Shown one piece after another: positions 1 to 64,000 of a DNA stretch of 64,000 nucleotides. The translations under genes and the position numbers were made by a program. Position 1 is the first letter of the stretch, and the number at the start of each line of letters is the position of its first letter. The stretch is from an uncultured Chloroflexia bacterium. Its GTDB lineage: Bacteria > Chloroflexota > Limnocylindria > QHBO01. The DNA is taken from contig CAWDVA010000008.1 of NCBI GenBank assembly GCA_963805645.1, positions 41,748 to 105,747 on the forward strand. Reading direction: 5' to 3'. Under the pieces are notes generated by a model, which ran no database searches, was not told where the DNA came from, and saw nothing but the letters and a program-made list of their open reading frames with translations.

Positions 1-1273
1 CGACCCGGCCCAGGGTGCTGAACAGCGCATCGGCACCCACGCCGAGGGTGAAGAGGAGCGAGTCCACGCTCTGCTTCACGTCCGCGTGCCCGGAGGCATA
101 GGCCACCAGCATTCGCGCCAATGGACCCACCTCCATCGGCTGGTCGTCGTACCGCGGTGCCTTGAGCCAGCTGTACTTGTCGTATCCCTCGAGCGACTCG
201 AAGGGCGGCTTGGGACCCGCGTACTTCGGGCTCGTCTCGCCGTCCCACGGGTGCTTGAGCGCGTCGTCGCCTCCGTCGTACGTGTACCAGGAGTGGCTGA
301 CGGTCTCGGCCACGCCGGTGTGCTCGACCGATTCGACCTTCGACAGGTCGCGGTTGAGGATCCGGCCGCGCGGCAGGTAGAGGCCCGATGGCAGTCCGGA
401 GTCATCCTCCGGGAAGTCACCGTAGGCGAGGTAGTTGCCGATGCCCCCGCCGATCCCCGCCCAATCCTTGTAGAACCCGGCGACCGCGATGACGTCGGGG
501 ATGTAGACGTTGTCCACGAAGGCCTTGGCCTTTGCGATGAGCTCGGCGACCTCTGACAGGCGCCGCGTGGTGAGGGCCGTCGGCGAGTTGGGGTCCAGGC
601 CCATGGCCATGCCGCCGACCACGTAGGACTGCGGGTGGGGGTTCTTGCCGCCAAGCAGGGCGTGGATCTTGATCACGTCCCGCTGCCAGTCGAGGGCCTC
701 GAGGTAGTGGGCGACCGCCATGAGGTTCGCCTCCGGCGGCAGCTTGTAGGCCGGGTGGCCCCAGTACCCGTTGGCGAACGGACCCAGCTGCCCGGACTCG
801 ACGAACGTCTTGAGCCGTGCCTGTACGGACTTGAAGTTGCCCGTCGAGTTGGTCGGCCAGTCCGAGATCGAGCCGGCCAGCTGCGCGGTCGCCGCAGGAT
901 CCGCGGAAAGCGCGGACACCACGTCGACCCAGTCGAGTGCATGCAGGTGGTAGAAGTGGATCACGTGATCCTGCACGTACTGGATGCCCGCGATGAGGTT
1001 GCGGATCATCCGGGCGTTGCGCGGGATCTGGATCTGGAGAGCGCTCTCCACGGCTCGCACCGATGCGAGCGCGTGCACGGTGGTGCAGACGCCGCAGGCG
1101 CGCTGGGCGAAGACCCAGGCATCCCGCGGGTCGCGCCCGCGCAGGATCAGCTCCAGGCCGCGGAACATGGTCCCGGTGCTCCACGCGTCCTTGACGACGC
1201 CGTCCTCGACGTCGACCTCGATACGGAGATGCCCCTCGATGCGGGTGATCGGATCGATCGCGACGCGCGTCAT
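1..1273 (-). CDS. [NiFe]-hydrogenase large subunit, N-terminal ~424 codons (gene continues past window start)
   Basis: Absent from the ORF track because it has no stop inside the window. My translation of the minus strand from ATG at 1273 gives MTRVAIDPITRIEGHLRIEVDVEDGVVKDAWSTGTMFRGLELILRGRDPRDAWVFAQRACGVCTTVHALASV... It carries the RIEGH motif and the RxCGxC Ni-ligand motif of [NiFe] large subunits. ATGA start/stop overlap with the small subunit at 1270-1273. Confidence 0.9.
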   Translation of the reverse strand, partial: MTRVAIDPITRIEGHLRIEVDVEDGVVKDAWSTGTMFRGLELILRGRDPRDAWVFAQRACGVCTTVHALASVRAVESALQIQIPRNARMIRNLIAGIQYVQDHVIHFYHLHALDWVDVVSALSADPAATAQLAGSISDWPTNSTGNFKSVQARLKTFVESGQLGPFANGYWGHPAYKLPPEANLMAVAHYLEALDWQRDVIKIHALLGGKNPHPQSYVVGGMAMGLDPNSPTALTTRRLSEVAELIAKAKAFVDNVYIPDVIAVAGFYKDWAGIGGGIGNYLAYGDFPEDDSGLPSGLYLPRGRILNRDLSKVESVEHTGVAETVSHSWYTYDGGDDALKHPWDGETSPKYAGPKPPFESLEGYDKYSWLKAPRYDDQPMEVGPLARMLVAYASGHADVKQSVDSLLFTLGVGADALFSTLGRV

Positions 1274-2457
1274 CGCTCTGTCGCCTCCTCACTCGACGTT
1301 GCCTTGTCGTCGGCCGGGCTGGTGCCTGGTTCGTGCGGCGGTTCAGGCGGCTCCGGCGAGGAGCCCGTCCCCGCGCCTTGCTCCGCGGTCGCGGCCCGGC
1401 GGTGCCTCACGTAGCTCACGCCAGCGTGGACCGCAGTGAGCCCGGCGACGGCGCCCACCAGGCCGATCCCCAGCTGGTCCGCGGTGACCTCCGTGCCAAA
1501 GGGCGGGGGCGAAGGCAGACGACGATAGAACGGCGTCATCTGGTCCCAGAAGGCCGGCATGGTGCAGCCCACGCAGCCGTGGCCCACCTTGACGGGCCAG
1601 CTCGTGTGCTCGTTGAAGCGGGCGGTGGGGCAGTTGCTGAAGGTCTCCGGCCCCTTGCAGCCCATCTTGTACAGGCACCACCCCTTGCGGTGGCCCTCGT
1701 CGCCCCAGGCGAGCACGTACTCGCCCTGCTCGAAGTGGGCGCGGCGTTCGCACTGGTCGTGGATCAGCTGTCCGTAGGCGAACAGTGGCCGCCCGGCCGT
1801 GTCGAGCGCCGGCCACTCCTTGAAGGTCAGGTAGTGGACGATGGTGGCGGTCAGGTTCTCCACGTTCAGCGGGCAGCCCGGAAGGTTGATGACCGTCTTG
1901 CTCGGCAGGATGTCCTTGACGCCAACCGCGGCGGTCGGGCCACCGCTGGCGTGGGGCAGCCCGCCGTCGAAGGCGCAGGTGCCCACCGCAATCACGGCCA
2001 GCGCGTCCTTGCCCGCCTCGCGGACGATCGACTCGAACGTCCGCCCGCCCACCGTGCAGTAGATGCCGTCCTCGCCGAGCGGGATGGATCCCTCCACGAT
2101 CAGGACGTACCCGTTCGGGAAGTTCTTGATCGTGTCGGCCCGGGACGTCTCGGCGGCCGTGCCGGCAGGCGCCATGATCGTCTCGTGGTAGTCGAGCGAC
2201 AGCACGTCGAGGACGAGCTCCGCCGCCGTCGGGTGCGAAGCGCGCAGCATGGCCTCCGTGTTGCCCGCGCAGTCCTGGCCCTCGAGCCAGATCACCGGGA
2301 CCCGGGACGATGCGGCCAGCGCCTTCGCGATGCGCGGCCCGTAGGCGGCGGGAAGCGCCAGGGTGGCGGCCATCCCGGCCGTGAACTTGAGGAAGGTTCT
2401 CCGGGAGATGCCGTGCTTGATCAGCACCGACAGGTAGCCGGGGTCAACGTCGTTCAT
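1270..2457 (-). CDS. [NiFe]-hydrogenase small subunit (Tat-exported, C-terminal membrane anchor)
   Basis: ORF 1270..2577. Twin-arginine signal GISRRTFLKF, FeS-cluster cysteine motifs (GQDCAGN, GTCAFDGG, PGCP, CKGPETFSNCP, HGCVGC) and a C-terminal hydrophobic helix. Start trimmed to MNDVD (2457); ATG at 2499 is an alternative. Confidence 0.9.
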   Translation of the reverse strand: MNDVDPGYLSVLIKHGISRRTFLKFTAGMAATLALPAAYGPRIAKALAASSRVPVIWLEGQDCAGNTEAMLRASHPTAAELVLDVLSLDYHETIMAPAGTAAETSRADTIKNFPNGYVLIVEGSIPLGEDGIYCTVGGRTFESIVREAGKDALAVIAVGTCAFDGGLPHASGGPTAAVGVKDILPSKTVINLPGCPLNVENLTATIVHYLTFKEWPALDTAGRPLFAYGQLIHDQCERRAHFEQGEYVLAWGDEGHRKGWCLYKMGCKGPETFSNCPTARFNEHTSWPVKVGHGCVGCTMPAFWDQMTPFYRRLPSPPPFGTEVTADQLGIGLVGAVAGLTAVHAGVSYVRHRRAATAEQGAGTGSSPEPPEPPHEPGTSPADDKATSSEEATER

Positions 2458-2619
2458 CGTGCACGAAGCTCCGTCTGTGACCGGCCTGGTGGAAGCCATC
2501 GGTCGACGGCCCCCTTCGTGCTCCGATGAAACCTGCCGTGGGGCCCGGTAGGGAGGGGCCAAGCGTCCTGAAGGCAACGGGCCGCATCGCCCGATTGCCC
2601 GAATCAGGCCCGTGGCGCC

Positions 2620-2668
2620 TCAGCTACGCGGCGGCGTCAGCGCGCGGCGGCGTCAGCGCGCGGCGGCG
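2620..2668. repeat. 16-17-nt tandem repeat (TCAGCGCGCGGCGGCG x2 plus one degenerate copy) spanning the stop codon of the ferritin-like gene
   Basis: Read directly from the sequence. Every unit carries TCA (TGA on the coding strand). Confidence 0.7.
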
Positions 2669-3987
2669 AGTCGGTCGGCCTGAGCCCGCAGGGCGTCGGT
2701 CACCTTGGCGAGCGGCATCATGAAGGTCGGGATGCACTGGTCCCGGCAGCGCGTCGCCAGCTCGGCCACGTCGCGCAGGCGTTCCTCCATGACGACCCAC
2801 GCCGCCTCCCGATGGGGGAGCAGGTAGTCGACCGCGTAGAAGAGCTCGAAGCCCGCCCCGGCGGTCAGGCCGGGATGATCGGGACCGATGGGCAGCCGCG
2901 AGACGAGCGCGCCGAGCGGCTTGATGCCAACGAACATGAGGTTGACGGCGACGTCTGCCAGGACCGCCAGCTGCTCGTCGGACTCGTCGGTGTGGGCGAA
3001 GTAGCGGGACAGGAGCTGGAGGGCGATCTCGTAGGTCGCGTTGAAGAGGTCCATGGTCCGGGCGGTGAAGCCGTCGTTGATGATCGGGACCTCGATGCCC
3101 GAGTCGGGCGGCCGGACGTACGCAGCCGCCACGTTCCGCGTCGGCTCGAAGTCCGGGTCGGCCTCACGCGCGGCCAGGTACTCCTCCAGGATGCCCAGCA
3201 GGCGTCCGAAGTGCGCATCGCGCCACTCGCCGCGGGCCCCCTCGCCCTGCTCGACGATGGTCTCGATGGCGGCCTGGGCGCTGGCGACGTCGGTGACGGG
3301 TATGAGCTCCTTCCAGCGGAAATGCTCCTCGTCGGCCTGGGCCGAGCGGGGACCCACGAAGAGCTTCTCCGGGCCGAGCTTCTCGGCGAGGTGGGCGAAC
3401 CCGTCCTGGATGGCGCGGTACAGGTGGCCGATGGTGGCGAAGTCCTGGAGGTGCGGCCCGATCTCGTCCTCGATCGCCGCCGGCAGCGGAACCGCTTCAC
3501 CGAGCGCGGCGAACCCCTCCGCGTCGTCCATGGCCATTCCCTCCGGCCGCTCCAGGTAGGCGAAGTGGCGGAGCGTGGCCTCGCCGAAGGGGAGCAGCGC
3601 GATCTGGATCCCGGCGGGGTAGCTCCGCGGCGGGAGCGGCAGGTTTGGCCGCGCCAGGCGCGGTGCGGCGCCGACCGCGGTGAGGAGGTTCTGGACCAGC
3701 GCCAGGTGCAGCATCTCCTGCTGGCCGATATGGAGCAGCTCGCGTCGCCAGCGCTTGATGGCGGTCAGCTGCTCGGCCGTCACGCCCTCGTCCTCCTTCT
3801 CCTTGAGGGAGAACGCTGCGTAGAGGTACGTGCACATGATCAAGTGCTCGAGCTCCGCGGCCTTGCCCAGGGTGTAGATGAGCGCTTCGCGGTGCTCGAG
3901 GACGATTGGCGCCTCGGGGTCGGCCTCGTCGCGCGTGGCGAGGACGCTTGTGAGGGCGCCGGTCGTGGAACCGCCTTGCCAGGACAT
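2653..3987 (-). CDS. ferritin-like domain protein (VioB-type ferritin-like fold family)
   Basis: 444-aa ORF. N-terminal ELEHLIMCTYLYAAFSL...QQEMLHLALVQNLL matches my recollection of the Ferritin-like (PF12902-type) family. GGGAGG lies upstream of the ATG at 3987. Confidence 0.65.
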   Translation of the reverse strand: MSWQGGSTTGALTSVLATRDEADPEAPIVLEHREALIYTLGKAAELEHLIMCTYLYAAFSLKEKEDEGVTAEQLTAIKRWRRELLHIGQQEMLHLALVQNLLTAVGAAPRLARPNLPLPPRSYPAGIQIALLPFGEATLRHFAYLERPEGMAMDDAEGFAALGEAVPLPAAIEDEIGPHLQDFATIGHLYRAIQDGFAHLAEKLGPEKLFVGPRSAQADEEHFRWKELIPVTDVASAQAAIETIVEQGEGARGEWRDAHFGRLLGILEEYLAAREADPDFEPTRNVAAAYVRPPDSGIEVPIINDGFTARTMDLFNATYEIALQLLSRYFAHTDESDEQLAVLADVAVNLMFVGIKPLGALVSRLPIGPDHPGLTAGAGFELFYAVDYLLPHREAAWVVMEERLRDVAELATRCRDQCIPTFMMPLAKVTDALRAQADRLAAAR

Positions 3988-4082
3988 CGACTGGCCTCCC
4001 GTCTGTGGACTCGGGGCTGGGCAGGCGAGCGCAGTCTACGCCGCTCGGGACCGTGGTGCCAGATCGTGTGTATCCTCGCGCC

Positions 4083-4781
4083 GTGACCCCTTCGCGAACC
4101 TCGGGTCGCGAGGTCCCGTTCCTGGGCCTCGCGCTGGTGGTGGTGCTCTACGCGGCCGCCATGGCCTACCTCGAATCGGCGGTCGTCGTGTACCTGCGGC
4201 AGGCCCTGGGCGTGGCGACCGCGACCGTCTTCCCGGTGGACTTCTCGGGAGCCGCCGGCTCGCTCGGGTATATCGAGCTGGGACGGGAGCTCGCCACGCT
4301 GATCATGATCGGAACGGTGGGCTGGATCGCCGGGCGCAGCCCGCTCGAGCGTCTCGCCTGGGCCGCGGTCGTGTTCGGCATCTGGGACATCGGCTACTAC
4401 GTGTGGCTGTGGGTCTTCTCCGGCTGGCCGGCGGGCCTCGGGACCTGGGATCTGCTGTTCCTGCTGCCGGTCCCCTGGGCCGGGCCGGTCTGGGCTCCGG
4501 TGGCCGTGAGCGTCGGGCTGGTCGGCTTTGGGCTCGCCGTCGCCGCCCGCCTCCGGGCCGGTCGTCCGCTGCGCATGGACGTCACGCGCTTCGCGGTCCT
4601 GCTCCTGGGCGGCGTGGTCGTCGTCGTGAGCTTCACCCTCAACGCGAGCGTGGTGATCGATGGAGGGGTGCCCACCAGCTTCGCCTGGCCGGTCTTCGTC
4701 GCCGGCATGGCGATCGGCGTCGCCGCCGCGGGAGACGCGCTGTGGCGCGGAGCGCGTTCCTCGGATCGGCCTGGAGCCTAG
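4083..4781 (+). CDS. integral membrane protein, unknown function
   Basis: ORF 4005..4781 with about 6 hydrophobic helices and coding-like GC3 bias. Start uncertain: GTG at 4005 or GTG at 4083. I chose 4083 to leave a divergent promoter region. Confidence 0.5.
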   Translation: MTPSRTSGREVPFLGLALVVVLYAAAMAYLESAVVVYLRQALGVATATVFPVDFSGAAGSLGYIELGRELATLIMIGTVGWIAGRSPLERLAWAAVVFGIWDIGYYVWLWVFSGWPAGLGTWDLLFLLPVPWAGPVWAPVAVSVGLVGFGLAVAARLRAGRPLRMDVTRFAVLLLGGVVVVVSFTLNASVVIDGGVPTSFAWPVFVAGMAIGVAAAGDALWRGARSSDRPGA

Positions 4782-5218
4782 GAAGCCGCTCCACCTCCCG
4801 GCGGCGGCTCAGCCTCCGACGGGGCGGGAGTCGCAGGGCGCGGCGCGCCCGTCTCGTCGGTCGCGTGGGCCTGACGATGCCAGGCCTCGAATGCCTCGGC
4901 GCTGCCTGCGGCTGGCGGTGCTGGTGCCTGGGGCGGTACCTGTCGAGGTGCATGGGATTCGTCAGGGCGCAGGAGAGCGACGACCGCCCATACCGCGGCC
5001 ACGACGAGCAGCACCAGCAGCAACCCGCCGAAGAACCAGCCGAAGCCGCCGAATCGCCCGATCCCGTCGAACGAGCCCCGGCCCATCACCCCGGGCATGG
5101 CGTAGCGCTCGTGGCCACCCACCGCGGCACCTGCCGCAAACGCCACGACGGCGACCACCACCAGCACCGCGGCGGCAGCGATCGCCAGCGCCGCCGTGCT
5201 CGTTCCTCGCCTGTTCAT
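4778..5218 (-). CDS. small membrane protein, unknown function
   Basis: 146-aa ORF with two hydrophobic helices (AALAIAAAAVLVVVAVVAF; GLLLVLLVVAAVWAVVALL) and a Pro/Ala-rich tail. No recognisable family. Confidence 0.45.
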   Translation of the reverse strand: MNRRGTSTAALAIAAAAVLVVVAVVAFAAGAAVGGHERYAMPGVMGRGSFDGIGRFGGFGWFFGGLLLVLLVVAAVWAVVALLRPDESHAPRQVPPQAPAPPAAGSAEAFEAWHRQAHATDETGAPRPATPAPSEAEPPPGGGAAS

Positions 5219-5346
5219 CCTGTGATCTCCCGGGAGGCCAGGCCTCGCCCTGCGTTCGATGGTCCGGAACCGATGATGCCACCGATTCCTGAGAATCGGC
5301 TGAAGGCGCGGGGTGCCTCGCGACCCGGCTCGAGCCGACTCGCCCC

Positions 5347-6585
5347 ATGATCGGTACGCTAACCGGCATGATCCGCGACCCGATTCGACTCAGCCGGCGT
5401 CAGTTCCTCGCGATCGTCGGCGGGGGCGCCGGTGCGGCGATCCTCGCCGCGTGCACGCCGCGCACCGCCGCGCCGTCCGGCTCGGCGGGCGCGGGCTCGC
5501 CGGCCAGCCTCGCCCCGACCCCGACCCCGACCTCCACCCCCACCCCCGGTCCGACCCTGCGCGAGAAGATCGGCCAGATGCTCCTCGTCGGCTTCCGGGG
5601 GACAACGGTCGAGGAGGCCGCCGCGATCGTGGCCGATATCCGTGACAGCAACCTGGGCGGCGTGATCCTCTACGACAAGGACCTGCCCACCGGCAGCCGC
5701 GTCCGCAACATCGTCTCGCCGCCGCAGCTGAAGGCGCTGGTCGCGGGTCTCCAATCGGGCGCGGCCACCCCGCTCATCGTCGCCGTGGATGAGGAGGGCG
5801 GGCTCGTCGCACGGCTGGATGAGCGCCATGGCTTTCCATCCACGTACTCCGCCGCCGAGCTGGGCAAGCGGGGCGATCCGCTCTTCACCCGCCAGCAGGG
5901 CGCGGCATTGGCCACCACGCTTCTCGACGCGGGGATCGGGGTGAACCTGGCGCCGGTCGTCGACCTCGACGTCAACCCAACGAACCCGATCATCGGCGCG
6001 CTCGGGCGGTCCTTCGGGGCGGATCCGTCGGTGGTCACAGCGCAGGCAGAGGCGTTCATCGCGGGGCATCACGACATCGGCGTGCTCACCACCCTGAAGC
6101 ACTTTCCCGGCCACGGCAGCTCCACCGGGGACACGCACCTGGGCGTGGTGGACGTGACCGACACCTGGAAGCCAATTGAACTCGAGCCGTTCGCCAACGT
6201 GATCCGCGACGGACGCGCCGATGCGGTCCTCACCGCGCACGTCTTCAACCGCACCCTCGACCCGGACCACCCGGCCACGCTCTCGCAGCAAATCATCACC
6301 GGCATCCTCCGTGAGCAGCTAGGCTTCCAGGGTCTCGTCTTCAGCGACGACATGCAGATGGGCGCCATCCGCCAGGCCTATGGCTACGCTGATGCCGTCC
6401 GCCTCGCGATCCTGGCCGGCGTCGACGTCCTAACCATCGCCCAGCAACAAGTTTTCGAGGTGGGCATAGTGGCGAAGACGATCGACCTGGTAGCGGGCCA
6501 GGTCGCCGGCGGCTCGATTCCCGAGGCGCGCATCGACGAGTCGTACCAGCGGATCGTCGCCTTCAAGCAGCGGATGGCGGCATGA
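5347..6585 (+). CDS. glycoside hydrolase family 3 (NagZ-like beta-N-acetylhexosaminidase), Tat/lipoprotein signal
   Basis: SRRQFLAIVGGGAGAAILAAC signal with lipobox. GH3 motifs: VDEEGG, NLAPVVDL, KHFPGHG, SDDMQMGA. Confidence 0.85.
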   Translation: MIGTLTGMIRDPIRLSRRQFLAIVGGGAGAAILAACTPRTAAPSGSAGAGSPASLAPTPTPTSTPTPGPTLREKIGQMLLVGFRGTTVEEAAAIVADIRDSNLGGVILYDKDLPTGSRVRNIVSPPQLKALVAGLQSGAATPLIVAVDEEGGLVARLDERHGFPSTYSAAELGKRGDPLFTRQQGAALATTLLDAGIGVNLAPVVDLDVNPTNPIIGALGRSFGADPSVVTAQAEAFIAGHHDIGVLTTLKHFPGHGSSTGDTHLGVVDVTDTWKPIELEPFANVIRDGRADAVLTAHVFNRTLDPDHPATLSQQIITGILREQLGFQGLVFSDDMQMGAIRQAYGYADAVRLAILAGVDVLTIAQQQVFEVGIVAKTIDLVAGQVAGGSIPEARIDESYQRIVAFKQRMAA

Positions 6586-7547
6586 CCCCACGGCGGATGC
6601 TGGGCTCGCTGGTCGTGCTGGTGACGATGGTGGTCGTCGCTGTCGTGCTGCTCCAGGGACAAGGGACCGGTTCCACTGAGCCATCTGGCACAGGGCCGAT
6701 GCTGGCGTCCGACACCCCGGGGGGGGCGCCCACCTCCGCGAGCTCCTCGGGAAGCGGTGCCACCGGTGCACGGCATGTCTGGATCATCGTCATGGAGAAC
6801 CGGGCCTACAGCCAGGTGATCGGCGACGCGGACGCGCCGTTTCTCAACCAGCTGGCGGCCGACAACGGCCTCGCCACCGACTACCACGGCGTCGCCCATC
6901 CCTCGGAGCCGAACTACCTTGCGCTCGTGTCAGGTTCGACGCAGGGGGTGACCGACGATGGCGTGCATGACATCAGCGCTCCAACCGTCTTCGGCCAACT
7001 GGAACAGGCGGACCGGACCTGGGCCGTCTACGCCGAGAACGTCCCGTCGGGATGCTTCACGGGGGCGACCTCCCACGGCGGCGCGGACGGTACCGGCACA
7101 TACGCTCGCAAGCACGAGCCGGCGATCAGCTTCACGGCCATCAGTGGCGACCCTGAGCGGTGCGCGCACATCACCGACCTGTCGCACTTCGACCCGGCGG
7201 CGGCGGACCTCAGCCTCGTCATCCCCAACTTGTGCCACGACATGCATGACTGCTCCACCGCTGCTGCCGACGCCTGGCTACGCGGGTTCGTCCCGCGCAT
7301 CACCGCCTCGCCCGCGTACGCCGACGGCGGGCTCCTTGTGGTGGTCTTCGACGAGTCCGATACCGGCGGCAGCAACGTCCCAATGGTGTTCGCGGGACCG
7401 TCCGTTCCAGCCGGGACGCGGGTAACCCAGCGCGCCGATCACTACAGCCTGCTGCGGACCGTGCAGGAGGCCTATGGTCTGCCGTGCCTGGCCCAGTCCT
7501 GTCACGCGGCTCCGATCCCGGCCCTCCTGAGCACCGGAGGCACCTGA
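6582..7547 (+). CDS. phosphoesterase-family protein (acid phosphatase / phospholipase C-like)
   Basis: N-terminal TM/signal helix. HVWIIVMENRAYSQVIG...HPSEPNYLALVSG matches the phosphoesterase family. ATGA overlap with the GH3 gene. Confidence 0.7.
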   Translation: MTPRRMLGSLVVLVTMVVVAVVLLQGQGTGSTEPSGTGPMLASDTPGGAPTSASSSGSGATGARHVWIIVMENRAYSQVIGDADAPFLNQLAADNGLATDYHGVAHPSEPNYLALVSGSTQGVTDDGVHDISAPTVFGQLEQADRTWAVYAENVPSGCFTGATSHGGADGTGTYARKHEPAISFTAISGDPERCAHITDLSHFDPAAADLSLVIPNLCHDMHDCSTAAADAWLRGFVPRITASPAYADGGLLVVVFDESDTGGSNVPMVFAGPSVPAGTRVTQRADHYSLLRTVQEAYGLPCLAQSCHAAPIPALLSTGGT

Positions 7548-8326
7548 TGCTGCCCGGCCACCCGACCGGCATGGAGGCGGCGCTCGCCGAGGTGGCCGGC
7601 TGGATTCGCGCCGCGCGCTCGACCGTGATCCTCACCGGTGCCGGGATCAGCACGGATTCGGGCATCCCCGATTTTCGGGGCCCGCAGGGAGTCTGGACCC
7701 GCAACCCGGGAGCGGAGGCGAAGGCGGACATCAGCCACTACCTGGCCGACCCGGCCGTCCGCCGCGAGGCGTGGCGCAGCCGGGCCGAGCATCCCGGACG
7801 CCATGCCCGGCCCAACGCCGGCCACCGCGCGGTGGCCGAGCTCGAGCGACGGGGCCACGTGGTGCTGCTCGTGACGCAGAACATCGACGGGCTCCACCTC
7901 GACGCCGGCAGCCGGCCGGATCGCACCATCGAGATCCACGGCACCACGCGGGAGTACGTGTGCCTCGCCTGCGGGGACCGCGGTCCCATGGAGGCGGCGC
8001 TGGAGCGCGTGCGGGCGGGCGAGGAGGATCCCGCCTGCCGCCGCTGCGGCGGCATCCTCAAGTCGGCGACCATCTCGTTCGGCCAGGCGCTCGTCGCCGA
8101 GGATCTCTTCCGGGTCCAGCGTGCCGCCGAGATGGCCGATCTCTTCGTGGCCATCGGGACCAGCCTGACGGTCTACCCGGTCGCCGAGCTGCCGGTCCGC
8201 GCGCTGCGCAACGGGGCGCGGCTGGTGATCGTGAACGCCGAGCCCACCCCGCTCGACGGCCAGGCGCATGCCGTCCTGCGCGGCCCCATCGGGGAGCTGC
8301 TGCCTGCGCTGGTGGCCGCGCTCTAG
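7547..8326 (+). CDS. cobB: NAD-dependent protein deacylase (Sir2/CobB sirtuin)
   Basis: ORF 7484..8326 trimmed to the ATG that overlaps the upstream stop (TGATG). Motifs: GAGISTDSGIPDFRGPQGVW, QNIDGLH, and a CxxC...CxxC zinc ribbon (CLACG...CRRCGG). Confidence 0.85.
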   Translation: MLPGHPTGMEAALAEVAGWIRAARSTVILTGAGISTDSGIPDFRGPQGVWTRNPGAEAKADISHYLADPAVRREAWRSRAEHPGRHARPNAGHRAVAELERRGHVVLLVTQNIDGLHLDAGSRPDRTIEIHGTTREYVCLACGDRGPMEAALERVRAGEEDPACRRCGGILKSATISFGQALVAEDLFRVQRAAEMADLFVAIGTSLTVYPVAELPVRALRNGARLVIVNAEPTPLDGQAHAVLRGPIGELLPALVAAL

Positions 8327-8352
8327 CCTCGGCGCTGGGCTACGCTCCGCGC

Positions 8353-9300
8353 ATGGCAGCCACGCCGAGCCTTCGCGATGTCCCCGGGATCCGGGTCGGC
8401 CACGCGACCGACCCGGTGGGAATGACCGGCTGCACCGTCGTCCTCGCCGCGGAGGGGGCGGTGGGCGGCGTTGACGTCCGTGGCTCGGCGCCCGGGACGC
8501 GCGAGACGGACCTGCTGCGTCCGACGGCCCTGGTCGAGCGGGTCCACGCGGTCTGCCTCACCGGCGGGTCGGCCTTCGGGCTGGCGGCCGCCGACGGGGT
8601 CATGCGCCGTCTCGCCGAACGCGGGATCGGGTTCCCGACCGGCGTTCGGCCGGTGCCGCTGGTGCCGGCAGCCGTGCTCTTCGACCTGGGCGTGGGGTCC
8701 TCGCAGGCGACGCCCGGCGCGGACGACGGCTACGCGGCCACGCTGGCCGCCGAGGGCGGCACGGCCGGGGGCGGCCCGATTGAAGGGAGGGTGGGCGCCG
8801 GTACGGGCGCCACCATCGGGAAATGGGCAGGTTCCGAGCGGGCGAGCCGCGGAGGCATCGGATCGTGGTCTGCGCGGCTGCCATCCGGTGCGACGGTGGG
8901 CGCCCTCGCGGCCACGAACGCCCTGGGCAACGTCGTCGGCCGGGACGGGCGAACCCTCTCCGGGGCTCGCGATGGCGCGGGCGGCTTCCTGGATCCGGGA
9001 GCCGTGATCGGCGGTGGCGCGACATCGGCGCCGTGGACGAACACCACCCTGGCCGTGGTCGCCACCGATGCTGCGCTGGACCGCTCGGCGTGCCGGTCGC
9101 TGGCCGGCCTGGCCCACGACGCGCTCGCGCTCGCCATCTCCCCGGTGCACACGCCGTTCGACGGCGACACCGTCTTCGTGCTCAGCACCGCGACGGCGGC
9201 AGAGCGAACGGATCCGGCGACGCTCCTGCCGCTGGGCGCGCTGGTGGTCGAGGTGCTGCGGACCGCGATCGAACGCTCCGTCCGGGAGCCTGAGGGCTAG
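8353..9300 (+). CDS. P1/S58 family peptidase (DmpA-type L-aminopeptidase/D-esterase)
   Basis: C-terminal part of ORF 7771..9300, starting at MAATPSLRDVPGIRVGHATD. GVDVRGSAPGTRETDLL and TNTTLAVVATDA are typical of the DmpA/P1 family. Confidence 0.8.
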   Translation: MAATPSLRDVPGIRVGHATDPVGMTGCTVVLAAEGAVGGVDVRGSAPGTRETDLLRPTALVERVHAVCLTGGSAFGLAAADGVMRRLAERGIGFPTGVRPVPLVPAAVLFDLGVGSSQATPGADDGYAATLAAEGGTAGGGPIEGRVGAGTGATIGKWAGSERASRGGIGSWSARLPSGATVGALAATNALGNVVGRDGRTLSGARDGAGGFLDPGAVIGGGATSAPWTNTTLAVVATDAALDRSACRSLAGLAHDALALAISPVHTPFDGDTVFVLSTATAAERTDPATLLPLGALVVEVLRTAIERSVREPEG

Positions 9301-10217
9301 AGCCAGTCCCCCGAGCCGTCGCCCATCAGCACCCCGGAGTCGAGCTCGGATTCGAACAGGGCGAGCTCGTCAGCGGGGATGAGGAAGGCGTGCTCCCGTG
9401 CCGGGAAGGTCCCCGCGCGCACCTCGGCGGCGTAGGTCTCGAGCGCCGTGCGCGTCTCCTCGGCCAGGTGCGCGTACTGCTTCACGAAGCGCGGCATGGG
9501 ACCCTCGTTGACCCCCAGCAGGTCGTGCCAGACCAGGACCTGGCCATCGCAGTCGACGCCGGCTCCGATCCCGATGGTGGGGATCCGCAGCGCCTGCGTG
9601 ATCCGCGCGGAGACGCGCTGGGGGACCGCCTCGAGGACGATGGCGAAGCAGCCGGCGGACTGGAGCATCTGTGCGTCGGCGAAGAGCTGGCGCGCCTTGG
9701 CCGCCGTGCGGCCCTGCGCCTTGTGCCCGCCGAGCATCGTCGCGCTCTGCGGGGTGAGCCCGATATGACCCATGACCGGGATGCCGGCCGCCACGATGGC
9801 GCGGGCACGCGAGACGGAGCTGCCGCCGCCCTCGAGCTTGACGGCGTCGGCGCCAGCCTCCTTGACGAGGCGGACGGCATTGCGCACCGCTTCCTCGTCG
9901 GAGACCTGGAAGCTGCCGAGCGGCATGTCCACCAGGAAGAAGGCGCGCTTCGTGGTCCGGCGCGCGGCGCGGGCCAGGACCACCATCTCCTCCATGCTGA
10001 TGGGCGTGGTGCCGTCGTAGCCCAGGACGTTGTTCGCAGCGGAGTCGCCCACGAAGACGATGTCGACGCCCGCCTGGTCCGCCAGGCGCGCCGATGGGGC
10101 GTCGTAGGCGGTCACCATCACGATCCTCTCGCCGCGCTGCTTCTTCTCGGCGATGGCGGGCAGGGTGAGGTGGTCGGGTGCCGGGATGGATTGGCTGTCG
10201 CGGTCCGCGGTGCTCAT
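9297..10217 (-). CDS. panB: 3-methyl-2-oxobutanoate hydroxymethyltransferase
   Basis: 306 aa. IVMVTAYDAPSARLADQAGVDIVFVGDS...DMPLGSFQ...VKLEGG...GHIGLTPQS are canonical PanB blocks. Confidence 0.95.
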   Translation of the reverse strand: MSTADRDSQSIPAPDHLTLPAIAEKKQRGERIVMVTAYDAPSARLADQAGVDIVFVGDSAANNVLGYDGTTPISMEEMVVLARAARRTTKRAFFLVDMPLGSFQVSDEEAVRNAVRLVKEAGADAVKLEGGGSSVSRARAIVAAGIPVMGHIGLTPQSATMLGGHKAQGRTAAKARQLFADAQMLQSAGCFAIVLEAVPQRVSARITQALRIPTIGIGAGVDCDGQVLVWHDLLGVNEGPMPRFVKQYAHLAEETRTALETYAAEVRAGTFPAREHAFLIPADELALFESELDSGVLMGDGSGDWL

Positions 10218-11035
10218 GGCGCCTCCTCGTTGAGGAGCACATTGTCTATCAGACGTGTCGAGCCCACACGCACCGCGGCGGCCAGGGTCAGGCCATCGAG
10301 GTCGGCGACGTCCACGTAGTCGACGCCGAGGCCCTCGGTGCCCTCGATCAGCGCCCGGGCCGTGGTGCGCGCGCCATCGGTCCCGTCACCGGCCCGGAAG
10401 GCCGCCAGGCCGGCCTGCAGCCCGCGGGGAAGTGCCAGGGCCCGGTCGCGATCGGCGGGGGAGAGATACACGTTGCGGCTGGAGAGCGCGAGGCCGTCGG
10501 GGTCGCGGACGGTGGGGATCACCCGGATATCGAGCGGCAGGTCCAGGTCGCGGACGACGTGCTTGATCACGGCAACCTGCTGCGCGTCCTTGCGCCCGAA
10601 GTAGGCGACGGCCGGGCCGGCCGCGTTGAAGAGCTTGGTGCAGACGGTCGCCATGCCGGCGAAGTGCCCCGGGCGGAAGGCGCCCTCGAGGATCGTCGCG
10701 AGTGGGCCCGGGTCGATGCTGGTGGCGAAGCCGTCGGGATACATCTCGTCGACCGCCGGCGCGAAGAGGACGCCGATCCCCGCCGCCGCCGCCAGCTGCG
10801 CGTCGCGCGCCTCGTCCCGCGGGTACCGGGCGAGGTCCTCGCCGGGGCCGAACTGGGTTGGATTCACGAACAGGCTGGCGACGGCGACGTCGCACTCGGC
10901 CGCCGCGGCGCGGAAGAGGGTCAGGTGCCCCTCGTGGAAGTAGCCCATGGTCGGGACCAGCCCGATCCGGGCGCCGTCCGCCCGATGGGGGGCCAGCGTC
11001 GCGCGGAGCTCGGCGACGGTCCGGACCGTCGTCAC
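10214..11035 (-). CDS. panC: pantoate--beta-alanine ligase
   Basis: C-terminal part of ORF 10214..11578, from GTG 11035 (GTGA overlap with the upstream gene). LVPTMGYFHEGHLTL, VASLFVNPTQFGP, YFGRKDAQQ, LALSSRN. ATGA-type overlap with panB. Confidence 0.93.
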   Translation of the reverse strand: MTTVRTVAELRATLAPHRADGARIGLVPTMGYFHEGHLTLFRAAAAECDVAVASLFVNPTQFGPGEDLARYPRDEARDAQLAAAAGIGVLFAPAVDEMYPDGFATSIDPGPLATILEGAFRPGHFAGMATVCTKLFNAAGPAVAYFGRKDAQQVAVIKHVVRDLDLPLDIRVIPTVRDPDGLALSSRNVYLSPADRDRALALPRGLQAGLAAFRAGDGTDGARTTARALIEGTEGLGVDYVDVADLDGLTLAAAVRVGSTRLIDNVLLNEEAP

Positions 11036-11718
11036 GCCCGCGTCGCCTCGGCGAGGACCCGATACAGGGGAACGATCTCCGGCGCCCGCTCCTCGAGCGC
11101 GCGCAGGTGTGCCTCGATGGTGGCCCGGTCCCCGCGCGCGATGGGTCCGGTGAGCGCGAATCCGTTGGCGATGGTGCGTTCCATGAGGGGGACGAGTGCC
11201 TCGGGCGGCACACCCACCTCCTCGAAGAGGGCCGATGCCGTCCGGAACAGGGTCACCAGGTAGTTCCCGGCAATCACGGCTGCGGCGTGGTAGAGCGGCC
11301 GGTCCGCGTCGGCCAGGACGAAGGGTCGCAGCCCCAGGGTCTCCGCCAGCGCGGTCGCCGCATCGAGCGCCTCGGGGGTCTCCGCGGTGACCGCGCCCCA
11401 GGCACCGTCGAGCTGCTCGGGTCCGCGCTCGGTGGTGAGAGTCTGCAGCGGATGCACGCTGAAGCGACGGGCGTGGGGGTCGAGCGCCGCAAGGGTCGTG
11501 GCACCGGAGACGTGCGCCACCCAGGGGCCGGGCGCCACGGACCGCGCCACCTCGGGAATCGCCGCGTCGGGGACGCACAGCAGCACCAGGTCCGGCGCCG
11601 GCCCGGCCGGGGTGCCGTCACGACCCGCCACGTCGACGCGCAGGCCGCGATCGCGGAGCCGTGCCGCGAGGGCGCGTCCCGCACGACCGGAGCCGACCAC
11701 CCGGACCGATGCGATCAC
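11032..11718 (-). CDS. Rossmann-fold DUF2520-type oxidoreductase (possible PanG-like ketopantoate reductase)
   Basis: 228 aa. N-terminal VVGSGRAGRAL dinucleotide-binding motif and C-terminal ALTGPIARGD block. First gene of the pan operon. Confidence 0.6.
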   Translation of the reverse strand: MIASVRVVGSGRAGRALAARLRDRGLRVDVAGRDGTPAGPAPDLVLLCVPDAAIPEVARSVAPGPWVAHVSGATTLAALDPHARRFSVHPLQTLTTERGPEQLDGAWGAVTAETPEALDAATALAETLGLRPFVLADADRPLYHAAAVIAGNYLVTLFRTASALFEEVGVPPEALVPLMERTIANGFALTGPIARGDRATIEAHLRALEERAPEIVPLYRVLAEATRA

Positions 11719-11789
11719 GTGCCGAGTCTAGCCGTGTCCGGTACGCTTGGCCCCCGCCGGAGCGCGGCGAGAGGAGGGTGGGCGCCCCA

Positions 11790-12437
11790 ATGGATCGATG
11801 GGTCTGCAAGCGATGCTTTGCCTCGAACGACGGGGACGTGTCGGCCTGCGGCGCCTGCGGCTGGCCGCGCGGCGAGGAGCCGGTGCCGTCCGAGACGCTC
11901 GCGGCGGCCCCGGCCTACGCTCCCGCGGCCGGACCGGAACGCCCGACGCCGTGGTGGCGGCCGTTCCTGCGCTACTGGTGGGTCGTGGCGATCCTCGTGA
12001 TCGGCGGGTACGCCCTCAGCGGGTACCTTGGCCAGGCCCGTCGCGACGCGAGCGGCAGCATCACCACGGCCGGGTCGGTGGCGCTCACCGAGCTCCGCGT
12101 GGGCGACTGCTTCGATGCGCCGTCGGGCGGTACCGTCTCGCGGGTGACGGGACGTCCCTGCGCCGACTCGCACACGTTCGAGCTGTTCGCCATCGCCACC
12201 GACAGCGTTGACGAGACCTATCCCGACGATGCGGCCATGGGGAGCTTCCTCGCGTCCGCCTGCGTCCCCGCGTTCGCCGACTACGTGGGCAGCGCTTATG
12301 GCGCGTCGGCCCTGGAGATCCTGCCCGTCACGCCCACGGAGGACGGCTGGTCGCGCGGCGATCGCACCTTCTTCTGCGCCGTCTACGATCCGGCCACCGG
12401 CCAGCTGACCGGCTCGCTGCACGGCTCGGGCCGCTAG
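11790..12437 (+). CDS. septum-formation-family-like membrane protein with N-terminal zinc ribbon
   Basis: ORF 11661..12437 trimmed to ATG 11790, which is preceded by GAGGAGGG. CxxC...CxxC (CKRCF...CGACGW), one TM helix, then a GDCF...CADSHTFE...C...FFC domain. Confidence 0.6.
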   Translation: MDRWVCKRCFASNDGDVSACGACGWPRGEEPVPSETLAAAPAYAPAAGPERPTPWWRPFLRYWWVVAILVIGGYALSGYLGQARRDASGSITTAGSVALTELRVGDCFDAPSGGTVSRVTGRPCADSHTFELFAIATDSVDETYPDDAAMGSFLASACVPAFADYVGSAYGASALEILPVTPTEDGWSRGDRTFFCAVYDPATGQLTGSLHGSGR

Positions 12438-12449
12438 GGGTCGCCCAGG

Positions 12450-13526
12450 GTGGGCGCGATCGCCCTGGTGGGCCGCAAGGTCACCTGGATCGGCCTCGCC
12501 GCACTGGTTGCCGTCGCGGCCACGGCCGGGATGCGGATCGCCGGCGTGGAGGCGGTCGGGGTCTTCATCGGCTCGGCGATCGCGCTGGCTGCGCTCGCTT
12601 CGCTGGTGGGCGAGGGCACCGACCAGCTCGGCTCGCGCCTTGGCCCGGGCGCGACCGGGGTCCTGCAGTCGGCCCTGGGCAACCTGCCGGAGCTGTTCAT
12701 CAGCTTCTTCGCCCTCCAGGCCGGCCTGGTGACCGTGGTCCAGACCGCGCTGGTGGGCTCCATCCTGGCCAACTCGCTCCTGGTCCTGGGGCTCGCCTTC
12801 TTCCTGGGCGGCCTGCGCCACGGGACGCAGCGCTTCCGGTCCGAGGCCCCGCGCATGATCGCCGTCCTGATCCTGCTGGCCACCGCGGCGCTCGCCATCC
12901 CGGCTCTCGCGACGGCGCCCGGCGCACCGGACGCCGGACACGCGGTTGAGCTCTCCGTCGCCGTGTCGATCGTCCTGCTGGTCGTGTTCGCGGGATCGAT
13001 CCCGTTCTCCGTGGGCGGGCGTGCCGAGGATCCCGGCGAGGTTGAGGGGCGCTGGCCGCTGTGGCTGGCGATCGGCCTGCTGGCCGTCGCCGGGGCGGGT
13101 GCGGCGCTGACCAGCGACTGGTTCGTGGAGTCGCTGCGGCCGGCCATGGCGACGCTCCACCTGTCGGAAGAGTTCGTGGGCCTGGTCATCGTGGCCATCG
13201 CCGGCAACGCGGTCGAGAACGTGGTGGGCGTCCAGATGGCCCTGCGCAACCGCTCGGACCTGTCGGTGAGCCTGATCCTCAACTCGAGCCTGCAGGTGGC
13301 CCTGGCCCTGATCCCGGTGCTCATGCTCCTGAGCCTGGTCGTGGGGTCCACCCCCATGACCCTCGTCCTGCAGCCGCTGCTCATCGGCTCGCTCGTCCTC
13401 TCCGCCCTCCTGTCGGCGCTCATCACCGTTGACGGGCGCAGCACCTGGCTGGAGGGCCTGGCGCTGATAGGCCTCTACGCCATCATCGCCGCGTCGGTCT
13501 GGTGGGGCCCCGCCATCGGCGCCTGA
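12450..13526 (+). CDS. Ca2+/H+ antiporter (CaCA family)
   Basis: 358 aa with about 11 TM helices. Duplicated alpha-repeat motifs GNLPELFISF and GNAVENVVG. Confidence 0.85.
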   Translation: MGAIALVGRKVTWIGLAALVAVAATAGMRIAGVEAVGVFIGSAIALAALASLVGEGTDQLGSRLGPGATGVLQSALGNLPELFISFFALQAGLVTVVQTALVGSILANSLLVLGLAFFLGGLRHGTQRFRSEAPRMIAVLILLATAALAIPALATAPGAPDAGHAVELSVAVSIVLLVVFAGSIPFSVGGRAEDPGEVEGRWPLWLAIGLLAVAGAGAALTSDWFVESLRPAMATLHLSEEFVGLVIVAIAGNAVENVVGVQMALRNRSDLSVSLILNSSLQVALALIPVLMLLSLVVGSTPMTLVLQPLLIGSLVLSALLSALITVDGRSTWLEGLALIGLYAIIAASVWWGPAIGA

Positions 13527-13794
13527 CCGAGCCAATCCCCGGCGTTCGGCCCGTGTAACGGATCGTCGCCGTGCGTTGGACTCGGCCCGGCCCACCGACG
13601 CAGTGTTGCGCCGTCCGTACCGCACCGTCGCCGTGGCGGCATTCCAACCCACCGGTGCGTCCCTCCCCCGACGGTAGGGTTCAGCGGGATGAACGCAGCG
13701 TCGGGGGAGCGGTTGCCACCGGCCCCAGGGCGACGATGTGTTACACCCGGCGGAACATCGGCCGGTTCGATGGCCCGGGCTGATGGCCCGGACC

Positions 13795-15231
13795 TCAGCG
13801 CAGGGGTCCTCGCAGGGCCGATGCCGCGGCGTGGGCGCCGCACAGCCCGTGCACCCCGCCGCCCGGTGGCGTGGAGGACGAGCAGACGAAGAGGTGCGGA
13901 TCGGGGGTCGAGTAGGGGTCGATCCGGATCGCCGGCCGCGTGAAGAGCTGGAAGAGGTCCTGCACTCCGCCGTTGATGTCACCGCCGACGTAGTTGGGAT
14001 TCTCAGCCTCGAGCGCTGCCGGTCCGCGGGCGTGGACGGCGAGGATCCGTTCCCGGAAGCCGGGGGCAAAGCGCTCGACCTGGTCCAGGATCGCATCGGT
14101 CATGTCGACCGTGGAGCCGTTGGGCACGTGGCAATAGGCCCAGACGGTGTGCTTGCCCTCGGGTGCGCGCGACGCATCGAAGAGCGACTGCTGGGCCAGC
14201 AGCACGAACGGCCGCCGGCTCGTCCTGCCGCGCGCGACCGCGCCCTCGGCAGCGACGATCTCCTCCAGCGTGCCGCCAAGGTGGACGGTGCCCGCCTTCA
14301 GCAGATCGGGGTTCCGCCAGGGGATGGGCCCGTCGATGGCCAGGTCCACCTTGAAGCTGCCGGGTCCGTACCGATAGCGCCGCAGCTGGGCCGCGTACCA
14401 GCCGCCCAGGCGGTCCCCGGCCATGGCCAGCAGCTGCCGGGGCGTGACGTCGAGCAGCGCGGCATCGTGCTCGGGGAGCTGGCCCAGGTCGTCCACGCGA
14501 CGCCCGGTGACGATCGTGCCACCCAGGTCCGCGGTGAGGTGGGCCGCCAGGGCATCCACGATACGCTGCGAGCCACCGCGTGGCAGCGGCCAGCCCACCG
14601 CATGGGCGCTGGCCAGCAGCATGAGCCCGAACGCGCCGGAGGCCGGCCGGCCGAGGGGCAGCATGGCGTGAGCGGCCACTCCCGCCAGCAGCGCCCGCGC
14701 CCGATCGTCGTGGAAGCGGCGGGCCAGCCAGGTGGCCGGCTGGAGCGCCAGGAGCCCGAACCGTGGAATGGCGATGGGGTGACGGAACGGGGCGCCGATG
14801 CGCAGGGGACCCAGGAACTCGGCTGCGATCGTGTCCCAGCTGCGCGCCACCGGTCCGACGAGCCGCGCGTAGGCGGGGCCGTCGGCGCCGAGGCTCGCCA
14901 CCGTCTTGTCGAGGTCGCGGTACACCAGCGCCGCGCTCCCGTCATCCTGCGGATGGGCGAGCGCGATGGGCGGCTCGATCCACTCCAGCCCGTGGCGGTC
15001 GAGCGGGAGCCCGGAGAAGAACGTCGAGGCGCGGCCGAGCGGATGGATGGCGCTGCAGACGTCGTGGACGAAGCCCGGCAGGGTCAGCTCGGCGGAGCGG
15101 CAGCCACCCCCGATGGTGTCGTTGCCCTCCAGGACGGTGACCGAGCGGCCGGTCCGCGCAATCGCGATCGCGGCGGCGAGCCCGTTGGGGCCCGCACCGA
15201 CCACCACCGCATGGGCTCGCTCGCTGCTCAC
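13795..15231 (-). CDS. phytoene-desaturase-family NAD(P)/FAD-dependent oxidoreductase
   Basis: 478 aa. AVVVGAGPNGLAAAIAIARTGRSVTVLEGNDTIGGG dinucleotide motif and a CrtI-like C-terminus (PPGGGVHG). Confidence 0.8.
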   Translation of the reverse strand: MSSERAHAVVVGAGPNGLAAAIAIARTGRSVTVLEGNDTIGGGCRSAELTLPGFVHDVCSAIHPLGRASTFFSGLPLDRHGLEWIEPPIALAHPQDDGSAALVYRDLDKTVASLGADGPAYARLVGPVARSWDTIAAEFLGPLRIGAPFRHPIAIPRFGLLALQPATWLARRFHDDRARALLAGVAAHAMLPLGRPASGAFGLMLLASAHAVGWPLPRGGSQRIVDALAAHLTADLGGTIVTGRRVDDLGQLPEHDAALLDVTPRQLLAMAGDRLGGWYAAQLRRYRYGPGSFKVDLAIDGPIPWRNPDLLKAGTVHLGGTLEEIVAAEGAVARGRTSRRPFVLLAQQSLFDASRAPEGKHTVWAYCHVPNGSTVDMTDAILDQVERFAPGFRERILAVHARGPAALEAENPNYVGGDINGGVQDLFQLFTRPAIRIDPYSTPDPHLFVCSSSTPPGGGVHGLCGAHAAASALRGPLR

Positions 15232-15258
15232 CTCGCTAACGGTACGCGACGCTGCGGC

Positions 15259-15999
15259 TCAGGGTCGCCGCCGGATCCAGCGCGCCGGTGCCGCGACGGT
15301 GTGCACCATGGAGCGGAAGCCGGAGTTGTGGCGGACGTTGACCAGGTACCGCCACTGGCGCCGCCGGTCGACGCGCGTGATCTCGGTCGTCGGCTCGGCG
15401 CTCACGCCGAAGCGGGCCGCCAGGTTGCGGACCGTGTCCTGCCAGAAGCGGTTGTTGACCCGGTGGCCGCCGAAGACGAGGCCGAGTTCGAAGATCGGGT
15501 CGCTCGCGCGCTCCAGGGCCTGCGCCTGGGCCACGATCACGCCATCCGCGTCGCGGAAGGCGCTGAAGGTGATCCACGCCGAGAGCATGTGGCCTTCCGG
15601 GGTCATCAGGGTGAAGGCGTCGGGGTCGGCGAAGACCACCATGACCCCGGTGTGGAGCTTGACCGGTCCTGCCGCGCTCACCGACAGCAGCGCGACCTCG
15701 CCGGGCCGGATGCCCGCGAGCGGTGCGTAGAACGTGTTGCCCTTTGGCCAGAACGAGGGGAATTCGGCCTTCCAGGTGGCGATCACCGCCTGGGGGGTCA
15801 GGTCAGGATCGGCACCGGCCAGGCGGATCCGAAAGGTCTTCTGCCACATCTGGCCAAAGCCCTGGAGCGGGCCGGAGAGGCGCCGACCCCGGACCGTGCC
15901 GGCCAGGGCCCCGCTCGGAACGTCGGCGACCTGCAGCCGCTCTGTCGGCTGCGCCCAGGCGTCCGTGTCGGTGCGCTGCGGCGATTCGGCGGCGTTCAT
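15259..15999 (-). CDS. conserved hypothetical protein (paralog of 24280-24966)
   Basis: 246 aa. Shares blocks with ORF 24280..24966: RRLSGP(L/I)QGFG..WQKT(F/Y)R..L, F.LMTPEGH, DPI(F/Y)ELG. Family not recognised with confidence (possibly DUF1990-like). Confidence 0.7.
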   Translation of the reverse strand: MNAAESPQRTDTDAWAQPTERLQVADVPSGALAGTVRGRRLSGPLQGFGQMWQKTFRIRLAGADPDLTPQAVIATWKAEFPSFWPKGNTFYAPLAGIRPGEVALLSVSAAGPVKLHTGVMVVFADPDAFTLMTPEGHMLSAWITFSAFRDADGVIVAQAQALERASDPIFELGLVFGGHRVNNRFWQDTVRNLAARFGVSAEPTTEITRVDRRRQWRYLVNVRHNSGFRSMVHTVAAPARWIRRRP

Positions 16000-16014
16000 G
16001 AATGCGCGCCGCCG

Positions 16015-16350
16015 CTATGCCGGGACCGCGGCCAGCGCGTCGGCCTCGGACTCGACGATGCCGATCGCCTCGTCGAGCCGCGTCAGCGAGAGGATCTGGC
16101 GGTAGTGATCGGACAGCCCGTAGGCCAGCATTCGCTGTCCCTGGCGCTGCGCGCGGACCAGGAGGGTGACGAGCAGGCCGATGCCGGTGCTGTTCATGTA
16201 CTCCAGTGGCGAGAAGTTCAGGACGATGGCCCGTGTCTGCGGGCCGGAGGCCTGCTGGTAGGCCTCCATCAGGGCAGCCTCGGTGGCGCCCGTCAGCTCC
16301 CCGTCGATGTCGATGACGCTCGTGCGCTCGCCCCCGCTTCGGACCTGCAT
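16015..16350 (-). CDS. STAS-domain anti-sigma-factor antagonist
   Basis: 111 aa. VIDIDGELTG...LNFSPLEYMNSTGIGLLV...GLSDHYRQILSLTRL is a typical SpoIIAA/RsbV fold sequence with a Ser in the phosphorylatable MNSTG position. Confidence 0.85.
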   Translation of the reverse strand: MQVRSGGERTSVIDIDGELTGATEAALMEAYQQASGPQTRAIVLNFSPLEYMNSTGIGLLVTLLVRAQRQGQRMLAYGLSDHYRQILSLTRLDEAIGIVESEADALAAVPA

Positions 16351-16392
16351 CGGTGTTCGCTCCTCGTTTCGTGTGCTGGCTCGGGCCGGCCG

Positions 16393-16728
16393 TCAGGCGA
16401 CCGCGCTCGACTCGTCCGCGTGGATCGACAGGAAGTCGGCCAGGCGCGTGATCTCGAAGATCTGCCGGTAGTGCTCCGAGAGCCCGAAGGCGTGGACCGG
16501 CAGCTTCTCGCTGCGGGCCCGCGCCAGGAGCTCCACGACCAGGGCGATCCCGGTGCTGTTCATGTAGGTCAGGCCGGCGAAGTTGAGGATCACGCGATCG
16601 GTGTCTCCGGTTGCCTCGGCATAGGCGGCCTGCAGGGCATCGGCGGCCCCGCCGTCGAGCTCGCCGCTGATGTCGATGACGCCCGCCCCGTCGTGGCGAC
16701 GGGCGGTCGCCGCGAAGCGCTCAGTCAT
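16393..16728 (-). CDS. STAS-domain anti-sigma-factor antagonist (second copy)
   Basis: 111 aa paralog of 16015..16350 (LNFAGLTYMNSTGIALVV...GLSEHYRQIFEITRL). Overlaps the upstream gene by 8 nt. Confidence 0.85.
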   Translation of the reverse strand: MTERFAATARRHDGAGVIDISGELDGGAADALQAAYAEATGDTDRVILNFAGLTYMNSTGIALVVELLARARSEKLPVHAFGLSEHYRQIFEITRLADFLSIHADESSAVA

Positions 16729-18334
16729 GGTTCTCCTCCAGGTGCATCACCAGCTCGACGGTCTGCCCGTCGGCGTCGGGGGTGACGTGCATGGCATCCA
16801 CGAGGCTCTGGATCAGGAACAGGCCCCAGCCGCGCGGCGGCTGCTCCCCGCGGAGCTTCGCGGCGATGTCCGGCGTCTCGGTGATGGGGATGGGATGCTC
16901 TCCGTGGTCCCGGATCTCCACGACCAGGTCGCGGTCGCGGCGCAGGACCCGGACGTCGACCGGGATCACCGGGTCGTTGTGGTTTCCGTGCTCGATGGCG
17001 TTCATGGCCGTCTCGGCGACCGCGGTCTTGAGCTTCTCGAGGCGCTCGCCGGCGAGCCCCGCTGGCGCCGCCGCGTCCGCCACGCGGCGCATCACCTCGC
17101 GCTCGTTGCCGGCCTCGGACGGCACCTGGAACTCGGCGAGCACGCCGGCGGAGGCTGCGTCCGGCGAGGTGTCGGTCGCGGTTCCGGACGCGTCGCCCTC
17201 CCACCGCAGCGCGACCAGGGTGATGTCGTCCTCCTGCTCCCAGCCCGGCCCGGTGAACCGCTCGAGCTCCGCCAGGACGCGGGCGATCACGCCGCCGCGA
17301 CCCTCGCGGGGCTGGGCCACCAGGTCGCCGAGGCGGGGGATGCCGAACATCTCGCGGTCAGGGGCGTGCGCCTCGGCGATGCCGTCCGAGTGGAGGAGGA
17401 CCACCTGGCCGCGAGCAAGCTGCGCGGTCGTTTCGTCGTACGCCATGCCGGGCATGAGGCCCAGCGGCATCCCGGTCGCGCGGAGTTCGGTGGCGCCGTC
17501 ATCGGTCCGCACGAAGGGAAGGTTGTGACCGGCATTCGCGAAGCGGAGCGCTCCCGTGCGTGGGTCCAGGACGCCGTACAGGCAGGTGACGAACATGCGC
17601 GAGGGGATGTCGCCGTGGAGGAGATCGTTGACCCGGGCGAGCACGGCACCGGGATCGCCCAGCTCCTCGCCCGCGGCGCGGAGCAGGGACCGGGTGGCAG
17701 CCATCACCATGGCGGCCGGGACGCCCTTGTCGGTCACGTCGCCGACGGTGAAGGCAATGGTCCCGTCCGGCCGCTCCAGGACGTCGTAGAAGTCGCCGCC
17801 CACCGCGCGCGCCGGGCGATAGAAGGCCTCGATGCTCCAACCAGCAGGCTGCGGCAGCTCGACCGGGAGGAAGTGCTGCTGGATCAGCTGCGCGACGGCG
17901 AGCTCCTGCTCCATGCGCTGGCGCTCGCGCGCCTCCGCTTCCTGCTCCCGGACCAGCTGCGCCACGCGAAGCGCGGGTGCGGCCTGTCCGGCCAGGTTGT
18001 CGAGGAGGCGCCGATCGTCGGAGGAGTATTCCTGCTCGGAGCGACGCGGACCCAGGTTCAGGGTGCCGATCAGCTCGCCGGAGCTCACGAGCGGAACGAC
18101 CAGCTTGACCCCCGCGTCGCGGAGCTCGCGCACGGCGGTCGAATCCAGGGTCAGGGTGTCGAGATCTACCGGGCCGTTCGCGGCCTGGAGATAGGCCAGC
18201 AGCGGATCGTTCTCGGTGATCTCGACGGCCGGCGTCTCGGCCAGGGTCTCGACCGAAGCTTGGGGTAGCTCGGCTTCCGCGCGTCGGTTGCCGCGTCGCA
18301 CGACGCGTCGCAGGGCCTGGGTGAAGGTCGTCAT
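16721..18334 (-). CDS. fused partial-GAF / PP2C (SpoIIE-type) phosphatase / HATPase_c anti-sigma Ser-kinase-like protein
   Basis: ORF 16721..18367 trimmed to ATG 18334 (GGAG lies 8 nt upstream). PP2C blocks: GGDFYDV...VGDVTDKGVPAAM...FANAGHN...HSDGI...DDITL. C-terminal RsbW-like block: ETAMNAIEHGN...VEIRDHGE...GWGLFLI. Confidence 0.85.
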   Translation of the reverse strand: MTTFTQALRRVVRRGNRRAEAELPQASVETLAETPAVEITENDPLLAYLQAANGPVDLDTLTLDSTAVRELRDAGVKLVVPLVSSGELIGTLNLGPRRSEQEYSSDDRRLLDNLAGQAAPALRVAQLVREQEAEARERQRMEQELAVAQLIQQHFLPVELPQPAGWSIEAFYRPARAVGGDFYDVLERPDGTIAFTVGDVTDKGVPAAMVMAATRSLLRAAGEELGDPGAVLARVNDLLHGDIPSRMFVTCLYGVLDPRTGALRFANAGHNLPFVRTDDGATELRATGMPLGLMPGMAYDETTAQLARGQVVLLHSDGIAEAHAPDREMFGIPRLGDLVAQPREGRGGVIARVLAELERFTGPGWEQEDDITLVALRWEGDASGTATDTSPDAASAGVLAEFQVPSEAGNEREVMRRVADAAAPAGLAGERLEKLKTAVAETAMNAIEHGNHNDPVIPVDVRVLRRDRDLVVEIRDHGEHPIPITETPDIAAKLRGEQPPRGWGLFLIQSLVDAMHVTPDADGQTVELVMHLEENHD

Positions 18335-18342
18335 CGGCTCCG

Positions 18343-18374
18343 ATTCTCGTTCGGGGGTGTCCGCCAATCGTTAC
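18343..18374 (-). promoter_or_regulatory. promoter-like element copy 1: GTAACG-N5-CGGACA-N9-GAGAAT (minus strand), upstream of the PP2C/kinase gene
   Basis: Read directly from the sequence. The -10-like hexamer ends 8 nt before ATG 18334, so the transcript would be near-leaderless. Confidence 0.5.
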
Positions 18375-18386
18375 GAGAAGTTGGAC

Positions 18387-18848
18387 CTAGGTCCGGGGAA
18401 GATCCGTGGTCGGTCCCAGTTCGCCGCCCTCCATCATCCGCTTGAGATTCGCCAGGCCGCGCTCCCACCCGCGTTCGTACGGGCCCACGAAGAGAGGACC
18501 GATGAGCCGCATAAGCCCGCGGAGGCGGAAGGTCGAGTCAACGTCGACCCGCGTGCCTTCCCCGATCGGCTCCAAGGTGAGCGTGATGTCGAACGGCGCG
18601 CTGGGTGAGAGCCCGCGCATGCCGGCCAGCCGCGGCGGCTCGTAGGCCGTGACGACCGCGTCATTCTCGCTCGCGCGTCCCAGGAACATCACGCGGGCAC
18701 GGCGAACCGAGCCCATGCCATGCGGCGGCGGGGTGGTCCACCACTCCTCCACCTGGGCCGGGTACCAGCGCCCGGTGAGGGTGACGTCAGTCAGGACGGA
18801 GAAGACATCCTCGATGGGCCGCCGGATCTCGGCGGTGTGGCGCGTCAT
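18387..18848 (-). CDS. SRPBCC-family (polyketide cyclase/START-like) protein
   Basis: ORF 18387..19085 trimmed to MTRHTAEIRRPIEDVFSVLTDVTLTGRWYP. The upstream extension is Pro/Arg-rich junk. Confidence 0.75.
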   Translation of the reverse strand: MTRHTAEIRRPIEDVFSVLTDVTLTGRWYPAQVEEWWTTPPPHGMGSVRRARVMFLGRASENDAVVTAYEPPRLAGMRGLSPSAPFDITLTLEPIGEGTRVDVDSTFRLRGLMRLIGPLFVGPYERGWERGLANLKRMMEGGELGPTTDLPRT

Positions 18849-18906
18849 GAGCGCGCTGCACCGGCCGGCGATATGACACCGGGCCGGAGGTCGGCGGGGA
18901 TCATGG

Positions 18907-19314
18907 TTACCGGGACGGTGCGGCCGCCGACCGAGCCGGCGACCGGTCGAAGGCTGCGGCGCTCCACAGAATTGTGAACAGGAGCTGGACGGCCACAATG
19001 CCCAGCAGCCGCGCATCGCCCAGGCCGGATGCCATGGCGAGAACCGTGACAACGGTGCCGGCGGCCCAGGCCACGGCGTTGCCAATCACGATTCCCCGCC
19101 ACGCGCCGCCATCGGTCACCCCTCGGGCGAACCAGTTGAGCGCGGCATAGCCGATGTAGGAGGCGCAGGCAAGCCGGACGAGCGCCACGCCCGTCGGATC
19201 GAGGGTGAGGCCGACGACGCCGGCCATGGCGGCGGGGGCGATGAGGCCTGCGCCGCCGGAGAGGAGGGAGAAGATCGCGGCGATGGTGGCCAGCCGGTGG
19301 GGTGACATGCGCAC
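18907..19314 (-). CDS. small 4-TM membrane protein, unknown function
   Basis: 135 aa with four hydrophobic helices and coding-like composition. Promoter-like element copy 2 lies upstream. Confidence 0.55.
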   Translation of the reverse strand: MRMSPHRLATIAAIFSLLSGGAGLIAPAAMAGVVGLTLDPTGVALVRLACASYIGYAALNWFARGVTDGGAWRGIVIGNAVAWAAGTVVTVLAMASGLGDARLLGIVAVQLLFTILWSAAAFDRSPARSAAAPSR

Positions 19315-19369
19315 AGGCTCCTCGTGTGCTCGCGTTCAGCTCGGCTGCCGGGAGATCCGGCGGCAGGGA

Positions 19370-19402
19370 AGGGTCGCGGGCGAGCCGTTCGCGAAGCGTT
19401 AC
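19370..19402 (-). promoter_or_regulatory. promoter-like element copy 2: GTAACG-N5-CGAACG-N10-GACCCT, upstream of 18907-19314
   Basis: Read directly from the sequence. Overlaps the stop codon of family member A. Confidence 0.45.
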
Positions 19403-20595
19403 GAACCATCTTGTCGGATCGGTTCGTCACGGATGCGGAGCCAGACCCACGCCGTGGTGGGTCGCAGGGTGCCGGCCGCCGCGGCGAGCAGCTCGGCCTC
19501 GACGGCGTGGAGATCCAGGCGGTCCCGGAGCCGTGCCCCGAAGCCGTCGGCGACCAGCGCCAGGTCGTAGCGATTGCGGTCGAAGCGGCGGTCGACCCAG
19601 CGCTGGATCCGCGAGCGGGCCGGCCGGAGGAGCGTGGCGGCGGCGAGCGTTGTGGCCGCCACGGCATAGGTCCGGCCGCCCGTGACGCTGGCGAGCAGCT
19701 CGGAGAGGACGAGGATGCCGCCGACCTCGATGCCCAGCAGGAACGCCGAGAGCACGGCGTAGGTCAGCGTGCGCTTGATGACGAGGTCGATGTCATAGAG
19801 GCGGTAGCGGGTAATGGCGATCGCAAGGGAGATCGGCAGGGGGAGCATCCCCAGTGCCCAGGCGACATCGGCCAGCACGCCGCCCGGGATGACGTTCGAG
19901 ACGGTGATTCCGGCGAGCATTGCCACCATCCCGAACAGGATCCACTTCAGCTGCTGGCGCTCGGCGCCCCGCGACCGCCGGAAGCGCACCGCCAGGGCCA
20001 CGGCCCCGGCGCCGAACAGGATCACGTAAATGAAGAAGCCGGCCTGGACGACGTCGTAGAGGGGCTTGAGGGCGGGCACGAAGATCGGGTTCGCGCCGTC
20101 GATCCCGCCCTGGCCCGCGCCGCCGCCGGGATCACCGAGAGCGAAGATCACGATCACGACCAGCAGGGTGATCCCGACCGCGACGTAGACGCGGTTCCAC
20201 GCCGGGGTCAGGGGCCGGCCGGTCGGGACGACGAAGGCCAGCAGCACCGGGCAGGACAGCGCGAGGATCCATGTCCACGACAGGGCGGCACCAATCTGCG
20301 GGAAAGGGACGGCGAGGGTGTGGTCGAACCCGGCAATTGCGTATCGTTCCACCGCGAAGGATCCGACCATGGCCAGGCAGAGCAGGCCCAGGAGCCATCC
20401 CACGCTGTTGCCGCGCTCGCGCGCGGCGATCAGGCCGCCCGCGATCCCGTAGGACAGGAGCAGCGGGACCATGATCGGGTCGCTCGGGTTTCCCGCTCGG
20501 GGATCGACGGCCTCCAGCCATAGGCCGGCGGCGCCCAGCACGGCGGCGACCGCGAGCGGCATCCAGGGAAGAGCTCCCCGCAGCACCCGGCTCAT
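19399..20595 (-). CDS. sensor-like polytopic membrane protein, family member A (no output domain)
   Basis: C-terminal 398 aa of ORF 19399..21576, from MSRVLRGALPW. About 10 TM helices. Motifs: NSVGW, PTGRPLTPAWNR, RFRRSRGAERQQLKW, ITRYRLYDID, VDRRFDRNRYD...VWLR. ATGA overlap with member B at 20592-20595. Confidence 0.8.
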   Translation of the reverse strand: MSRVLRGALPWMPLAVAAVLGAAGLWLEAVDPRAGNPSDPIMVPLLLSYGIAGGLIAARERGNSVGWLLGLLCLAMVGSFAVERYAIAGFDHTLAVPFPQIGAALSWTWILALSCPVLLAFVVPTGRPLTPAWNRVYVAVGITLLVVIVIFALGDPGGGAGQGGIDGANPIFVPALKPLYDVVQAGFFIYVILFGAGAVALAVRFRRSRGAERQQLKWILFGMVAMLAGITVSNVIPGGVLADVAWALGMLPLPISLAIAITRYRLYDIDLVIKRTLTYAVLSAFLLGIEVGGILVLSELLASVTGGRTYAVAATTLAAATLLRPARSRIQRWVDRRFDRNRYDLALVADGFGARLRDRLDLHAVEAELLAAAAGTLRPTTAWVWLRIRDEPIRQDGS

Positions 20596-21773
20596 GCGTC
20601 GCGGATCCAGACACCGATGAACGCCGGATGCATGGCACGGTCCACCGATCCGCGCAGGTCGTCCACGACGGCGTCGAGCTCCACCTCGTCGCGCAGCCGC
20701 GTGGAGAACGCATCTGCGATCCGCTGCGCATCGTATCGGCTCCGATAGAACCGCCGGTCGACGGCGGCCTGGACGCGTCGCCGGATCGGCCCGAAGAGGG
20801 CCGCCACCAGCAGGGTGGAGCCAGCGACGGCGAGCTCGGTCGTCCGGACGATGCTCGCGAGGAGGGCCTGCAGGGCGAGGACCGAACCGACGTAGACCGC
20901 CGCAAGCACGATCGTCAGCGCCGCGTAGACCAGCGCCCGGTTGATGAGGTGGTCGATGTCGAAGAGCCGATGGCGCACGATCGCGATGCCGATCGCCACC
21001 GGAATGCCCAGCAGCGCGACCGCGAGGAGCGTGGCCCCCACGGTCTGGTCGTGGACCTCGCTCGCGAGGAGCAGGTAGAGGACGAAGGTGGCGGCCGCGA
21101 CGCTCGCCGCCAGGGCGAGCCACTTGAGCTGCTGACGCTCGAGGCCGCGTGCGCGGCGGAAGCGGACGATCACCGCGGCGCTGGCGAGGGCCAGGCCGGC
21201 AACCAGCAGCATGACGCCGACCACCGCCATCGCTGCCACGATCCCCGGGGTATCGGGCGGGACCAGTCCTTCGGGTCGAGGGAGCGTTGCCCGACGCCAG
21301 AAGCCCAGCGCGAGCCCCACGGTTCCACTCAGGACTCCCGCGGCGACGATCGTGGCCCATGGCCGCCAGCGCGGTGACGGGAGCCGGCCGGTCGGGAAGA
21401 CGAGAAGCGGGAACGCTCCCACCGCGGCCATGGTCGGAACCCAGATCCACGACTCGAGCCACGCGCCCACCCATGCCGCGGGCACGGCGCCCGGTGCCGC
21501 GAGCAATCCATAGACAGCGTAGTAGTGCCCGGCGAACTGGAGGGCGGAGAGCAGGGCCCCGGCGATCATCAACCATCCGATCGGGTTCTCCGGGCGACGC
21601 CGGGCGATGGGCAGCCCCGACAGCGTGAAGACCACGGCGGCCACGCCCTGGAAGCCGGGAAATCCCCAGTCCGCGGCGCGGAGCGGCAGCGGCCAGCTCG
21701 CGATCACGAGGACGATGCCTGCGAGCAGCGCCAGGGTCTCGAGGGACAGGCTCGAGATGAGGATGGCGCTCAT
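20592..21773 (-). CDS. sensor-like polytopic membrane protein, family member B
   Basis: 393 aa. Motifs: NPIGW, FPTGRLPSPRWRP, RFRRARGLERQQLKW, IVRHRLFDID, VDRRFYRSRYD...VWIR. ATGA overlaps at both ends. Confidence 0.85.
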   Translation of the reverse strand: MSAILISSLSLETLALLAGIVLVIASWPLPLRAADWGFPGFQGVAAVVFTLSGLPIARRRPENPIGWLMIAGALLSALQFAGHYYAVYGLLAAPGAVPAAWVGAWLESWIWVPTMAAVGAFPLLVFPTGRLPSPRWRPWATIVAAGVLSGTVGLALGFWRRATLPRPEGLVPPDTPGIVAAMAVVGVMLLVAGLALASAAVIVRFRRARGLERQQLKWLALAASVAAATFVLYLLLASEVHDQTVGATLLAVALLGIPVAIGIAIVRHRLFDIDHLINRALVYAALTIVLAAVYVGSVLALQALLASIVRTTELAVAGSTLLVAALFGPIRRRVQAAVDRRFYRSRYDAQRIADAFSTRLRDEVELDAVVDDLRGSVDRAMHPAFIGVWIRDA

Positions 21774-22969
21774 TGCCGGCCGCTCGCCCTGTGCCGCACC
21801 CAGACGCTCACCGTGGCCGGCAGGAGGGCGGCGCGCGCGGTGGCCGCCAGCTCGTCCACGACGTCGTCAAGGTCCAGCCGGTCCCGCAGTCGGGTGCCGA
21901 AGCCGTCGGCGATCCGCGCCGCGTCGTACCGGCTGCGGTCGAAGCGGCGGTCGACCCAGCCCTGGATTCGGCGCCGGGCCGGCTGGAAGAGCGCCGCAAC
22001 CCCCAGGGTCGTGGCCGCGACGGCGTAGGTCTGCTCCCGGGTGATGCTCGACAGCACCGTCTGGAGGAGAAGGACGCCCCCGATCTCCACGCCCACCAGC
22101 ACGATCGTCAGGACGCCGTAGCTGATCGTGCGCTTGATGACCAGGTCGATGTCCAGGAGCCGATGGCGCAGGATGGCGATGCCGATGGCGAACGGCGTCG
22201 CGGCGACGCACAGGAGCCCGCCGACCCAGGTGACGTCGCTGAGGAACCCGGTGGTCACGAAGTTCGAGAAGCCGATGCCCACGATGCCCAGCGTCGCGGG
22301 ATACGCGAACCAGCGGAGCTGCAGCCGCTCCAGCGGTGTCCCGTGGCGGTAGCGCACGACCACCGCGGCCGCGGTCAGAAGGAACAGGGCAAGGCCGCTC
22401 ACCGCATCGATGGTGCCCGTGATCTCGAGCAACGGGTGCGGCAGCCGAATGGCGAGCGGGTTGTCGACGGCGACGTTCTGCATTGGGCCGGGCGTGAAGG
22501 CGGAGCCGAGAGTGACCAAGGTGATGGCAATCCCGGCGAAGACGCCCACCGGCCGCCAGCGCGGCGAGGGGAGGCGGCCATTCGGGAAGAAGAGCGGAAC
22601 GATGATCACCAGCCCGATCAGGCTTGGGATCATCAGCCAGTTGTCGACCCAGGCGACCGGGACCGTCAATGGGAGCCCCAGATCGTATCGGTCCTGGCTG
22701 AGCGAGAGGTAGTCGAACGCTGCGCTCTGGGCCGCCAGTCCCACGGAGCAGCCCAGCAGGATCCAGCCCACCAGGTTTCGCGATTGGCGTTGGACGATGA
22801 GGCCACCCACCACGCTGATGCCGAGCACCGCCAGTGCGGTCACAAGCAGGAACAGCGCATCCCCGAGCACGAATGCCCGGCCGTTGACCAGGCCGAGGGT
22901 AACCGCGAGGGCGAGCAGCGCGACGTTCGCGGCGATCACGGCCCGTGAGAGGATCACCTCGCGCCTCAT
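21770..22969 (-). CDS. sensor-like polytopic membrane protein, family member C
   Basis: 399 aa. Motifs: [54 protein letters not shown]...VWVR. ATGA overlaps at both ends. Confidence 0.85.
   Translation of the reverse strand: MRREVILSRAVIAANVALLALAVTLGLVNGRAFVLGDALFLLVTALAVLGISVVGGLIVQRQSRNLVGWILLGCSVGLAAQSAAFDYLSLSQDRYDLGLPLTVPVAWVDNWLMIPSLIGLVIIVPLFFPNGRLPSPRWRPVGVFAGIAITLVTLGSAFTPGPMQNVAVDNPLAIRLPHPLLEITGTIDAVSGLALFLLTAAAVVVRYRHGTPLERLQLRWFAYPATLGIVGIGFSNFVTTGFLSDVTWVGGLLCVAATPFAIGIAILRHRLLDIDLVIKRTISYGVLTIVLVGVEIGGVLLLQTVLSSITREQTYAVAATTLGVAALFQPARRRIQGWVDRRFDRSRYDAARIADGFGTRLRDRLDLDDVVDELAATARAALLPATVSVWVRHRASGRQ
21845..22189 (-). repeat. about 345-bp high-identity segment shared with 23035-23379 (3' parts of members C and D)
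   Basis: The encoded 115 aa differ at about 10 positions. Identical nucleotide runs exceed 50 bp, for example CGACAGCACCGTCTGGAGGAGAAGGACGCCCCCGATCTCCACGCCCACCAGCA. Confidence 0.75.
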
Positions 22970-24198
22970 TGTCCTGCCCTCGCCTTGAGCCAGACCCGGG
23001 TGGACGTCGGGCGAAGGGCCGCCGCCGTCGTCGTGGCCAGCTCGCCCACGACCTCGTCGAGGTCAAGGCGGTCGCGTAGCCGGCTGCCGAACCCGTCGAC
23101 GATCCGCGCCGCGTCATAGTGGCTGCGGTCGAAGCGCCGGTCGACCCAGCCCTGGATCCGCCGCCGGGCAGGCTGGAAGAGCGCCGCCACGCCCAGGGTG
23201 GTCGCGGCCACGGCATAGGTCTGCTCCTGGGTGACGCTCGACAGCACCGTCTGGAGGAGAAGGACGCCCCCGATCTCCACGCCCACCAGCAGGACGGTGA
23301 GGACCCCGTAGCTGATGGTGCGCTTGATGACCAGGTCGATGTCGAGGAGCCGATGGCGCAGGATGGCGATGCCGGCCGCGACAGGGAGCAGGGGGGCGAC
23401 CAGGAGGGTCAACAGGACGGTCGGGGAGCCCGCCTGTCCGAGGTACAGGAACGGGCTCGAGGCGATGAGGCCGATCTCGATGGTGCCGGCGAAGGTGAAC
23501 CACTTGAGCTGCTGCCGCTCGAGCCCGCGGGAGCGGCGGAAACGGACGACGAGGCCAACCACGGAGGCGAGCGCTGTCACGCTGGCCAGGAGCAGCCCGG
23601 CCGTCTCCACCCCCACCGCGACGTGCAGAGCCGGAATGTCGGGCGGCCCGGCGCCGGCGTTGGCCGCGGCCAGGGCGGCGCCCCGCAGAGGCCAGGTCGC
23701 GACCGCCATGGGGACGACCATGAGCGCCAGCGCCAGCCAGGCGAGCCATGCCACCGGTCGCCATCGGGGCGTGGGCGGATGGCCGCTCGGGAAGAGCAGG
23801 ACCGAGAGGCTGAGGAGCAGGACGTAGCCGGGCATCCAGGCCCAGACGCCCACCCATGAGGCCTCCGCGGCCAACGGAAGCGGCGTGGTCCCCGGGCCGT
23901 ACGATGCAAAGCCGTAGGCCTGCGTGAGCTGCGCCAGCGCCTGCGAGATTCCGATGGCAAGGAAGATCCAGCCGATGGCGTTCGCCGGACGTCGCGAGGC
24001 GATCACCCAGCCCACGATCGGGAACGTGGCGCCCAGCGCATAGCCCCCCAGCGTGTTGCCGTCCAGCGGCGGGATCGGGGCGCGGCCCGCCATGGTGATC
24101 GGCAGCGCTATCGCCCCGGCCTCGATGAGGAGACCCAATCCCGCCAGGAGGTGTGCCAGGCGGCGGCTGTGAAGATGGTCGCTGGTCTGCTCGGTCAT
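22966..24198 (-). CDS. sensor-like polytopic membrane protein, family member D
   Basis: 410 aa. Motifs: [54 protein letters not shown]...VWLK. GGAG lies 7 nt upstream of the ATG. Confidence 0.85.
   Translation of the reverse strand: MTEQTSDHLHSRRLAHLLAGLGLLIEAGAIALPITMAGRAPIPPLDGNTLGGYALGATFPIVGWVIASRRPANAIGWIFLAIGISQALAQLTQAYGFASYGPGTTPLPLAAEASWVGVWAWMPGYVLLLSLSVLLFPSGHPPTPRWRPVAWLAWLALALMVVPMAVATWPLRGAALAAANAGAGPPDIPALHVAVGVETAGLLLASVTALASVVGLVVRFRRSRGLERQQLKWFTFAGTIEIGLIASSPFLYLGQAGSPTVLLTLLVAPLLPVAAGIAILRHRLLDIDLVIKRTISYGVLTVLLVGVEIGGVLLLQTVLSSVTQEQTYAVAATTLGVAALFQPARRRIQGWVDRRFDRSHYDAARIVDGFGSRLRDRLDLDEVVGELATTTAAALRPTSTRVWLKARAGQ
23035..23379 (-). repeat. about 345-bp high-identity segment shared with 21845-22189
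   Basis: See the partner entry. The N-terminal two-thirds of C and D are highly diverged. Confidence 0.75.
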
Positions 24199-24279
24199 TG
24201 GCTCCGGCGCGGACGCGGGAGGGCGGGAATGGGATGCGGGGACGTCATCGTCGCGGAACGTCGGCGGAAGGGTACGCGA

Positions 24280-24966
24280 TCACCGGTCGCCCCGGAAGGC
24301 CGCGCGCACGCGGCGGGCCGGTGCGGCAAGGGTGTACAGGGTGGTGCGGATGATGGCGTTGCGCCACACGTTGCGTGCCTCGCGCCATTGGAGCCGGGCG
24401 TCGACGCGGACCTTGTCGAGCTCCACCGGCGCGGAGACTGCGAGCCGCTCCGCGAGCGAGGCCAGCACGTGGCGCCAGATAGCCTCCTGGGCCCGGGAGC
24501 CCCCCATCAGCCGGAAGCCCAGCTCGTAGATCGGGTCGTTGGCGCGCGCAAGCGACTGGATCTGGGCGATCGTGTCGTCGCCGGAGCGATGGGCGGTGAA
24601 GGTCACCATGCCCGACTCCGGGTGCCCCTCCGGCGTCATCAGGGTGAATGCCTCGTCATCGGCGTAGAGGACCAGGACACCGGTGGAGATGGGCATGCCC
24701 GACACGCGCGCGTTGATGAGGACCACCTCGCCGGGCGCCACGCCTGCGACGGAGGGGAAGAAGCGGTTCTGTGCCGGCTGGAGCTCCGGCAGGTGGGCCT
24801 TGAAGGTCGCCACCACCTCGGCGGGCGTCGCTGCCGACCCAAGATTCACCCGATACGTCTTCTGCCACAGGCTGCCGAACCCCTGGATGGGGCCGGAGAG
24901 GCGTCGGCCGGCGACGTTCAGGCTCCGGGCGCCGCCGGGATGGCTGGCGACGTCGATGCGGGTCAC
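24280..24966 (-). CDS. conserved hypothetical protein (paralog of 15259-15999)
   Basis: 228 aa, with the same conserved blocks as 15259..15999. Lies 81 nt upstream of member D on the same strand. Confidence 0.7.
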   Translation of the reverse strand: MTRIDVASHPGGARSLNVAGRRLSGPIQGFGSLWQKTYRVNLGSAATPAEVVATFKAHLPELQPAQNRFFPSVAGVAPGEVVLINARVSGMPISTGVLVLYADDEAFTLMTPEGHPESGMVTFTAHRSGDDTIAQIQSLARANDPIYELGFRLMGGSRAQEAIWRHVLASLAERLAVSAPVELDKVRVDARLQWREARNVWRNAIIRTTLYTLAAPARRVRAAFRGDR

Positions 24967-25079
24967 GGGCGCAGCCCAGGCCGAGGCATCGGTTCGGATC
25001 GTGGATGATGGGGCCGACCTTTGTCGGCGGGCTTCTGCGCTGGTTCCATCAGCGGGGTCCTCTGCTGCGTTGCCTTCGC

Positions 25080-25111
25080 ATGATCCGCGTCGGGCGTTCG
25101 CGAATCGTTAC
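25080..25111 (-). promoter_or_regulatory. promoter-like element copy 3: GTAACG-N5-CGAACG-N9-GATCAT, upstream of 24280-24966 and members D-A
   Basis: Read directly from the sequence, in the 214-bp gap between 25181 and 24966. Confidence 0.5.
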
Positions 25112-25180
25112 CGGGAACGGCGGACCCGGCGGTGCCGTGTGGGCCCCGCCGGGTCGTGTCGGGAGGACGGGATGCGATCG

Positions 25181-25588
25181 CTACTCGCCGCCGCAGATCT
25201 GGGGGTAGAGGGCGCAGATGCTGGTGACTCCCCTGTCGGCCGGTCCGTTGACCTGCGCCTGTACGGGGATCTCGTGGCCGGTGGGGCCAACACCGTCCCA
25301 GGTGCTCACGTCGGGCGTAAGGTCACCGTCGAAATCGAGGCCGATGAGGCCGTGGAATCCCTCGCCCGTCTCCGGGTTGATCACGCCCTGCTTGATCCGC
25401 TGCATGACGCCTCTGGTCGCCCATTCGACCTCTCCCGTCTGGGTGTTGATCACCACCTGCACGCCGGATGACACCGGCTTGCTCGCGTTGGTGCAATCGG
25501 TCGCCAGCGCCGTGGTGACAAGGGCCAGGCTTGCGCCCAGGCCGAGGCCAATGCCGGCGAGGCGGCGCGCACGTCGCGGGATGTTCAC
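25181..25588 (-). CDS. small secreted protein, unknown function
   Basis: 135 aa with a GTG start preceded by AAGGAGGGA. Signal peptide RRARRLAGIGLGLGASLALVTTALA. The mature part has 3 Cys (TDCT..., SICALYPQIC). Confidence 0.65.
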   Translation of the reverse strand: MNIPRRARRLAGIGLGLGASLALVTTALATDCTNASKPVSSGVQVVINTQTGEVEWATRGVMQRIKQGVINPETGEGFHGLIGLDFDGDLTPDVSTWDGVGPTGHEIPVQAQVNGPADRGVTSICALYPQICGGE

Positions 25589-25643
25589 GATGCTCCCTCC
25601 TTACGGGTGCATTCCGATGCTTGGGCGCTCGGATCTCGCGGCC

Positions 25644-25675
25644 AGTCTCCGCGAGGCGCGTCCGCGGATCGTTAC
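25644..25675 (-). promoter_or_regulatory. promoter-like element copy 4: GTAACG-N5-CGGACG-N9-GAGACT, upstream of secreted-protein gene 25181-25588
   Basis: Read directly from the sequence, about 55 nt upstream of the GTG start. Confidence 0.5.
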
Positions 25676-25748
25676 GGGACCCTTGGCACTCCCGAATCGG
25701 CGAGAACGGGGTATCCGCCCGGCTCGTGGCCGCGCTGGCGAGCCGCCC

Positions 25749-26956
25749 TCAGCCGGGTTCGGGTCCCTGGCCGGTTCGCACCCAGACCGACACCGAGGTC
25801 GGCTGGAAGGCGGAGTCCGTGGTGTGACCAGCTCCCCGCGGACGCCGTCAAGGTCGACGTGGTCGCGGAGGCGAGCGGCGAGCTCCTCGCTCAGTCGCGC
25901 GGCGTCGTAGCGCGAGCGGTCGAAGCGGCGGTCGACCGCCGCCTGCACCCGCTCCGCAGCGGTCCGAAGAGGGCGGCAACGGCCAGCGTCGAGACGGCCA
26001 CCGCCACCTGCGAGCTCCCGGTGATCGGCCGGGCCAGGGCCTGGAGGCCAAGGACGAGCCGGCAAAGGTGGCGCCCAGGATGAGGGTGAGGATCGCGTAG
26101 GCCAGGGTGCGGCTGATGATCCGGTCGATGTCGTACAGCCGGTAGCGCAGGATGGCGATCCCGATGGCGATGGGAATGACGATAAAGACGAGGGATGCGG
26201 CCGCCTGCAGGGCTCCAGCCAGGCGGGTGTGGCATCGCCCTGCATCGATCCGGTGGCCAGGCTGGCGAGCTGGGTCAGCAGGTACACCGACGCCACGACG
26301 CCGGCGGCGGCGGTCACCCACTTGAGCTGCTGTCGCTCCGCGCCCTGGGAGCGTCGGAAGCGCACCACCAGGCCCGCGGCTGAGAGCACGATCACCACCG
26401 GATGAGCGTCAACGCCGCGAGCGCCGCGTTCAGCACGCCCGCGAGGGCCTCGACGCCCAGGGGCTTGGGTACTCCCGGGTACCCAAGCTCGGTGAGGTCC
26501 CCCGGCGTCAGGAGCAGGATGAGCACCGCGCCCAGGAGCGTCGCGCCCACCAGCCAGTCGACCCACCGCCATCGGGGCGTCGGCAGCCTTCCAGCAGGGA
26601 AGGAGGAGCAGGAACCGACCATGGTCACGACTGCGGCACCCACATCACGCCATGGAGCACGATGGCCAGCGCGCCGCCCGGGAGGTCGCGGGACAGCGCA
26701 GAGGACCCGTAGGCTCCCAGGGGCTCCGCGGTCAGCAGCCCAATGGTCATCAGGATCCAGCCGATGGGGTTGCGAGGCCGTCGGATGACTAGGAGCCCGC
26801 CCACGCTGGCGTACGAAGCCACCCACAGCAACCCGTAGCCGCTGGGGAGGGCAATCGGTATCGCAGCTAGCGTGCCAACCACGACTGCGACGCTGGCGGC
26901 CACGCCAAGCCGGCCGCTCCGCAGTCGGCGCCCGCCGCTGCCTGTCCGCCGCTCAC
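25749..26956 (-). pseudogene. decayed copy (E) of the sensor-like membrane protein family, >=6 frameshifts
   Basis: Family motifs are scattered over all three minus-strand reading frames (track ORFs 26625.., 26392.., 25601.., 25848.., 25891..). They include [77 protein letters not shown], and the tail TDSAFQPTSVSVWVR (my translation). A GTGA overlap with copy F is preserved. Confidence 0.75.
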
Positions 26957-28174
26957 TCTCGCTCCTCCGGCGCGCGCACCCAGACCGAGACCGAGGGCGG
27001 GCGCAGGGCGGCGTGGGCGCTGCTGGCCAGCTCGGCCGACACGGCGTGGAGCTCGAGCCGGCGCGAAGCCGGGCGCCGAAGCCGTCGGCCACCCGGGCCG
27101 CGTCGTAGCGCGAGCGGTCGAAGCGCCGGTCGACGAGCGCCTGCACCCGGCGCCGGATCGGGCCGAACAGGGCCGCCACCAGCAGGGTCGAGACGGCCAC
27201 CGACACCTGGGACTCGGCGGTGACCGGGCGCAGCATGCGCCTGCAGCCCGAGCACCGCTCCGGCGAAGACCCCGGCCAGGATGGCGGTGAGGATCGGCGT
27301 AGGCCAGGGTTCGGTTGATGATCCGGTCGATCTCGTACAGGCGGTAGCGCAGGACCGCGATGCCGACGGCCACGGGGACTATTGGGTAGGTGAGGACGGC
27401 CGGGAACCACATCCACGTTCCGTTGGGGTCGACGAAGGCGATCATCGCGAAGGCGAAGATGAACGTGCCGAGCACGCCGGCGAGCGCGAACAGCAGCCAC
27501 TTGTACTGCTGGCGCTCGGCGTCGTGGGCGCGCCGGAACCGCAGCGGGAAGGTGCCGAGCGTGACGGCGAGGCCAACCAGGAAGACGACGTAGATGCCCT
27601 CGGTGAAGAGCGGCCAGCCCACCCACTCGCGGCCGATGCCGATGGGATTGGTCACCCGTGCGGAGGTGCCGTCCGCGAAGGAGATCCCAAACGATGGGGC
27701 GAACGCCTGCGCCACGGTGAACAAGGCCGGAACGGCGATGGCCAGGCGATTGGCCACTCCCATCCGCCTGGGTGAAAGGCGCCCGGACGGAAAGACTGCG
27801 GCGAGGGCGATCAACCCCATGAAGAAGAGTCCGGCTCCCCAGCCGTTCCCCCACGCCTGGAGCGTGACCTGCAGGTTCGCCTGGCCGTCCACCACCTGTG
27901 AGGCGCTTCCCGGCGGGCTCGACCCGACGATGACGAAGGTCAGGCCGATGCCAAGGACCAGCCAGCCGATGGGCTGGCGCGGCAGGCGTGCCACCAGGCC
28001 GATGCCGCCGAGCGCGAACGCCCAGAAGACGACCGCCCCGCCCCAGTTGGTGATGGTGAAGAACACCCCGAACGCGATGGCAAGCAGGGCGACCGGCAGG
28101 AGCAGACGGGCCGCCATGGGCAGGGAGTCTCGCGCGGTCTGCTGCGCCGGTCGCGGTTGCGTTGCCTGCGCCAC
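26953..28174 (-). pseudogene. decayed copy (F) of the sensor-like membrane protein family, 3 frameshifts
   Basis: ORF 26867..28174 is family-like up to ...[20 protein letters not shown]. The protein then continues in a second frame ([19 protein letters not shown]), a third ([58 protein letters not shown]) and back to the second ([11 protein letters not shown]...[13 protein letters not shown]). Each switch fits a 1-nt indel. Confidence 0.75.
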
Positions 28175-28244
28175 GGTGCTCGGTAACCTCCGTGCGGTTG
28201 GACGATCGGCTCCGCCCGAGGGTGGAAACCGTCCGCAGATGGGC

Positions 28245-28276
28245 AGGATGCCACGCTGCCGTTCGCCAGGCGTTAC
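28245..28276 (-). promoter_or_regulatory. promoter-like element copy 5: GTAACG-N5-CGAACG-N9-CATCCT, upstream of pseudogene F and divergent from the SARP gene
   Basis: Read directly from the sequence, in the 153-bp divergent region 28175-28327. Confidence 0.5.
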
Positions 28277-28327
28277 GAAATCCGGCTACGGCGGCGGCCG
28301 TGATGGCGGCGCGGTAAGGTACGGACC

Positions 28328-31193
28328 GTGAGCCGCCTCCGTCTCGCACTCCTTGGTCCGCCGCGCGTCGAGCTGGACACCGCGCCTGTCTCGTTCGACA
28401 CCCGCAAGGCTCTTGCGCTGCTCGCCGTTCTCGCCGTTCGCGGCGAGGCCCAGTCGCGCGACGCCCTGACGGCTCTGCTCTGGCCGGAGCATGACGCCGC
28501 CCACGCCGGCGGTGCGCTGCGCCGGACCCTCTCCGTGACCCGGGCCGGGATCGGCCCCGATGCCCTGCGGCTCGACGGTCGGTCCGTCGAGCTTGCCCCT
28601 TCGGGCCGCGTCGACGTGTGGCGGCTGCACGCCATCACGGATGGGGTCACACGGCACCATCCCGACGCCGATCCGGTCTGCGACCGCTGCCTGCGCCGGC
28701 TCGCCGAGATCCCGAACCTCGTCCGGGGCCGTTTCCTGGAGGGGTTCGGCCTCCGGGACAGCCCGGAGTTCGACGACTGGTCCGCGGGCACCGCGCAAGC
28801 GCTCGATCGCGAGGTGGCCGATGCGCTCGACCGCCTGTCGGACGCGCTCGCCGCGCGCGGTCGTACCAACCTCGCCCTCGACGCCGCGCGTCGGCGCCTC
28901 GCCATGGACCCGCTGCATGAGGAAGCGCACCGGCGCCTGATGCGCCTTCACTCGGAGGCAGGGGACAGGACCGGCGCCATCGCCCGCTACCGGGAGTGCG
29001 TTCGGATCCTGGACCAGGAGCTCGGCGTCGCGCCCATGCCGGAGACGACGGAGCTGTACCACGCGATCGCCGCCGGGCCGGCGGCGGCGCACCACGTGGA
29101 TGAGCCTGCGGAGTCCACCGCACCCCCGGTTGGGATCTCGGCCCTGCCCCTGATCGGACGTCGGGCGGACCTCGAGGTCGTGCTGGGGGCCTGGCGCCGG
29201 GCCGGTCAGGCGGGTCGCCTCGTCCTGCTCGAAGGCGAGCCGGGGATCGGGAAGACGCGCGTGCTCGAGGAGGTCTCGGCGGCAGTGCGGGCCGCCGGTG
29301 CGCAGGTGCTCTCCCTGGTTGCCCACGATGGCGAGCAGGCGATCGCCTATGCGCCCATCGTCGGTGCGCTCGAGAAGGCCATCCCCGACGCGGAGGGTGG
29401 CGGCGAGGGCGCCGGCTGGCTGCCGGGCCTCCCCGGCTGGGTTCGCGGCGAGCTGGCGCGCGTGGTGCCGGCCGTGGCCGGGGTCGGATCGGCGGTCGCC
29501 GCCATCGAGGGTCCCGGAGCGGAGATCCGCTTCATGGAGGGCCTGTCCCGGGCCCTCCTGGCCGCGGTGTCGGGGCCGCGGGCCGGGCTCATCTGCGTCG
29601 ATGACGTGCAGTGGGCGGATTCCGCGACGATCGCGATCCTCGGCTACGTGGCGCGGCGGGTCACGGAGGTACGGTGCTGCGTCGTCCTGGCCCGGCGACC
29701 TCCCGAGCCGGACCAGGATCCGCTTGCCGATCTTCTGCGCAGCGCGCGTCGGCGGGGCTCGCTCCTGGAGGTGCGCCCGGCGCGCCTGACGCGGGCGGAG
29801 GTGTCCCAGCTGGCCCGTGCGGTCGATACCCCGCTGGACGCGGACCGGCTGTACGCCGAGACCGAGGGGATCCCGTTCTTCGTTGCCGAGTACCTGGCGG
29901 CAGCGCGCGAACCCGGCACGGACGGCGCCGGCGGGGAGGCCACGCCGCGGCCCATCCGGGAGCTGCTGGCCGGGCGCATCGACGGTCTCAGCGCGGTCGC
30001 ACGCCAGGTCCTGGTTGCCGCGGCGGTCGTGGGTCGTTCGTTCGACGTGGAGCTGGTCCGCGCGACGAGCGGGCGCTCACCCGAGGAGACCGCGACCGGT
30101 GTCGAGGAGCTCCTGGCGCGCGGCCTGATCGTCGAGGCGGCGGGTACGGACGGAGCGCCGCGCTATGACTTCGATCACGCCAAGAGCCGGGAGGTCGCAT
30201 ACGCATCGGCCAGCCTCGCGCGCCGGCGGCTGCTGCATCGGCGGGCCGCGCTCGCACTCCAGCAGCCGGCAACCCGGCGCACCGGGGGCCACGCCTTGGC
30301 AGCCACCATTGCGCGCCATCTCCGCGAGGCGGGTGATGATCGCGGGGCCGCCCGCTACCTGCGCATCGCGGGGGACGAGGCCGCCGCGGTGTACGCGCAC
30401 GAGGAAGCGCTCGACCTGTATCGCTCAGCCATCGCACTCGACCCGGCCTCCCCCGGGCCGCTCCACGAACGCATCGGCACCGAATGGACCCGCCTTGGGC
30501 GCTATGACGACGCCGTGGCCGCCTACGAGGCTGCGGCGGCCGCGGCCGACCCGCGCGACGCCTGGCGCATCGAGCGGCGCCTCGCCGAGGTCCACGGTCG
30601 TCGCGGCGAATGGTCGCTGGCCGAATCGCACCTCGCGGCGGCCCTCACGGGCGTCGCCCCGGACGCGCTCGGCGACCGCGCCCGCCTCACCGCCGACCGG
30701 GCCCTGGCGGTCCATCGGCTCGGTGATCATCGGCGCAGCAGGCGCCTGGCGGGCGAAGCGCTCGAGACCGCGCAGGCGGCGCGGGATCCCGCCTGCGTCG
30801 CGCAGGCTCACAATCTGCTGGGGATCCTCGCCCGTGACGCCGGCCACCTCGTACAGGCACGCCGCCACCTGGAGGAGAGCCTGGCCCTGGCCAGCGCTGA
30901 GCACGTCGAGGAGGCGCGCATCGCGTCGCTCAACAACCTGGCGCTGCTGTCGGTTGCTGCCGGGGACCCCGCGCGGGCGGTCGAGACGGCGCGCGCGGCG
31001 CTCGATGCGGCGGTCACCATCGGCGATCGCCACCGGGAGGCCGCCATCCGCAATAACCTCGCCGATGCGCTGCACGCGGCGGGGCGACGGGACGAGGCGA
31101 TCGACGAGCTGAAGCAGGCGGTCACTGATCTTCGCGGAGGTCGGTCGGCCGGGCGGGATGGAGCCCGAGATCTGGAAGCTCGTCGACTGGTAG
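28328..31193 (+). CDS. AfsR/SARP-family regulator (OmpR-type wHTH + BTAD + NB-ARC/P-loop + TPR), frameshifted about 25 codons before its natural stop
   Basis: ORF 28328..31393. N-terminal [12 protein letters not shown]...[12 protein letters not shown]...ALLWPE is the wHTH. The BTAD block is [29 protein letters not shown]. The Walker A is [12 protein letters not shown]. Multiple TPR-like helices follow. After about 31120 the in-frame text becomes Arg/Cys-rich junk. The +1 frame reads [23 protein letters not shown] and stops at 31191-31193. Confidence 0.85.
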
Positions 31194-31231
31194 GCCTACG
31201 TGCGGTGCTCCGCTCGGCCCGACCCATCTTC

Positions 31232-31322
31232 CGACTCGTCAGATGCTGCTGCCACGAGCGCTACCCGGCCGATCCTGACCGTTTCTCCTTCTCGACTCGC
31301 CAGATGCTGCTGCCAGTAGCGC
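31232..31322. repeat. imperfect ~30-bp direct repeat (CGACTCG(T/C)CAGATGCTGCTGCCA..AGCGC) with 61-bp period in a 310-bp noncoding gap
   Basis: Read directly from the sequence, between the natural stop of the SARP gene (31193) and the zf-UBP gene end (31504). Confidence 0.6.
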
Positions 31323-31503
31323 AAGGCGCCTTCCGGCGAGGATCCGGGGCGTCGAATGCGGGAAACTGCGCTCGGCGTTGCCACCGGGAGTGACGAGATG
31401 CGCCGATGGAGGCGCCTTACGCTACGGTGACGAGCAGGTGACGAGTCCACCGTCGCCATCGGCCGATACCGGGCGTCATGCGCACGGGGGCACGCCGCGC
31501 GCT

Positions 31504-31779
31504 CTACGCCGGTTCCAGGTACACCTCGTCGATGAAGCACCAGATCCAGTCCTCGCCGGGCTCGATCGACTGCATGATCGGATGCCCGCTGGCTTCGGCG
31601 TGCTTACGTGCGTGGCGGTTGGGGGACTGGTCGCAGCAGCCGACGTGGCCGCACGTCCGGCAGATCCGGAGGTGCAGCCACGTGCCGCCGATCTTCAGGC
31701 AATCCTCGCAGCCCTCGGCGCTGGGCGTGACGTCACGCAGCATGTCGAGGTGCGAGCAGGGGAGCTCCTCGTCGGTCAT
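31504..31779 (-). CDS. UBP-type zinc-finger (zf-UBP) domain protein
   Basis: 91 aa. CSHL...CEDC...WLHLRICRTCGHVGCCDQSPNRHARKH...H has the Cys/His pattern of ZnF-UBP. ATGA overlap with the upstream protease gene. Confidence 0.8.
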   Translation of the reverse strand: MTDEELPCSHLDMLRDVTPSAEGCEDCLKIGGTWLHLRICRTCGHVGCCDQSPNRHARKHAEASGHPIMQSIEPGEDWIWCFIDEVYLEPA

Positions 31780-32660
31780 GCGCTAACGCTAACCGATCGC
31801 TCCTCCGTCCCGCGCACGATCGTCACCGGAATCGGCGTGTTGGCCTCCGCCATGCCCAGCACGTCGAAGAGGTCGTCCGCGGAGCCGATGGCGCGGCCTC
31901 CGGCCTCCACGATCAGGTCGCCCTCCGCGATCCCCGCCTTCTCGGCCGGGGACCCTTCCTCGACCTCCCGCACGAGCAGCCCGGTACGCTCGGGGAGGCC
32001 CACCGCCCGGCGCAGCTGCTGCGCCACATGCGATGGGGCCAGGCCAACGCCCAGGCGCCGGGGGGTCGATGCCTCGCCGCGGCCGAGCGACTCGACGCGG
32101 GTGCGGAGGGCGTCTCCCGCCGCGATGGCCTGGTAGAAGCCGGAGCCCAGCCGATTGGTGTTGATCCCCAGCAGGCGCCCCTCGCCGTCGACGATGGGGC
32201 CGCCGGAGGAGCCGGGCATGAGGGGTGCCGTGTGCTCCACTGCCCCGGACACGCGCCGTCCACGTGGACCGCGGAAGGAGCGACCGATCCCCGAGACGAA
32301 GCCGGCGGTCACGCGCAGGCCCTGGCCGTTGGGGTTGCCCACCGCCACGACCGGCGAGCCGATGGCGAGCGTGCTGCCGTCACCCCAGGTCAGCGGCGCT
32401 GCGTCGCCGGTGTCCACGCCGATGACCGCCAGGTCGCCGTCGCCATCGATGCCCAGCACCGTGCCGTCTGCGCTTCGGCCGTCGGCGAAGTAGACGTGCA
32501 CCTCGTCGCCGTGCAGGTTGTGGGCATTGGTGAGCACCTTGCCCTGCTCCAGGACGATCCCCGAGCCGCCCCGCCATCGGTTCCCGACCCCCACCGTCGA
32601 GGGACCGACCCTGGCGGCGACCGCGGCGATGGCTTCGCCAAGCTGTTCCATGGGACCCAT
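31776..32660 (-). CDS. trypsin-like serine protease with C-terminal PDZ domain (S1C/HtrA-like), no signal peptide
   Basis: 294 aa. Catalytic blocks TNAHN(L), DGDLAVI and PGSSGGPIVD. PDZ-like LGVGLAP...GLLVREVEEGSPAEKAGI.EGDLIV. GGAGGA RBS. Confidence 0.85.
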   Translation of the reverse strand: MGPMEQLGEAIAAVAARVGPSTVGVGNRWRGGSGIVLEQGKVLTNAHNLHGDEVHVYFADGRSADGTVLGIDGDGDLAVIGVDTGDAAPLTWGDGSTLAIGSPVVAVGNPNGQGLRVTAGFVSGIGRSFRGPRGRRVSGAVEHTAPLMPGSSGGPIVDGEGRLLGINTNRLGSGFYQAIAAGDALRTRVESLGRGEASTPRRLGVGLAPSHVAQQLRRAVGLPERTGLLVREVEEGSPAEKAGIAEGDLIVEAGGRAIGSADDLFDVLGMAEANTPIPVTIVRGTEERSVSVSA

Positions 32661-32708
32661 TGGTCGTCCTCCGTTGCATACCGCGGCAGCGCGTCGGGCT
32701 GCTAATGA

Positions 32709-32730
32709 CTAGTACGCTGCAAGTTACTAG
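32709..32730. promoter_or_regulatory. inverted repeat CTAGTA-N10-TACTAG in an AT-rich island (candidate HxlR operator)
   Basis: A perfect 6-bp inverted repeat in the divergent region between protease gene start 32660 and HxlR gene start 32755. It is the only AT-rich patch there. Confidence 0.4.
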
Positions 32731-32754
32731 CGAGGAAGGAAGAATGCAAGCCCC

Positions 32755-33201
32755 GTGAGGCGCATCGGATACGATCCACGCATGCCCGCCACGCCCTCCC
32801 CGCTGGCCGCCGCACTTGAGCGGGTCGGGGACCGATGGAGCCTCCTGCTCGTGGAGGCGCTGCTTCCCGGTCCTCGCCGCTTCAATGAGCTGTCCGCAGC
32901 GGTGGCCGGGATCGCGCCGAACATCCTCACCGATCGGCTTCGGCGACTCGAGGGCGAGCGGGTGATCTCCTCTCGCCCATACTCCGAGCGGCCGTTGCGA
33001 GTGGTCTACGAGCTGACCGCGGAGGGACAGGAGCTTGCGGGCGCCCTCCGCCTCCTCGCGGACTGGGGCTCACGCGTCTCGCGAGAGGCAGAGCCGCTGC
33101 GCCACGCCGTGTGCGGCACCCCCGTGGAGGCGCGCTGGTACTGCCCCACGTGCGAGCGGGCCGTCGAGGGGCGCGAGACGGATGAGATCCGCCACGTCTG
33201 A
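32755..33201 (+). CDS. HxlR-family transcriptional regulator with Cys-rich C-terminal extension
   Basis: 148 aa (GTG start; ATG 32782 is an alternative). GDRWSLLLVEALL.GPRRFNEL...GIAPNILTDRLRRLE...YELT. C-terminal CGTP...CPTC. Confidence 0.8.
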   Translation: MRRIGYDPRMPATPSPLAAALERVGDRWSLLLVEALLPGPRRFNELSAAVAGIAPNILTDRLRRLEGERVISSRPYSERPLRVVYELTAEGQELAGALRLLADWGSRVSREAEPLRHAVCGTPVEARWYCPTCERAVEGRETDEIRHV

Positions 33202-34459
33202 CGAGCCCGGCCCGGGCATCATCCGTCGCCTCCTCGAGATCGGCGTCGACCCGTCCGACGATGCGGATCTGCGCAACCGCAAGCGCGTCGCCACCGGCGC
33301 CGTGTATGCCCTGCTGGGCTTTGGGCTGACATGGGTCGTGACCGGGACCTGGTCATCGCAGCCCGGCCCGCTGCTCGTCTCGGTCACGTTCCTCGTGGCG
33401 ACGGCCGCCGTTCTGGGACGGTTCATCGCGAACCATGACGTTGACCGCTTCATCTGGTGGGAGGCCGCTATCGGCCTCGTCACCTGTGCGCTCGGCCAGG
33501 TCGCGCTCGGAGGGTTCGCGGGGTCGTCGGGTTCCATCGTGTGGGGCGTCATCACCCCCATCGCGACGGTCCTGTTCTTCGGTCCTGAGCGGGCGATGCG
33601 CTGGTTCTATGCCTACCTGGCCGTCATCGTCGTGCTGGTCGCGGCCGATCCCTTCATGCGCAGCTGGGCGAACACCCCGTACGGCTTCAACCTGGCCTTC
33701 TTCGGGATCAATACCGTTGGCCCGGCCGCCATCGGCTTCCTCATGATTCGCTACATGGACCGCCAGCGAAGGGCGGCCCAGGCGCGCAGCGAGGAGCTCC
33801 TGCTCAACGTCCTGCCGGCCCCCATCGCCAACAGGCTGCGCTCCGGAGAAGGCGTCATTGCCGAGCAGCACGCCGCGGTGACGGTCCTGTTCGCCGATGT
33901 CGTGGACTTCACGCCCTACGCCGAGGTCACGCCCCCGACGGAGGTGGTGCGGCTCCTCAACGCAATCTTCAGCGACTTCGACACGCTTGCCGACCGGTTC
34001 GGGATGGAGAAGATCAAGACCATCGGTGACGCGTACATGGCGGTCGCCGGGGTGCCCGCCGCCCGCGAGGACCACGCGGACTGCGCGCTGCGCATGGGCC
34101 TCGCCATGCTCGAATCGGTTGGACGCCACCGCGATGCGCACGGCCAGGCGGTCACCCTGCGCATCGGGATCGCGTCCGGGCCCGTGGTGGCCGGGGTCAT
34201 CGGGCGGCGCAAGTTCATCTACGACCTGTGGGGGGACACCGTCAACACCGCCTCGCGCATGGAATCCTCCGGCCTGCCGGGGCGGATCCAGGTCACCCCG
34301 GGCACCCGCGAACTGCTGACCGATCCGTACCCCTTCGAGCGACGTGACGGGGTCGCCGTCAAGGGCAAGGGGACCATGACGACGTACCTGCTCGATCCGG
34401 CGGCCATCGCCGGCGCGGCATCGGCGGCGCCTGGCGCCTCCGCCCCTACGCCAGCCTGA
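33182..34459 (+). CDS. membrane-anchored class III adenylate/guanylate cyclase
   Basis: ORF 33035..34459 trimmed to ATG 33182, overlapping the HxlR gene by 20 nt. About 6 TM helices, then VTVLFADVVDFT...KTIGDAYMAVAG...GIASGPVVAGVIG...YDLWGDTVNTASRMES. Confidence 0.85.
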   Translation: MRSATSDEPGPGIIRRLLEIGVDPSDDADLRNRKRVATGAVYALLGFGLTWVVTGTWSSQPGPLLVSVTFLVATAAVLGRFIANHDVDRFIWWEAAIGLVTCALGQVALGGFAGSSGSIVWGVITPIATVLFFGPERAMRWFYAYLAVIVVLVAADPFMRSWANTPYGFNLAFFGINTVGPAAIGFLMIRYMDRQRRAAQARSEELLLNVLPAPIANRLRSGEGVIAEQHAAVTVLFADVVDFTPYAEVTPPTEVVRLLNAIFSDFDTLADRFGMEKIKTIGDAYMAVAGVPAAREDHADCALRMGLAMLESVGRHRDAHGQAVTLRIGIASGPVVAGVIGRRKFIYDLWGDTVNTASRMESSGLPGRIQVTPGTRELLTDPYPFERRDGVAVKGKGTMTTYLLDPAAIAGAASAAPGASAPTPA

Positions 34460-35525
34460 CGCCTCGCATCAGCTGCCGCAGGCCGCGGTCGATCCGATCC
34501 GTGGCGATGAGGACCGCAAGCCCCAGGACGATCCCCAGCATGATTCCCAGCGCGCGAAGCAGGAGATCCATCGGCGTTCCGGAGACCCGACCGCTCGGCG
34601 GTCCAGCGATCGCCCGTACGGCGCCCTCCGGGCTGGCGGTCGGCGACGACCCGGAGACGAGCGCGGCAGCACTCGGCGCCGTGCTGCCGGTGGCGACCGC
34701 AGCCGCCTTCGCCTGCGGCGTGGACTGCGGCGACGAGCGTGTGGCCGCCGGCGTCGGAACCCGCGTGGCGGCGGCGCTCGCTGAGGAGACCGGACCGGTG
34801 AGGACGTCGTTGCCGGCCTGGTACCACAGGTATTCACGAATCGTGGTACCGGCAGCATGGATTGCCGCTGCCTCGTCTCTGCCGACGTACCGGTAGTGCC
34901 ACGGCTCGTACCGGTAGCAGGTGGTGCCGGGTGAGGCGTCCTTCGGGTAGCTCATGACAAAGCCGTAGCGCCAGGCCTGCTTCGCCATCCAGGCGCCCGC
35001 GGCGGTGGTGGCCCAGTCGCCCCCCCACTCGGCCGAGGCCACGGCGCTCCGGAAGTCCAGGGCCACGCCCAGCTGGTGCTCGGAATGGCCGGGCCGCGCG
35101 CTGCCAAGGAGCGCGGCGCTGTGCCCGTAGGTCTGCGTCCAGTAGTTGAAGGTGTACACCTGGGTCGCGTACGAGCGGTAGGCCGATTGCACCGCGATGG
35201 GCGCACCCGCGGCCTCTGCCGCGGCGGTCATGGCTCGCAGGTCAGGGATGACGAACGAGCGCACCGAGCCATTGCCGCTGATTCCCGCTTCGGTGACGGG
35301 GACGAGGTCCGTCGGCCGGTAGGAGCGGCCCACCATGTAGATCGTGTCGACCAGCGTGCGCTGCCAGTCGTCGGGCGAGGTGAACGCCGTCTCCACGTCG
35401 TCGTAGCGGCAGGCGGGGAGCGTGTCCGCGGCGGAGACGGACGGTGGGGACATCGGCCCGGCGGCCCAGATGGGCCCGAGCACGAGCGCCACGACCATGG
35501 CAAGAACCGTCCGTCGGATGCGCAC
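34446..35525 (-). CDS. M15B (VanY-like) D-alanyl-D-alanine carboxypeptidase with Ala/Ser/Thr-rich linker and C-terminal TM helix
   Basis: 359 aa with a signal peptide. SAYRSY..Q, SEHQLG.A.DF and EPWHYRYVG are zinc-peptidase M15 blocks. Confidence 0.8.
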   Translation of the reverse strand: MRIRRTVLAMVVALVLGPIWAAGPMSPPSVSAADTLPACRYDDVETAFTSPDDWQRTLVDTIYMVGRSYRPTDLVPVTEAGISGNGSVRSFVIPDLRAMTAAAEAAGAPIAVQSAYRSYATQVYTFNYWTQTYGHSAALLGSARPGHSEHQLGVALDFRSAVASAEWGGDWATTAAGAWMAKQAWRYGFVMSYPKDASPGTTCYRYEPWHYRYVGRDEAAAIHAAGTTIREYLWYQAGNDVLTGPVSSASAAATRVPTPAATRSSPQSTPQAKAAAVATGSTAPSAAALVSGSSPTASPEGAVRAIAGPPSGRVSGTPMDLLLRALGIMLGIVLGLAVLIATDRIDRGLRQLMRGVRLA

Positions 35526-35732
35526 CAGTCTTCCCTCACCCCCGGGAATGGCCTTCGCGCGTCACGGGGCACCGCGCCGACGCGCCTGCACTCTGCGGCA
35601 CCGCGGAACCCGCTGTCAAATCTGCGCGGCCCGGATGCCTCTTGACTGATGGTGCCCGGGGGCCAATGGTTGGGCCGACGCGACGCCGCCGGTCGGTTGT
35701 GTTCGCGATCGGCAACGAGGGAGGTTGCACCG

Positions 35733-35966
35733 ATGGCGATCAACCAGCCGTGCACCGTCTGCGGCGAGGAGACGGCACCCGGGAGCCCACTCTTCTCGGA
35801 ACGGCGCCGGGTCGAGCACCCCGATGGGAAACGAACCTACCTCTGCCCGATGTGCGAGGCGCGCGCAAGCCAGCACCGGGGCAGGCGGCTCACCGACGAG
35901 GAATTGGACAGCTTCGTCAGGAGCGGTGCGCTGGCGATGATCGCGGGGCTGCCGGGCGTCCATTGA
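35733..35966 (+). CDS. small zinc-ribbon protein, unknown function
   Basis: ORF 35649..35966 trimmed to ATG 35733, preceded by GAGGGAGG. CTVCG...CPMC. Confidence 0.5.
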   Translation: MAINQPCTVCGEETAPGSPLFSERRRVEHPDGKRTYLCPMCEARASQHRGRRLTDEELDSFVRSGALAMIAGLPGVH

Positions 35967-35991
35967 CAGCGTCCCCGGCGCGGTCCTGTCG

Positions 35992-36021
35992 TTGACAGGT
36001 GACTGTCCAGTCACATATAGT
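35992..36021 (+). promoter_or_regulatory. near-consensus promoter TTGACA-N18-TATAGT with embedded perfect palindrome GTGACTG-TC-CAGTCAC (candidate ArsR operator)
   Basis: Read directly from the sequence. The -10 ends 9 nt before ATG 36031, with no RBS, so the mRNA is probably leaderless. Confidence 0.55.
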
Positions 36022-36030
36022 CGGACCGAC

Positions 36031-36819
36031 ATGGACGACGAGGCGGTCTTCAGGGCGTTGGCCGACGCCCATCGGCGAACCCTTCTCGACTCGCTCTTCG
36101 AGCGCGACGGCCAGGCGCTGGAGGAGCTCGAGAGGGCGCTGCCGCAGATGACCCGCTTCGGCGTCATGAAGCACCTGCGCGTGCTGGAGGCGGCCGGCCT
36201 GGTCACCACCCGGCGCGCGGGCCGTCGGAAGCTGCACTTCCTCAACCCGGTCCCCATCCGCCTCATCCACGATCGATGGATCAGCAAGTTCGCCGAGCCG
36301 TGGGTGGGGGGCATGGCCGACCTGAAGCACGAGTTGGAGAACCCGATGTCCAGCCTCAAGCACGTGTACGAGGTCTACATCCAGACCTCGCCCGAGCAGC
36401 TCTGGCAGGCGATCACCGATCCTGCCTTCACCCGCCGCTACTACTACGAGACAACCGTCGACTCCACGTGGGAGCCCGGCGCGCCATTGACCTACACCCA
36501 CGACGACGGACGCGTGGCCGTGGAGGGCACCATCGTCGAGGCCCATCCGCCCCACCGCCTGGTGCAGACCTTCCATTTCCCCGAGGGGCCGGACAACCCG
36601 GCCGAGCGACCGAGCCGGGTGACGTGGGAGATCCGCCAGATGGGCGCGGCCTGCCTCCTCACCCTCGTCCATGACGACTTCGACGGGGAGACGAAGACGT
36701 ACCGCAGCGTGCAGCACGGCTGGGTGTCCGTTCTCTCGGGCCTCAAGACCCTGCTCGAGACCGGGTCCGAGCTGGAGATCAGCTACCCGGCGCCCGTCGC
36801 GGCCGACGGGCCGGCCTGA
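36031..36819 (+). CDS. ArsR-family wHTH fused to SRPBCC/AHSA1-like domain
   Basis: ORF 35992..36819 trimmed to ATG 36031. ALADAHRRTLLDSL...LEELERALPQMTRFGVMKHLRVLEAAGLV, then an Aha1-like SRPBCC half. A near-consensus promoter and palindrome lie immediately upstream. Confidence 0.8.
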   Translation: MDDEAVFRALADAHRRTLLDSLFERDGQALEELERALPQMTRFGVMKHLRVLEAAGLVTTRRAGRRKLHFLNPVPIRLIHDRWISKFAEPWVGGMADLKHELENPMSSLKHVYEVYIQTSPEQLWQAITDPAFTRRYYYETTVDSTWEPGAPLTYTHDDGRVAVEGTIVEAHPPHRLVQTFHFPEGPDNPAERPSRVTWEIRQMGAACLLTLVHDDFDGETKTYRSVQHGWVSVLSGLKTLLETGSELEISYPAPVAADGPA

Positions 36820-36866
36820 CCGATGTCGGCGGCCGCGGCCTGCGCCGCGGCCGCCCGCCAGCCGCG

Positions 36867-37361
36867 CTAGATCGGCTGCATCAGCATCAGCCACAGGATG
36901 ACCAGGATCCCGCCGCCCCCGATGGCAAGCAGGATCCATGGCCTTGGGCTGACCAGCAGCGCCTCGAGCTCGCCGGCGGTGGCCGGCGGCGGCGGCGGCG
37001 CATCCCTGGGGTCGGAGTAGGCCTTCATCCCCACCGCGTGGCGTACCTTCGCGTAGTACCCCGAGCCCATCGGGTACATGGCGCCCAGGATCACCAGCAG
37101 GAGCGCGAGTGAGATCCAGATCCACCAGCGGTCCCAGTGACCGCCGTTGAACCCTGCGGCGATCCCGCTGGCCAGCAGGAGCAGGAGCCCCAGGTAGGCG
37201 ATCCCGAGACTGGCGCTGGAGAGCTCCAGCAGGGCGCCGATGCGGTCCGGCTCACGCTCCCCCCGAAGGCGGAAGGCGACCATCGCGGAGGCGCCATGGC
37301 CCATCACGAAGGTCATGAGACCGGCGATGTGGACGAACATCAGCCAGGGATAGACGTTCAC
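36867..37361 (-). CDS. integral membrane protein (4 TM), unknown function
   Basis: 164 aa with four clear hydrophobic helices. Possibly DUF2269-like, but this is not verified. Confidence 0.6.
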   Translation of the reverse strand: MNVYPWLMFVHIAGLMTFVMGHGASAMVAFRLRGEREPDRIGALLELSSASLGIAYLGLLLLLASGIAAGFNGGHWDRWWIWISLALLLVILGAMYPMGSGYYAKVRHAVGMKAYSDPRDAPPPPPATAGELEALLVSPRPWILLAIGGGGILVILWLMLMQPI

Positions 37362-37450
37362 GCGAAACCCTCCCGGTGCGATCGAGCTGCGCGCGCTCGC
37401 GGCGGGCCAATCCTAGCCGACAGGCAGACCCCGCAGTCGGCCCGCGCGGG

Positions 37451-38482
37451 TCAGAGCCGGACGGCCCCCAGGATGTGGCTCAGGTCGGGGAGGATGCCCT
37501 CTGCCTGCACGAGGAAGAGCGCGCCGACCACGATGCTGAAGACGCCGGCCACGATCCCCACGCCAACGTAGATCCGCTGCCGCATCTGGCTGGCCACGAA
37601 CCCGGTGGCGGTGATGATCACGATGGCCGTGTTGCTGATGAGCAGGCCAACGATGAAGGCGAACATCATGGGGATGCCGAGCCCCAGGCCGGCCGCGCCG
37701 CCGATGGCACCGATGAACAGGACCTGGGTGCCGGTCTCGGCACCGATGCCGTGGATCATCCCCACCCCGAAGGCCGTCCGTGCGCCGTAGGAGGCCATCT
37801 CGATGGGCTCCACGTGCGCGTGCCCGTGAAGGCGTGCCATCAGCCAGCGCCAGGCGTAGCGCGCCCAGGCGAAGACGAGCATCCAGCGGCTGCGCAGGTG
37901 GAACTCCGTGCCATGGCGCATGTACTGGTACAACGAGTAGAAGACCCACGCCCCCAGGACCAGGAGCGTGATCCCCACCACCCGGCCCATGATCGGATCC
38001 ACCCAGTCGGGGAGCACCGCGCCGAAGGCGAGTGCGGCCATCCCCAGCACGGCCACCACGGCGGCATGGCCCAGGGCGTAGAGGGTTCCCAGCAGCATGG
38101 CATGCCGCTGCTCGCGGGCGAGGCTCGGCTTCGGGTCCGCGACGGCCGCGGATGGCGACCCGGCGGTGGGTGCTGACAGCGCCCGCTCGTGGGCGGCGAG
38201 CTCGGATGGTCCGCCGTGCATGTGCATGTGCCCGGACTGGCGCAGGTGCGCGAGCTCGTGATGCTGCTCGCCGTGCTCGGCCGCAGCGGTGGTGCTGGTG
38301 ATGTCGGTGATGGCGGCGATATGGTCCCAGTCGATCCCGTGGCGGACGCCGAGCACGAGGGCGGTGCCCAACAGCTCGACGGCCACCGCCTGCGCGTGGA
38401 TGACGCCATGGGCGCCTGTCAGCGGCGCGAGGACAGCGAGCAGCGCGGGAAGGACGAAGGGGATAGCGGGCATCGGGCCCAT
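37451..38482 (-). CDS. NiCoT/RcnA-like nickel/cobalt transporter with His-rich loop
   Basis: ORF 37451..38725 trimmed to MGPMPAIPF. VRHGIDWDHIAAITD resembles the HxxDxDH signature. His-rich loop: EHGEQHHELAHLRQSGHMHMHGG. A second loop reads HGHAHVEP. About 8 TM helices. Confidence 0.65.
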   Translation of the reverse strand: MGPMPAIPFVLPALLAVLAPLTGAHGVIHAQAVAVELLGTALVLGVRHGIDWDHIAAITDITSTTAAAEHGEQHHELAHLRQSGHMHMHGGPSELAAHERALSAPTAGSPSAAVADPKPSLAREQRHAMLLGTLYALGHAAVVAVLGMAALAFGAVLPDWVDPIMGRVVGITLLVLGAWVFYSLYQYMRHGTEFHLRSRWMLVFAWARYAWRWLMARLHGHAHVEPIEMASYGARTAFGVGMIHGIGAETGTQVLFIGAIGGAAGLGLGIPMMFAFIVGLLISNTAIVIITATGFVASQMRQRIYVGVGIVAGVFSIVVGALFLVQAEGILPDLSHILGAVRL

Positions 38483-38503
38483 GCTAGCCGCGCCCTGACC
38501 TTG

Positions 38504-38541
38504 TTGCAACACATTGCAGTAATGGCGGCCGTCCCTATACT
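38504..38541 (+). promoter_or_regulatory. promoter TTGCAG-N16-TATACT overlapped by TTGCA-N5-TTGCA repeat / GTTGCAAC palindrome (candidate Fur-family operator)
   Basis: Read directly from the sequence, in the 67-bp divergent region between the transporter gene (38482) and the Fur-family gene (38550). The -10 ends 8 nt before the ATG. Confidence 0.45.
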
Positions 38542-38549
38542 GACGGCTG

Positions 38550-38996
38550 ATGAGCAGCGTGGCCGGCCCGAGCCCCTGGGACTCCGTGCGCGAGCGCGCC
38601 CACGCGCGCGGCATGCGATGGACGCCGCAGCGCCGCGTGGTGGTGGAGGCGCTGGCGGGGGTCCGGGGCCATGTCACCGGCGCCGAGCTGGTCGAGCGCT
38701 GCCGGGCGGTCGACGCGGGGACCACGCCGTCAACGGTGTACCGGACCCTGGACGCCCTCGAGGAGCTGGGGCTCGTCCGTCACCTGCATGGCGTCGATGG
38801 CCGCGAGGAGTACCACGTGGCCGGCGAGCCCGAGCATGGCCACCTCTACTGCGAGCACTGCGGTCGCACCTGGGAGATCACGGCCATCGAGGCGCACGTG
38901 ATCACCGGCGCCCTCCGCGAGAGGAAGGGGTTTGAGGCCGATCTCACCCACATGACCATCGTGGGGCGGTGCGCGGACTGCGCAGCCGGCGAGTGA
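38550..38996 (+). CDS. Fur-family metalloregulator
   Basis: 148 aa. TPQRRVVVEAL...TGAELVERC...STVYRTLDALEELGLV, then H.H..C..CG and a C-terminal CxxC. Confidence 0.85.
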   Translation: MSSVAGPSPWDSVRERAHARGMRWTPQRRVVVEALAGVRGHVTGAELVERCRAVDAGTTPSTVYRTLDALEELGLVRHLHGVDGREEYHVAGEPEHGHLYCEHCGRTWEITAIEAHVITGALRERKGFEADLTHMTIVGRCADCAAGE

Positions 38997-39056
38997 GCGG
39001 ACAGGGCTCGGGCGCGCCTGCCGGCGCGCCCGAGCGGTCGCCATCGGCCTAGCGGC

Positions 39057-42290
<3,234 letters not shown>

Positions 42291-42600
42291 GGGCGGGCGC
42301 TCCCTCCTGCGAAATGGAAACGAGCAGCCAGTCACGGCCGCTCGGGTCCGGGTACCTTAGCGCTGTCGAGTGCCCCGGCGCAGGCCATATCGGCCCGGCA
42401 TGAGGCCGGTATCGGTGCATATTGGCACCACCGTCAGCCCGACGCCGTCAGCCCGAGACGCTCCGAGATAGGCCCGGAGCGCCGGGCGTACACGCCGCCC
42501 GCGTGCGTGGTCGCGGGAGGGAGTGTTCGCGTGACGCGGCACGCGTCGGGCGTGTGATACCCGGCGGGAACCGGGGCTCGCGCGCGGCGGCACGCGCCGG

Positions 42601-42642
42601 GCGTGTTTCCGGCTGCAGCTCGCGTGTTTCCGGCTGCAGCTC
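42601..42642. repeat. perfect 21-bp tandem duplication GCGTGTTTCCGGCTGCAGCTC x2, each with the palindrome GCTGCAGC
   Basis: Read directly from the sequence, in the 402-bp gap upstream of nuclease gene 39057-42290. Confidence 0.8.
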
Positions 42643-42692
42643 TCTGGCGGTACCTCTCCGGCTGCGGCGGACGATGTCCTGTCGCCGCCCGG

Positions 42693-43880
42693 TCAGAGGG
42701 AGGACGCGACGGCTGCTGCGCGCTGGGCGAGGAGGGAAGCGGCGACGGCAGACACCCAGCGTGGCGACAGGCCGTTCACCTGGTTGACGAATGCCCGCAG
42801 CTGGGCAGCGGCATCGGCGGTCCGTCCGGCGGCCACCGCCGCCTCGATCCGGTCCAGCCGCTGCTGCAGCAGCGGCGCCTTCGCCGGCGCCACGTCGCCC
42901 GCATCGGCCATGGAGCCCACCAGCGAGTGCAGGCTGTCGATGGTTGGCGGAGAGACGGTTACCGTGACGTCGCACGTCCCGCTCTGAGGCGAAGCGTCAT
43001 CGTTGACGGCTTCCACGGTGACGGTGTACGACCCGACGGGCGTTGACGGCGAGACGGACAGCGTTCCGGTCGCTGTGCCGCCCGCGGCGCTCGCCGCGGT
43101 CACCGCCACGACCGAGATGGTGCCTGGATCCCCCGGCGTCACCGAGGTGACGGCCAGCGATGTGACCGATCCGTCCGGATCCGTCGCCGAGACATCTGCC
43201 GTGCCGGGGATTCCCTGCGTCGTCTCGACGGACGAGGGGCAGCTCACGGCCACCGGCTGGTTCACGCTCGTCCCCACCCAGCCAAGCCCGGCGAAGGTGT
43301 CCACGGGGAAGCCGTCCCATTCCGCGGTGGGGTCGAAGGCATCCATGGCATTCGTGTCACCGCTCGTAACGGTGAGTTTCCGCCGCAGCGTGTGATCCTG
43401 CGTGGTGATGTCGCCTGCCCCCCAGTATCCGGACGCGGGGCGGTTCGCGGCCCCGACCTGGCCGATGACGTCAATGGCGGTGCCGCTGTGGACCAGCATG
43501 ACGACGTCATCCCCGTTGAACCAGGTCGTGTCGGCGGTCAGCTGTGCCTTCGCGAGCAGGCTCGCGGTCGCGTTGGCGTTGGCGACCACGTAGGTGCCAC
43601 CCGGCGCGATGGTCGCCCCCGGCGTGAATCCGATGAACGAGGAGCCGGAGCCACCGTCCAGGTAGAACTCGAGCGCGTACCCCGACAGGCCGATCAGGTT
43701 CGACGTGGGGTTGTAGATCTCGAGCGCCTGGTTGTTCCCGGAGCCCTCGACGTACTCACTGATGAGCAGGTCGCTGGCCTGGGCATGGAGCAGTCCCGCC
43801 GGCACGAAGAGCACTCCCACGAAGGTCGCCACAGCGGTCACGCCGGTCAGCAGCCCACGCAGAGAATCGGTTCGCGCCAT
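42693..43880 (-). CDS. secreted LTD-domain protein, nuclease-less paralog of 39057-42290
   Basis: 395 aa with a signal peptide. Same LTD block (LLISEYVEGSGNNQALEIYNPT...GDDVVML), same Ig-like block (SCPSS...ATDPDG.VT...NDDASPQ...C) and same helical tail (LSPRWVS vs LAPKWVS). Confidence 0.75.
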   Translation of the reverse strand: MARTDSLRGLLTGVTAVATFVGVLFVPAGLLHAQASDLLISEYVEGSGNNQALEIYNPTSNLIGLSGYALEFYLDGGSGSSFIGFTPGATIAPGGTYVVANANATASLLAKAQLTADTTWFNGDDVVMLVHSGTAIDVIGQVGAANRPASGYWGAGDITTQDHTLRRKLTVTSGDTNAMDAFDPTAEWDGFPVDTFAGLGWVGTSVNQPVAVSCPSSVETTQGIPGTADVSATDPDGSVTSLAVTSVTPGDPGTISVVAVTAASAAGGTATGTLSVSPSTPVGSYTVTVEAVNDDASPQSGTCDVTVTVSPPTIDSLHSLVGSMADAGDVAPAKAPLLQQRLDRIEAAVAAGRTADAAAQLRAFVNQVNGLSPRWVSAVAASLLAQRAAAVASSL

Positions 43881-44049
43881 CGGTCCGTGCTCCGTTGTTC
43901 CGCCGGATGCCGAACGGCTCAGTTGCCCAGGCTCCGGGTTGTAGGAGTGACGCTACCCGCCCGCTGGCGGTTTGTGGATGGGAAGCAGGTCCCGAATGGT
44001 TGCCCGCACGCACCTAACCAATGCGGCAGGTGGCGGGTACCTCCGGCGG

Positions 44050-44883
44050 TCAGCGCACGTCGAGGGTCGCGTTGGCGCGGGCGCTGCGCTCGAAGAAGCT
44101 GAAGAGGCCAAAGCCCGCCGCCGCATACGCCAGGCCGATGAGCGCCTCGGTGGCGATGAGGCCGCCCACCTGGCCAAGGCCCGCGCCATCGGCCGCCTGG
44201 CGCACGGCCTCGAGGCCGTGGGTGAACGGCAGCAGGTTGCTGATCACCTGGAGCCAGCCCGGCAGGTCCGCCACCGGGACGTTCACGCCGCAGAAGAGCA
44301 GGATCGACATCATGATCAGGTTGGCCCCGAAGAGGCCGTCCCGCAGCCTGAGGCTGATGGCACCCTGCAGCGAGCCGATGGCGGTGCACGAGAAGACGGT
44401 CGTGAGCAGCGCGAGCGCGACGACCCCGATCGTCGCCAGGTCCAGGCGCACGCCCAGGAAGATGACCCCCACCGCCATGGCATAGACCGAGACGAACAGG
44501 CCGTTGGCGATGAACGGGAGGAACCGACCGGCGAACAGCGCGCCCCGGTTGGCGGGCGTGGCCAGCAGGGCGGGAAGCGTGCCGAACCAGCGCTCGTTGG
44601 CAATGGCCATGGTCATCCCGAAGACGCCGGCCAGGGCGCTCACCTGGACCGCGTTGCCGATGGCGAAGTACGCCGGCGAGCGCCCGGAGGCGTATGAGCC
44701 CAGCGAGGCGAAGAAGAAGAGCTGGAAGGTCGGCCCGCCGATGAGGGTGGGGATGTAGATGGAGGGGCGTGCCCAGTTGAAGAGCATCCCGTAGCTCATG
44801 CGCCCGCCGTACCAGAAGAGGCGCCAGGCGGTCCGCGGCCCGGAGCTGGTGTGGACGGGGGCCGAGAGCGCGGCGGCGGTCAT
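44050..44883 (-). CDS. ABC-2 type transporter permease
   Basis: C-terminal 277 aa of ORF 44050..45747, from MTAAALSAP. 6 TM helices. ATGA overlap with the upstream permease. Confidence 0.8.
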   Translation of the reverse strand: MTAAALSAPVHTSSGPRTAWRLFWYGGRMSYGMLFNWARPSIYIPTLIGGPTFQLFFFASLGSYASGRSPAYFAIGNAVQVSALAGVFGMTMAIANERWFGTLPALLATPANRGALFAGRFLPFIANGLFVSVYAMAVGVIFLGVRLDLATIGVVALALLTTVFSCTAIGSLQGAISLRLRDGLFGANLIMMSILLFCGVNVPVADLPGWLQVISNLLPFTHGLEAVRQAADGAGLGQVGGLIATEALIGLAYAAAGFGLFSFFERSARANATLDVR

Positions 44884-45671
44884 CGGAGCGCCAGGGTGGC
44901 GTCGCGTCGCGCCTTGTCGAGCACCACGCGCAGCATGACGCGGGCGGCCACGTAGTACACCACGGCCAGGACCAGGCACATCCCGATTGACAGCCACGGC
45001 GGCGACGAGCCGATGGCGGCCCCGCGGATGGCGTCCATGCCCCACTTGGGTGCCAGCAGCCAGCCGATGGCCTGGACCCACAGCGGCAGGGTCGTCACCG
45101 GGACCAGCAGCCCCGCGACGAGCCAGATCGGGTACTCGAGCAGGTTGCCCAGCGCGTTCGCGTGGCGGTACAGGACGAAGCTGGTCGCGATGAGCATGCC
45201 CAGCGAGCCCAGGGCCAGCACGGCCGCGGCGATGGAGATGGGCAGGACGAGCGGGAACGTCGCCGCGATGGGCATGCCGAAGAGAAGCGCGCCCCAGGCA
45301 AGGGTGGCCACGATGCCGTAGAAGCCCAGCACCACGGCCCCGAAGGTCTGCCCGGCGAGGATGTGGTCGTAGCGGCTCGGCGCGGTCACCAGGAGCTCCA
45401 GGGTTCCCTCCCAGCGCTGCCAGGCGATGGCCCCGCCGCAGCCGAAGAGGGTGGTGCTCCAGACGCCCATCATGCCCGAGCCCAGCGCCACGTACAGCAG
45501 CGTCTGGCCCGCCGTCTCGCCGCCCGCGTGGAACAGCAGGAAGCCCAGCGTGGCGAAGATCAGCGGGGTGATGAACGTGGTCAGGATGAAGAACTCGCTG
45601 GCCAGGAGCATCCGCACGTTGAACCAGGTGACGAACCAGACGAGGCGCAGGCTGCGCGGCAGCGTGCTCAT
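44880..45671 (-). CDS. ABC-2 type transporter permease
   Basis: 263 aa with 6 TM helices. ATGA overlap with the ATPase gene. Confidence 0.8.
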   Translation of the reverse strand: MSTLPRSLRLVWFVTWFNVRMLLASEFFILTTFITPLIFATLGFLLFHAGGETAGQTLLYVALGSGMMGVWSTTLFGCGGAIAWQRWEGTLELLVTAPSRYDHILAGQTFGAVVLGFYGIVATLAWGALLFGMPIAATFPLVLPISIAAAVLALGSLGMLIATSFVLYRHANALGNLLEYPIWLVAGLLVPVTTLPLWVQAIGWLLAPKWGMDAIRGAAIGSSPPWLSIGMCLVLAVVYYVAARVMLRVVLDKARRDATLALR

Positions 45672-46759
45672 GATGCCGTCTCCAGGGCGGCGCGGGCGGC
45701 CGCGCCATCGGTCCCGCCGGTGGCTGCGATGAGGTGCACGTAGGCATCCTCCAGGGTCGGCTCGCGGGCGATGACCTTGCCGACCCGGGTGTCGGTGAGA
45801 TGGCCCAGCAGGCGCTGGGTGATGCGGGTGCCGTGCTCGGACTGCACCAGGAGGATCTGGCTCTGGTCGCGCTCCTCGACGTTGACCTCCACGACGTCGG
45901 GATCCGCCCGCAGCTGGTCCACGGTCTCCGGTGCGACCCCGAACGTTTCGATCTCGATGATCGTGCGGTTGGCCACGGCTGCCTTCAGGTCGTTGCCGGT
46001 CCCCTGCGCGACGATCTTTCCGTCGTTGATGACCGCGATCCGGTCACAGAGCGCATCGGCCTCGAACATGTAGTGCGTGGTGAGCAGGACCGTCTTGCCG
46101 GCGTCGACCAGCGTCTTCACCGTCTGCCGCAGCTCGCGCGCGCCCACCGGGTCGAGCCCGATGGAGGGCTCGTCCAGGAAGACCACCTCGGGATCGTGAA
46201 GCAGGCCCCGGGCGATGTGCAGGCGCTGCCGCATGCCGCGCGAGTAGCCCTCGACCTTCTCACCCTCGCGCCCGGTGAGGCCCACCATCTCGAGCAGTGC
46301 CCCGATGCGTCGCTTCTGCTCGGACGGCTCAACCCCGTACAGCTCAGCGAAGTACCGCAGGTTGTCCAGCGCGCTGACCCGGTCGTAGAGGCCCCGGTCG
46401 CCGCCGAACACGTAGCCGATCCGCCGTCGCACCTCGGTGGTGTCCCGGATGACGTCGAAGCCCATGACCCGGGCGCTGCCCGCGGTGGGAAGCAGGAGGG
46501 TGATGAGCATCTTGATGGTCGTGGTCTTGCCCGCCCCGTTGGGGCCCAGCAGGCCGAACAGCTCGCCGGGACGCACGGCGAAGCTGACGCCACGAACCGC
46601 CTCGACCTTGATTCGCCGGCGCCGGACGACCCCGAGGTGCGTGTCGTAGGTTCGCACCAGGTCGAGCGCCTCGATGGCCGGTGTGTCGCGGGTCTCGGTC
46701 GCGGGCGGCCCGGCGGCGTGTACGCCGGTGGGCGGGGGAAGGGTCATGGAAGGCGCCAT
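45668..46759 (-). CDS. ABC transporter ATP-binding protein (DrrA-like)
   Basis: C-terminal part of ORF 45668..47416. Walker A GPNGAGKTT, signature YSRGMRQRL, Walker B VVFLDEPSIGLD. Start is ATG 46759 or 46747. Confidence 0.9.
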   Translation of the reverse strand: MAPSMTLPPPTGVHAAGPPATETRDTPAIEALDLVRTYDTHLGVVRRRRIKVEAVRGVSFAVRPGELFGLLGPNGAGKTTTIKMLITLLLPTAGSARVMGFDVIRDTTEVRRRIGYVFGGDRGLYDRVSALDNLRYFAELYGVEPSEQKRRIGALLEMVGLTGREGEKVEGYSRGMRQRLHIARGLLHDPEVVFLDEPSIGLDPVGARELRQTVKTLVDAGKTVLLTTHYMFEADALCDRIAVINDGKIVAQGTGNDLKAAVANRTIIEIETFGVAPETVDQLRADPDVVEVNVEERDQSQILLVQSEHGTRITQRLLGHLTDTRVGKVIAREPTLEDAYVHLIAATGGTDGAAARAALETAS

Positions 46760-46894
46760 TCTACCCGGCGCGGTGTCAGGCGCCGTCAGGAATCCAGGCC
46801 CGAGCGCCCCTGCGACCGCGTGCGCCTGCCCCTTCGTCCGCCGGCGCCAGCGTCGTAAGGTGAGGGCGTTTCCGCGACCGTACGAACCGAGCAG

Positions 46895-47401
46895 ATGACC
46901 AGCTACCACTTCGTGACCCGCTGGAACGTGGACGCGCCGCCGGACCGCGTCTTCGATGCGCTGGTCCGTGTCGAGGAATGGCCCGAGTGGTGGCGCGGCG
47001 TGCGGCGCGTGGAGCGGGTGCGCGCCGGCGACGAGCGCGGGGTTGGAACCGTGCACCGCTTCACCTTTCGCAGCCGACTGCCCTACTCGCTGGCGTTCGA
47101 GGTGCGGACCACCCGGGTCGAGGCGCCGCTCCTGCTGGCCGGGGACGCGACCGGCGAGCTGGAGGGGGTTGGGACCTGGACCCTTCGCGACGGCGACGGG
47201 CGGACCCACCTCGAGTACGTCTGGGACGTTCGCACCACGCGCTGGTGGATGAACGCCCTCGCGCCGCTGGCACGACCGGTCTTCGCCTGGAACCACGACC
47301 GCGTGATGGAGTGGGGCCGCTCCGGCCTGGCCCGCCGCCTGGGGGCCGTCGTCCTTCGGGCTGGTGACGCCTCGCCGGGGGCCGTCCCAGGAATCTGCTA
47401 G
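46895..47401 (+). CDS. SRPBCC-family protein
   Basis: 168 aa. VDAPPDRVFDALVRVEEWPEWW... is START/polyketide-cyclase-like. Confidence 0.75.
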   Translation: MTSYHFVTRWNVDAPPDRVFDALVRVEEWPEWWRGVRRVERVRAGDERGVGTVHRFTFRSRLPYSLAFEVRTTRVEAPLLLAGDATGELEGVGTWTLRDGDGRTHLEYVWDVRTTRWWMNALAPLARPVFAWNHDRVMEWGRSGLARRLGAVVLRAGDASPGAVPGIC

Positions 47402-47467
47402 TCTTGGGTAGCGCATTTAGGACGACACGGCAGGGGCCTTTCGCTGCCCCGGGGAGCAGACATCGGC

Positions 47468-49513
47468 ATGGGACTGGCGAGACGGATCGGGCTGGGTCTG
47501 GCGGCCCGCGGCGAGGTGGACGAGGTGGTGGCCTGGAGCTGGGAGGCGCGCCGCGCCGGCCTGGACTCCGTCTGGATCCATGACTCGTACTTCGAGCGCG
47601 ACGCGGTCTCCTACGTCTCGGCCATTGCGTCCGAGCTGGGGGCCGATGAGCGTGACGACGGCTTCCGCATCGCGCTGGGGGCAGTCAACCCGTTCACCCG
47701 CCACCCGGTGGTGCTGGCCATGACCGGATCGGCCCTTGACGAGATGGCGCCGGGCCGGATCGTCATGGGCATGGGCACCGGGCTGCCCCTGCGTCTCAAG
47801 CAGATGGGCATCCCCTATTCGCCGCACGACGCCGTGGCCCAGGTCAGCCGGGCCATGGACCAGATCCACACCCTGTGGGCCGGCGAGCGCCTGCCGTCGG
47901 CGACGGAGGGGCTGCCGCCTATCCAGCCCATGTTCGCCCCGCCGCACCGGATTCCCATCGTCATCGCCGCGTACCGCAAGGAGTTCGTGGCCCTCGCCGG
48001 CGAGAAGGCAGACGGCTACCTGGCGCGGCCGGCGGAGTCCATCAACTCGCTGCGCGGCATCATCGAGCGCCTGCGCCGCTCCGAGGCCGATGCGGGCCGC
48101 GAGGCGGGCACGGTCGAGACGGCGGGGTACCTGCTCTCGCTCGTTGACAACAGCCGCCGCGAGGCCCTGAACCGCGCCAAGCGCGAGCCGTTCGTGATCT
48201 ACATGATGAGCGTGCTCTCGGATATCTCCCTCGCGCGCGCGGGCTTCGAACGCGAGCTGCGCGACCGGATCGCCGCCGCCTGGCGCGCGGAGGAGTTCCA
48301 CACCGCCGCGGGCCTCATCCCCGATGAGCTGCTCGACGCGTTCATGCTGTGCGGGACGCGCGACCAGGTCGCGACCGGTGCCCTCGCCTTCCACGAGGAG
48401 ACGGGCCTCGACCTGCCGCTCCTGCAGCCGGTGGTGCAGGAGGAGGCGCAGGTCACGGCTTTGCTCGATGCCGCCGGGATCTACGCACGCGTTCCGCAGG
48501 GCGCCGGACAGGCAGCGCCTGCCCCCGGCGCGACCGACCTCGGCGAGCCCGGCCCGGCGGCGCCGGTCGCGGGGCCGGAGATGACCGACCTGCGCAGCCC
48601 CTGGGAGCGCGTCCGTCGCCGGGTCGCCGCGATCTACGAGATCGCCCGGCCGTTCGCCTACACGGCATCGGTGATCCCGGTCGCAGCCGGTGGCGCGCTG
48701 GCCTGGGTCGACGGTCGCTTCAACCTGCCGCTCTTCCTGGCGGCCCTCGCCGGCGGCGTCCTGTTGCACACCGGCACGAACATCGTCAACGAGATCTACG
48801 ACGTCCGCCACGGGATCGACGCCATCACCTCGCCACGCGCCAGCCACGCCATCGTCAAGGGCCGGATCAGCGAGTCCGCGGCCTACCGCATCGCGATCTT
48901 CGCCTTCGCCCTGGCCACGATCGTCGGTGTCGGGCTCATCGCCGCACGGGGCTGGCCGATCGCGGTGCTCGGGCTGGTCGGCCTCGCCGGCGGCTACTTC
49001 TACACGGCCCCGCCGTTCCAGTACAAGTTCCGCGCGCTCGGAGTGCCGCTCGTCTTCCTGCAGATGGGTCCGCTGATGACCGTCGGCGGCTACTACGCGG
49101 TCTCGGGCACCTGGTCGCCGATCGCACTCGTGCTCTCGATTCCCATCGGGCTGCTGGTGGCCGCGATCCTCCACGGCAACGAGTGGCGGGACATCAGCGA
49201 GGACACGCGGGCCGGGATCGCGACCCTCTCGAGCGAGATCGGCCGGACCTGGGCGCACTACTCGTACCTCGGCCTGACGCTGGGTGCCTACATCACCCTG
49301 GGGCTCGCCGTGGCCTTCGGCGCTCTCCCTCCCGCGACCCTGGTGGCCATCCTGTCGCTCCCGCTCCTCGTCATCGTCCTGCGCTCCGCGGAGCTGGGAG
49401 CGAGCGGCCAGGCGCGGGCCATCGCGATGATCGACCTCCAGACCGCGCGGCTCCACGAGACGTTCGGGGCGCTGCTGATCGTCGGCCTGCTGCTCAGCGT
49501 TCTCTTCCGATGA
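47468..49513 (+). CDS. fusion: luciferase-like (LLM/F420-type) oxidoreductase + UbiA-family (MenA-like) prenyltransferase
   Basis: A 681-aa uninterrupted ORF. The N-terminal ~340 aa are LLM-like (GLDSVWIHDSYFERD...MGMGTG...). After an Ala/Pro linker, the C-terminal ~300 aa carry 8-9 TM helices with NEIYDVRHGID and NEWRDISED Asp-rich motifs. An in-frame ATG at 48581 could also give a stand-alone UbiA product. Confidence 0.8.
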   Translation: MGLARRIGLGLAARGEVDEVVAWSWEARRAGLDSVWIHDSYFERDAVSYVSAIASELGADERDDGFRIALGAVNPFTRHPVVLAMTGSALDEMAPGRIVMGMGTGLPLRLKQMGIPYSPHDAVAQVSRAMDQIHTLWAGERLPSATEGLPPIQPMFAPPHRIPIVIAAYRKEFVALAGEKADGYLARPAESINSLRGIIERLRRSEADAGREAGTVETAGYLLSLVDNSRREALNRAKREPFVIYMMSVLSDISLARAGFERELRDRIAAAWRAEEFHTAAGLIPDELLDAFMLCGTRDQVATGALAFHEETGLDLPLLQPVVQEEAQVTALLDAAGIYARVPQGAGQAAPAPGATDLGEPGPAAPVAGPEMTDLRSPWERVRRRVAAIYEIARPFAYTASVIPVAAGGALAWVDGRFNLPLFLAALAGGVLLHTGTNIVNEIYDVRHGIDAITSPRASHAIVKGRISESAAYRIAIFAFALATIVGVGLIAARGWPIAVLGLVGLAGGYFYTAPPFQYKFRALGVPLVFLQMGPLMTVGGYYAVSGTWSPIALVLSIPIGLLVAAILHGNEWRDISEDTRAGIATLSSEIGRTWAHYSYLGLTLGAYITLGLAVAFGALPPATLVAILSLPLLVIVLRSAELGASGQARAIAMIDLQTARLHETFGALLIVGLLLSVLFR

Positions 49514-50193
49514 GCGCCGAACACCCGCGGCGAGCGCCTTCGCCGGCGCTCGCCGCGCTGGGCCTGGGCCTGGCCCAGGCGGCCTTCGCCCTGACCTTCC
49601 GAGGGCCGCGGTCCCGGTTCTGGCAGCGGATGACGGCCACCGGGCTGACGCTGGGTGGTCTGGCGCTCGCCACGAGCCGCGACGCCCGCGAGGTGCGGTT
49701 CGGCCCGCGCGAGGTGGCCCTGGGGCTTGCGTCGGCGGCGACGCTGTATGCAACCTTCCAGGTCGGCGACCGGTTCGCGCGGCGCTTCGTCCCTGGTGGC
49801 GATGCGCAGATCGGCGACATCTACACGTTGCGCGGGCTGCGGCCGCGTCCCGAGATCGCCGCGCGGTTGGCAGCCGTCATCGGTCCGGCGGAGGAGCTCT
49901 TCTGGCGCGGCTTCGTCCAGCCCGCCTTCGCGGCCCGAGCCGGTCGCTGGCGAGGGGCGGCCGCGGCTGCGGCCGCCTATGCGGGGGTCCACGTGGTCAC
50001 GGGCAACTTCACCCTCTTCGGGGCCGCGGGGGTGGCCGGTGCCCACTGGTCTGCCCTGCGTGCCGCGGGCATGCCCATGGGCGCGCTGATCGTCAGCCAC
50101 GTGGCCTGGGACATCTGGATCTTCCTGGTGCAGCCGACGGAGCCCGCCGGTCCCCAAGTGCGGCCGCCGGCCCCCGCGCCCATCGCAGGCTGA
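49510..50193 (+). CDS. CPBP-family intramembrane glutamic endopeptidase (CAAX protease-like)
   Basis: C-terminal part of ORF 48349..50193, from an ATG that overlaps the upstream stop (ATGA). EELFWRGF motif and HVAWD motif. Multiple TM helices. Confidence 0.75.
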   Translation: MSAEHPRRAPSPALAALGLGLAQAAFALTFRGPRSRFWQRMTATGLTLGGLALATSRDAREVRFGPREVALGLASAATLYATFQVGDRFARRFVPGGDAQIGDIYTLRGLRPRPEIAARLAAVIGPAEELFWRGFVQPAFAARAGRWRGAAAAAAAYAGVHVVTGNFTLFGAAGVAGAHWSALRAAGMPMGALIVSHVAWDIWIFLVQPTEPAGPQVRPPAPAPIAG

Positions 50194-50206
50194 GTCCGGA
50201 AGGCGT

Positions 50207-50692
50207 TCAGCCCGTTGCGGGCGTGTGCTCCAGCAGGGTCATGCTGAAGACGATGGCCCCGTGGATCTCCTGTTCGAGTCGGACCGGCTGGCCGGGGAGA
50301 TCTCGCGCGAACCAGAAGCGCCAGGTGCCATCCTCATCTCGGCGGGCGTACCGCAGACAGTCGAAGGTGCCTGCCGGAAGGTGGATCGCCTCTTCCCCGC
50401 GGACCGTGCTCGCCCGCGGGAACGAGGCGTGCTCCTGGAGCTCGAGCCATGTCGAACGGCGGCGTTCCGGCTCGCCAAGGGCCTGGCCGTCTGGATCCTC
50501 CACCCACGCCTCCTGCTCGCTCCACTCGGCGTCGGCCGAGACGTAGCGCACGACCCGGACCGCCGGATCGGCTCCGGCGCGCTCCACGCGGAACCGCAGC
50601 GTGCGGCCGGGCCGGCAGGCGTCGCGGATCTCCGCCGCCGTGAACGGCGTCGGAAGGTGGTCGGGGTAGAGCTGGTGCGGATCGGCGTCCAT
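50207..50692 (-). CDS. hypothetical protein
   Basis: 161 aa with normal amino-acid composition. Start overlaps the stop of the upstream methyltransferase gene by 1 nt. No family recognised. Confidence 0.55.
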   Translation of the reverse strand: MDADPHQLYPDHLPTPFTAAEIRDACRPGRTLRFRVERAGADPAVRVVRYVSADAEWSEQEAWVEDPDGQALGEPERRRSTWLELQEHASFPRASTVRGEEAIHLPAGTFDCLRYARRDEDGTWRFWFARDLPGQPVRLEQEIHGAIVFSMTLLEHTPATG

Positions 50693-52071
50693 CAGCGCCA
50701 GTCGGGTATCGGCGGCGCATCCGACGAGCCGTCCGCCCGCGGCAGGGCCAGCAGCTGCTGGTGGACGTCGAGGCTGGCGGTCTCGAAGCCGATGGTGGCG
50801 CCCGCCATGTAGAGGCGCCAGGTCCGCGCCACCGTCTCCCCGCCGGCCGCGACCGCCTCGTCCCAGCGGCGCTCGAGATTGGCCACCCAGTGGCGCAGGG
50901 TGCGCGCGTAATGAGGTCGCAGCGACTCCACGTGCCGCACCTCGAATCCCGCTCCCTGTGCGGCGGTGAGCATCACCGGCAGCGGCAGCAGCTCGCCGTC
51001 GGGGAAGACATACGCGTCGACGAACGAGCGGCGACCGGCCACCCTGCCCAGCGGCCCGGGGAGCAGACCGCCGCCGGCCGGAGCCATCCGCGCCGGCTGG
51101 GCGGTGATGGCGTGGTTCAGGAACAGCCCCCCGGGCTCGAGGCAGTCGTGCGCCGCTGCGAAGTAGGCGGGCATCCGCCGTTCGCCTACGTGCTCCGCCA
51201 TGCCGATGCTGGCGACGCGGTCGAACTGCCCCAGCGAGGCAGGCGCATCGCGGTAGTCCATCAGCTCGACGCGCAGCCGGTTGCCGAAGCCGGCGGCCGC
51301 GATGCGCTCCTCCGCGAGGGTCTGCTGGTGCTGGGCGAGGGTGATACCGACCGCCGTCAGCGCCGGGAAGCGCTCGGCAGCGCGGATGAGGAGGCCGCCC
51401 CAGCCACAGCCGATGTCCAGCAGTCGCATGCCGTCGCGGACGCCGAGCTTGTCGAGGACCAGGTCCAGCTTCGCCTCCTGGGCTTCGTCGAGCGACGCGT
51501 CATCGGTGCGGAAGTAGGCGCAGCTGTAGACCATCCGCTCCCCGAGCCAGAGCGCGTAGAACTCGTTGCCGACGTCGTAGTGGAAGCGGACGGCCTGGCT
51601 GTCGCGCGTCGCCGAATGCCGCTCGCCCCCGAGCACCGCGGCGACGCGTCCGTCCTGGGGCGCCGGGGCATCGTGGAGCTCGCGGAGCCGCAGCGCCATC
51701 CGTCCCCAGTCGGCGGCGCTCAGCGGCAGCTCGCCGATGCGGTCCGGCAGCGACGCGAAAGCGAGGATGTCGCCGTCGACGTCGAAGTCGCCATGGACGA
51801 ACGCTTCACCGATGGCGAGGTCTGTGGGCGGCAGGAGCATCCGCCGCAGGGCTCCGGGGCGCCTGATCACGAGGGTGAAGCGCGGGTCCGCGGTCGATGG
51901 CGCCCGGAACCCACGTCCGTCCCAGAATCGGATCGCGAAGTCCCGCCGATCGCCGATCGCCGCGAGCATGGGGGCGATGGCGCGCGCCGCCTGGGTTACC
52001 CGGGGATCCGCGGTCGGCACCGGGTTCGGCGCCGCCTGGGCGCGGGAAGACGACTCGAGTGCTGCGGTCAT
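50692..52071 (-). CDS. cyclopropane-fatty-acyl-phospholipid synthase family SAM-dependent methyltransferase
   Basis: 459 aa. HYDVGNEFYALWLGERMVYSCAYF and the SAM motif LLDIGCGWGGL. Confidence 0.85.
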   Translation of the reverse strand: MTAALESSSRAQAAPNPVPTADPRVTQAARAIAPMLAAIGDRRDFAIRFWDGRGFRAPSTADPRFTLVIRRPGALRRMLLPPTDLAIGEAFVHGDFDVDGDILAFASLPDRIGELPLSAADWGRMALRLRELHDAPAPQDGRVAAVLGGERHSATRDSQAVRFHYDVGNEFYALWLGERMVYSCAYFRTDDASLDEAQEAKLDLVLDKLGVRDGMRLLDIGCGWGGLLIRAAERFPALTAVGITLAQHQQTLAEERIAAAGFGNRLRVELMDYRDAPASLGQFDRVASIGMAEHVGERRMPAYFAAAHDCLEPGGLFLNHAITAQPARMAPAGGGLLPGPLGRVAGRRSFVDAYVFPDGELLPLPVMLTAAQGAGFEVRHVESLRPHYARTLRHWVANLERRWDEAVAAGGETVARTWRLYMAGATIGFETASLDVHQQLLALPRADGSSDAPPIPDWR

Positions 52072-52131
52072 GTGCGCATCCTCGCCCGGAGGCGCGCGAG
52101 TGTCCAGCGTGCCATTCCCGTGCCGCAGGCG

Positions 52132-52641
52132 TCACCACGCCTCGGTGCCGGGCTCGCCCTTGAACGGACCGACCACCTCGCTCGTGATCCAGCCGCCGTA
52201 GTAGCGCCCCGGCTGAGGCCGCACCCGCTCGCCGGCCACCCGGCAGTCGTCCACCCGGGATGCGTAGAAGGCGATCGCGCCGCGGATCACCCCGTAGGCC
52301 GGCGACGGGTCCGGGTAGCTCCATGCCGCCCGCGGGATGCGTGTCCCGCCGATGACCAGGTCGAAGTGCTCCGCGATGCCCTTCCATTCACAGAAGGTCC
52401 GGTGGCCCGATGGTAGGAGGAGATCCACTCGGACATCGTCGGGCGGCAGGTACCAGCAGGGCGGACCGGCCGTTTCCAGCACCCGGTGCGCGCGCCGAGA
52501 GCGGGCGATCACGATGCCCGCGTGCGCGACCTGGACCTCCCTGCCGTCCGCGACGACGGCCGGGGGTCGGGGATAGTCCCAGACCGATTCCTGCCCGGGT
52601 CCGGGTGCCGTCCGTTCGGGCCGGGGTGGGTGCTCGTTCAT
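52132..52641 (-). CDS. DUF427-domain protein
   Basis: 169 aa. YLPPDDV...T.CEWKG.A.HFD...AWSYPDP is characteristic of DUF427. ATGA overlap with the upstream gene. Confidence 0.8.
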   Translation of the reverse strand: MNEHPPRPERTAPGPGQESVWDYPRPPAVVADGREVQVAHAGIVIARSRRAHRVLETAGPPCWYLPPDDVRVDLLLPSGHRTFCEWKGIAEHFDLVIGGTRIPRAAWSYPDPSPAYGVIRGAIAFYASRVDDCRVAGERVRPQPGRYYGGWITSEVVGPFKGEPGTEAW

Positions 52642-54032
52642 CTCGGTCCACTCCGTCGTCGCCCACGGCCGGGGCCCTCGCGGAGCGGTGCGAGGATCGC
52701 CTCGGCGCGATCACGCGTCTCGGCGTTGTCGAAGACGAGGCGTGCATCGCTACCGAACCAGTGCAGCCAGAGCGCGGGCCGTCGGCTCCGCACGGTGTGG
52801 ACCATCCCCCGATCGAGATTGGTCATGGCGCCGCCGGTCGATGGGAGCCCGATCTCGTACGGCCCCGCCGGGAGGTCGAGGCGCAGCCGCGGGCCCATGC
52901 CGCGATCCGGTTCCAGGCTGCCGGGAAGATCCTCGACGTCGAGGGGTCCGCCGCGCGTCCGCGAGAGCCTGCCGCTCACGCGGGCGGAGACCGGCGCCGG
53001 CTCGGCCGGCGGCTCGGGCGTGGACGGACCGGTGACCGGCGCGCGCTCGAGCTCGAAGACCGGGTACCCGACCCGGCGTCCAACCAGGAGCAGCGCTGCG
53101 AGCACCAGCAGGAGGAGGGGCGCCAGCCACAGGCGATCGACGGGGAGCCGCGGGTCGTGGTCGAGGTAGGCGAACTCCAGGACGTTGGCCCAGCCCAGGA
53201 GCCGCGACACCCACGGCAGGGTCAGCAGGCTCTGCAGCTCCGCCTGCGCCCGGACCTGGCGCCCCACCACGTGGATCGGGGTGTCGGACGCCGGATAGGT
53301 GGTCTGGAACAGCAGTGGGCGCCGGCCGTCATCGGTCACCAGCTGCAGGAATCCCCCGCCGCCAACGGCGAGGCTGCGGACGTTGCAGGCGGATGCGGCC
53401 GCATCGGCGGTTGACCCCGCTGCCTCGCAGGTCGCGATGCCGACGCCGGGGAACCCCAGGTGGATGCGGACCAGGGTCCCGGCGTCCAGCCCCGCCAGGT
53501 CGGTGGCGGAGCCGACCGAGCGGATGCTCCCCTCGGGCGACGGCTCCTCGGCGAGGTAGCGGCCGGCGGTGTCGGTCAGGTCGCCAGGCAGCCAGCCGTG
53601 GCGCTCCAGCGCGGCGCGGGCATTGGCCACCTGGCCCGGATCGATCAGCACGCGCGCGACGACGGTGCGATCCTCGAACCCGCCGGGCGGGACGGGGGAG
53701 CGCACCAGGGCCACCCGCGCATCGGCGAGGCTGTCGCGGACCGCGTAGTACCAGGTGGGATCGCCCGATGCACTTGGTGGTGCATCGAGCGGGACGCGGA
53801 AGGCCAGCGCGTCGACCTCCAGGAGGGACACGTCGGTGCCGGTCAGGCGGTCGACGAAGTCGCCGGCCGAGGTGCGGGTAACGATGAGCTCGGCGCCCGC
53901 CTGGAAGGCCGGGATGGTGGAGACCACCACGAGCAGCCCGACAAGGGCGGGAACGACGCTCGGTCGGGGATCGGTCCGCCGTCGTGAGCCGACCAGGATG
54001 GCGATGAGCGAGGCCGCGGCGAGGACTGCCAC
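52638..54032 (-). CDS. membrane-associated hypothetical protein (N-terminus unresolved)
   Basis: 464-aa ORF from GTG 54032, with TM helices near both ends of a large soluble region. The same frame stays open and coding-like up to about 54275 without any ATG, GTG or TTG. Confidence 0.55.
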   Translation of the reverse strand: MAVLAAASLIAILVGSRRRTDPRPSVVPALVGLLVVVSTIPAFQAGAELIVTRTSAGDFVDRLTGTDVSLLEVDALAFRVPLDAPPSASGDPTWYYAVRDSLADARVALVRSPVPPGGFEDRTVVARVLIDPGQVANARAALERHGWLPGDLTDTAGRYLAEEPSPEGSIRSVGSATDLAGLDAGTLVRIHLGFPGVGIATCEAAGSTADAAASACNVRSLAVGGGGFLQLVTDDGRRPLLFQTTYPASDTPIHVVGRQVRAQAELQSLLTLPWVSRLLGWANVLEFAYLDHDPRLPVDRLWLAPLLLLVLAALLLVGRRVGYPVFELERAPVTGPSTPEPPAEPAPVSARVSGRLSRTRGGPLDVEDLPGSLEPDRGMGPRLRLDLPAGPYEIGLPSTGGAMTNLDRGMVHTVRSRRPALWLHWFGSDARLVFDNAETRDRAEAILAPLREGPGRGRRRSGPR

Positions 54033-54315
54033 CGCCCACGGCAGGTAGATGCTGAAGTCGCTGAAGGCCGAGGGGGCCAGCGCCAGCCCGCCAATGATGA
54101 GCGCCGTCGCCAGGAGGCCGGCCGCGAGCGGCGCTGCACGGCGCGCCGCGGGTGCCGCCCCGCCGAAGGCGATGTCGACGAGGGCGTCGATCCCGCGCGG
54201 CAGGGCGCCGAGGAGCGTCCGCAGACGGATGATGAGCGTGGCCTCCGCTGGAGCAGGTCCAGTAGGTACTAGGCGGCGCGACGCCGTCGGGGTTCACACC
54301 ACGGTGCGGCGATCC

Positions 54316-54735
54316 TCAGCCGAGCGACCAGTCGGTGCCGTCCCAGTATGCATGCAGCAGGTCGCCCTGGGTGCCGCGCGCGAAGACGTCGATGCGGTCC
54401 GGTCCCCAGGAGCAGGCGGCCGGGTCGGAGGCGAGTGAGCCGCCGAGCGACTCCCAGGGCTGCCAGCCGTCCGGCTGGTACCAGCGGTGCCACAGCGCGC
54501 CGTCCCGGCCGCGCGCGAACAGGTCGATCCGCTCGGCGCCCCACGAGCACGCGGCCGGATCTCCGCTCAGCTCCCCGCCCAGGGGCTCCCAGTCGTGCCA
54601 TCGGCTCCCGTCCCAGTACCGGTTCCAGAGCTGGCCGTCGGCGAAGATGGCGAACACCTGCATCTCGTTCTCGGCCCATGTGGTGACCGCCGGCGCCGAG
54701 ACCGGCGCACCCCCGAGTGACTCCCAATCGCTCAC
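54316..54735 (-). CDS. three-repeat beta-propeller-blade protein (tectonin/PLL-lectin-like, DUF346-type repeats)
   Basis: ORF 54316..54918 trimmed to GTG 54735 (GGAAAGGAG RBS, 5-nt spacer). Three ~46-aa repeats, each starting WE(S/P)LGG and containing ...DPAACSWG..RID(L/V)FARG. Confidence 0.6.
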   Translation of the reverse strand: MSDWESLGGAPVSAPAVTTWAENEMQVFAIFADGQLWNRYWDGSRWHDWEPLGGELSGDPAACSWGAERIDLFARGRDGALWHRWYQPDGWQPWESLGGSLASDPAACSWGPDRIDVFARGTQGDLLHAYWDGTDWSLG

Positions 54736-54829
54736 GTGGACTCCTTTCCGGTGTGGACCGATCGCATCGTACCCGGGCGGTGACGATCGGCAGCTTCGAG
54801 CGCGCCGATGGAGGGGTAGAGTCCTCAGC

Positions 54830-56209
54830 ATGCCTGACTGGAAGACGATCATCGAGCCGTTCCGGATCAAGAGCGTCGAGCCGATCCGGATGACGACCCC
54901 GGAGGAGCGCCAGGCCAAGCTCGAAGCGGCCGGCTACAACATCTTCAACCTCCACTCCGATGACGTGCTCATCGACCTCCTGACCGACTCCGGGACGGGC
55001 GCGATGTCGTCCGCGCAGTGGGCCGGGATCCAGCGCGGCGATGAGTCCTACGCGGGGTCGCCGTCCTGGTATCGCTTCCTGGCCGCCGTCCAGGAGCTGT
55101 TCCCGTTCAAGCACGTGATCCCCACCCACCAGGGTCGCGCGGCGGAGAAGATCCTCTTCACCGTGGTGGGCGGCCCCGGCAAGGTGGTGCCCTCCAACAC
55201 GCACTTCGATACGACCCGCGCCAACGTGGAGCACTCGGGCGCGGAGGCGGTGGACGTGGTCATCGAGGAGGGGCGGCATCCGGCCACCATCCACCCGTTC
55301 AAGGGCAACGTGGACGTGGACGCGCTCGATGCCCTCATCCGCGAGCGCGGCCCGGAGAACGTGCCGGTGGTGATGGTCACCGTCACGAACAACTCGGGCG
55401 GGGGACAGCCGGTCAGCCTGGAGAACCTGCGCGCGGTGCGCGAGGTGTGTGACCGATACGGGCTGCCGCTCTTCCTCGACGCATGCCGCTTCGCGGAGAA
55501 CGCCTGGTTCATCAAGCAGCGCGAGCCTGGCTACGCCGATGTCCCGGTTCGCGAGATCGTGCGCCAGATGGCGGCCTGCGCCGATGGCATGACCATGTCG
55601 GCCAAGAAGGACGCCATCGCCAACATCGGCGGCTGGCTGGCGATGAACGACGATGCCTGGGCCGAGCAGTGCCGGAACATGCTGATCCTGACGGAGGGCT
55701 TCCCGACCTACGGCGGCCTGGCGGGCCGCGACCTGGAGGCCATCGCCCAGGGCCTGTCGGAGGTCGTCGAGGAGGACTACCTCCGGTACCGGATCCGATC
55801 GACCGCGTACCTGGGCGACGCGCTGGTCAGCTCCGGCGTTCCGTGCGTGCAGCCCATCGGCGGACACGCGGTCTACATCGATGCCGCCGCCCTGCTCCCG
55901 CACATCCCGCCACTGGAGTACCCGGGCCAGTCACTCGCCGTGGAGCTCTACCGCGAGGGCGGCATCCGGGGTTGCGAGATCGGGACGGTCATGTTCGGCA
56001 TGCACCCCGACGGGACGGAGTCGCCGGCGACCATGGAGCTGGTGCGCCTCGCCATCCCGCGGCGGGTCTACACCCAGTCGCACATCGACTACGTGATCGA
56101 GGTGGTCCAGGCGGTCGCTGTCCGGGCCGGGGAGCTGCGCGGGATGCGGATCGTCCAGCAGCCCGCGGCGCTGCGCCACTTCACGGCGCGCTTCGAGCCG
56201 CTCGTCTGA
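54830..56209 (+). CDS. beta-eliminating lyase (tryptophanase / tyrosine phenol-lyase family)
   Basis: C-terminal part of ORF 54335..56209, from MPDWKTIIEPFRIKSVEPI. DLLTDSGTGAMS, PTHQGRAAE, the PLP-Lys block MSAKKDAIANIGG, and RHFTARFEP. Confidence 0.88.
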   Translation: MPDWKTIIEPFRIKSVEPIRMTTPEERQAKLEAAGYNIFNLHSDDVLIDLLTDSGTGAMSSAQWAGIQRGDESYAGSPSWYRFLAAVQELFPFKHVIPTHQGRAAEKILFTVVGGPGKVVPSNTHFDTTRANVEHSGAEAVDVVIEEGRHPATIHPFKGNVDVDALDALIRERGPENVPVVMVTVTNNSGGGQPVSLENLRAVREVCDRYGLPLFLDACRFAENAWFIKQREPGYADVPVREIVRQMAACADGMTMSAKKDAIANIGGWLAMNDDAWAEQCRNMLILTEGFPTYGGLAGRDLEAIAQGLSEVVEEDYLRYRIRSTAYLGDALVSSGVPCVQPIGGHAVYIDAAALLPHIPPLEYPGQSLAVELYREGGIRGCEIGTVMFGMHPDGTESPATMELVRLAIPRRVYTQSHIDYVIEVVQAVAVRAGELRGMRIVQQPAALRHFTARFEPLV

Positions 56210-56277
56210 CCGGGCGCGAAGCCAGGGTGAGCTCTGCGGCCGGGGTGATCGCACACCAGCAATGGTGCCGCGGGGAA

Positions 56278-56294
56278 CCGGGGCCACGCCCCGG
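56278..56294. terminator. GC hairpin CCGGGGC-CAC-GCCCCGG between convergent genes
   Basis: A 7-bp perfect stem between the lyase gene end (56209) and the sppA gene end (56301). No U-tract. Confidence 0.3.
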
Positions 56295-56300
56295 CGGGCG

Positions 56301-57122
56301 TCAGAAGCGCGGGTCGCGCCGCCAGAGCTCGGTTTCGACGGCGTCGGTCAGCCGGCTCGCGGCGCGGGTTGCGAATCGGTCGACCAGCCGCGCGAAGAAG
56401 GGCCGCCGGGCATGGACCGGCACGGATCGCGCCGGAACCCCGGCAGCCGCGGCCGCGATCTCGACGGCACGGTCCAGGTCGCCGACCTCGTCGGCGAGCC
56501 CCAGCTCCACCGAGCGGACGCCCAGCCAGACCTCGCCGGTCGCCAGCTCGCGAGCGCGCTCAGGGGCCATCCGGCGGCCCTCCGCCACGCGCCCCACGAA
56601 GGCGTCGTAGTAGGCGTCCACCAGCTCCTGCTCCTTGGCCGCCTCCTCCGGTGAGTCGTCGCGCCAGGGCGCGCCCTGCCCCTTGAGGCTGCCCGCTTTG
56701 GTCTCCTGGACGCGGACGCCGATGCGCTCGAGCAGGCTTGACACGCGGGGCCCGGCGCTGATGACGCCGATGGAGCCCACCACGGCGTTGGGTGCCACCA
56801 CGATGCTGCGGGCGGCCAGTGCGGCGAGGTAGGCGCCCGAGGCGCCGACCCCGCGCACGTGCGCGACCAGCGGCTTCTCCTTCGCCAGCCGGGCGAGGGC
56901 GAGGTAGAGGTAGTCCGAGGCCGGGGCGGAGCCGCCCGGCGAGTCGATGTCGACGACCACCGCCGGCACGTGCCGCGAGCGGCGCGCGCGCGCCACGGTC
57001 TCGACCCACTCCGCGGAGCGCTGGCCGCCGGAGATGGGTCCGTAGAGGCGAACGACCGCGACCCGGCCGGCGGTCCCGGATCGGCGGGCGACGAGGTCCC
57101 GAAGGGTGGTGGTCAGGTTCAT
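56301..57122 (-). CDS. sppA: signal peptide peptidase SppA (S49, 36K type)
   Basis: ORF 56301..57200 trimmed to MNLTTTLRD. DSPGGSA, GASGAYLAA and the K-containing block ETKAGSLKG. Confidence 0.8.
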   Translation of the reverse strand: MNLTTTLRDLVARRSGTAGRVAVVRLYGPISGGQRSAEWVETVARARRSRHVPAVVVDIDSPGGSAPASDYLYLALARLAKEKPLVAHVRGVGASGAYLAALAARSIVVAPNAVVGSIGVISAGPRVSSLLERIGVRVQETKAGSLKGQGAPWRDDSPEEAAKEQELVDAYYDAFVGRVAEGRRMAPERARELATGEVWLGVRSVELGLADEVGDLDRAVEIAAAAAGVPARSVPVHARRPFFARLVDRFATRAASRLTDAVETELWRRDPRF

Positions 57123-57245
57123 CGGCCCAATCGTAGCCGTCCGTTCGACAGATCGCTGGGCGGGCGTCGGCTCGTGGGGTCCCGCCCTCCGGGTGACCAC
57201 GAATGCGGCGGGTGCCCCGGGCCCACGGCCGGCCGGGACGCTGCC

Positions 57246-59069
57246 TCAGTCCGCCTCGGGGAGCGCCTCGGCGGGGGAGCGGCGCGAACGCAGGTCGCGC
57301 AGGGTCTCCTGGTCCATTCCGGCGAGGCGCGGCAGGTCCGCGTTCGTGCGCGACAGCCGCTCGGTCAGCTTGCTGAACACGAGGGTGCTGATCTGCGGCA
57401 CGGCCATGAGCTGGCGGAGCGCGGCAGCGGGGACCTCCATCAGGGTCGTCGCCTTCTCGGCCACGACATTCGCCGTGCGCAGCGAGCCGGTGAGGGCCGC
57501 GATCTCGCCGAAGAAGTCCCCGGCTTCCATGGACGACAGCGCCTGGTACTCGCCTTCCTCCCCGGCGATGCCGGCCACCGTCCGGCCGGAGAGGATGAAG
57601 TACGCCGCATCGCCGACCTCGCCCGCCGTCAGGACGCGGGTGCCCTCGGCGGCATCGGTCACGTGCGACTGGGCGATGAGGTTCCGGCGATCGCGGTCGC
57701 TCAGCAGGCCCAGGGCCGGGACGTAGCCGACGAGGAGGTCGAAGTCGGCCATGGTCGCGGGGCGCATGGCGCCCAGCCCCGGCGCCGTGGGTGCGGCACG
57801 CAGCAGGCTCATGGCGCGCCGCCACTCGGCGGCCGGCTGGCCGAGGCCGGGCAGGAAGTTCGTCCACACCCCGGCCGCGACAAGGAGTGCCGAGGCGAGG
57901 ATCACGAGCAGCCGGATATCGATGAAGTCGGCGAGGCCGGCGAGGCCCATGCCCACGAGGAAGACGACGTCGCGGGTGACGAAGAACGCGCTGTTCACCC
58001 TGCCCCGGAAGTCCCGCGGCGTGTTGCGCTGGATGACGAGCCGCCGCCCCACGCTTGCCGGCGCGTTGAAGAAACCGGAGAAGATGACCAGGCCGATGGC
58101 GACCCCGACGTTGGGCGACAGTCCATAGAAGATGCCGACGGCACCCATCATCACGAAGCCCATGGCCAGCCACTGGCCCTCACGCCAGCGGTCGGCGATG
58201 TTTGCCAGGACGAGGCTCCCGACGACGAAGCCCACGGAGGTCAGCCCTTCCTGCAGTCCGTACTCGAAATCGGTCGCACCCAGCGTCGTCTTGGTGAACG
58301 GGAGCAGCAGCGTGTTCCACAGACCGAAGGAGAGGAAGACCGGCGCAGACACGATGAAGAGCGAGCGCAGGATGGGGGTGGAGAGGAGGAACCCCGTCCC
58401 GGCCTTCAGGTTCCGCCAGACCAGCTCGATGCTCGTGTCCTCCTCGGGCGGCACGTGCCCGATGCGGACGAACCCGATGCAGGCGGCGGACACGGCGAAC
58501 GTCGCCGCGTCGATCCAGAACGCCCACTCGATCGGGAGCGCGCCGGCGATGAGCCCGGCAAGCGCGAAGCCGATGGCGGTTGACCCAAAGCTCGAGATCG
58601 CCATGAGCGAGTTGGCGGCCGCCAGCTCCTCGTCGCTGGCGATCTCGGGCAGGACGCTGTCGTTGGCCGGGTCAAAGAACTGGGTCACCACCGAGGAGAG
58701 CGCGACGAACAGGTAGAGCCAGCCGATCCCCAGGTTCGCGAAGTCCTGGACGACGACGAACGGGATGACGAAGACGATCACGCCCCGCGACGCGTCGGCC
58801 GCGACCATGATCGCCTTGCGGTTCCATCGGTCCACGAACACGCCGGCGACCAGGCCGACCAGAAGGCTGGGTGCCGCCGTGGCGATCAGCATGAGGCCGA
58901 CCGCACTCACGGAGTCGGTGACGCGGTAGACCAGGATGCCCGCGGCGAGCGAGGTCAGCGCGCTGCCGGCCGTCGAGATCAGCTGGGCAGTCCACAGCCA
59001 GGCGAAGCTGCGATTGCGGAAGACCGCGTACGGCGACAGGCTCGGGGCGGGCGCGGGGGGCGCTGTCAC
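57246..59069 (-). CDS. MFS transporter fused to a C-terminal cyclic-nucleotide-binding domain
   Basis: 607 aa with 12 TM helices (FAWLWTAQLISTAGS..., DRWNRK). The C-terminal ~150 aa carry cNMP-binding blocks GD.AYFILSG......GDFFGEIAALTG..RTA.V. Confidence 0.8.
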   Translation of the reverse strand: MTAPPAPAPSLSPYAVFRNRSFAWLWTAQLISTAGSALTSLAAGILVYRVTDSVSAVGLMLIATAAPSLLVGLVAGVFVDRWNRKAIMVAADASRGVIVFVIPFVVVQDFANLGIGWLYLFVALSSVVTQFFDPANDSVLPEIASDEELAAANSLMAISSFGSTAIGFALAGLIAGALPIEWAFWIDAATFAVSAACIGFVRIGHVPPEEDTSIELVWRNLKAGTGFLLSTPILRSLFIVSAPVFLSFGLWNTLLLPFTKTTLGATDFEYGLQEGLTSVGFVVGSLVLANIADRWREGQWLAMGFVMMGAVGIFYGLSPNVGVAIGLVIFSGFFNAPASVGRRLVIQRNTPRDFRGRVNSAFFVTRDVVFLVGMGLAGLADFIDIRLLVILASALLVAAGVWTNFLPGLGQPAAEWRRAMSLLRAAPTAPGLGAMRPATMADFDLLVGYVPALGLLSDRDRRNLIAQSHVTDAAEGTRVLTAGEVGDAAYFILSGRTVAGIAGEEGEYQALSSMEAGDFFGEIAALTGSLRTANVVAEKATTLMEVPAAALRQLMAVPQISTLVFSKLTERLSRTNADLPRLAGMDQETLRDLRSRRSPAEALPEAD

Positions 59070-59158
59070 GCGTGCAGTGTGCGGGAGGCGAGGTTGGGCC
59101 GGCGGCCGATTTCTGCACGAGCGGCGCTGGCGTTGACGGCCGCCCGCATCATGGCCCG

Positions 59159-60724
59159 ATGCAGCGGCGCAGCTGGATCCTGGTGGCAGTGGTGCTCGCG
59201 TCCGGGACCGTGTTCCTGGACTCGACCGTCGTCAACGTCGCGCTCAAGGCGATCGGCACCGAGCTGCCGGCGACGTTCGTTGGGGTGCTCGAGGGCGAGT
59301 CCTACGTCGTCAACGGCTACCTGCTCACCCTCTCCGCGCTGCTGATCCTGGCGGGGGCCCTCGCGGACGCCTACGGGCGCCGGCGGATGTTCATGGTGGG
59401 CCTCACCGGCTTCGGTGTGGCGTCCGCGCTGTGCGGGCTGGCGCCGACCATGGAGCTGCTGATCGCCTTCCGGCTGGTCCAGGGGGTCTTCGGTGCCTTC
59501 CTGGTGCCGACCAGCCTGGCGATCATCAACGCGAACTTCTCCGGGGTTGAGCGGGGCCGCGCCTTCGGCATCTGGGCCGCCGCCACCAGCGTCACGACCA
59601 TCGCCGGGCCCGTGCTCGGCGGCCTGGTGGTGGACCAGGTCAGCTGGCGGCTCGCGTTCCTGATCAACCCGCCGCTGATCGTCGCCGCCCTGGCCGTTGC
59701 CTGGCGCTACGTGCCCGAGTCGCGCGACACGGAGAGCCGCCATCGCTTCGACTGGCTGGGTGCGGTTGCCATCGCCGTCGCGGTGGGCGGGCTGACGTAC
59801 GGCGCCATCCGCGGGCAGCAGTCCCACTGGACCGATGCGAGCGCTTTCGTGGCCCTGCCCATCGGCGCGCTCGCCACCCTCGCGCTCGTGCCGCTGATGA
59901 CCCGCCGCGCCCACCCGCTGGTACCGCCGTTCCTGTTCCGCTCCCGCAACTTCACCATCACCAACGTCTCCACGATCCTGATCTACGGGACCATCTACAC
60001 GTTCGGCCAGTTCCAGGCCATCTACCTCCAGGGAACGCTTGGCTACAGCGCCCTGGCCAGCGGCCTGATCACGATCCCCACCAGCCTGTTCCTGATCTTC
60101 CTCTCGACGCAGATGGGCACCCTGGCGGGCCGATGGGGTCCGCGCCTGTTCATGACCATCGGTCCGGCGCTCATGGCGGTCGGTGTCCTGTGGATGGCGC
60201 GCATCCCCGCCGACAGCCCCGCCTGGCACGCGACCGTGAGCCAGCCCGCCTCGTTGCTTCCGCCGGCCCAGACCTGGGTGGACCTGCTTCCCTCGCTGCT
60301 GGTCTACGGGCTGGGTATCTCGATCATGGTGGCGCCCCTGACGACCGCCCTGATGACGTCGGTGCCCGCACGGAACTCAGGGCTCGCCTCGGCGATCAAC
60401 AACGCCGTGTCGAGGATCGGGCCGCTGCTCGCCGGCGCGGTGATCTTCATTGGCATCACGGCGAGCTTCTACAGTGGCCTGGGGTCGCGCCTCGACATCC
60501 CGACCAATACGCCAGCCGTGCGGGAGCAGTTCCCTCCGCTGAATGTCCCCGACCAGGGATCGACCGCCGAGCTGTCGGCAGCGCGAGCGGCCTCGACCGA
60601 CTCCTACCACCTGGCGATGCTGATCGCGGCCGCGCTGTGCGTCGGCGGCGCGGCGGCGAACGGCCTGGGCATCGTCAATCCCCGACGCGACGAGAACCAG
60701 GAGCCGGCGGCGTCCGGGGCATAG
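59159..60724 (+). CDS. MFS transporter, DHA2 (EmrB/QacA, 14-TM) family
   Basis: ORF 59072..60724 trimmed to MQRRSWILVAV. LDSTVVNVAL, GALADAYGRRRMF and 14 hydrophobic segments. Confidence 0.8.
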   Translation: MQRRSWILVAVVLASGTVFLDSTVVNVALKAIGTELPATFVGVLEGESYVVNGYLLTLSALLILAGALADAYGRRRMFMVGLTGFGVASALCGLAPTMELLIAFRLVQGVFGAFLVPTSLAIINANFSGVERGRAFGIWAAATSVTTIAGPVLGGLVVDQVSWRLAFLINPPLIVAALAVAWRYVPESRDTESRHRFDWLGAVAIAVAVGGLTYGAIRGQQSHWTDASAFVALPIGALATLALVPLMTRRAHPLVPPFLFRSRNFTITNVSTILIYGTIYTFGQFQAIYLQGTLGYSALASGLITIPTSLFLIFLSTQMGTLAGRWGPRLFMTIGPALMAVGVLWMARIPADSPAWHATVSQPASLLPPAQTWVDLLPSLLVYGLGISIMVAPLTTALMTSVPARNSGLASAINNAVSRIGPLLAGAVIFIGITASFYSGLGSRLDIPTNTPAVREQFPPLNVPDQGSTAELSAARAASTDSYHLAMLIAAALCVGGAAANGLGIVNPRRDENQEPAASGA

Positions 60725-60736
60725 CGGGCGACGAGG

Positions 60737-61993
60737 TCAGAAGACGGCCGGGCACCAGGGAGCGAGCGGCGTGCGGAGCAGGGCGTCGCCGCGCCCGACC
60801 GCGCCGGGGGTCTGCTCCGTCACGCGGCCCGCCATCGCCAGCTCGGCGAGGCTGACGCCGCCCAGGAAGACCGCCCCGAGCTCGGCGATGCCCAGGACCA
60901 GGTCCGCGTCCATGGTCGAGCGGTGGACGCCTGCCCCGTCGGGGGTGGCGTCAAGCTCCCAGCGCCCGGCGTTCCAGTCGCAGAACGGGTCGTCGATCTC
61001 GAGCACCAGGCGGTCGCGCCCCGCGTAGCCGCGTCGCTCCATGGCGCCGGGCAGGTCCACGATCCGCAGCCACAGCGCGTCGCCGACGGTCATGCCCAGG
61101 CGTCGTGGCTCAAGCAGGGTGAGCCGCAGCGCGGAGTCCACGGGAACGTTGAAGGCACGGGTGCGCGCCGTGAGGTCCATCGAGAGGAGATAGCCCCACA
61201 GGGCCCGCTCCGCCTCAGGGGTCAGCGCGATGGCCTCCGTGACGTCGACGGCGCCCTTGGGTCCGCGATCGTCCCAGTCCCCGTGGATCCGGTAGCGGGC
61301 GTAGGCGTCCGCCACGCCGTCCGTCTCGTGCACCAGGAAGAAGGCAGGCCCGCCGCCCCGTCGCCAGCGCTCGGGGTCGTGGATGAACTCGGCGCGCCAC
61401 CAGCCGTCGTTGCGCGAGAAGGCGCCGACCCGCATCGGCGCGTAGCGGTCGTACACGGGGCGGCAGGCCTGCGTGGCTTCCTCCGGCTCCACCAGGCGGA
61501 AGCTGCCGGCGAGCGGGCCGCCGTCCGAGAAGACCGCCCGCGAGCGCTCGACGTCGATGGATCCCTTGAACGACGCGAGGCCGTAGCCGAATCGGCCGTA
61601 GATGGCGCCCTCGGATGCCCAGAGGATGGCGATCGGCTCACCGCGCTCGCGAATGGCATCCAGCTGGGCGCGCATCATCGCCGTCAGCACGCCCTGCCGG
61701 CGGTGCGTGGGATGGACGCCCACCATGGTCACGCCCGCGGCGGGCATGGAGCCGCCGGGAATGGTCAGGTCGAAGGTGAAGATCCCGGCCGTGCCCACCA
61801 CGCGGTCGCGGGCGTAGGCGGCGAGGGCCCGATCGAGCTCCGTGTACCCCTCCATCACCGGCAGGTCCTCCTCCACCACTCGATGGCCGAAGGAGATGTC
61901 GACGGCATCGAACCAGTCGTGGAGCGAGCCGTCGAAGGGCCGCACGTCGATCTGCATGCCGGTAAGTATCGGCGTCCGGGGCGGGGTCGTCAT
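60737..61993 (-). CDS. Eis-like GNAT N-acetyltransferase (GNAT + SCP2-like C-terminal domain)
   Basis: 418 aa. V.PTHRRQGVLTAMMRAQL...EGAIYGRFGYG and an Eis-type C-terminal domain. An alternative start is ATG 61957. Confidence 0.8.
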   Translation of the reverse strand: MTTPPRTPILTGMQIDVRPFDGSLHDWFDAVDISFGHRVVEEDLPVMEGYTELDRALAAYARDRVVGTAGIFTFDLTIPGGSMPAAGVTMVGVHPTHRRQGVLTAMMRAQLDAIRERGEPIAILWASEGAIYGRFGYGLASFKGSIDVERSRAVFSDGGPLAGSFRLVEPEEATQACRPVYDRYAPMRVGAFSRNDGWWRAEFIHDPERWRRGGGPAFFLVHETDGVADAYARYRIHGDWDDRGPKGAVDVTEAIALTPEAERALWGYLLSMDLTARTRAFNVPVDSALRLTLLEPRRLGMTVGDALWLRIVDLPGAMERRGYAGRDRLVLEIDDPFCDWNAGRWELDATPDGAGVHRSTMDADLVLGIAELGAVFLGGVSLAELAMAGRVTEQTPGAVGRGDALLRTPLAPWCPAVF

Positions 61994-62177
61994 GGGCCGA
62001 TGGTGACAATTCGCCGACCGTCCGTCTGTCGCCCACGTGACAGGCGGGCGTCAGCCGCCGCTCGGTGGGCTCGGTCCCGTGGTTGATGCCGGTTCGCGGG
62101 AGCGGGCTATCATTGCCGTCGCCCGCTCACGTGCGCCTGGCCGCTCGGCGTGTCCCCCGGAGCGGCTCGGAGGTAGC

Positions 62178-64000
62178 TTGACCCGATTCACCCGCCTTGC
62201 CGTCATCACCGTGCTGATGACATTCGCGCTCGTCGTCGTGGGCGTCGTGGTGCGCTCCACCGGGTCCGGGCTGGGCTGCCCCGAGTGGCCGACCTGCTAC
62301 GGCAGCCTGGTCCCCCCGTTCAACGACGTCCACGCCATCATCGAGTGGTCGCACCGCACCACAGCGGCCGTGGTGGGCCTGCTCGTCTTTGCCGTTGGCG
62401 TGGCGGCCATCGTCTCGTATCGGCGACGCGCCTCGATCCTGTGGCCCTCGCTGGTCGGCTTCGTCCTCGTCGTCTTCCAGGCCGCGCTCGGGAAGGTGAC
62501 CGTTGAGAGCGAGCTGTCCGGCGACATCGTGACGGCGCACCTGGCCACCGCGATGGCACTCCTGGCCCTGCTGATCTACGTGGCGGTGCGCTCCGGGCTG
62601 CCGCCCCGGATCGGGCGGCGCGGGGGTTGGGACCGGCTGACCCTGTGGATGACCGGGACCGCGGCGGCGGTCTACGTCCTACTCCTCCTCGGGTCGCACG
62701 TGACCGCCACGGGGACCGCCCTGGTCTTCCCGGACTGGCCGCTCATGAACGGCACGCCCTTCCCGGGCATGGACGCCTTCAATGCCCCGCACGTGATCCA
62801 CCGCTGGGCGGCGGTGGTCGTTGGCGTGGTCCTGGCCGCGGCGACGCTCATCGCGTGGCGCGCGCGCGAACGCCGGCCATGGGTCGCCCGGCTCACGGCC
62901 ACCGCCGCCGTCCTCTACGTCGTCCAGGCCGTGGTGGGCGGGCTGCAGATCTTCACGGACCTGTCGGCGTGGTCCCAGGTCCTGCACCTCTCGCTGGGAG
63001 CGGCGATCTGGAGCCTCCTGGTGGCCGCCGCGGTGCTGGCCTACTACGCGGCGCGGCTCGAAGCCGAGCCTGCGCCGGCGGCGGCTTCAGAACCCGACGC
63101 CGCGGGCGCGCCGCGCTCCGGGACCTCGGGTGCCGGGATCCTCCGCGCCTACGTGGCGCTGACCAAGCCGCGGATCATCGAGCTGCTGCTGGTCACGACC
63201 GTGCCGACCATGGTTCTCGCCGCGCGCGGCATCCCCTCGCCATGGCTGATGGCGGCGGTCATCGCCGGTGGGACGATGGCGGCGGGCGGGGCCAACGCCA
63301 TCAACCAGTACGTCGATCGCGACATCGACGACCTCATGCGCCGGACCCGTCACCGACCGCTGCCTCGCCATGCCATCGGTCCCACCGCGGCGCTGCGGTT
63401 CGGCATCGGGCTGTCGGTCGTCTCCTTCGTCTTCCTCGCGGTCGCCGTCAACCTGCTGAGCGCGCTCCTGGCCCTCTCCGCCATCGGCTTCTACGTCTTC
63501 GTCTATACGCTGTGGCTCAAGCGCTCGACGCCGCAGAACATCGTCATCGGCGGTGCCGCGGGGAGCGTCCCGGTGCTCGTGGCCTGGGCATCGGTGACCG
63601 GGTCGGTCGGGATCCCGGCGCTCGTGCTGTTCGCCATCGTCTTCTACTGGACCCCCCCGCACTTCTGGGCGCTCGCCCTTCGCTACAAGGGCGACTACGA
63701 GACGGCCCGGGTGCCCATGATGCCGGTCGTGCGCGGTGAGGCGGAGACGGCGCGCCAGATCACCCTGTACTCGCTGCTGCTGGTGGCCGTGAGCCTGCTC
63801 CTGTTCCCCGCGGCGAAGATGGGGCTCATCTACCTGGTCTCGGCGGTGGCGCTGGGGATCGCCTTCGTCTGGTACGCGCTTCGCGTGCAGCGCAACGTGA
63901 CCGACGGGCGGGCCGCCATCGGTCTCTTCCGCTTCTCGATCAGCTACCTGACGCTGCTCTTCGCGGCGGTCGCGGTGGACAGCCTGCTGCGCCTCGGCAT
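62178..64000 (+). CDS. fused heme A synthase (CtaA/COX15) - heme O synthase (CtaB protoheme IX farnesyltransferase); 3' end beyond window
   Basis: Absent from the ORF track because it has no stop inside the window. My translation from TTG 62178 (GGAGG 4 nt upstream) gives LTRFTRLAVITVLMTFALVVVGVVVRSTGSGLGCPEWPTCYGS...EWSHR...HLATAM...IHRW...LHLSLG (CtaA). An Ala/Pro linker follows, then LRAYVALTKPRIIELLL...GGANAINQYVDRDIDDLMRRTRHRPLP...YWTPPHFWALAL (CtaB). Confidence 0.85.
   Translation, partial: MTRFTRLAVITVLMTFALVVVGVVVRSTGSGLGCPEWPTCYGSLVPPFNDVHAIIEWSHRTTAAVVGLLVFAVGVAAIVSYRRRASILWPSLVGFVLVVFQAALGKVTVESELSGDIVTAHLATAMALLALLIYVAVRSGLPPRIGRRGGWDRLTLWMTGTAAAVYVLLLLGSHVTATGTALVFPDWPLMNGTPFPGMDAFNAPHVIHRWAAVVVGVVLAAATLIAWRARERRPWVARLTATAAVLYVVQAVVGGLQIFTDLSAWSQVLHLSLGAAIWSLLVAAAVLAYYAARLEAEPAPAAASEPDAAGAPRSGTSGAGILRAYVALTKPRIIELLLVTTVPTMVLAARGIPSPWLMAAVIAGGTMAAGGANAINQYVDRDIDDLMRRTRHRPLPRHAIGPTAALRFGIGLSVVSFVFLAVAVNLLSALLALSAIGFYVFVYTLWLKRSTPQNIVIGGAAGSVPVLVAWASVTGSVGIPALVLFAIVFYWTPPHFWALALRYKGDYETARVPMMPVVRGEAETARQITLYSLLLVAVSLLLFPAAKMGLIYLVSAVALGIAFVWYALRVQRNVTDGRAAIGLFRFSISYLTLLFAAVAVDSLLRLG

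Follow-up and report, generated by a model that had tools for sequence, protein, structure and literature searches.

Two-box promoter elements in a Chloroflexota genome very probably belong to a cross-phylum conserved regulon run by a SARP-type regulator

AfsR of Streptomyces coelicolor, seen by cryo-EM at the afs box of the afsS promoter (8HVR, 8K60, 8JKE), is a large SARP that combines a wHTH-BTAD portion with an NTPase and TPR repeats. Its afs box consists of two 11-bp direct repeats at about -40 to -19, over a poor -35 and with a suboptimal -10, and the published rule for SARPs is that the repeats lie 11 bp apart and that 8 bp separate the 3' one from the -10 (PMC10936776). The SARP-LAL PimR of Streptomyces natalensis, a cluster-situated and divergently arranged regulator, has an N-terminal SARP domain followed by a P-loop ATPase of the LAL/guanylate-cyclase-like kind and by TPR repeats; its operator at pimM holds three heptameric direct repeats with 4-nt spacers, without overlap of the -35. 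Actinomycete GlnR boxes are also OmpR-type wHTH sites with an 11-bp period, arranged as two 22-bp boxes (four sites) at nitrogen-metabolism genes, and the ECF sigma-D of Corynebacterium and Mycobacterium uses a GTAAC(A/G) hexamer as its -35. RsbU/RsbV/RsbW-type partner-switching modules include OsaC of Streptomyces and Rv1364c of M. tuberculosis.

We analysed a 64-kb stretch of DNA (the window) containing five copies of a two-box element and a gene for a large SARP (Table 1). It is likely, in our judgement, that all five elements serve a single regulon as activator-dependent promoters, with this SARP as the best candidate for the protein that binds them. The first-pass annotation had implied an actinomycete context; the host is a member of the Chloroflexota, and its closest relatives are uncultured Chloroflexota genomes. 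Compared with AfsR, the regulator has an AAA_16/LAL-like rather than an NB-ARC NTPase and the recognition helix ALRRTLS rather than AVRTYAS, its putative boxes read GTAACG and NKRACG rather than CGTT(T/C)ATCGNN, and its targets are not antibiotic regulators. The divergent, cluster-situated arrangement recalls PimR, but here the repeats number two and take a class-II-like position, the target promoters number five, and the regulon is non-biosynthetic and conserved across phyla. The main target operon encodes a PP2C phosphatase-RsbW-like kinase fusion and two STAS proteins, as in RsbU/RsbV/RsbW modules; unlike those modules, the conserved cluster has no sigma gene, and what appears to drive the operon is a SARP-type promoter instead of its own sigma.

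Table 1. Positions in the window of the two-box elements, the putative promoters to which they belong, the genes downstream and the SARP gene
Feature	Positions	Strand	Description	Matrix score
CrtI-like FAD oxidoreductase	13795-15231	-	probable distal gene of unit 1	
DUF1990-like gene (246 aa)	15259-15999	-	probable distal gene of unit 1	
STAS genes (two)	16015-16350 and 16393-16728	-	anti-sigma-antagonist-like	
GAF-PP2C (SpoIIE)-RsbW-like kinase (HATPase_c_2) fusion	16721-18334	-	first gene of unit 1	
-10-like hexamer, site 1	18343-18348	-	GAGAAT, 9 nt after box 2	
Site 1	18358-18374	-	GTAACG + N5 + CGGACA; putative PP2C/kinase operon promoter	31.0 bits
Unit 2	18387-19308	-	SRPBCC protein (about 18387-18848) and 4-TM protein (18907-19308)	
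-10-like hexamer, site 2	19370-19375	-	GACCCT, 10-nt spacer	
Site 2	19386-19402	-	GTAACG-CTTCG-CGAACG; putative promoter of 4-TM/SRPBCC pair	16.6 bits
Unit 3	19399-25049	-	DUF1990 protein (24280-24966, or to 25049 with a frameshift) and four paralogous membrane proteins of ~400 aa: A (19399-20595), B (20592-21773), C (21770-22969), D (22966-24198)	
-10-like hexamer, site 3	25080-25085	-	GATCAT	
Site 3	25095-25111	-	GTAACG-ATTCG-CGAACG; putative DUF1990-D-C-B-A operon promoter	30.4 bits
Unit 4	25181-25588	-	135-aa protein with signal-peptide-like N-terminus	
Unit 5	25601-28174	-	membrane paralogs F and E, frameshifted in this assembly	
-10-like hexamer, site 4	25644-25649	-	GAGACT	
Site 4	25659-25675	-	GTAACG-ATCCG-CGGACG; putative promoter of small secreted protein gene	31.0 bits
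-10-like hexamer, site 5	28245-28250	-	CATCCT	
Site 5	28260-28276	-	GTAACG-CCTGG-CGAACG; putative promoter of membrane paralogs F-E	21.1 bits
TAAGGT	28315-28320	+	probable -10 of the SARP gene's own promoter, 7 nt before GTG start	
Large SARP	28328-31393	+	OmpR-type wHTH + BTAD (residues 1-250), AAA_16 P-loop NTPase, TPR repeats	

The pattern GTAACGNNNNNCGRACR has five exact matches in the 64 kb, all on the minus strand, and every copy listed by the first-pass annotation was thereby recovered. Against this count of five, dinucleotide-preserving shuffles held a mean of 0.01 copies of GTAACG-N5-CGRACR, and none of 100 shuffles reached five. In each copy the two hexamers start 11 bp apart and are followed by a NANNNT hexamer, 9 nt past box 2 in sites 1, 3, 4 and 5 and 10 nt past it at site 2; all five copies sit between minus-strand genes, upstream of a minus-strand gene. 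Both the spacing and the intergenic placement had been described in that annotation and were confirmed. Outside the element, the sequences around the five copies are unrelated; they are thus not copies of a longer repeat. Motif specificity was assessed on the window and the related loci, using a weight matrix trained on 87 sites that came only from loci with a regulator sharing no more than 51% identity with that of the window. This independent matrix scored the five sites at 16.6-31.0 bits and the next best position in the window at 6.2 bits, with a maximum of 12.7 bits in 20 shuffles; by this measure the window has exactly five sites, all at 18.3-28.3 kb. Site 2 is the weakest of them, and the TAA stop codon of membrane gene A (19399-19401) falls inside its box 1. 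Site 3 is kept in related loci L002-L007 and site 4 in L001 and L004-L007, while site 5 is divergent from the SARP gene and 52 nt from its start.

In the five window sites and in 129 sites from related loci, the distance from the start of box 1 (GTAACG) to that of box 2 (NKRACG) is exactly 11 bp. Their direct-repeat character extends to a C at -1 that recurs at +10, giving 11-bp units of the form C-GTAACG-nTnn and C-(C/G)(G/T)(G/A)ACG-nnnn. The half-sites are consistently unlike each other, with CGGACG, GGAACG, CGAACG and GTGACG as box 2 variants in the related loci against GTAACG in box 1; unequal half-sites are tolerated by SARPs, though not predicted. The generalised element from 82 loci is GTAACG-N5-N(G/T)(G/A)ACG plus nAnnAT, and among the related-locus sites A is found at +27 in 79 of 87 and T at +31 in 68 of 87, the flanks carrying no information. 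If nAnnAT is placed at -12 to -7, the 22 bp of the element reach from about -39 to -18, the -10 retains only A(-11), A(-8) and T(-7), and the bases at -35 to -30 are ACGnTn. No TTGACA-like -35 hexamer is present at the sites, and a search of 13.5-28.5 kb for a TTGACA/TATAAT-type promoter found none. The spacer between box 2 and the -10 is 9 nt here against the textbook 8, and the geometry as a whole agrees with the SARP rule and with the afs box to within 1 bp (PMC10936776), which bears out the SARP-like architecture proposed on first inspection. The element also keeps a fixed position relative to start codons. At site 1 the ATG (18332-18334) lies 8 nt 3' of GAGAAT, so the transcript would be leaderless or nearly so; this layout is common to most of the 35 orthologous PP2C/kinase promoters, with 38-42 nt between box 1 and the ATG in most loci. 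Because that ATG coincides with the predicted start site, the arrangement fits leaderless PP2C/kinase transcripts.

The gene at 28328 had been called AfsR/SARP-type, and its product does join a SARP domain to a P-loop NTPase and TPR repeats. Pfam reports BTAD (PF03704) at residues 96-247 with E = 5e-17 and does not report Trans_reg_C at E < 0.01. A profile of the N-terminus matches AfsR (8hvr/8k60; AfsR residues 25-286) and EmbR (2fez) with E about 1e-17, a profile of residues 1-268 aligns with AfsR 45-284 and EmbR 10-270, and residues 1-105 match the DNA-binding domains of EmbR (2fez, E = 1.9e-9) and AfsR (8hvr, E = 8.7e-6). We rejected the protein as an AfsR orthologue: it scores 40 bits on the NCBIfam AfsR equivalog model NF053617, whose cut-off is 1430, the match covers the TPR part only, and the central AAA_16 domain resembles the ATPase region of TOMM kinase/cyclase proteins. 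The motif is linked to this gene and to one signature of its DNA-binding domain. Of 76 homologous regulator genes, 57 have a divergent site no more than 250 bp away, and the motif occurs in 68 of 71 loci whose regulator carries the wHTH signature (D/E)TRKA...(L/F)RRTLS but in none of the 7 with a deviating homologue (Fisher p = 4.5e-8, an association confounded by phylogeny). The comparison set of 82 loci was retrieved entirely through the SARP protein, so co-occurrence of SARP and motif is partly built in. Seven families are conserved in the cluster, and none of them but the SARP has a DNA-binding domain. TAAGGT, TACCGT or TATCGT is found 6-9 nt before the SARP start in many orthologous loci; such hexamers may function as -10 elements, and in the window TAAGGT would then give a probably leaderless SARP transcript.

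Conservation in orthologous loci, the check that the first-pass annotation had named, proved very strong and extends across phyla. The 1.36 Mb of related loci contain 129 copies of the pattern GTAACG-N5-N[GT][GA]AC[GA], compared with 5 in a reversed-sequence control, and at a threshold of at least 14 bits the matrix gives 150 matches against 6 in the control; at that threshold 64 of the 66 loci holding cluster genes have a site. Strict matches lie directly 5' of cluster families in 83 of 109 cases, the targets being PP2C/kinase (35), membrane paralogs (32), DUF1990-type (8), small secreted (4), 4-TM (2), SRPBCC (1) and FAD oxidoreductase (1) genes. When metagenome sequences were selected by the motif only, 39 of 120 matches were 5' of membrane-paralog, PP2C/kinase or SRPBCC homologues. 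Synteny of the membrane-protein array and the PP2C/kinase-STAS-STAS module is conserved, with the motif before both, and the earlier reading of a single regulon linking the two is thus supported. Unit 1, whose genes are contiguous and syntenic in most loci, probably extends to 13795. What had been taken for a paralog at the head of the D-C-B-A operon is a protein of the DUF1990 family, with 47% identity to the product of the 246-aa gene downstream of the STAS genes. Genes F and E, annotated as pseudogenes, are frameshifted in this assembly, but a near-identical contig has F intact, and over 1.58 kb the two versions show just 2 substitutions alongside five 1-bp indels, so the frameshifts of F may be an assembly artefact. 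On the sequence evidence, the interpretation given in that annotation is supported.

Paralogous genes are abundant in the region and duplicated upstream regions are therefore conceivable, but it is scarcely credible that the copies arose by chance, or are remnants of duplicated DNA, and regulate nothing: expectation was 0.01 against the five seen, the flanks are unrelated, and the motif is kept at 40% protein identity across three phyla whereas the adjoining bases are not. The shuffles, the independent matrix and the related-locus counts effectively refute such a reading. The elements might be real activator-dependent promoters bound by another OmpR/PhoB-type winged-helix regulator, GlnR-like or PhoP-like, that is encoded elsewhere, the SARP gene being a mere neighbour or a co-regulated target. 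GTAAC-n6-(G/C)GRAC resembles one GlnR box (a-site gTnAc, n6, b-site GaAAC), as both GTAAC-n6-GGAAC and the CGGAC form illustrate; the resemblance of the half-sites is real, and we therefore keep a GlnR-like binder among the alternatives. Direct repeats of 11 bp that replace the -35 are also used by PhoB/OmpR-family activators, and some motif-bearing metagenome contigs of 9-14 kb have no adjacent SARP. As a GlnR cis-element, however, the site was rejected: GlnR normally has two 22-bp boxes before nitrogen genes, whereas here each promoter has a single 22-bp box at a constant 9 nt from the -10, with CGGACG or GGAACG mostly as box 2, at unrelated signalling and membrane genes beside a SARP gene. 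No response-regulator gene was found among the conserved cluster families or the scanned window ORFs, and the closeness of the motif to the SARP start in three phyla, together with its tracking of the SARP wHTH signature, makes a regulator encoded elsewhere unlikely.

That SARP may also bind the boxes and mainly repress, or act as a dual regulator that, for example, autoregulates the divergent promoter, with nAnnAT marking constitutive promoters. No more than about 50-90 bp separate the site from the SARP start, a TAnnnT hexamer belonging to the SARP gene itself is found 6-9 nt before that start, and box 1 is 20 nt from the SARP -10 in many loci and so overlaps the upstream region of both divergent promoters. 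Nevertheless, the target promoters have no -35 and a weak -10 with G or C, not T, in first position, which is the hallmark of activator dependence, and characterised SARPs are all activators at this position; repression as the main role, or a dual role, seems to us quite improbable. Very doubtful, too, is direct reading of the element by an alternative sigma factor, be it an ECF sigma with a GTAAC/GGAAC-type -35 or a partner-switching-controlled sigma that autoregulates the PP2C/kinase operon as sigma-B does. GTAAC(A/G) is indeed the -35 of Corynebacterium sigma-D promoters, GGAAC is a common ECF -35, and the cognate sigma is often what transcribes a partner-switching operon, as for sigB in B. 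subtilis. But of the sigma-D-type promoter (-35 GTAAC(A/G), spacer of ~15-18 nt, -10 GAT) we found only the -35-like hexamer. Sigma-D promoters read GTAAC-15 nt-CTCGAT, whereas here the conserved A/AT lies 21-25 nt past GTAAC, at +27 and +30/+31, positions +23 to +25 are unconserved with no GAT where sigma-D would have it, and the 20 nt that separate GTAACG and the -10 hexamer make the spacing about 6 nt longer than sigma-D would require. A sigma factor leaves unexplained the second, equally conserved box at -28 to -22, which repeats the first with an 11-bp period and lies inside the would-be spacer, and no sigma gene is present in the conserved cluster.

Activation by the SARP remains our preferred reading. 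We infer that the SARP binds the boxes and activates rather than represses, and the start sites and the identity of the sigma factor are inferred as well. If the protein works as AfsR does, each repeat would be occupied by one of two adjacent SARP domains, and the pair would make up for the lack of a -35 contact by gripping region 4 of sigma-A together with the core of RNA polymerase. In this way the SARP would switch on unit 1 (PP2C/kinase, STAS, STAS, the DUF1990-like gene and the FAD oxidoreductase), the 4-TM and SRPBCC pair, the DUF1990 gene with membrane paralogs D-C-B-A, the small secreted protein gene and membrane paralogs F-E, while its NTPase and TPR part presumably gates its activity on a signal. 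The element, the regulator and the genes are found again together in soil bacteria of three phyla, and this recurrence indicates that they very probably constitute a conserved regulon run by a SARP-type regulator. Regulators of this type are known mainly from antibiotic control in Streptomyces; here, one would govern an unusual, non-antibiotic regulon across phyla.

The five copies of GTAACG-N5-CG(A/G)AC(A/G) in the window (sites 1-5) are very probably SARP-dependent promoters without a -35 element, and together they define one regulon of about 13.8-28.3 kb. The first-pass annotation had placed five such copies on the minus strand, and we recovered exactly these as the only five matches in the 64 kb; 0.01 matches are expected in shuffled sequence, and none of 100 shuffles gave five. 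Its description of a -10-like hexamer 9 nt 3' of the second hexamer (box 2), or 10 nt at site 2, also held: on the coding strand the hexamers are GAGAAT, GACCCT, GATCAT, GAGACT and CATCCT, one per copy. The DNA flanking the five copies is otherwise dissimilar, the G+C content of the region is about 71%, and no TTGACA/TATAAT-type promoter was found there. An Rfam search of the window returned nothing, so the leaders are without a known RNA element. Built solely from loci with a regulator no more than 51% identical to that of the window, a weight matrix placed the five sites on top (31.0-16.6 bits); the runner-up position in the window scored 6.2 bits and the shuffle maximum was 12.7. Two one-mismatch matches scored far under the threshold of the matrix and were rejected as sites.

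Features of the window and the genes associated with sites 1-5
Feature	Position	Strand	Remarks
Site 1	18358-18374	-	first gene: PP2C/kinase
PP2C/kinase gene	16721-18334	-	GAF-PP2C-RsbW-like kinase fusion
Two STAS genes, 246-aa gene, CrtI-like FAD oxidoreductase gene	down to 13795	-	3' of PP2C/kinase gene
Site 2	19386-19402	-	targets: 4-TM protein, SRPBCC protein
~400-aa membrane paralogs	19399-24198
DUF1990 gene, conserved N-terminus (MEPAQKPA...)	24966-25049
Site 3	25095-25111	-	targets: DUF1990 protein, membrane paralogs D-C-B-A
Site 4	25659-25675	-	target: 135-aa secreted-looking protein
'Pseudogene F'	26750-28330
CTGCGGA(C/T)GG	28229-28238		just 3' of the -10
Site 5	28260-28276	-	targets: frameshifted membrane paralogs F and E
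TAAGGT hexamer of SARP gene	within 28277-28327
SARP gene (the regulator)	28328-31393	+	1021 aa; BTAD, AAA_16, TPR
One-mismatch match	16354-16370		RBS region between STAS genes; rejected
One-mismatch match	45155-45171		rejected
Adenylate cyclase	33017-34459
NiFe hydrogenase large and small subunit genes	2-2619		window edge
Two adjacent large proteins	39057-43952		1099 and 419 aa
Luciferase-like monooxygenase-UbiA prenyltransferase fusion	47402-49513		703 aa

Gene models built from ORF and GC3 analysis with Pfam place five minus-strand units after the five sites, one behind each copy as had been claimed. Site 5 lies 52 nt from the start of the divergent SARP gene. Membrane paralogs D-C-B-A share 36-53% mutual identity, and the 246-aa gene and the DUF1990 gene are themselves paralogs (47% identity). 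The genes F and E behind site 5, annotated previously as pseudogenes, are indeed frameshifted, but for F decay is the poorer explanation: it shares 99.6% identity with an intact gene of a JGI contig, from which it differs over 1.58 kb by five single-base indels and only two substitutions, a pattern that suits long-read assembly errors better. Relative to the orthologue in locus L004, the conserved N-terminus of the DUF1990 gene is out of frame, which adds another local indel to those between 25 and 28 kb; in L003 and L004, too, the first membrane gene is broken. The stop codon of membrane gene A (TAA, 19399-19401) sits within the first hexamer (box 1, G-TAA-CG) of site 2, and the PP2C/kinase promoter likewise adjoins the end of the preceding membrane gene in several other loci; these are internal promoters in tightly packed arrays.

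The membrane paralogs belong to a family of more than 3,000 relatives, all called hypothetical, for which there is no Pfam or NCBIfam model. In a few homologues the C-terminus is a class III adenylate cyclase, and a weak HisKA_7TM match was obtained for paralog A; these features suggest that the paralogs may be a stand-alone membrane sensor module. The adenylate cyclase encoded in the window showed no relationship to them on comparison. Elsewhere in the window, the NiFe hydrogenase genes, whose small subunit has a Tat signal, fit a soil trace-gas oxidiser. Both of the adjacent large proteins have a lamin-tail domain and, at the C-terminus, a FIMAH domain, and an SRPBCC/polyketide-cyclase-like gene precedes the monooxygenase-UbiA ORF.

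Searching species-representative genomes with the regulator protein gave 80 loci. The closest (74-96% identity) are in uncultured 'Chloroflexia' or Limnocylindria genomes; the others (28-51%) are in Chloroflexota, Dormibacterota and Actinomycetota (Thermoleophilia, Acidimicrobiia, Nitriliruptorales, Nocardioides and Mycobacteriales), with one labelled Isosphaeraceae. A streptomycete setting, as SARP promoters might imply, is therefore incorrect for this DNA. A tblastn map revealed one syntenic cluster across phyla, consisting of the SARP gene and, divergently, 1-8 membrane paralogs, PP2C/kinase, STAS, STAS, a DUF1990-like gene and the FAD oxidoreductase; this conserved synteny supports the single regulon proposed in the first-pass annotation, at the extent given here. 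The exact window pattern occurs in 36 of the 82 loci compared. When all instances are aligned, conserved islands stand out within otherwise unconserved DNA: counting from the first base of box 1 as 0, these are C at -1, GTAACG, T at +7, C at +10 and N-G/T-R-A-C-G at +11 to +16, followed in the -10 by A at +27 (79/87), A at +30 (50/87) and T at +31 (68/87). Box 2 is found as CGGACG (29), GGAACG (28), CGAACG (18), GTGACG (17), CGGACA (12) or GGGACG (12). These positions and variants show the boxes to be a genuine direct repeat of G(T/G)(A/G)ACG at an 11-bp interval; the aligned instances carry no information content for a third repeat 5' of box 1. The sequence CTGCGGA(C/T)GG, which is conserved in leaders of SARP-proximal membrane genes within the clade of the window (L001, L004, L005, L006 and L007), includes one more CGGACG, the carrier loci being too closely related for its significance to be weighed.

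Conservation of the sites in orthologous loci, a point raised in the first-pass annotation, is borne out by 129 matches to a generalised pattern in 1.36 Mb of related loci; reversed-sequence controls gave 5. With a weight matrix cut off at >=14 bits there were 150 matches, and 6 in controls, and 64 of the 66 loci holding cluster genes had a site. Among the strict matches, 83 of 109 lie directly upstream of cluster families, chiefly PP2C/kinase (35) and membrane paralogs (32). In two actinomycetotal loci (L077, 14794-14878; L080, 14763-14830) two copies form divergent promoters, back to back at a distance of about 50 bp, some 2 kb past the 3' end of the regulator gene. Metagenome contigs were also scanned with the motif alone (CGTAACGNTNNCNGGACG), using a pattern confined to NGGACG variants of box 2; among the 120 matches listed, 39 are followed on the same strand, at no more than 800 bp, by homologues of cluster families (membrane paralog 30, PP2C/kinase 8, SRPBCC 1), and 34 of those 39 also have the A...T of the -10.

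If the -10 occupies +26 to +31, transcription should begin at about +38. The start codon of the PP2C/kinase gene is 38-42 nt from the first base of box 1 in most loci, and its transcripts are therefore predicted to be leaderless or nearly so; this recurring distance is independent evidence that the element is a promoter. The SARP genes have a TAnnnT hexamer of their own 6-9 nt 5' of the start codon (L034, L038, L049, L050, L056, L057, L059, L063, L070 and L075), which is TACCGT in many loci; so near the start codon, it would fit a leaderless transcript here too. In many Chloroflexota loci this hexamer is just 20 nt from box 1, which therefore falls at about -38 to -33 in each of the two divergent promoters. 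Such sharing of box 1 hints that the SARP may regulate itself.

Which protein binds the element? Among the seven families conserved in the cluster the SARP is the only one with a DNA-binding domain, and the other ORFs of the window that were scanned include neither a response-regulator nor a sigma gene. The full-length regulator retrieves only TPR proteins from PDB sequences; a profile of residues 1-268 matches AfsR (8hvr/8k60) and EmbR (2fez) over the whole wHTH-BTAD (E ~1e-17), and one of the first 105 residues matches their DNA-binding domains. Of 76 regulator genes, 57 have a divergent box no more than 250 bp away. The signatures (D/E)TRKA and (L/F)RRTLS are invariant in motif-associated regulators, the latter aligning with the AfsR recognition helix, whose base-contacting T88 and R92 (PMC10936776) correspond to R66 and V70 of the window protein. 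The motif is present in 68 of 71 loci with the wHTH signature and in none of 7 with a deviating one (p = 4.5e-8), a correlation confounded by phylogeny and by how the loci were collected. The main rival is binding by another OmpR-type regulator, because the GlnR box, gTnAc-n6-GaAAC (PMC10235972), resembles the motif. GTAACG also recalls sigma-D promoters, with GTAAC(A/G) as the -35, 15 nt and then CTCGAT (PMC6338062); a sigma-D/ECF reading was rejected on spacing, which here exceeds that of sigma-D by about 6 nt, and a sigma factor would leave box 2 unexplained. Sigma-54-like GG/GC spacing is ruled out by the sequence itself.

We infer that the SARP binds the five elements and activates transcription from start sites there. 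In published SARP promoters the direct repeats are spaced at 11 or 22 bp, and 8 bp separate the 3' repeat from the -10; the afs box covers -40 to -19 and overlaps a poor -35 (PMC10936776). The SARP-like layout suggested earlier agrees with this: the repeat period is 11 bp and the element lies at about -39 to -18. The regulator itself is not an AfsR orthologue and comes closest to the SARP-LAL class, because its central ATPase is AAA_16/LAL-like. The mechanism belongs to a known kind. Novelty lies in the sequence of the operator, in the phyla that host it and in what the regulon contains: a partner-switching module that lacks a sigma factor, sensor-like membrane paralogs in arrays, DUF1990 proteins and an oxidoreductase. 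Literature searches on SARPs in Chloroflexi, GTAACG repeats and SARPs with partner switching gave no prior description of the cluster or motif within the searchable library.

It is conceivable, if rather improbable, that the cluster is a self-contained circuit. In such a circuit the PP2C/RsbW-like kinase and the two STAS proteins would target the SARP in place of a sigma factor, the arrays of 7TM-like membrane paralogs would feed the module as sensors, and the five SARP-box promoters would provide positive feedback. If true, this would be a sigma-independent partner switch over a 'sigma-adapting' activator, common to Chloroflexota, Dormibacterota and Actinomycetota.

SARPs are regarded as regulators of actinomycetes, mainly Streptomyces, that activate antibiotic gene clusters. 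In the present case the regulon that a SARP-type regulator and a nearly invariant operator appear to govern is non-biosynthetic, and its synteny extends over uncultured soil Chloroflexota, Dormibacterota and deep-branching Actinomycetota. The operator is precise and testable (C-GTAACG-nTnnC-NKRACG, 9 nt, nAnnAT), and it assigns a regulon to families without annotation: the large membrane family, the DUF1990 proteins and the small secreted protein. It offers an example of a partner-switching operon apparently driven by an activator and not by its own sigma factor, and is among the few promoter models for these uncultured phyla, one that includes evidence for leaderless transcripts.

Follow-up and report, generated by a model that had tools for sequence, protein, structure and literature searches.

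The array of paralogous membrane proteins analysed here consists of stand-alone membrane sensor halves of histidine kinases, each truncated a few residues after the start of a GAF domain. It lies in a 64,000-nucleotide stretch of DNA from an uncultured Chloroflexia bacterium (the window), within a gene cluster that is conserved as a whole and includes a switch protein bearing the rest of the GAF domain, an arrangement suggesting that many sensors plug into one switch. Comparison with related loci and proteins established the homology to kinases, the point of truncation, the conservation of synteny and the existence of fused relatives. We consider it probable (roughly 0.6) that the interchangeable sensors share one partner-switching phosphatase/kinase, probably docking to it by completing the GAF domain in trans. 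An earlier note on this DNA had missed two things, that the tail of the sensors is a GAF fragment and that the whole cluster is conserved. A literature search found no earlier description of the family or of the gene cluster.

The intact sub-array comprises four minus-strand genes, copy D (22966..24198, 410 aa), which is its first gene, copy C (21770..22969, 399 aa), copy B (20592..21773, 393 aa) and copy A (19399..20595, 398 aa), which is the last gene of the array. All four rest on ORF and alignment, A in addition on a family profile match and B on an AF2 model. The ORFs lie exactly where the earlier note had placed them, and the ATGA overlaps of 4 nt that it described were found at 22969-22966, 21773-21770 and 20595-20592. 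In the alignment of A-D, identity to A was 34-41% and 80 columns were invariant. The motifs reported earlier are present in all four proteins with two small deviations: the loop of A is VPTGRPLTPAWNR, differing from the reported form ending in PRWRP, and the mid-protein motif of C is VRYRHGTPLERLQLRW, also differing from the reported form. The AF2 model of B (pLDDT 83.7) placed a helical tail after 10 TM helices, in agreement with the count of about 10 hydrophobic helices made earlier; copy A is likewise a 10-TM sensor module with a GAF alpha1-beta1 tail. Over one sixth of their alignment (approximately 200 nt in the 3′ third), C and D were 90% identical in nucleotide sequence, which indicates gene conversion.

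Searches with Pfam and NCBIfam detected no HisKA, HATPase, GGDEF or HD domain in A-D, so the absence of an output domain claimed earlier was upheld; HisKA/HisKA_3 and HATPase_c were also absent when 256 family copies were considered. Residues 42-388 of B matched the first 413 residues of a GAF-HisKA_3-HATPase kinase from Deinococcus with 35% identity (E = 2e-46), and in protein P0123 (E = 2e-149 with the family profile) a family module is fused to GAF-HisKA_3-HATPase. By both comparisons, the membrane module is homologous to that of genuine two-component sensor kinases. The link to HisKA_3-type kinases that the earlier note had drawn is therefore real, and with 35% identity over approximately 350 residues the description as kinase-less sensor modules is correct. 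The kinases compared were WP_015231682.1 of Deinococcus peraridilitoris and WP_138957285.1 and WP_138957284.1 of Streptomyces sp. YIM 121038. The two Streptomyces HisKA_3 kinases are adjacent; the first was matched by B in tblastn and the second was a weak HisKA_7TM match. Window proteins and GAF-HisKA_3 kinases share the 10-TM module, the motifs NPIGW, FPxGRLPSxxWRP, ERxQxKW and RYRLYDID, and a helix running into a GAF-like domain. Unlike the kinases, the window proteins end after GAF alpha1-beta1, without HisKA_3/HATPase, and their genes form arrays beside a PP2C gene and not beside a response regulator. With the HisKA_7TM model (PF16927), A scored 23.1 bits against a gathering cut-off of 28.6 and B-D gave no match, and 7 of 70 family members matched weakly (E of 0.01 or better; best, 4.8e-6). 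The family differs from HisKA_7TM in having about 10 helices and motifs of its own, and is not covered by any Pfam or NCBIfam model.

This family without a name comprised 43,686 clusters at 50% identity, 12,461 of them at E below 1e-30, and nearly all of the best 150 matches listed were approximately 400 aa long. None of 256 near-full copies had a C-terminal extension, the median being 1 residue beyond the profile end. The truncation point was identical in these 256 copies, which came from many assemblies including those of cultured Kribbella, Nocardioides, Blastococcus and Ktedonobacter. Of the 79 related loci examined, most also contained stand-alone tandem arrays. Arrays with 2-12 copies on one strand were found in Chloroflexota and Actinomycetota, and individual loci were attributed to other phyla. 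Two long matches, P0041 and P0100, were considered as kinases and rejected, each being two tandem copies read as one protein. In a plasmid collection, 6 records matched, 3 in annotated histidine kinases and 3 in unannotated stretches, and none held a stand-alone array.

The conserved cluster, which is kept in several phyla, consists of a divergent AfsR/SARP-like regulator, the array, a protein with partial GAF, PP2C and HATPase_c_2 domains (the switch protein), two STAS proteins, a DUF1990-like protein and an FAD oxidoreductase. In the window, the regulator (28328..31393, plus strand; BTAD, AAA_16 and TPR by Pfam) lies upstream of the array, and 45 of the 79 related loci have it in this divergent upstream placement. 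The remaining members are on the minus strand: the switch protein (16721..18334; orthologs in 50 of 79 loci), STAS protein 1 (16393..16728; Pfam STAS, 55 bits; 48 of 79), STAS protein 2 (16015..16350; Pfam STAS, 51 bits; conserved synteny), the DUF1990-like protein (15259..15999; 49 of 79) and an FAD-dependent amine-oxidase-like oxidoreductase identified by Pfam (13795..15231; 35 of 79). A DUF1990 paralog (24280..24966, minus strand; Pfam DUF1990), 47% identical to the DUF1990-like cluster member, is located between the two sub-arrays. The PP2C gene was directly 3′ of the array in 40 of 61 arrays with enough flank, the other 21 being mostly singletons. Viewed in reverse, a family copy was present within 7 kb of 20 of 22 PP2C-HATPase orthologs, and 13 of these copies ended less than 150 bp upstream. 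In relatives the PP2C gene usually follows the array immediately; in the window it is approximately 1 kb downstream of copy A, with two small inserted genes between. Many solitary copies are far from any PP2C gene and have unrelated neighbours, and a scan of these neighbours found no other partial-GAF effectors.

The cluster contains the components of RsbU/RsbV/RsbW-type partner switching, namely a PP2C/SpoIIE phosphatase, a HATPase_c_2 kinase and two STAS proteins with YMNSTG sites, in both of which the predicted Ser/Thr phosphorylation site NSTG is kept. No target sigma factor or other clear output gene was found among the cluster genes and the ten flanking genes scanned, and PADLOC anti-phage defence models gave no relevant match to ten cluster proteins. 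Related systems are Rv1364c and OsaC, partner-switching proteins that combine the phosphatase with the anti-sigma kinase, and RsbU/V/W. Like these, the cluster has PP2C (SpoIIE), HATPase_c_2, STAS with a phosphorylatable Ser and a helical sensor-PPM linker. Unlike them, its input consists of separate membrane proteins instead of fused PAS/GAF domains, it lacks a sigma factor gene, and it has two STAS genes and, as conserved partners, AfsR-like, DUF1990-like and FAD-oxidoreductase genes.

The switch protein consists of an N-terminal peptide (MTTFTQALRR), a variable linker, a partial GAF domain, SpoIIE/PP2C (169 bits) and RsbW-like HATPase_c_2 (79.7 bits; both by Pfam on window positions 16721-18367). 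Its mechanical ORF reaches a TTG at 18367, and the database protein, P0267, has 537 aa. The partial GAF corresponds to Pfam profile positions of approximately 44-133, the first 44 or so being missing, and was modelled by AF2 as a short strand and one hairpin between helices. Following up the tail together with the neighbouring PP2C and STAS proteins, as the earlier note had proposed, proved to be the key: PP2C is kept beside the arrays, and in six natural fusions (L103-L106, L139 and L158) the membrane module, tail, GAF and PP2C are joined in one ORF. In four of the six, the Pfam GAF match ran end to end (positions 1-133), from the tail motif DLxxL to the part homologous to the N-terminus of the window PP2C, which shows that the GAF domain is split between sensor and phosphatase. 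The two parts adjoin closely, with the match to A ending at residue 420 and that to PP2C starting at 424 in L105, and the match to D ending at 302 and that to PP2C starting at 304 in L106. No single window chain holds a complete GAF fold (PF01590); the tail covers approximately profile positions 1-30 as transferred from the fused relatives and alone gave no Pfam GAF match. In hand-made chimeras of tail and PP2C N-terminus, the Pfam GAF match was not extended, a result of little weight because Pfam misses this part in intact kinases too. An AF2 model of a chimera of the A tail and PP2C left the tail disordered (pLDDT 28-58) with its last strand unpaired and so gave no support for complementation; this test is weak because the tail was covered by only 4 aligned sequences and paired homologs were lacking.

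Single-chain TM-GAF-SpoIIE phosphatases, represented by the six fusions and by RsbU-type proteins generally, share with the window system the module (at least its C-terminal half), the tail motif and GAF. PP2C identity to the fusions was 47-56% in four of the six and 37-39% in L139 and L158. Compared with these phosphatases, the window chain is cut inside GAF, the sensor part is multiplied 1-12 times, and the phosphatase has gained the HATPase_c_2 kinase domain and the N-terminal peptide.

The following mechanism is proposed. The product of each array gene is the membrane sensor half of a receptor of the histidine kinase type and lacks an enzymatic output. The input side would be formed by TM1-8 and the outer loops, which are variable in the family alignment (entropy of 2.75 and 2.74 bits, respectively), and the transmitter by the conserved cytoplasmic face, TM9-10 (1.54 bits) and the signalling helix. 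The sensor chain stops after the first GAF helix and strand, the remaining GAF being at the N-terminus of the switch protein. Sensors, probably as dimers, would dock to the switch protein, most likely by completing the GAF in trans, and the sensor state would be passed, in the presumed direction of signalling, through the long helix between GAF and PP2C. Signal relay by coiled-coil linkers from exchangeable sensor domains, including GAF, to PPM phosphatases and histidine kinases is well established (PMC12143880, which names M. tuberculosis Rv1364c, S. coelicolor OsaC and B. subtilis RsbU/V/W). The phosphatase/kinase balance would then be set on the two STAS proteins, as in partner switching. 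In this scheme, the 1-12 diverged paralogs would provide alternative inputs converging on, or competing for, the single switch, with the AfsR-like regulator or the DUF1990/FAD-oxidoreductase genes as candidates for the output. Weighing against this mechanism are the AF2 chimera, the finding of no sigma factor or other clear output gene in the cluster, the many solitary copies away from any PP2C gene and the two small genes between copy A and PP2C in the window. A bolder form, to which we give somewhat less than even odds, is that the split GAF is a plug and socket: up to a dozen interchangeable membrane sensors would each provide the first helix and strand, the remainder would come from one soluble PP2C/RsbW-type switch, and the sensor that completes the domain would control the switch, in an undescribed system that thousands of soil Chloroflexota and Actinomycetota possess.

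The B. subtilis stressosome contains the RsbRA-RD paralogs, RsbS and RsbT, and acts on RsbU. By analogy, the window system resembles the stressosome and chemoreceptor arrays in having paralogous sensors with variable input and conserved output and one downstream enzyme. It differs in that the sensors are integral membrane proteins without STAS, no RsbT-like adaptor is present, and the coupling proposed is through a split domain. Sensors ending in STAS and an RsbT kinase were not found, the STAS genes of the cluster encoding only small stand-alone proteins. If the plug and socket exists, it would be a membrane many-to-one signal integrator similar in function to these assemblies and built on domain complementation.

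In the usual description of bacterial signalling, one sensor and one output share a single chain; in this large unnamed family, the chain is cut inside a domain and the sensor half is multiplied. Reassembly of the halves would represent natural split-domain docking, by which many inputs reach one Ser/Thr phosphatase/kinase switch. It would also explain the entry of membrane signals into the partner-switching pathways of Actinomycetota and Chloroflexota, give tens of thousands of "hypothetical proteins" a function and provide a modular design for synthetic sensors. As the system is present in cultured Kribbella, Nocardioides, Blastococcus and Ktedonobacter, it is directly testable.

Several other explanations were considered. 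The sensors may control PP2C without completing the GAF, by docking through the arginine-rich cytoplasmic loops and the PP2C N-terminal peptide, with the tail being a dimerisation or signalling helix left from fission. The cytoplasmic loops are indeed the best-conserved parts of the sensor (1.29 bits, against 1.53 for the tail); the peptide is conserved in split systems as MTTxTxxxRRxxxR, and PP2C residues before approximately 27-63 are unmatched in the L105, L106 and L103 fusions. The unpaired tail strand of the AF2 chimera and the confident modelling of the partial GAF alone (pLDDT 80-90) also agree with such docking. However, the peptide is predicted to be disordered, the truncation point is the same in all 256 copies, and P383, W389 and R391 at the tail end are 93-99% conserved, a level difficult to reconcile with a vestigial strand. 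We regard docking through the loops as unlikely, although a serious candidate.

Alternatively, the kinase-less modules could act on full-length kinases by forming mixed dimers, as decoys or modulators, and the PP2C neighbourhood would reflect co-regulation only. This is suggested by the close relatives of the module that head GAF-HisKA_3 kinases, by P0123, in which a stand-alone-type copy and a kinase copy are joined in one gene call, and by the conservation among paralogs of TM9-10, the usual dimer interface. Nevertheless, the conserved cluster contains no such kinase, and no family module in 80 loci (the 79 related loci and the window) has a C-terminal kinase. The tail motif also differs, being VDRRFxRxRYD in the stand-alone proteins and V.R.LYG.RD.PY in the kinases, and relatives with the stand-alone motif are fused to PP2C and not to kinases. 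Action through mixed dimers is accordingly improbable.

It is more improbable still that the paralogs form a hetero-oligomeric membrane complex without a signalling role, such as a channel, transporter or envelope structure. The translational coupling by ATGA overlaps, the age of the within-locus paralogs (median identity of 45%) and a partial positional orthology, in which the best foreign match was another last copy for 22 of 49 last copies (21% expected), would be compatible with such a complex. Against it, the number of copies varies from 1 to 12 per locus (2-8 in bounded arrays), unlike a fixed stoichiometry, and homology to kinase sensor modules extends over the entire protein. No characterised transporter or enzyme family was matched in Pfam, NCBIfam, PDB or Foldseek searches: Pfam and NCBIfam gave only sub-threshold noise for A-D and relatives, the PDB sequence search gave no match, and Foldseek against PDB found generic 7-TM bundles only (TM-score 0.3-0.5), the best E value being 0.038 and no solved structure falling below 0.03.

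For A-D, a fragmented or mis-assembled histidine kinase locus or a pseudogene array, as might be suspected from the frameshifts in copies E and F and an assembly that is probably long-read metagenomic, is already refuted: stand-alone arrays recur, the 256 copies of many assemblies and cultured strains share one truncation without C-terminal extension, and the family is large, uniform in length and strongly conserved.

Copies E and F, on the minus strand, form the upstream sub-array. Both exist as the earlier note had reported, each broken into several frames; their junction is GTGA, not ATGA. Copy E (25749..26956) is a frameshifted recombinant remnant, with profile matches in several frames, as judged by comparison with the related loci L008 and L001. 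Copy F (26953..28174) has an intact ortholog in L008, a 97.5%-identical relative, from which it differs by 1-nt indels at 27294, 27238 and 27064. At the E/F position, the close relatives L001 and L003 each have four intact upstream copies, and L008 has four upstream copies, two of them incomplete by profile. Because the remaining long genes of the window are all intact, real decay is the more likely cause of the E and F frameshifts, sequencing errors in a long-read assembly being a less likely one.

The four intact array genes were found as minus-strand ORFs at exactly the positions assigned to them in the earlier note, copy A at 19399-20595, copy B at 20592-21773, copy C at 21770-22969 and copy D at 22966-24198, and the 4-nt ATGA overlap was present at every junction. 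The A-D proteins showed 34-41% identity to A, with 80 invariant columns in the alignment, and the motifs described for them were recovered with small deviations in the FPxG loop of A and the ERQQLKW motif of C. A 725-aa ORF (19399-21576) in the mechanical ORF list consists of copy A plus an upstream read-through crossing the coding region of B in a different frame, and numerous long antisense ORFs of this G+C-rich window (approximately 71%) are likewise spurious.

No significant match to A-D was found in Pfam or NCBIfam. Copy A scored 23.1 bits on HisKA_7TM (cut-off, 28.6), a profile matched by 7 of 70 relatives at E <=0.01. AF2 modelled B (pLDDT 83.7) with ten TM helices; the tenth runs on into the cytoplasm as a long helix, after which come a short helix and an unstructured end. 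PDB sequence search and Foldseek revealed no related solved structure beyond generic 7-TM bundles. The family is very large: profile search returned 43,686 clusters (50% identity) at E <=1e-3 and 12,461 at E <=1e-30, with protein lengths of 385-440 aa in almost all of the best 150 matches, and the source names of family members were all "hypothetical protein".

The link to HisKA_3-type kinases proposed in the earlier note is supported by alignment: residues 42-388 of B were 35% identical (E 2e-46) to the N-terminal part (residues 65-413) of a Deinococcus GAF-HisKA_3-HATPase kinase. The database protein P0123 similarly has the family module followed by GAF-HisKA_3-HATPase (E 2e-149 against the family profile), and tblastn against plasmids located full-length kinases containing the same module. 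In the first set of 80 loci, made up of the window and 79 related loci, the ORF ended a median of 1 residue beyond the profile, and an extension was observed in 0 of 256 near-full copies. The proposed term, kinase-less sensor module, is thus correct for these proteins, and the kinase-less state is a fixed trait of the sensor family and not a local truncation. Some database proteins, including P0239 (954 aa, also with an N-terminal PDZ domain), P0041, P0100 and P0123, contain two family modules joined in one call; these are either real fusions or merged gene calls.

Scanning one genome per species yielded more than 514 loci, and 79 related loci were examined. Stand-alone tandem arrays, whose recurrence in related genomes had been raised as a question, were present on the same strand with 2-12 copies in most of the 79. 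The hosts were Chloroflexota, with Limnocylindria-type MAGs nearest to the window, and Actinomycetota, including the cultured Kribbella steppae, Kribbella sp. VKM Ac-2569 and Nocardioides sp. GXQ0305; Solirubrobacterales and Rubrobacter were also among them, and one locus each was assigned to Acidobacteriota and Steroidobacteraceae. The paralogs are old: within a locus they had a median identity of 45%, and 228 of 277 copies had their best match in another genome. The last copy matched another last copy best in 22 of 49 cases, compared with 21% expected, and array position is partly conserved.

The arrays belong to a single recurring cluster. It opens with a divergent AfsR/SARP-like BTAD-AAA-TPR gene; the array comes next, then a gene for a partial-GAF-SpoIIE(PP2C)-HATPase_c_2 protein, a pair of STAS genes and, finally, genes for a DUF1990-like protein and an FAD oxidoreductase. 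Downstream flank of at least 2.5 kb was available for 61 arrays; in 40 of them the PP2C ortholog came directly after the array, and the remaining 21 were mostly singletons. The distance between the last copy and the point where PP2C alignment begins was often -1 to 15 bp. For the 26 arrays with both ends bounded, copy number was 2-8 (median, 4). The reverse search with a PP2C profile, whose PP2C-HATPase orthologs include those of Ktedonobacter racemifer and Blastococcus saxobsidens, placed a family copy within 7 kb of 20 of 22 full-length orthologs; in 13 of these 20, the copy ended less than 150 bp upstream. The phospho-site motif NSTG is kept in both STAS proteins of the window, and no sigma factor was found in or near the cluster. 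Solitary copies (in L017, L034, L037, L038, L048, L059, L060, L067 and L075) stood in unrelated neighbourhoods beside Fic, LuxR-STAND, UvrA-like, PBP and luciferase-like genes. Since no PP2C gene was nearby, these copies may function in trans as orphan sensors.

In the PP2C protein of the window (16721-18334, minus strand), the GAF match covered only about profile positions 44-133. The mechanical ORF of this protein starts with TTG at 18367 and the database protein P0267 (537 aa) with ATG at 18334; the true start is MTTFTQALRR, as in P0267, and it gives a conserved N-terminal peptide, MTTFTQALRRVVRR, followed in orthologs by a linker of variable length. Six single-chain relatives were obtained from the PP2C scan (L103, L104, L105, L106, L139 and L158), in which the family membrane module and its cytoplasmic C-terminal tail lead straight into GAF and PP2C, without a HATPase domain. 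Pfam GAF (PF01590) was matched end to end (positions 1-133) in four of the six; the match starts exactly at the tail motif, e.g. DLETLSNELLSVVSQTVAPTGVSVWV, and stops within the segment homologous to the N-terminal domain of the window PP2C protein. By BLAST, A ends at residue 420 of L105, a Caldilinea-type fusion, and PP2C begins at 424; D ends at 302 of L106 and PP2C begins at 304. The Deinococcus kinase has the same order: its residues 355-413 align with the tail of B, and its residues 435-494 with residues 89-149 of PP2C. As the window proteins map to adjacent segments of the fusions and of this kinase, the GAF domain is divided between two proteins, the stand-alone sensors stopping after GAF alpha1-beta1 and the phosphatase starting with the remainder.

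Conservation along the sensor was determined from 277 aligned copies, with the topology inferred by combining the AF2 model with the positive-inside rule. Mean entropy was 1.29 bits in the cytoplasmic loops, 1.53 bits in the tail and 1.54 bits in TM9-10, compared with 2.75 bits in TM1-8 and 2.74 bits in the outer loops, as would be expected if variable inputs shared one kind of transmitter. In the best-supported reading, the paralogs serve as alternative membrane inputs feeding a single partner-switching phosphatase/kinase, and signals would travel by way of GAF and of a long helix predicted by AF2 to lie between GAF and PP2C; such a linker mechanism has been described for PPM phosphatases and is common to histidine kinases (PMC12143880). 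Given the fission point and the near-invariant P383, W389 and R391 at the sensor terminus, docking by complementation of the split GAF would be the most economical reading. In an AF2 chimera of tail and PP2C, for which the alignment held only four tail sequences, the tail was disordered (pLDDT 28-58). As a variant, docking could occur via the cytoplasmic loops and the N-terminal peptide of the PP2C protein.

Membrane-sensor PP2Cs, GAF-regulated PPMs and PP2C-RsbW-STAS modules are already known kinds. What is new is that the cut falls within GAF, that the sensor half has been multiplied to form arrays, and that the cluster as a whole is conserved; a literature search found no description of the sensor family or the cluster.

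Of the other cluster genes, the AfsR/SARP-like BTAD-AAA_16-TPR regulator (28328-31393) is oriented divergently to the array in 45 related loci and is a candidate for either an output of the system or its regulator; the regulon of this protein is a candidate output as well. The FAD-dependent, amine-oxidase-like oxidoreductase (13795-15231), the conserved last cluster gene in 35 related loci, may likewise be an output, or it may take part in redox sensing. The window has two DUF1990-type paralogs with 47% identity, one (15259-15999) after the STAS genes, as in approximately 49 other loci, and the other (24280-24966) between the two sub-arrays; DUF1990 genes, too, are candidate outputs. Genes for an SRPBCC protein, a small 4-TM-like protein and a small secreted protein (18387-19314 and 25181-25588) are inserted in the cluster, the first two standing between copy A and the PP2C gene in this window. 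Outside the window, the SRPBCC and secreted proteins are confined to the closest relatives (L001-L003); for the small membrane protein, L005, L055 and L061 also gave weak matches, at 32-38% identity. Adjoining the cluster (31776-35525) are genes for an HtrA-like Trypsin_2-PDZ protease, an adenylate/guanylate cyclase and a VanY-type D-Ala-D-Ala carboxypeptidase, which are not conserved with it. PADLOC gave no match for the cluster proteins.

The two upstream copies, E and F, are decayed as had been suggested, being recognisable but split over several reading frames. The F ortholog is intact in the related locus L008 (97.5% identical), from which window F departs by three 1-nt indels. At the E+F position (window 25600-28200), four intact copies are present in L001 (134-5071) and L003 (129-5441), and four, two of them incomplete by profile, in L008 (3903-8841). 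Compared with these four, the two broken copies of the window suggest that E is a recombinant remnant; it looks like a recombination/deletion product of at least two copies. Because every other long gene of the window is intact, real decay is more likely than assembly error for the E/F frameshifts. Between C and D (21770-22200 versus 22966-23400), nucleotide identity reached 90% in one sixth of the alignment, approximately 200 nt in the 3' third, and 77% in the last sixth, compared with 51-58% across the first two-thirds, which indicates that gene conversion took place recently and only within the conserved transmitter part.
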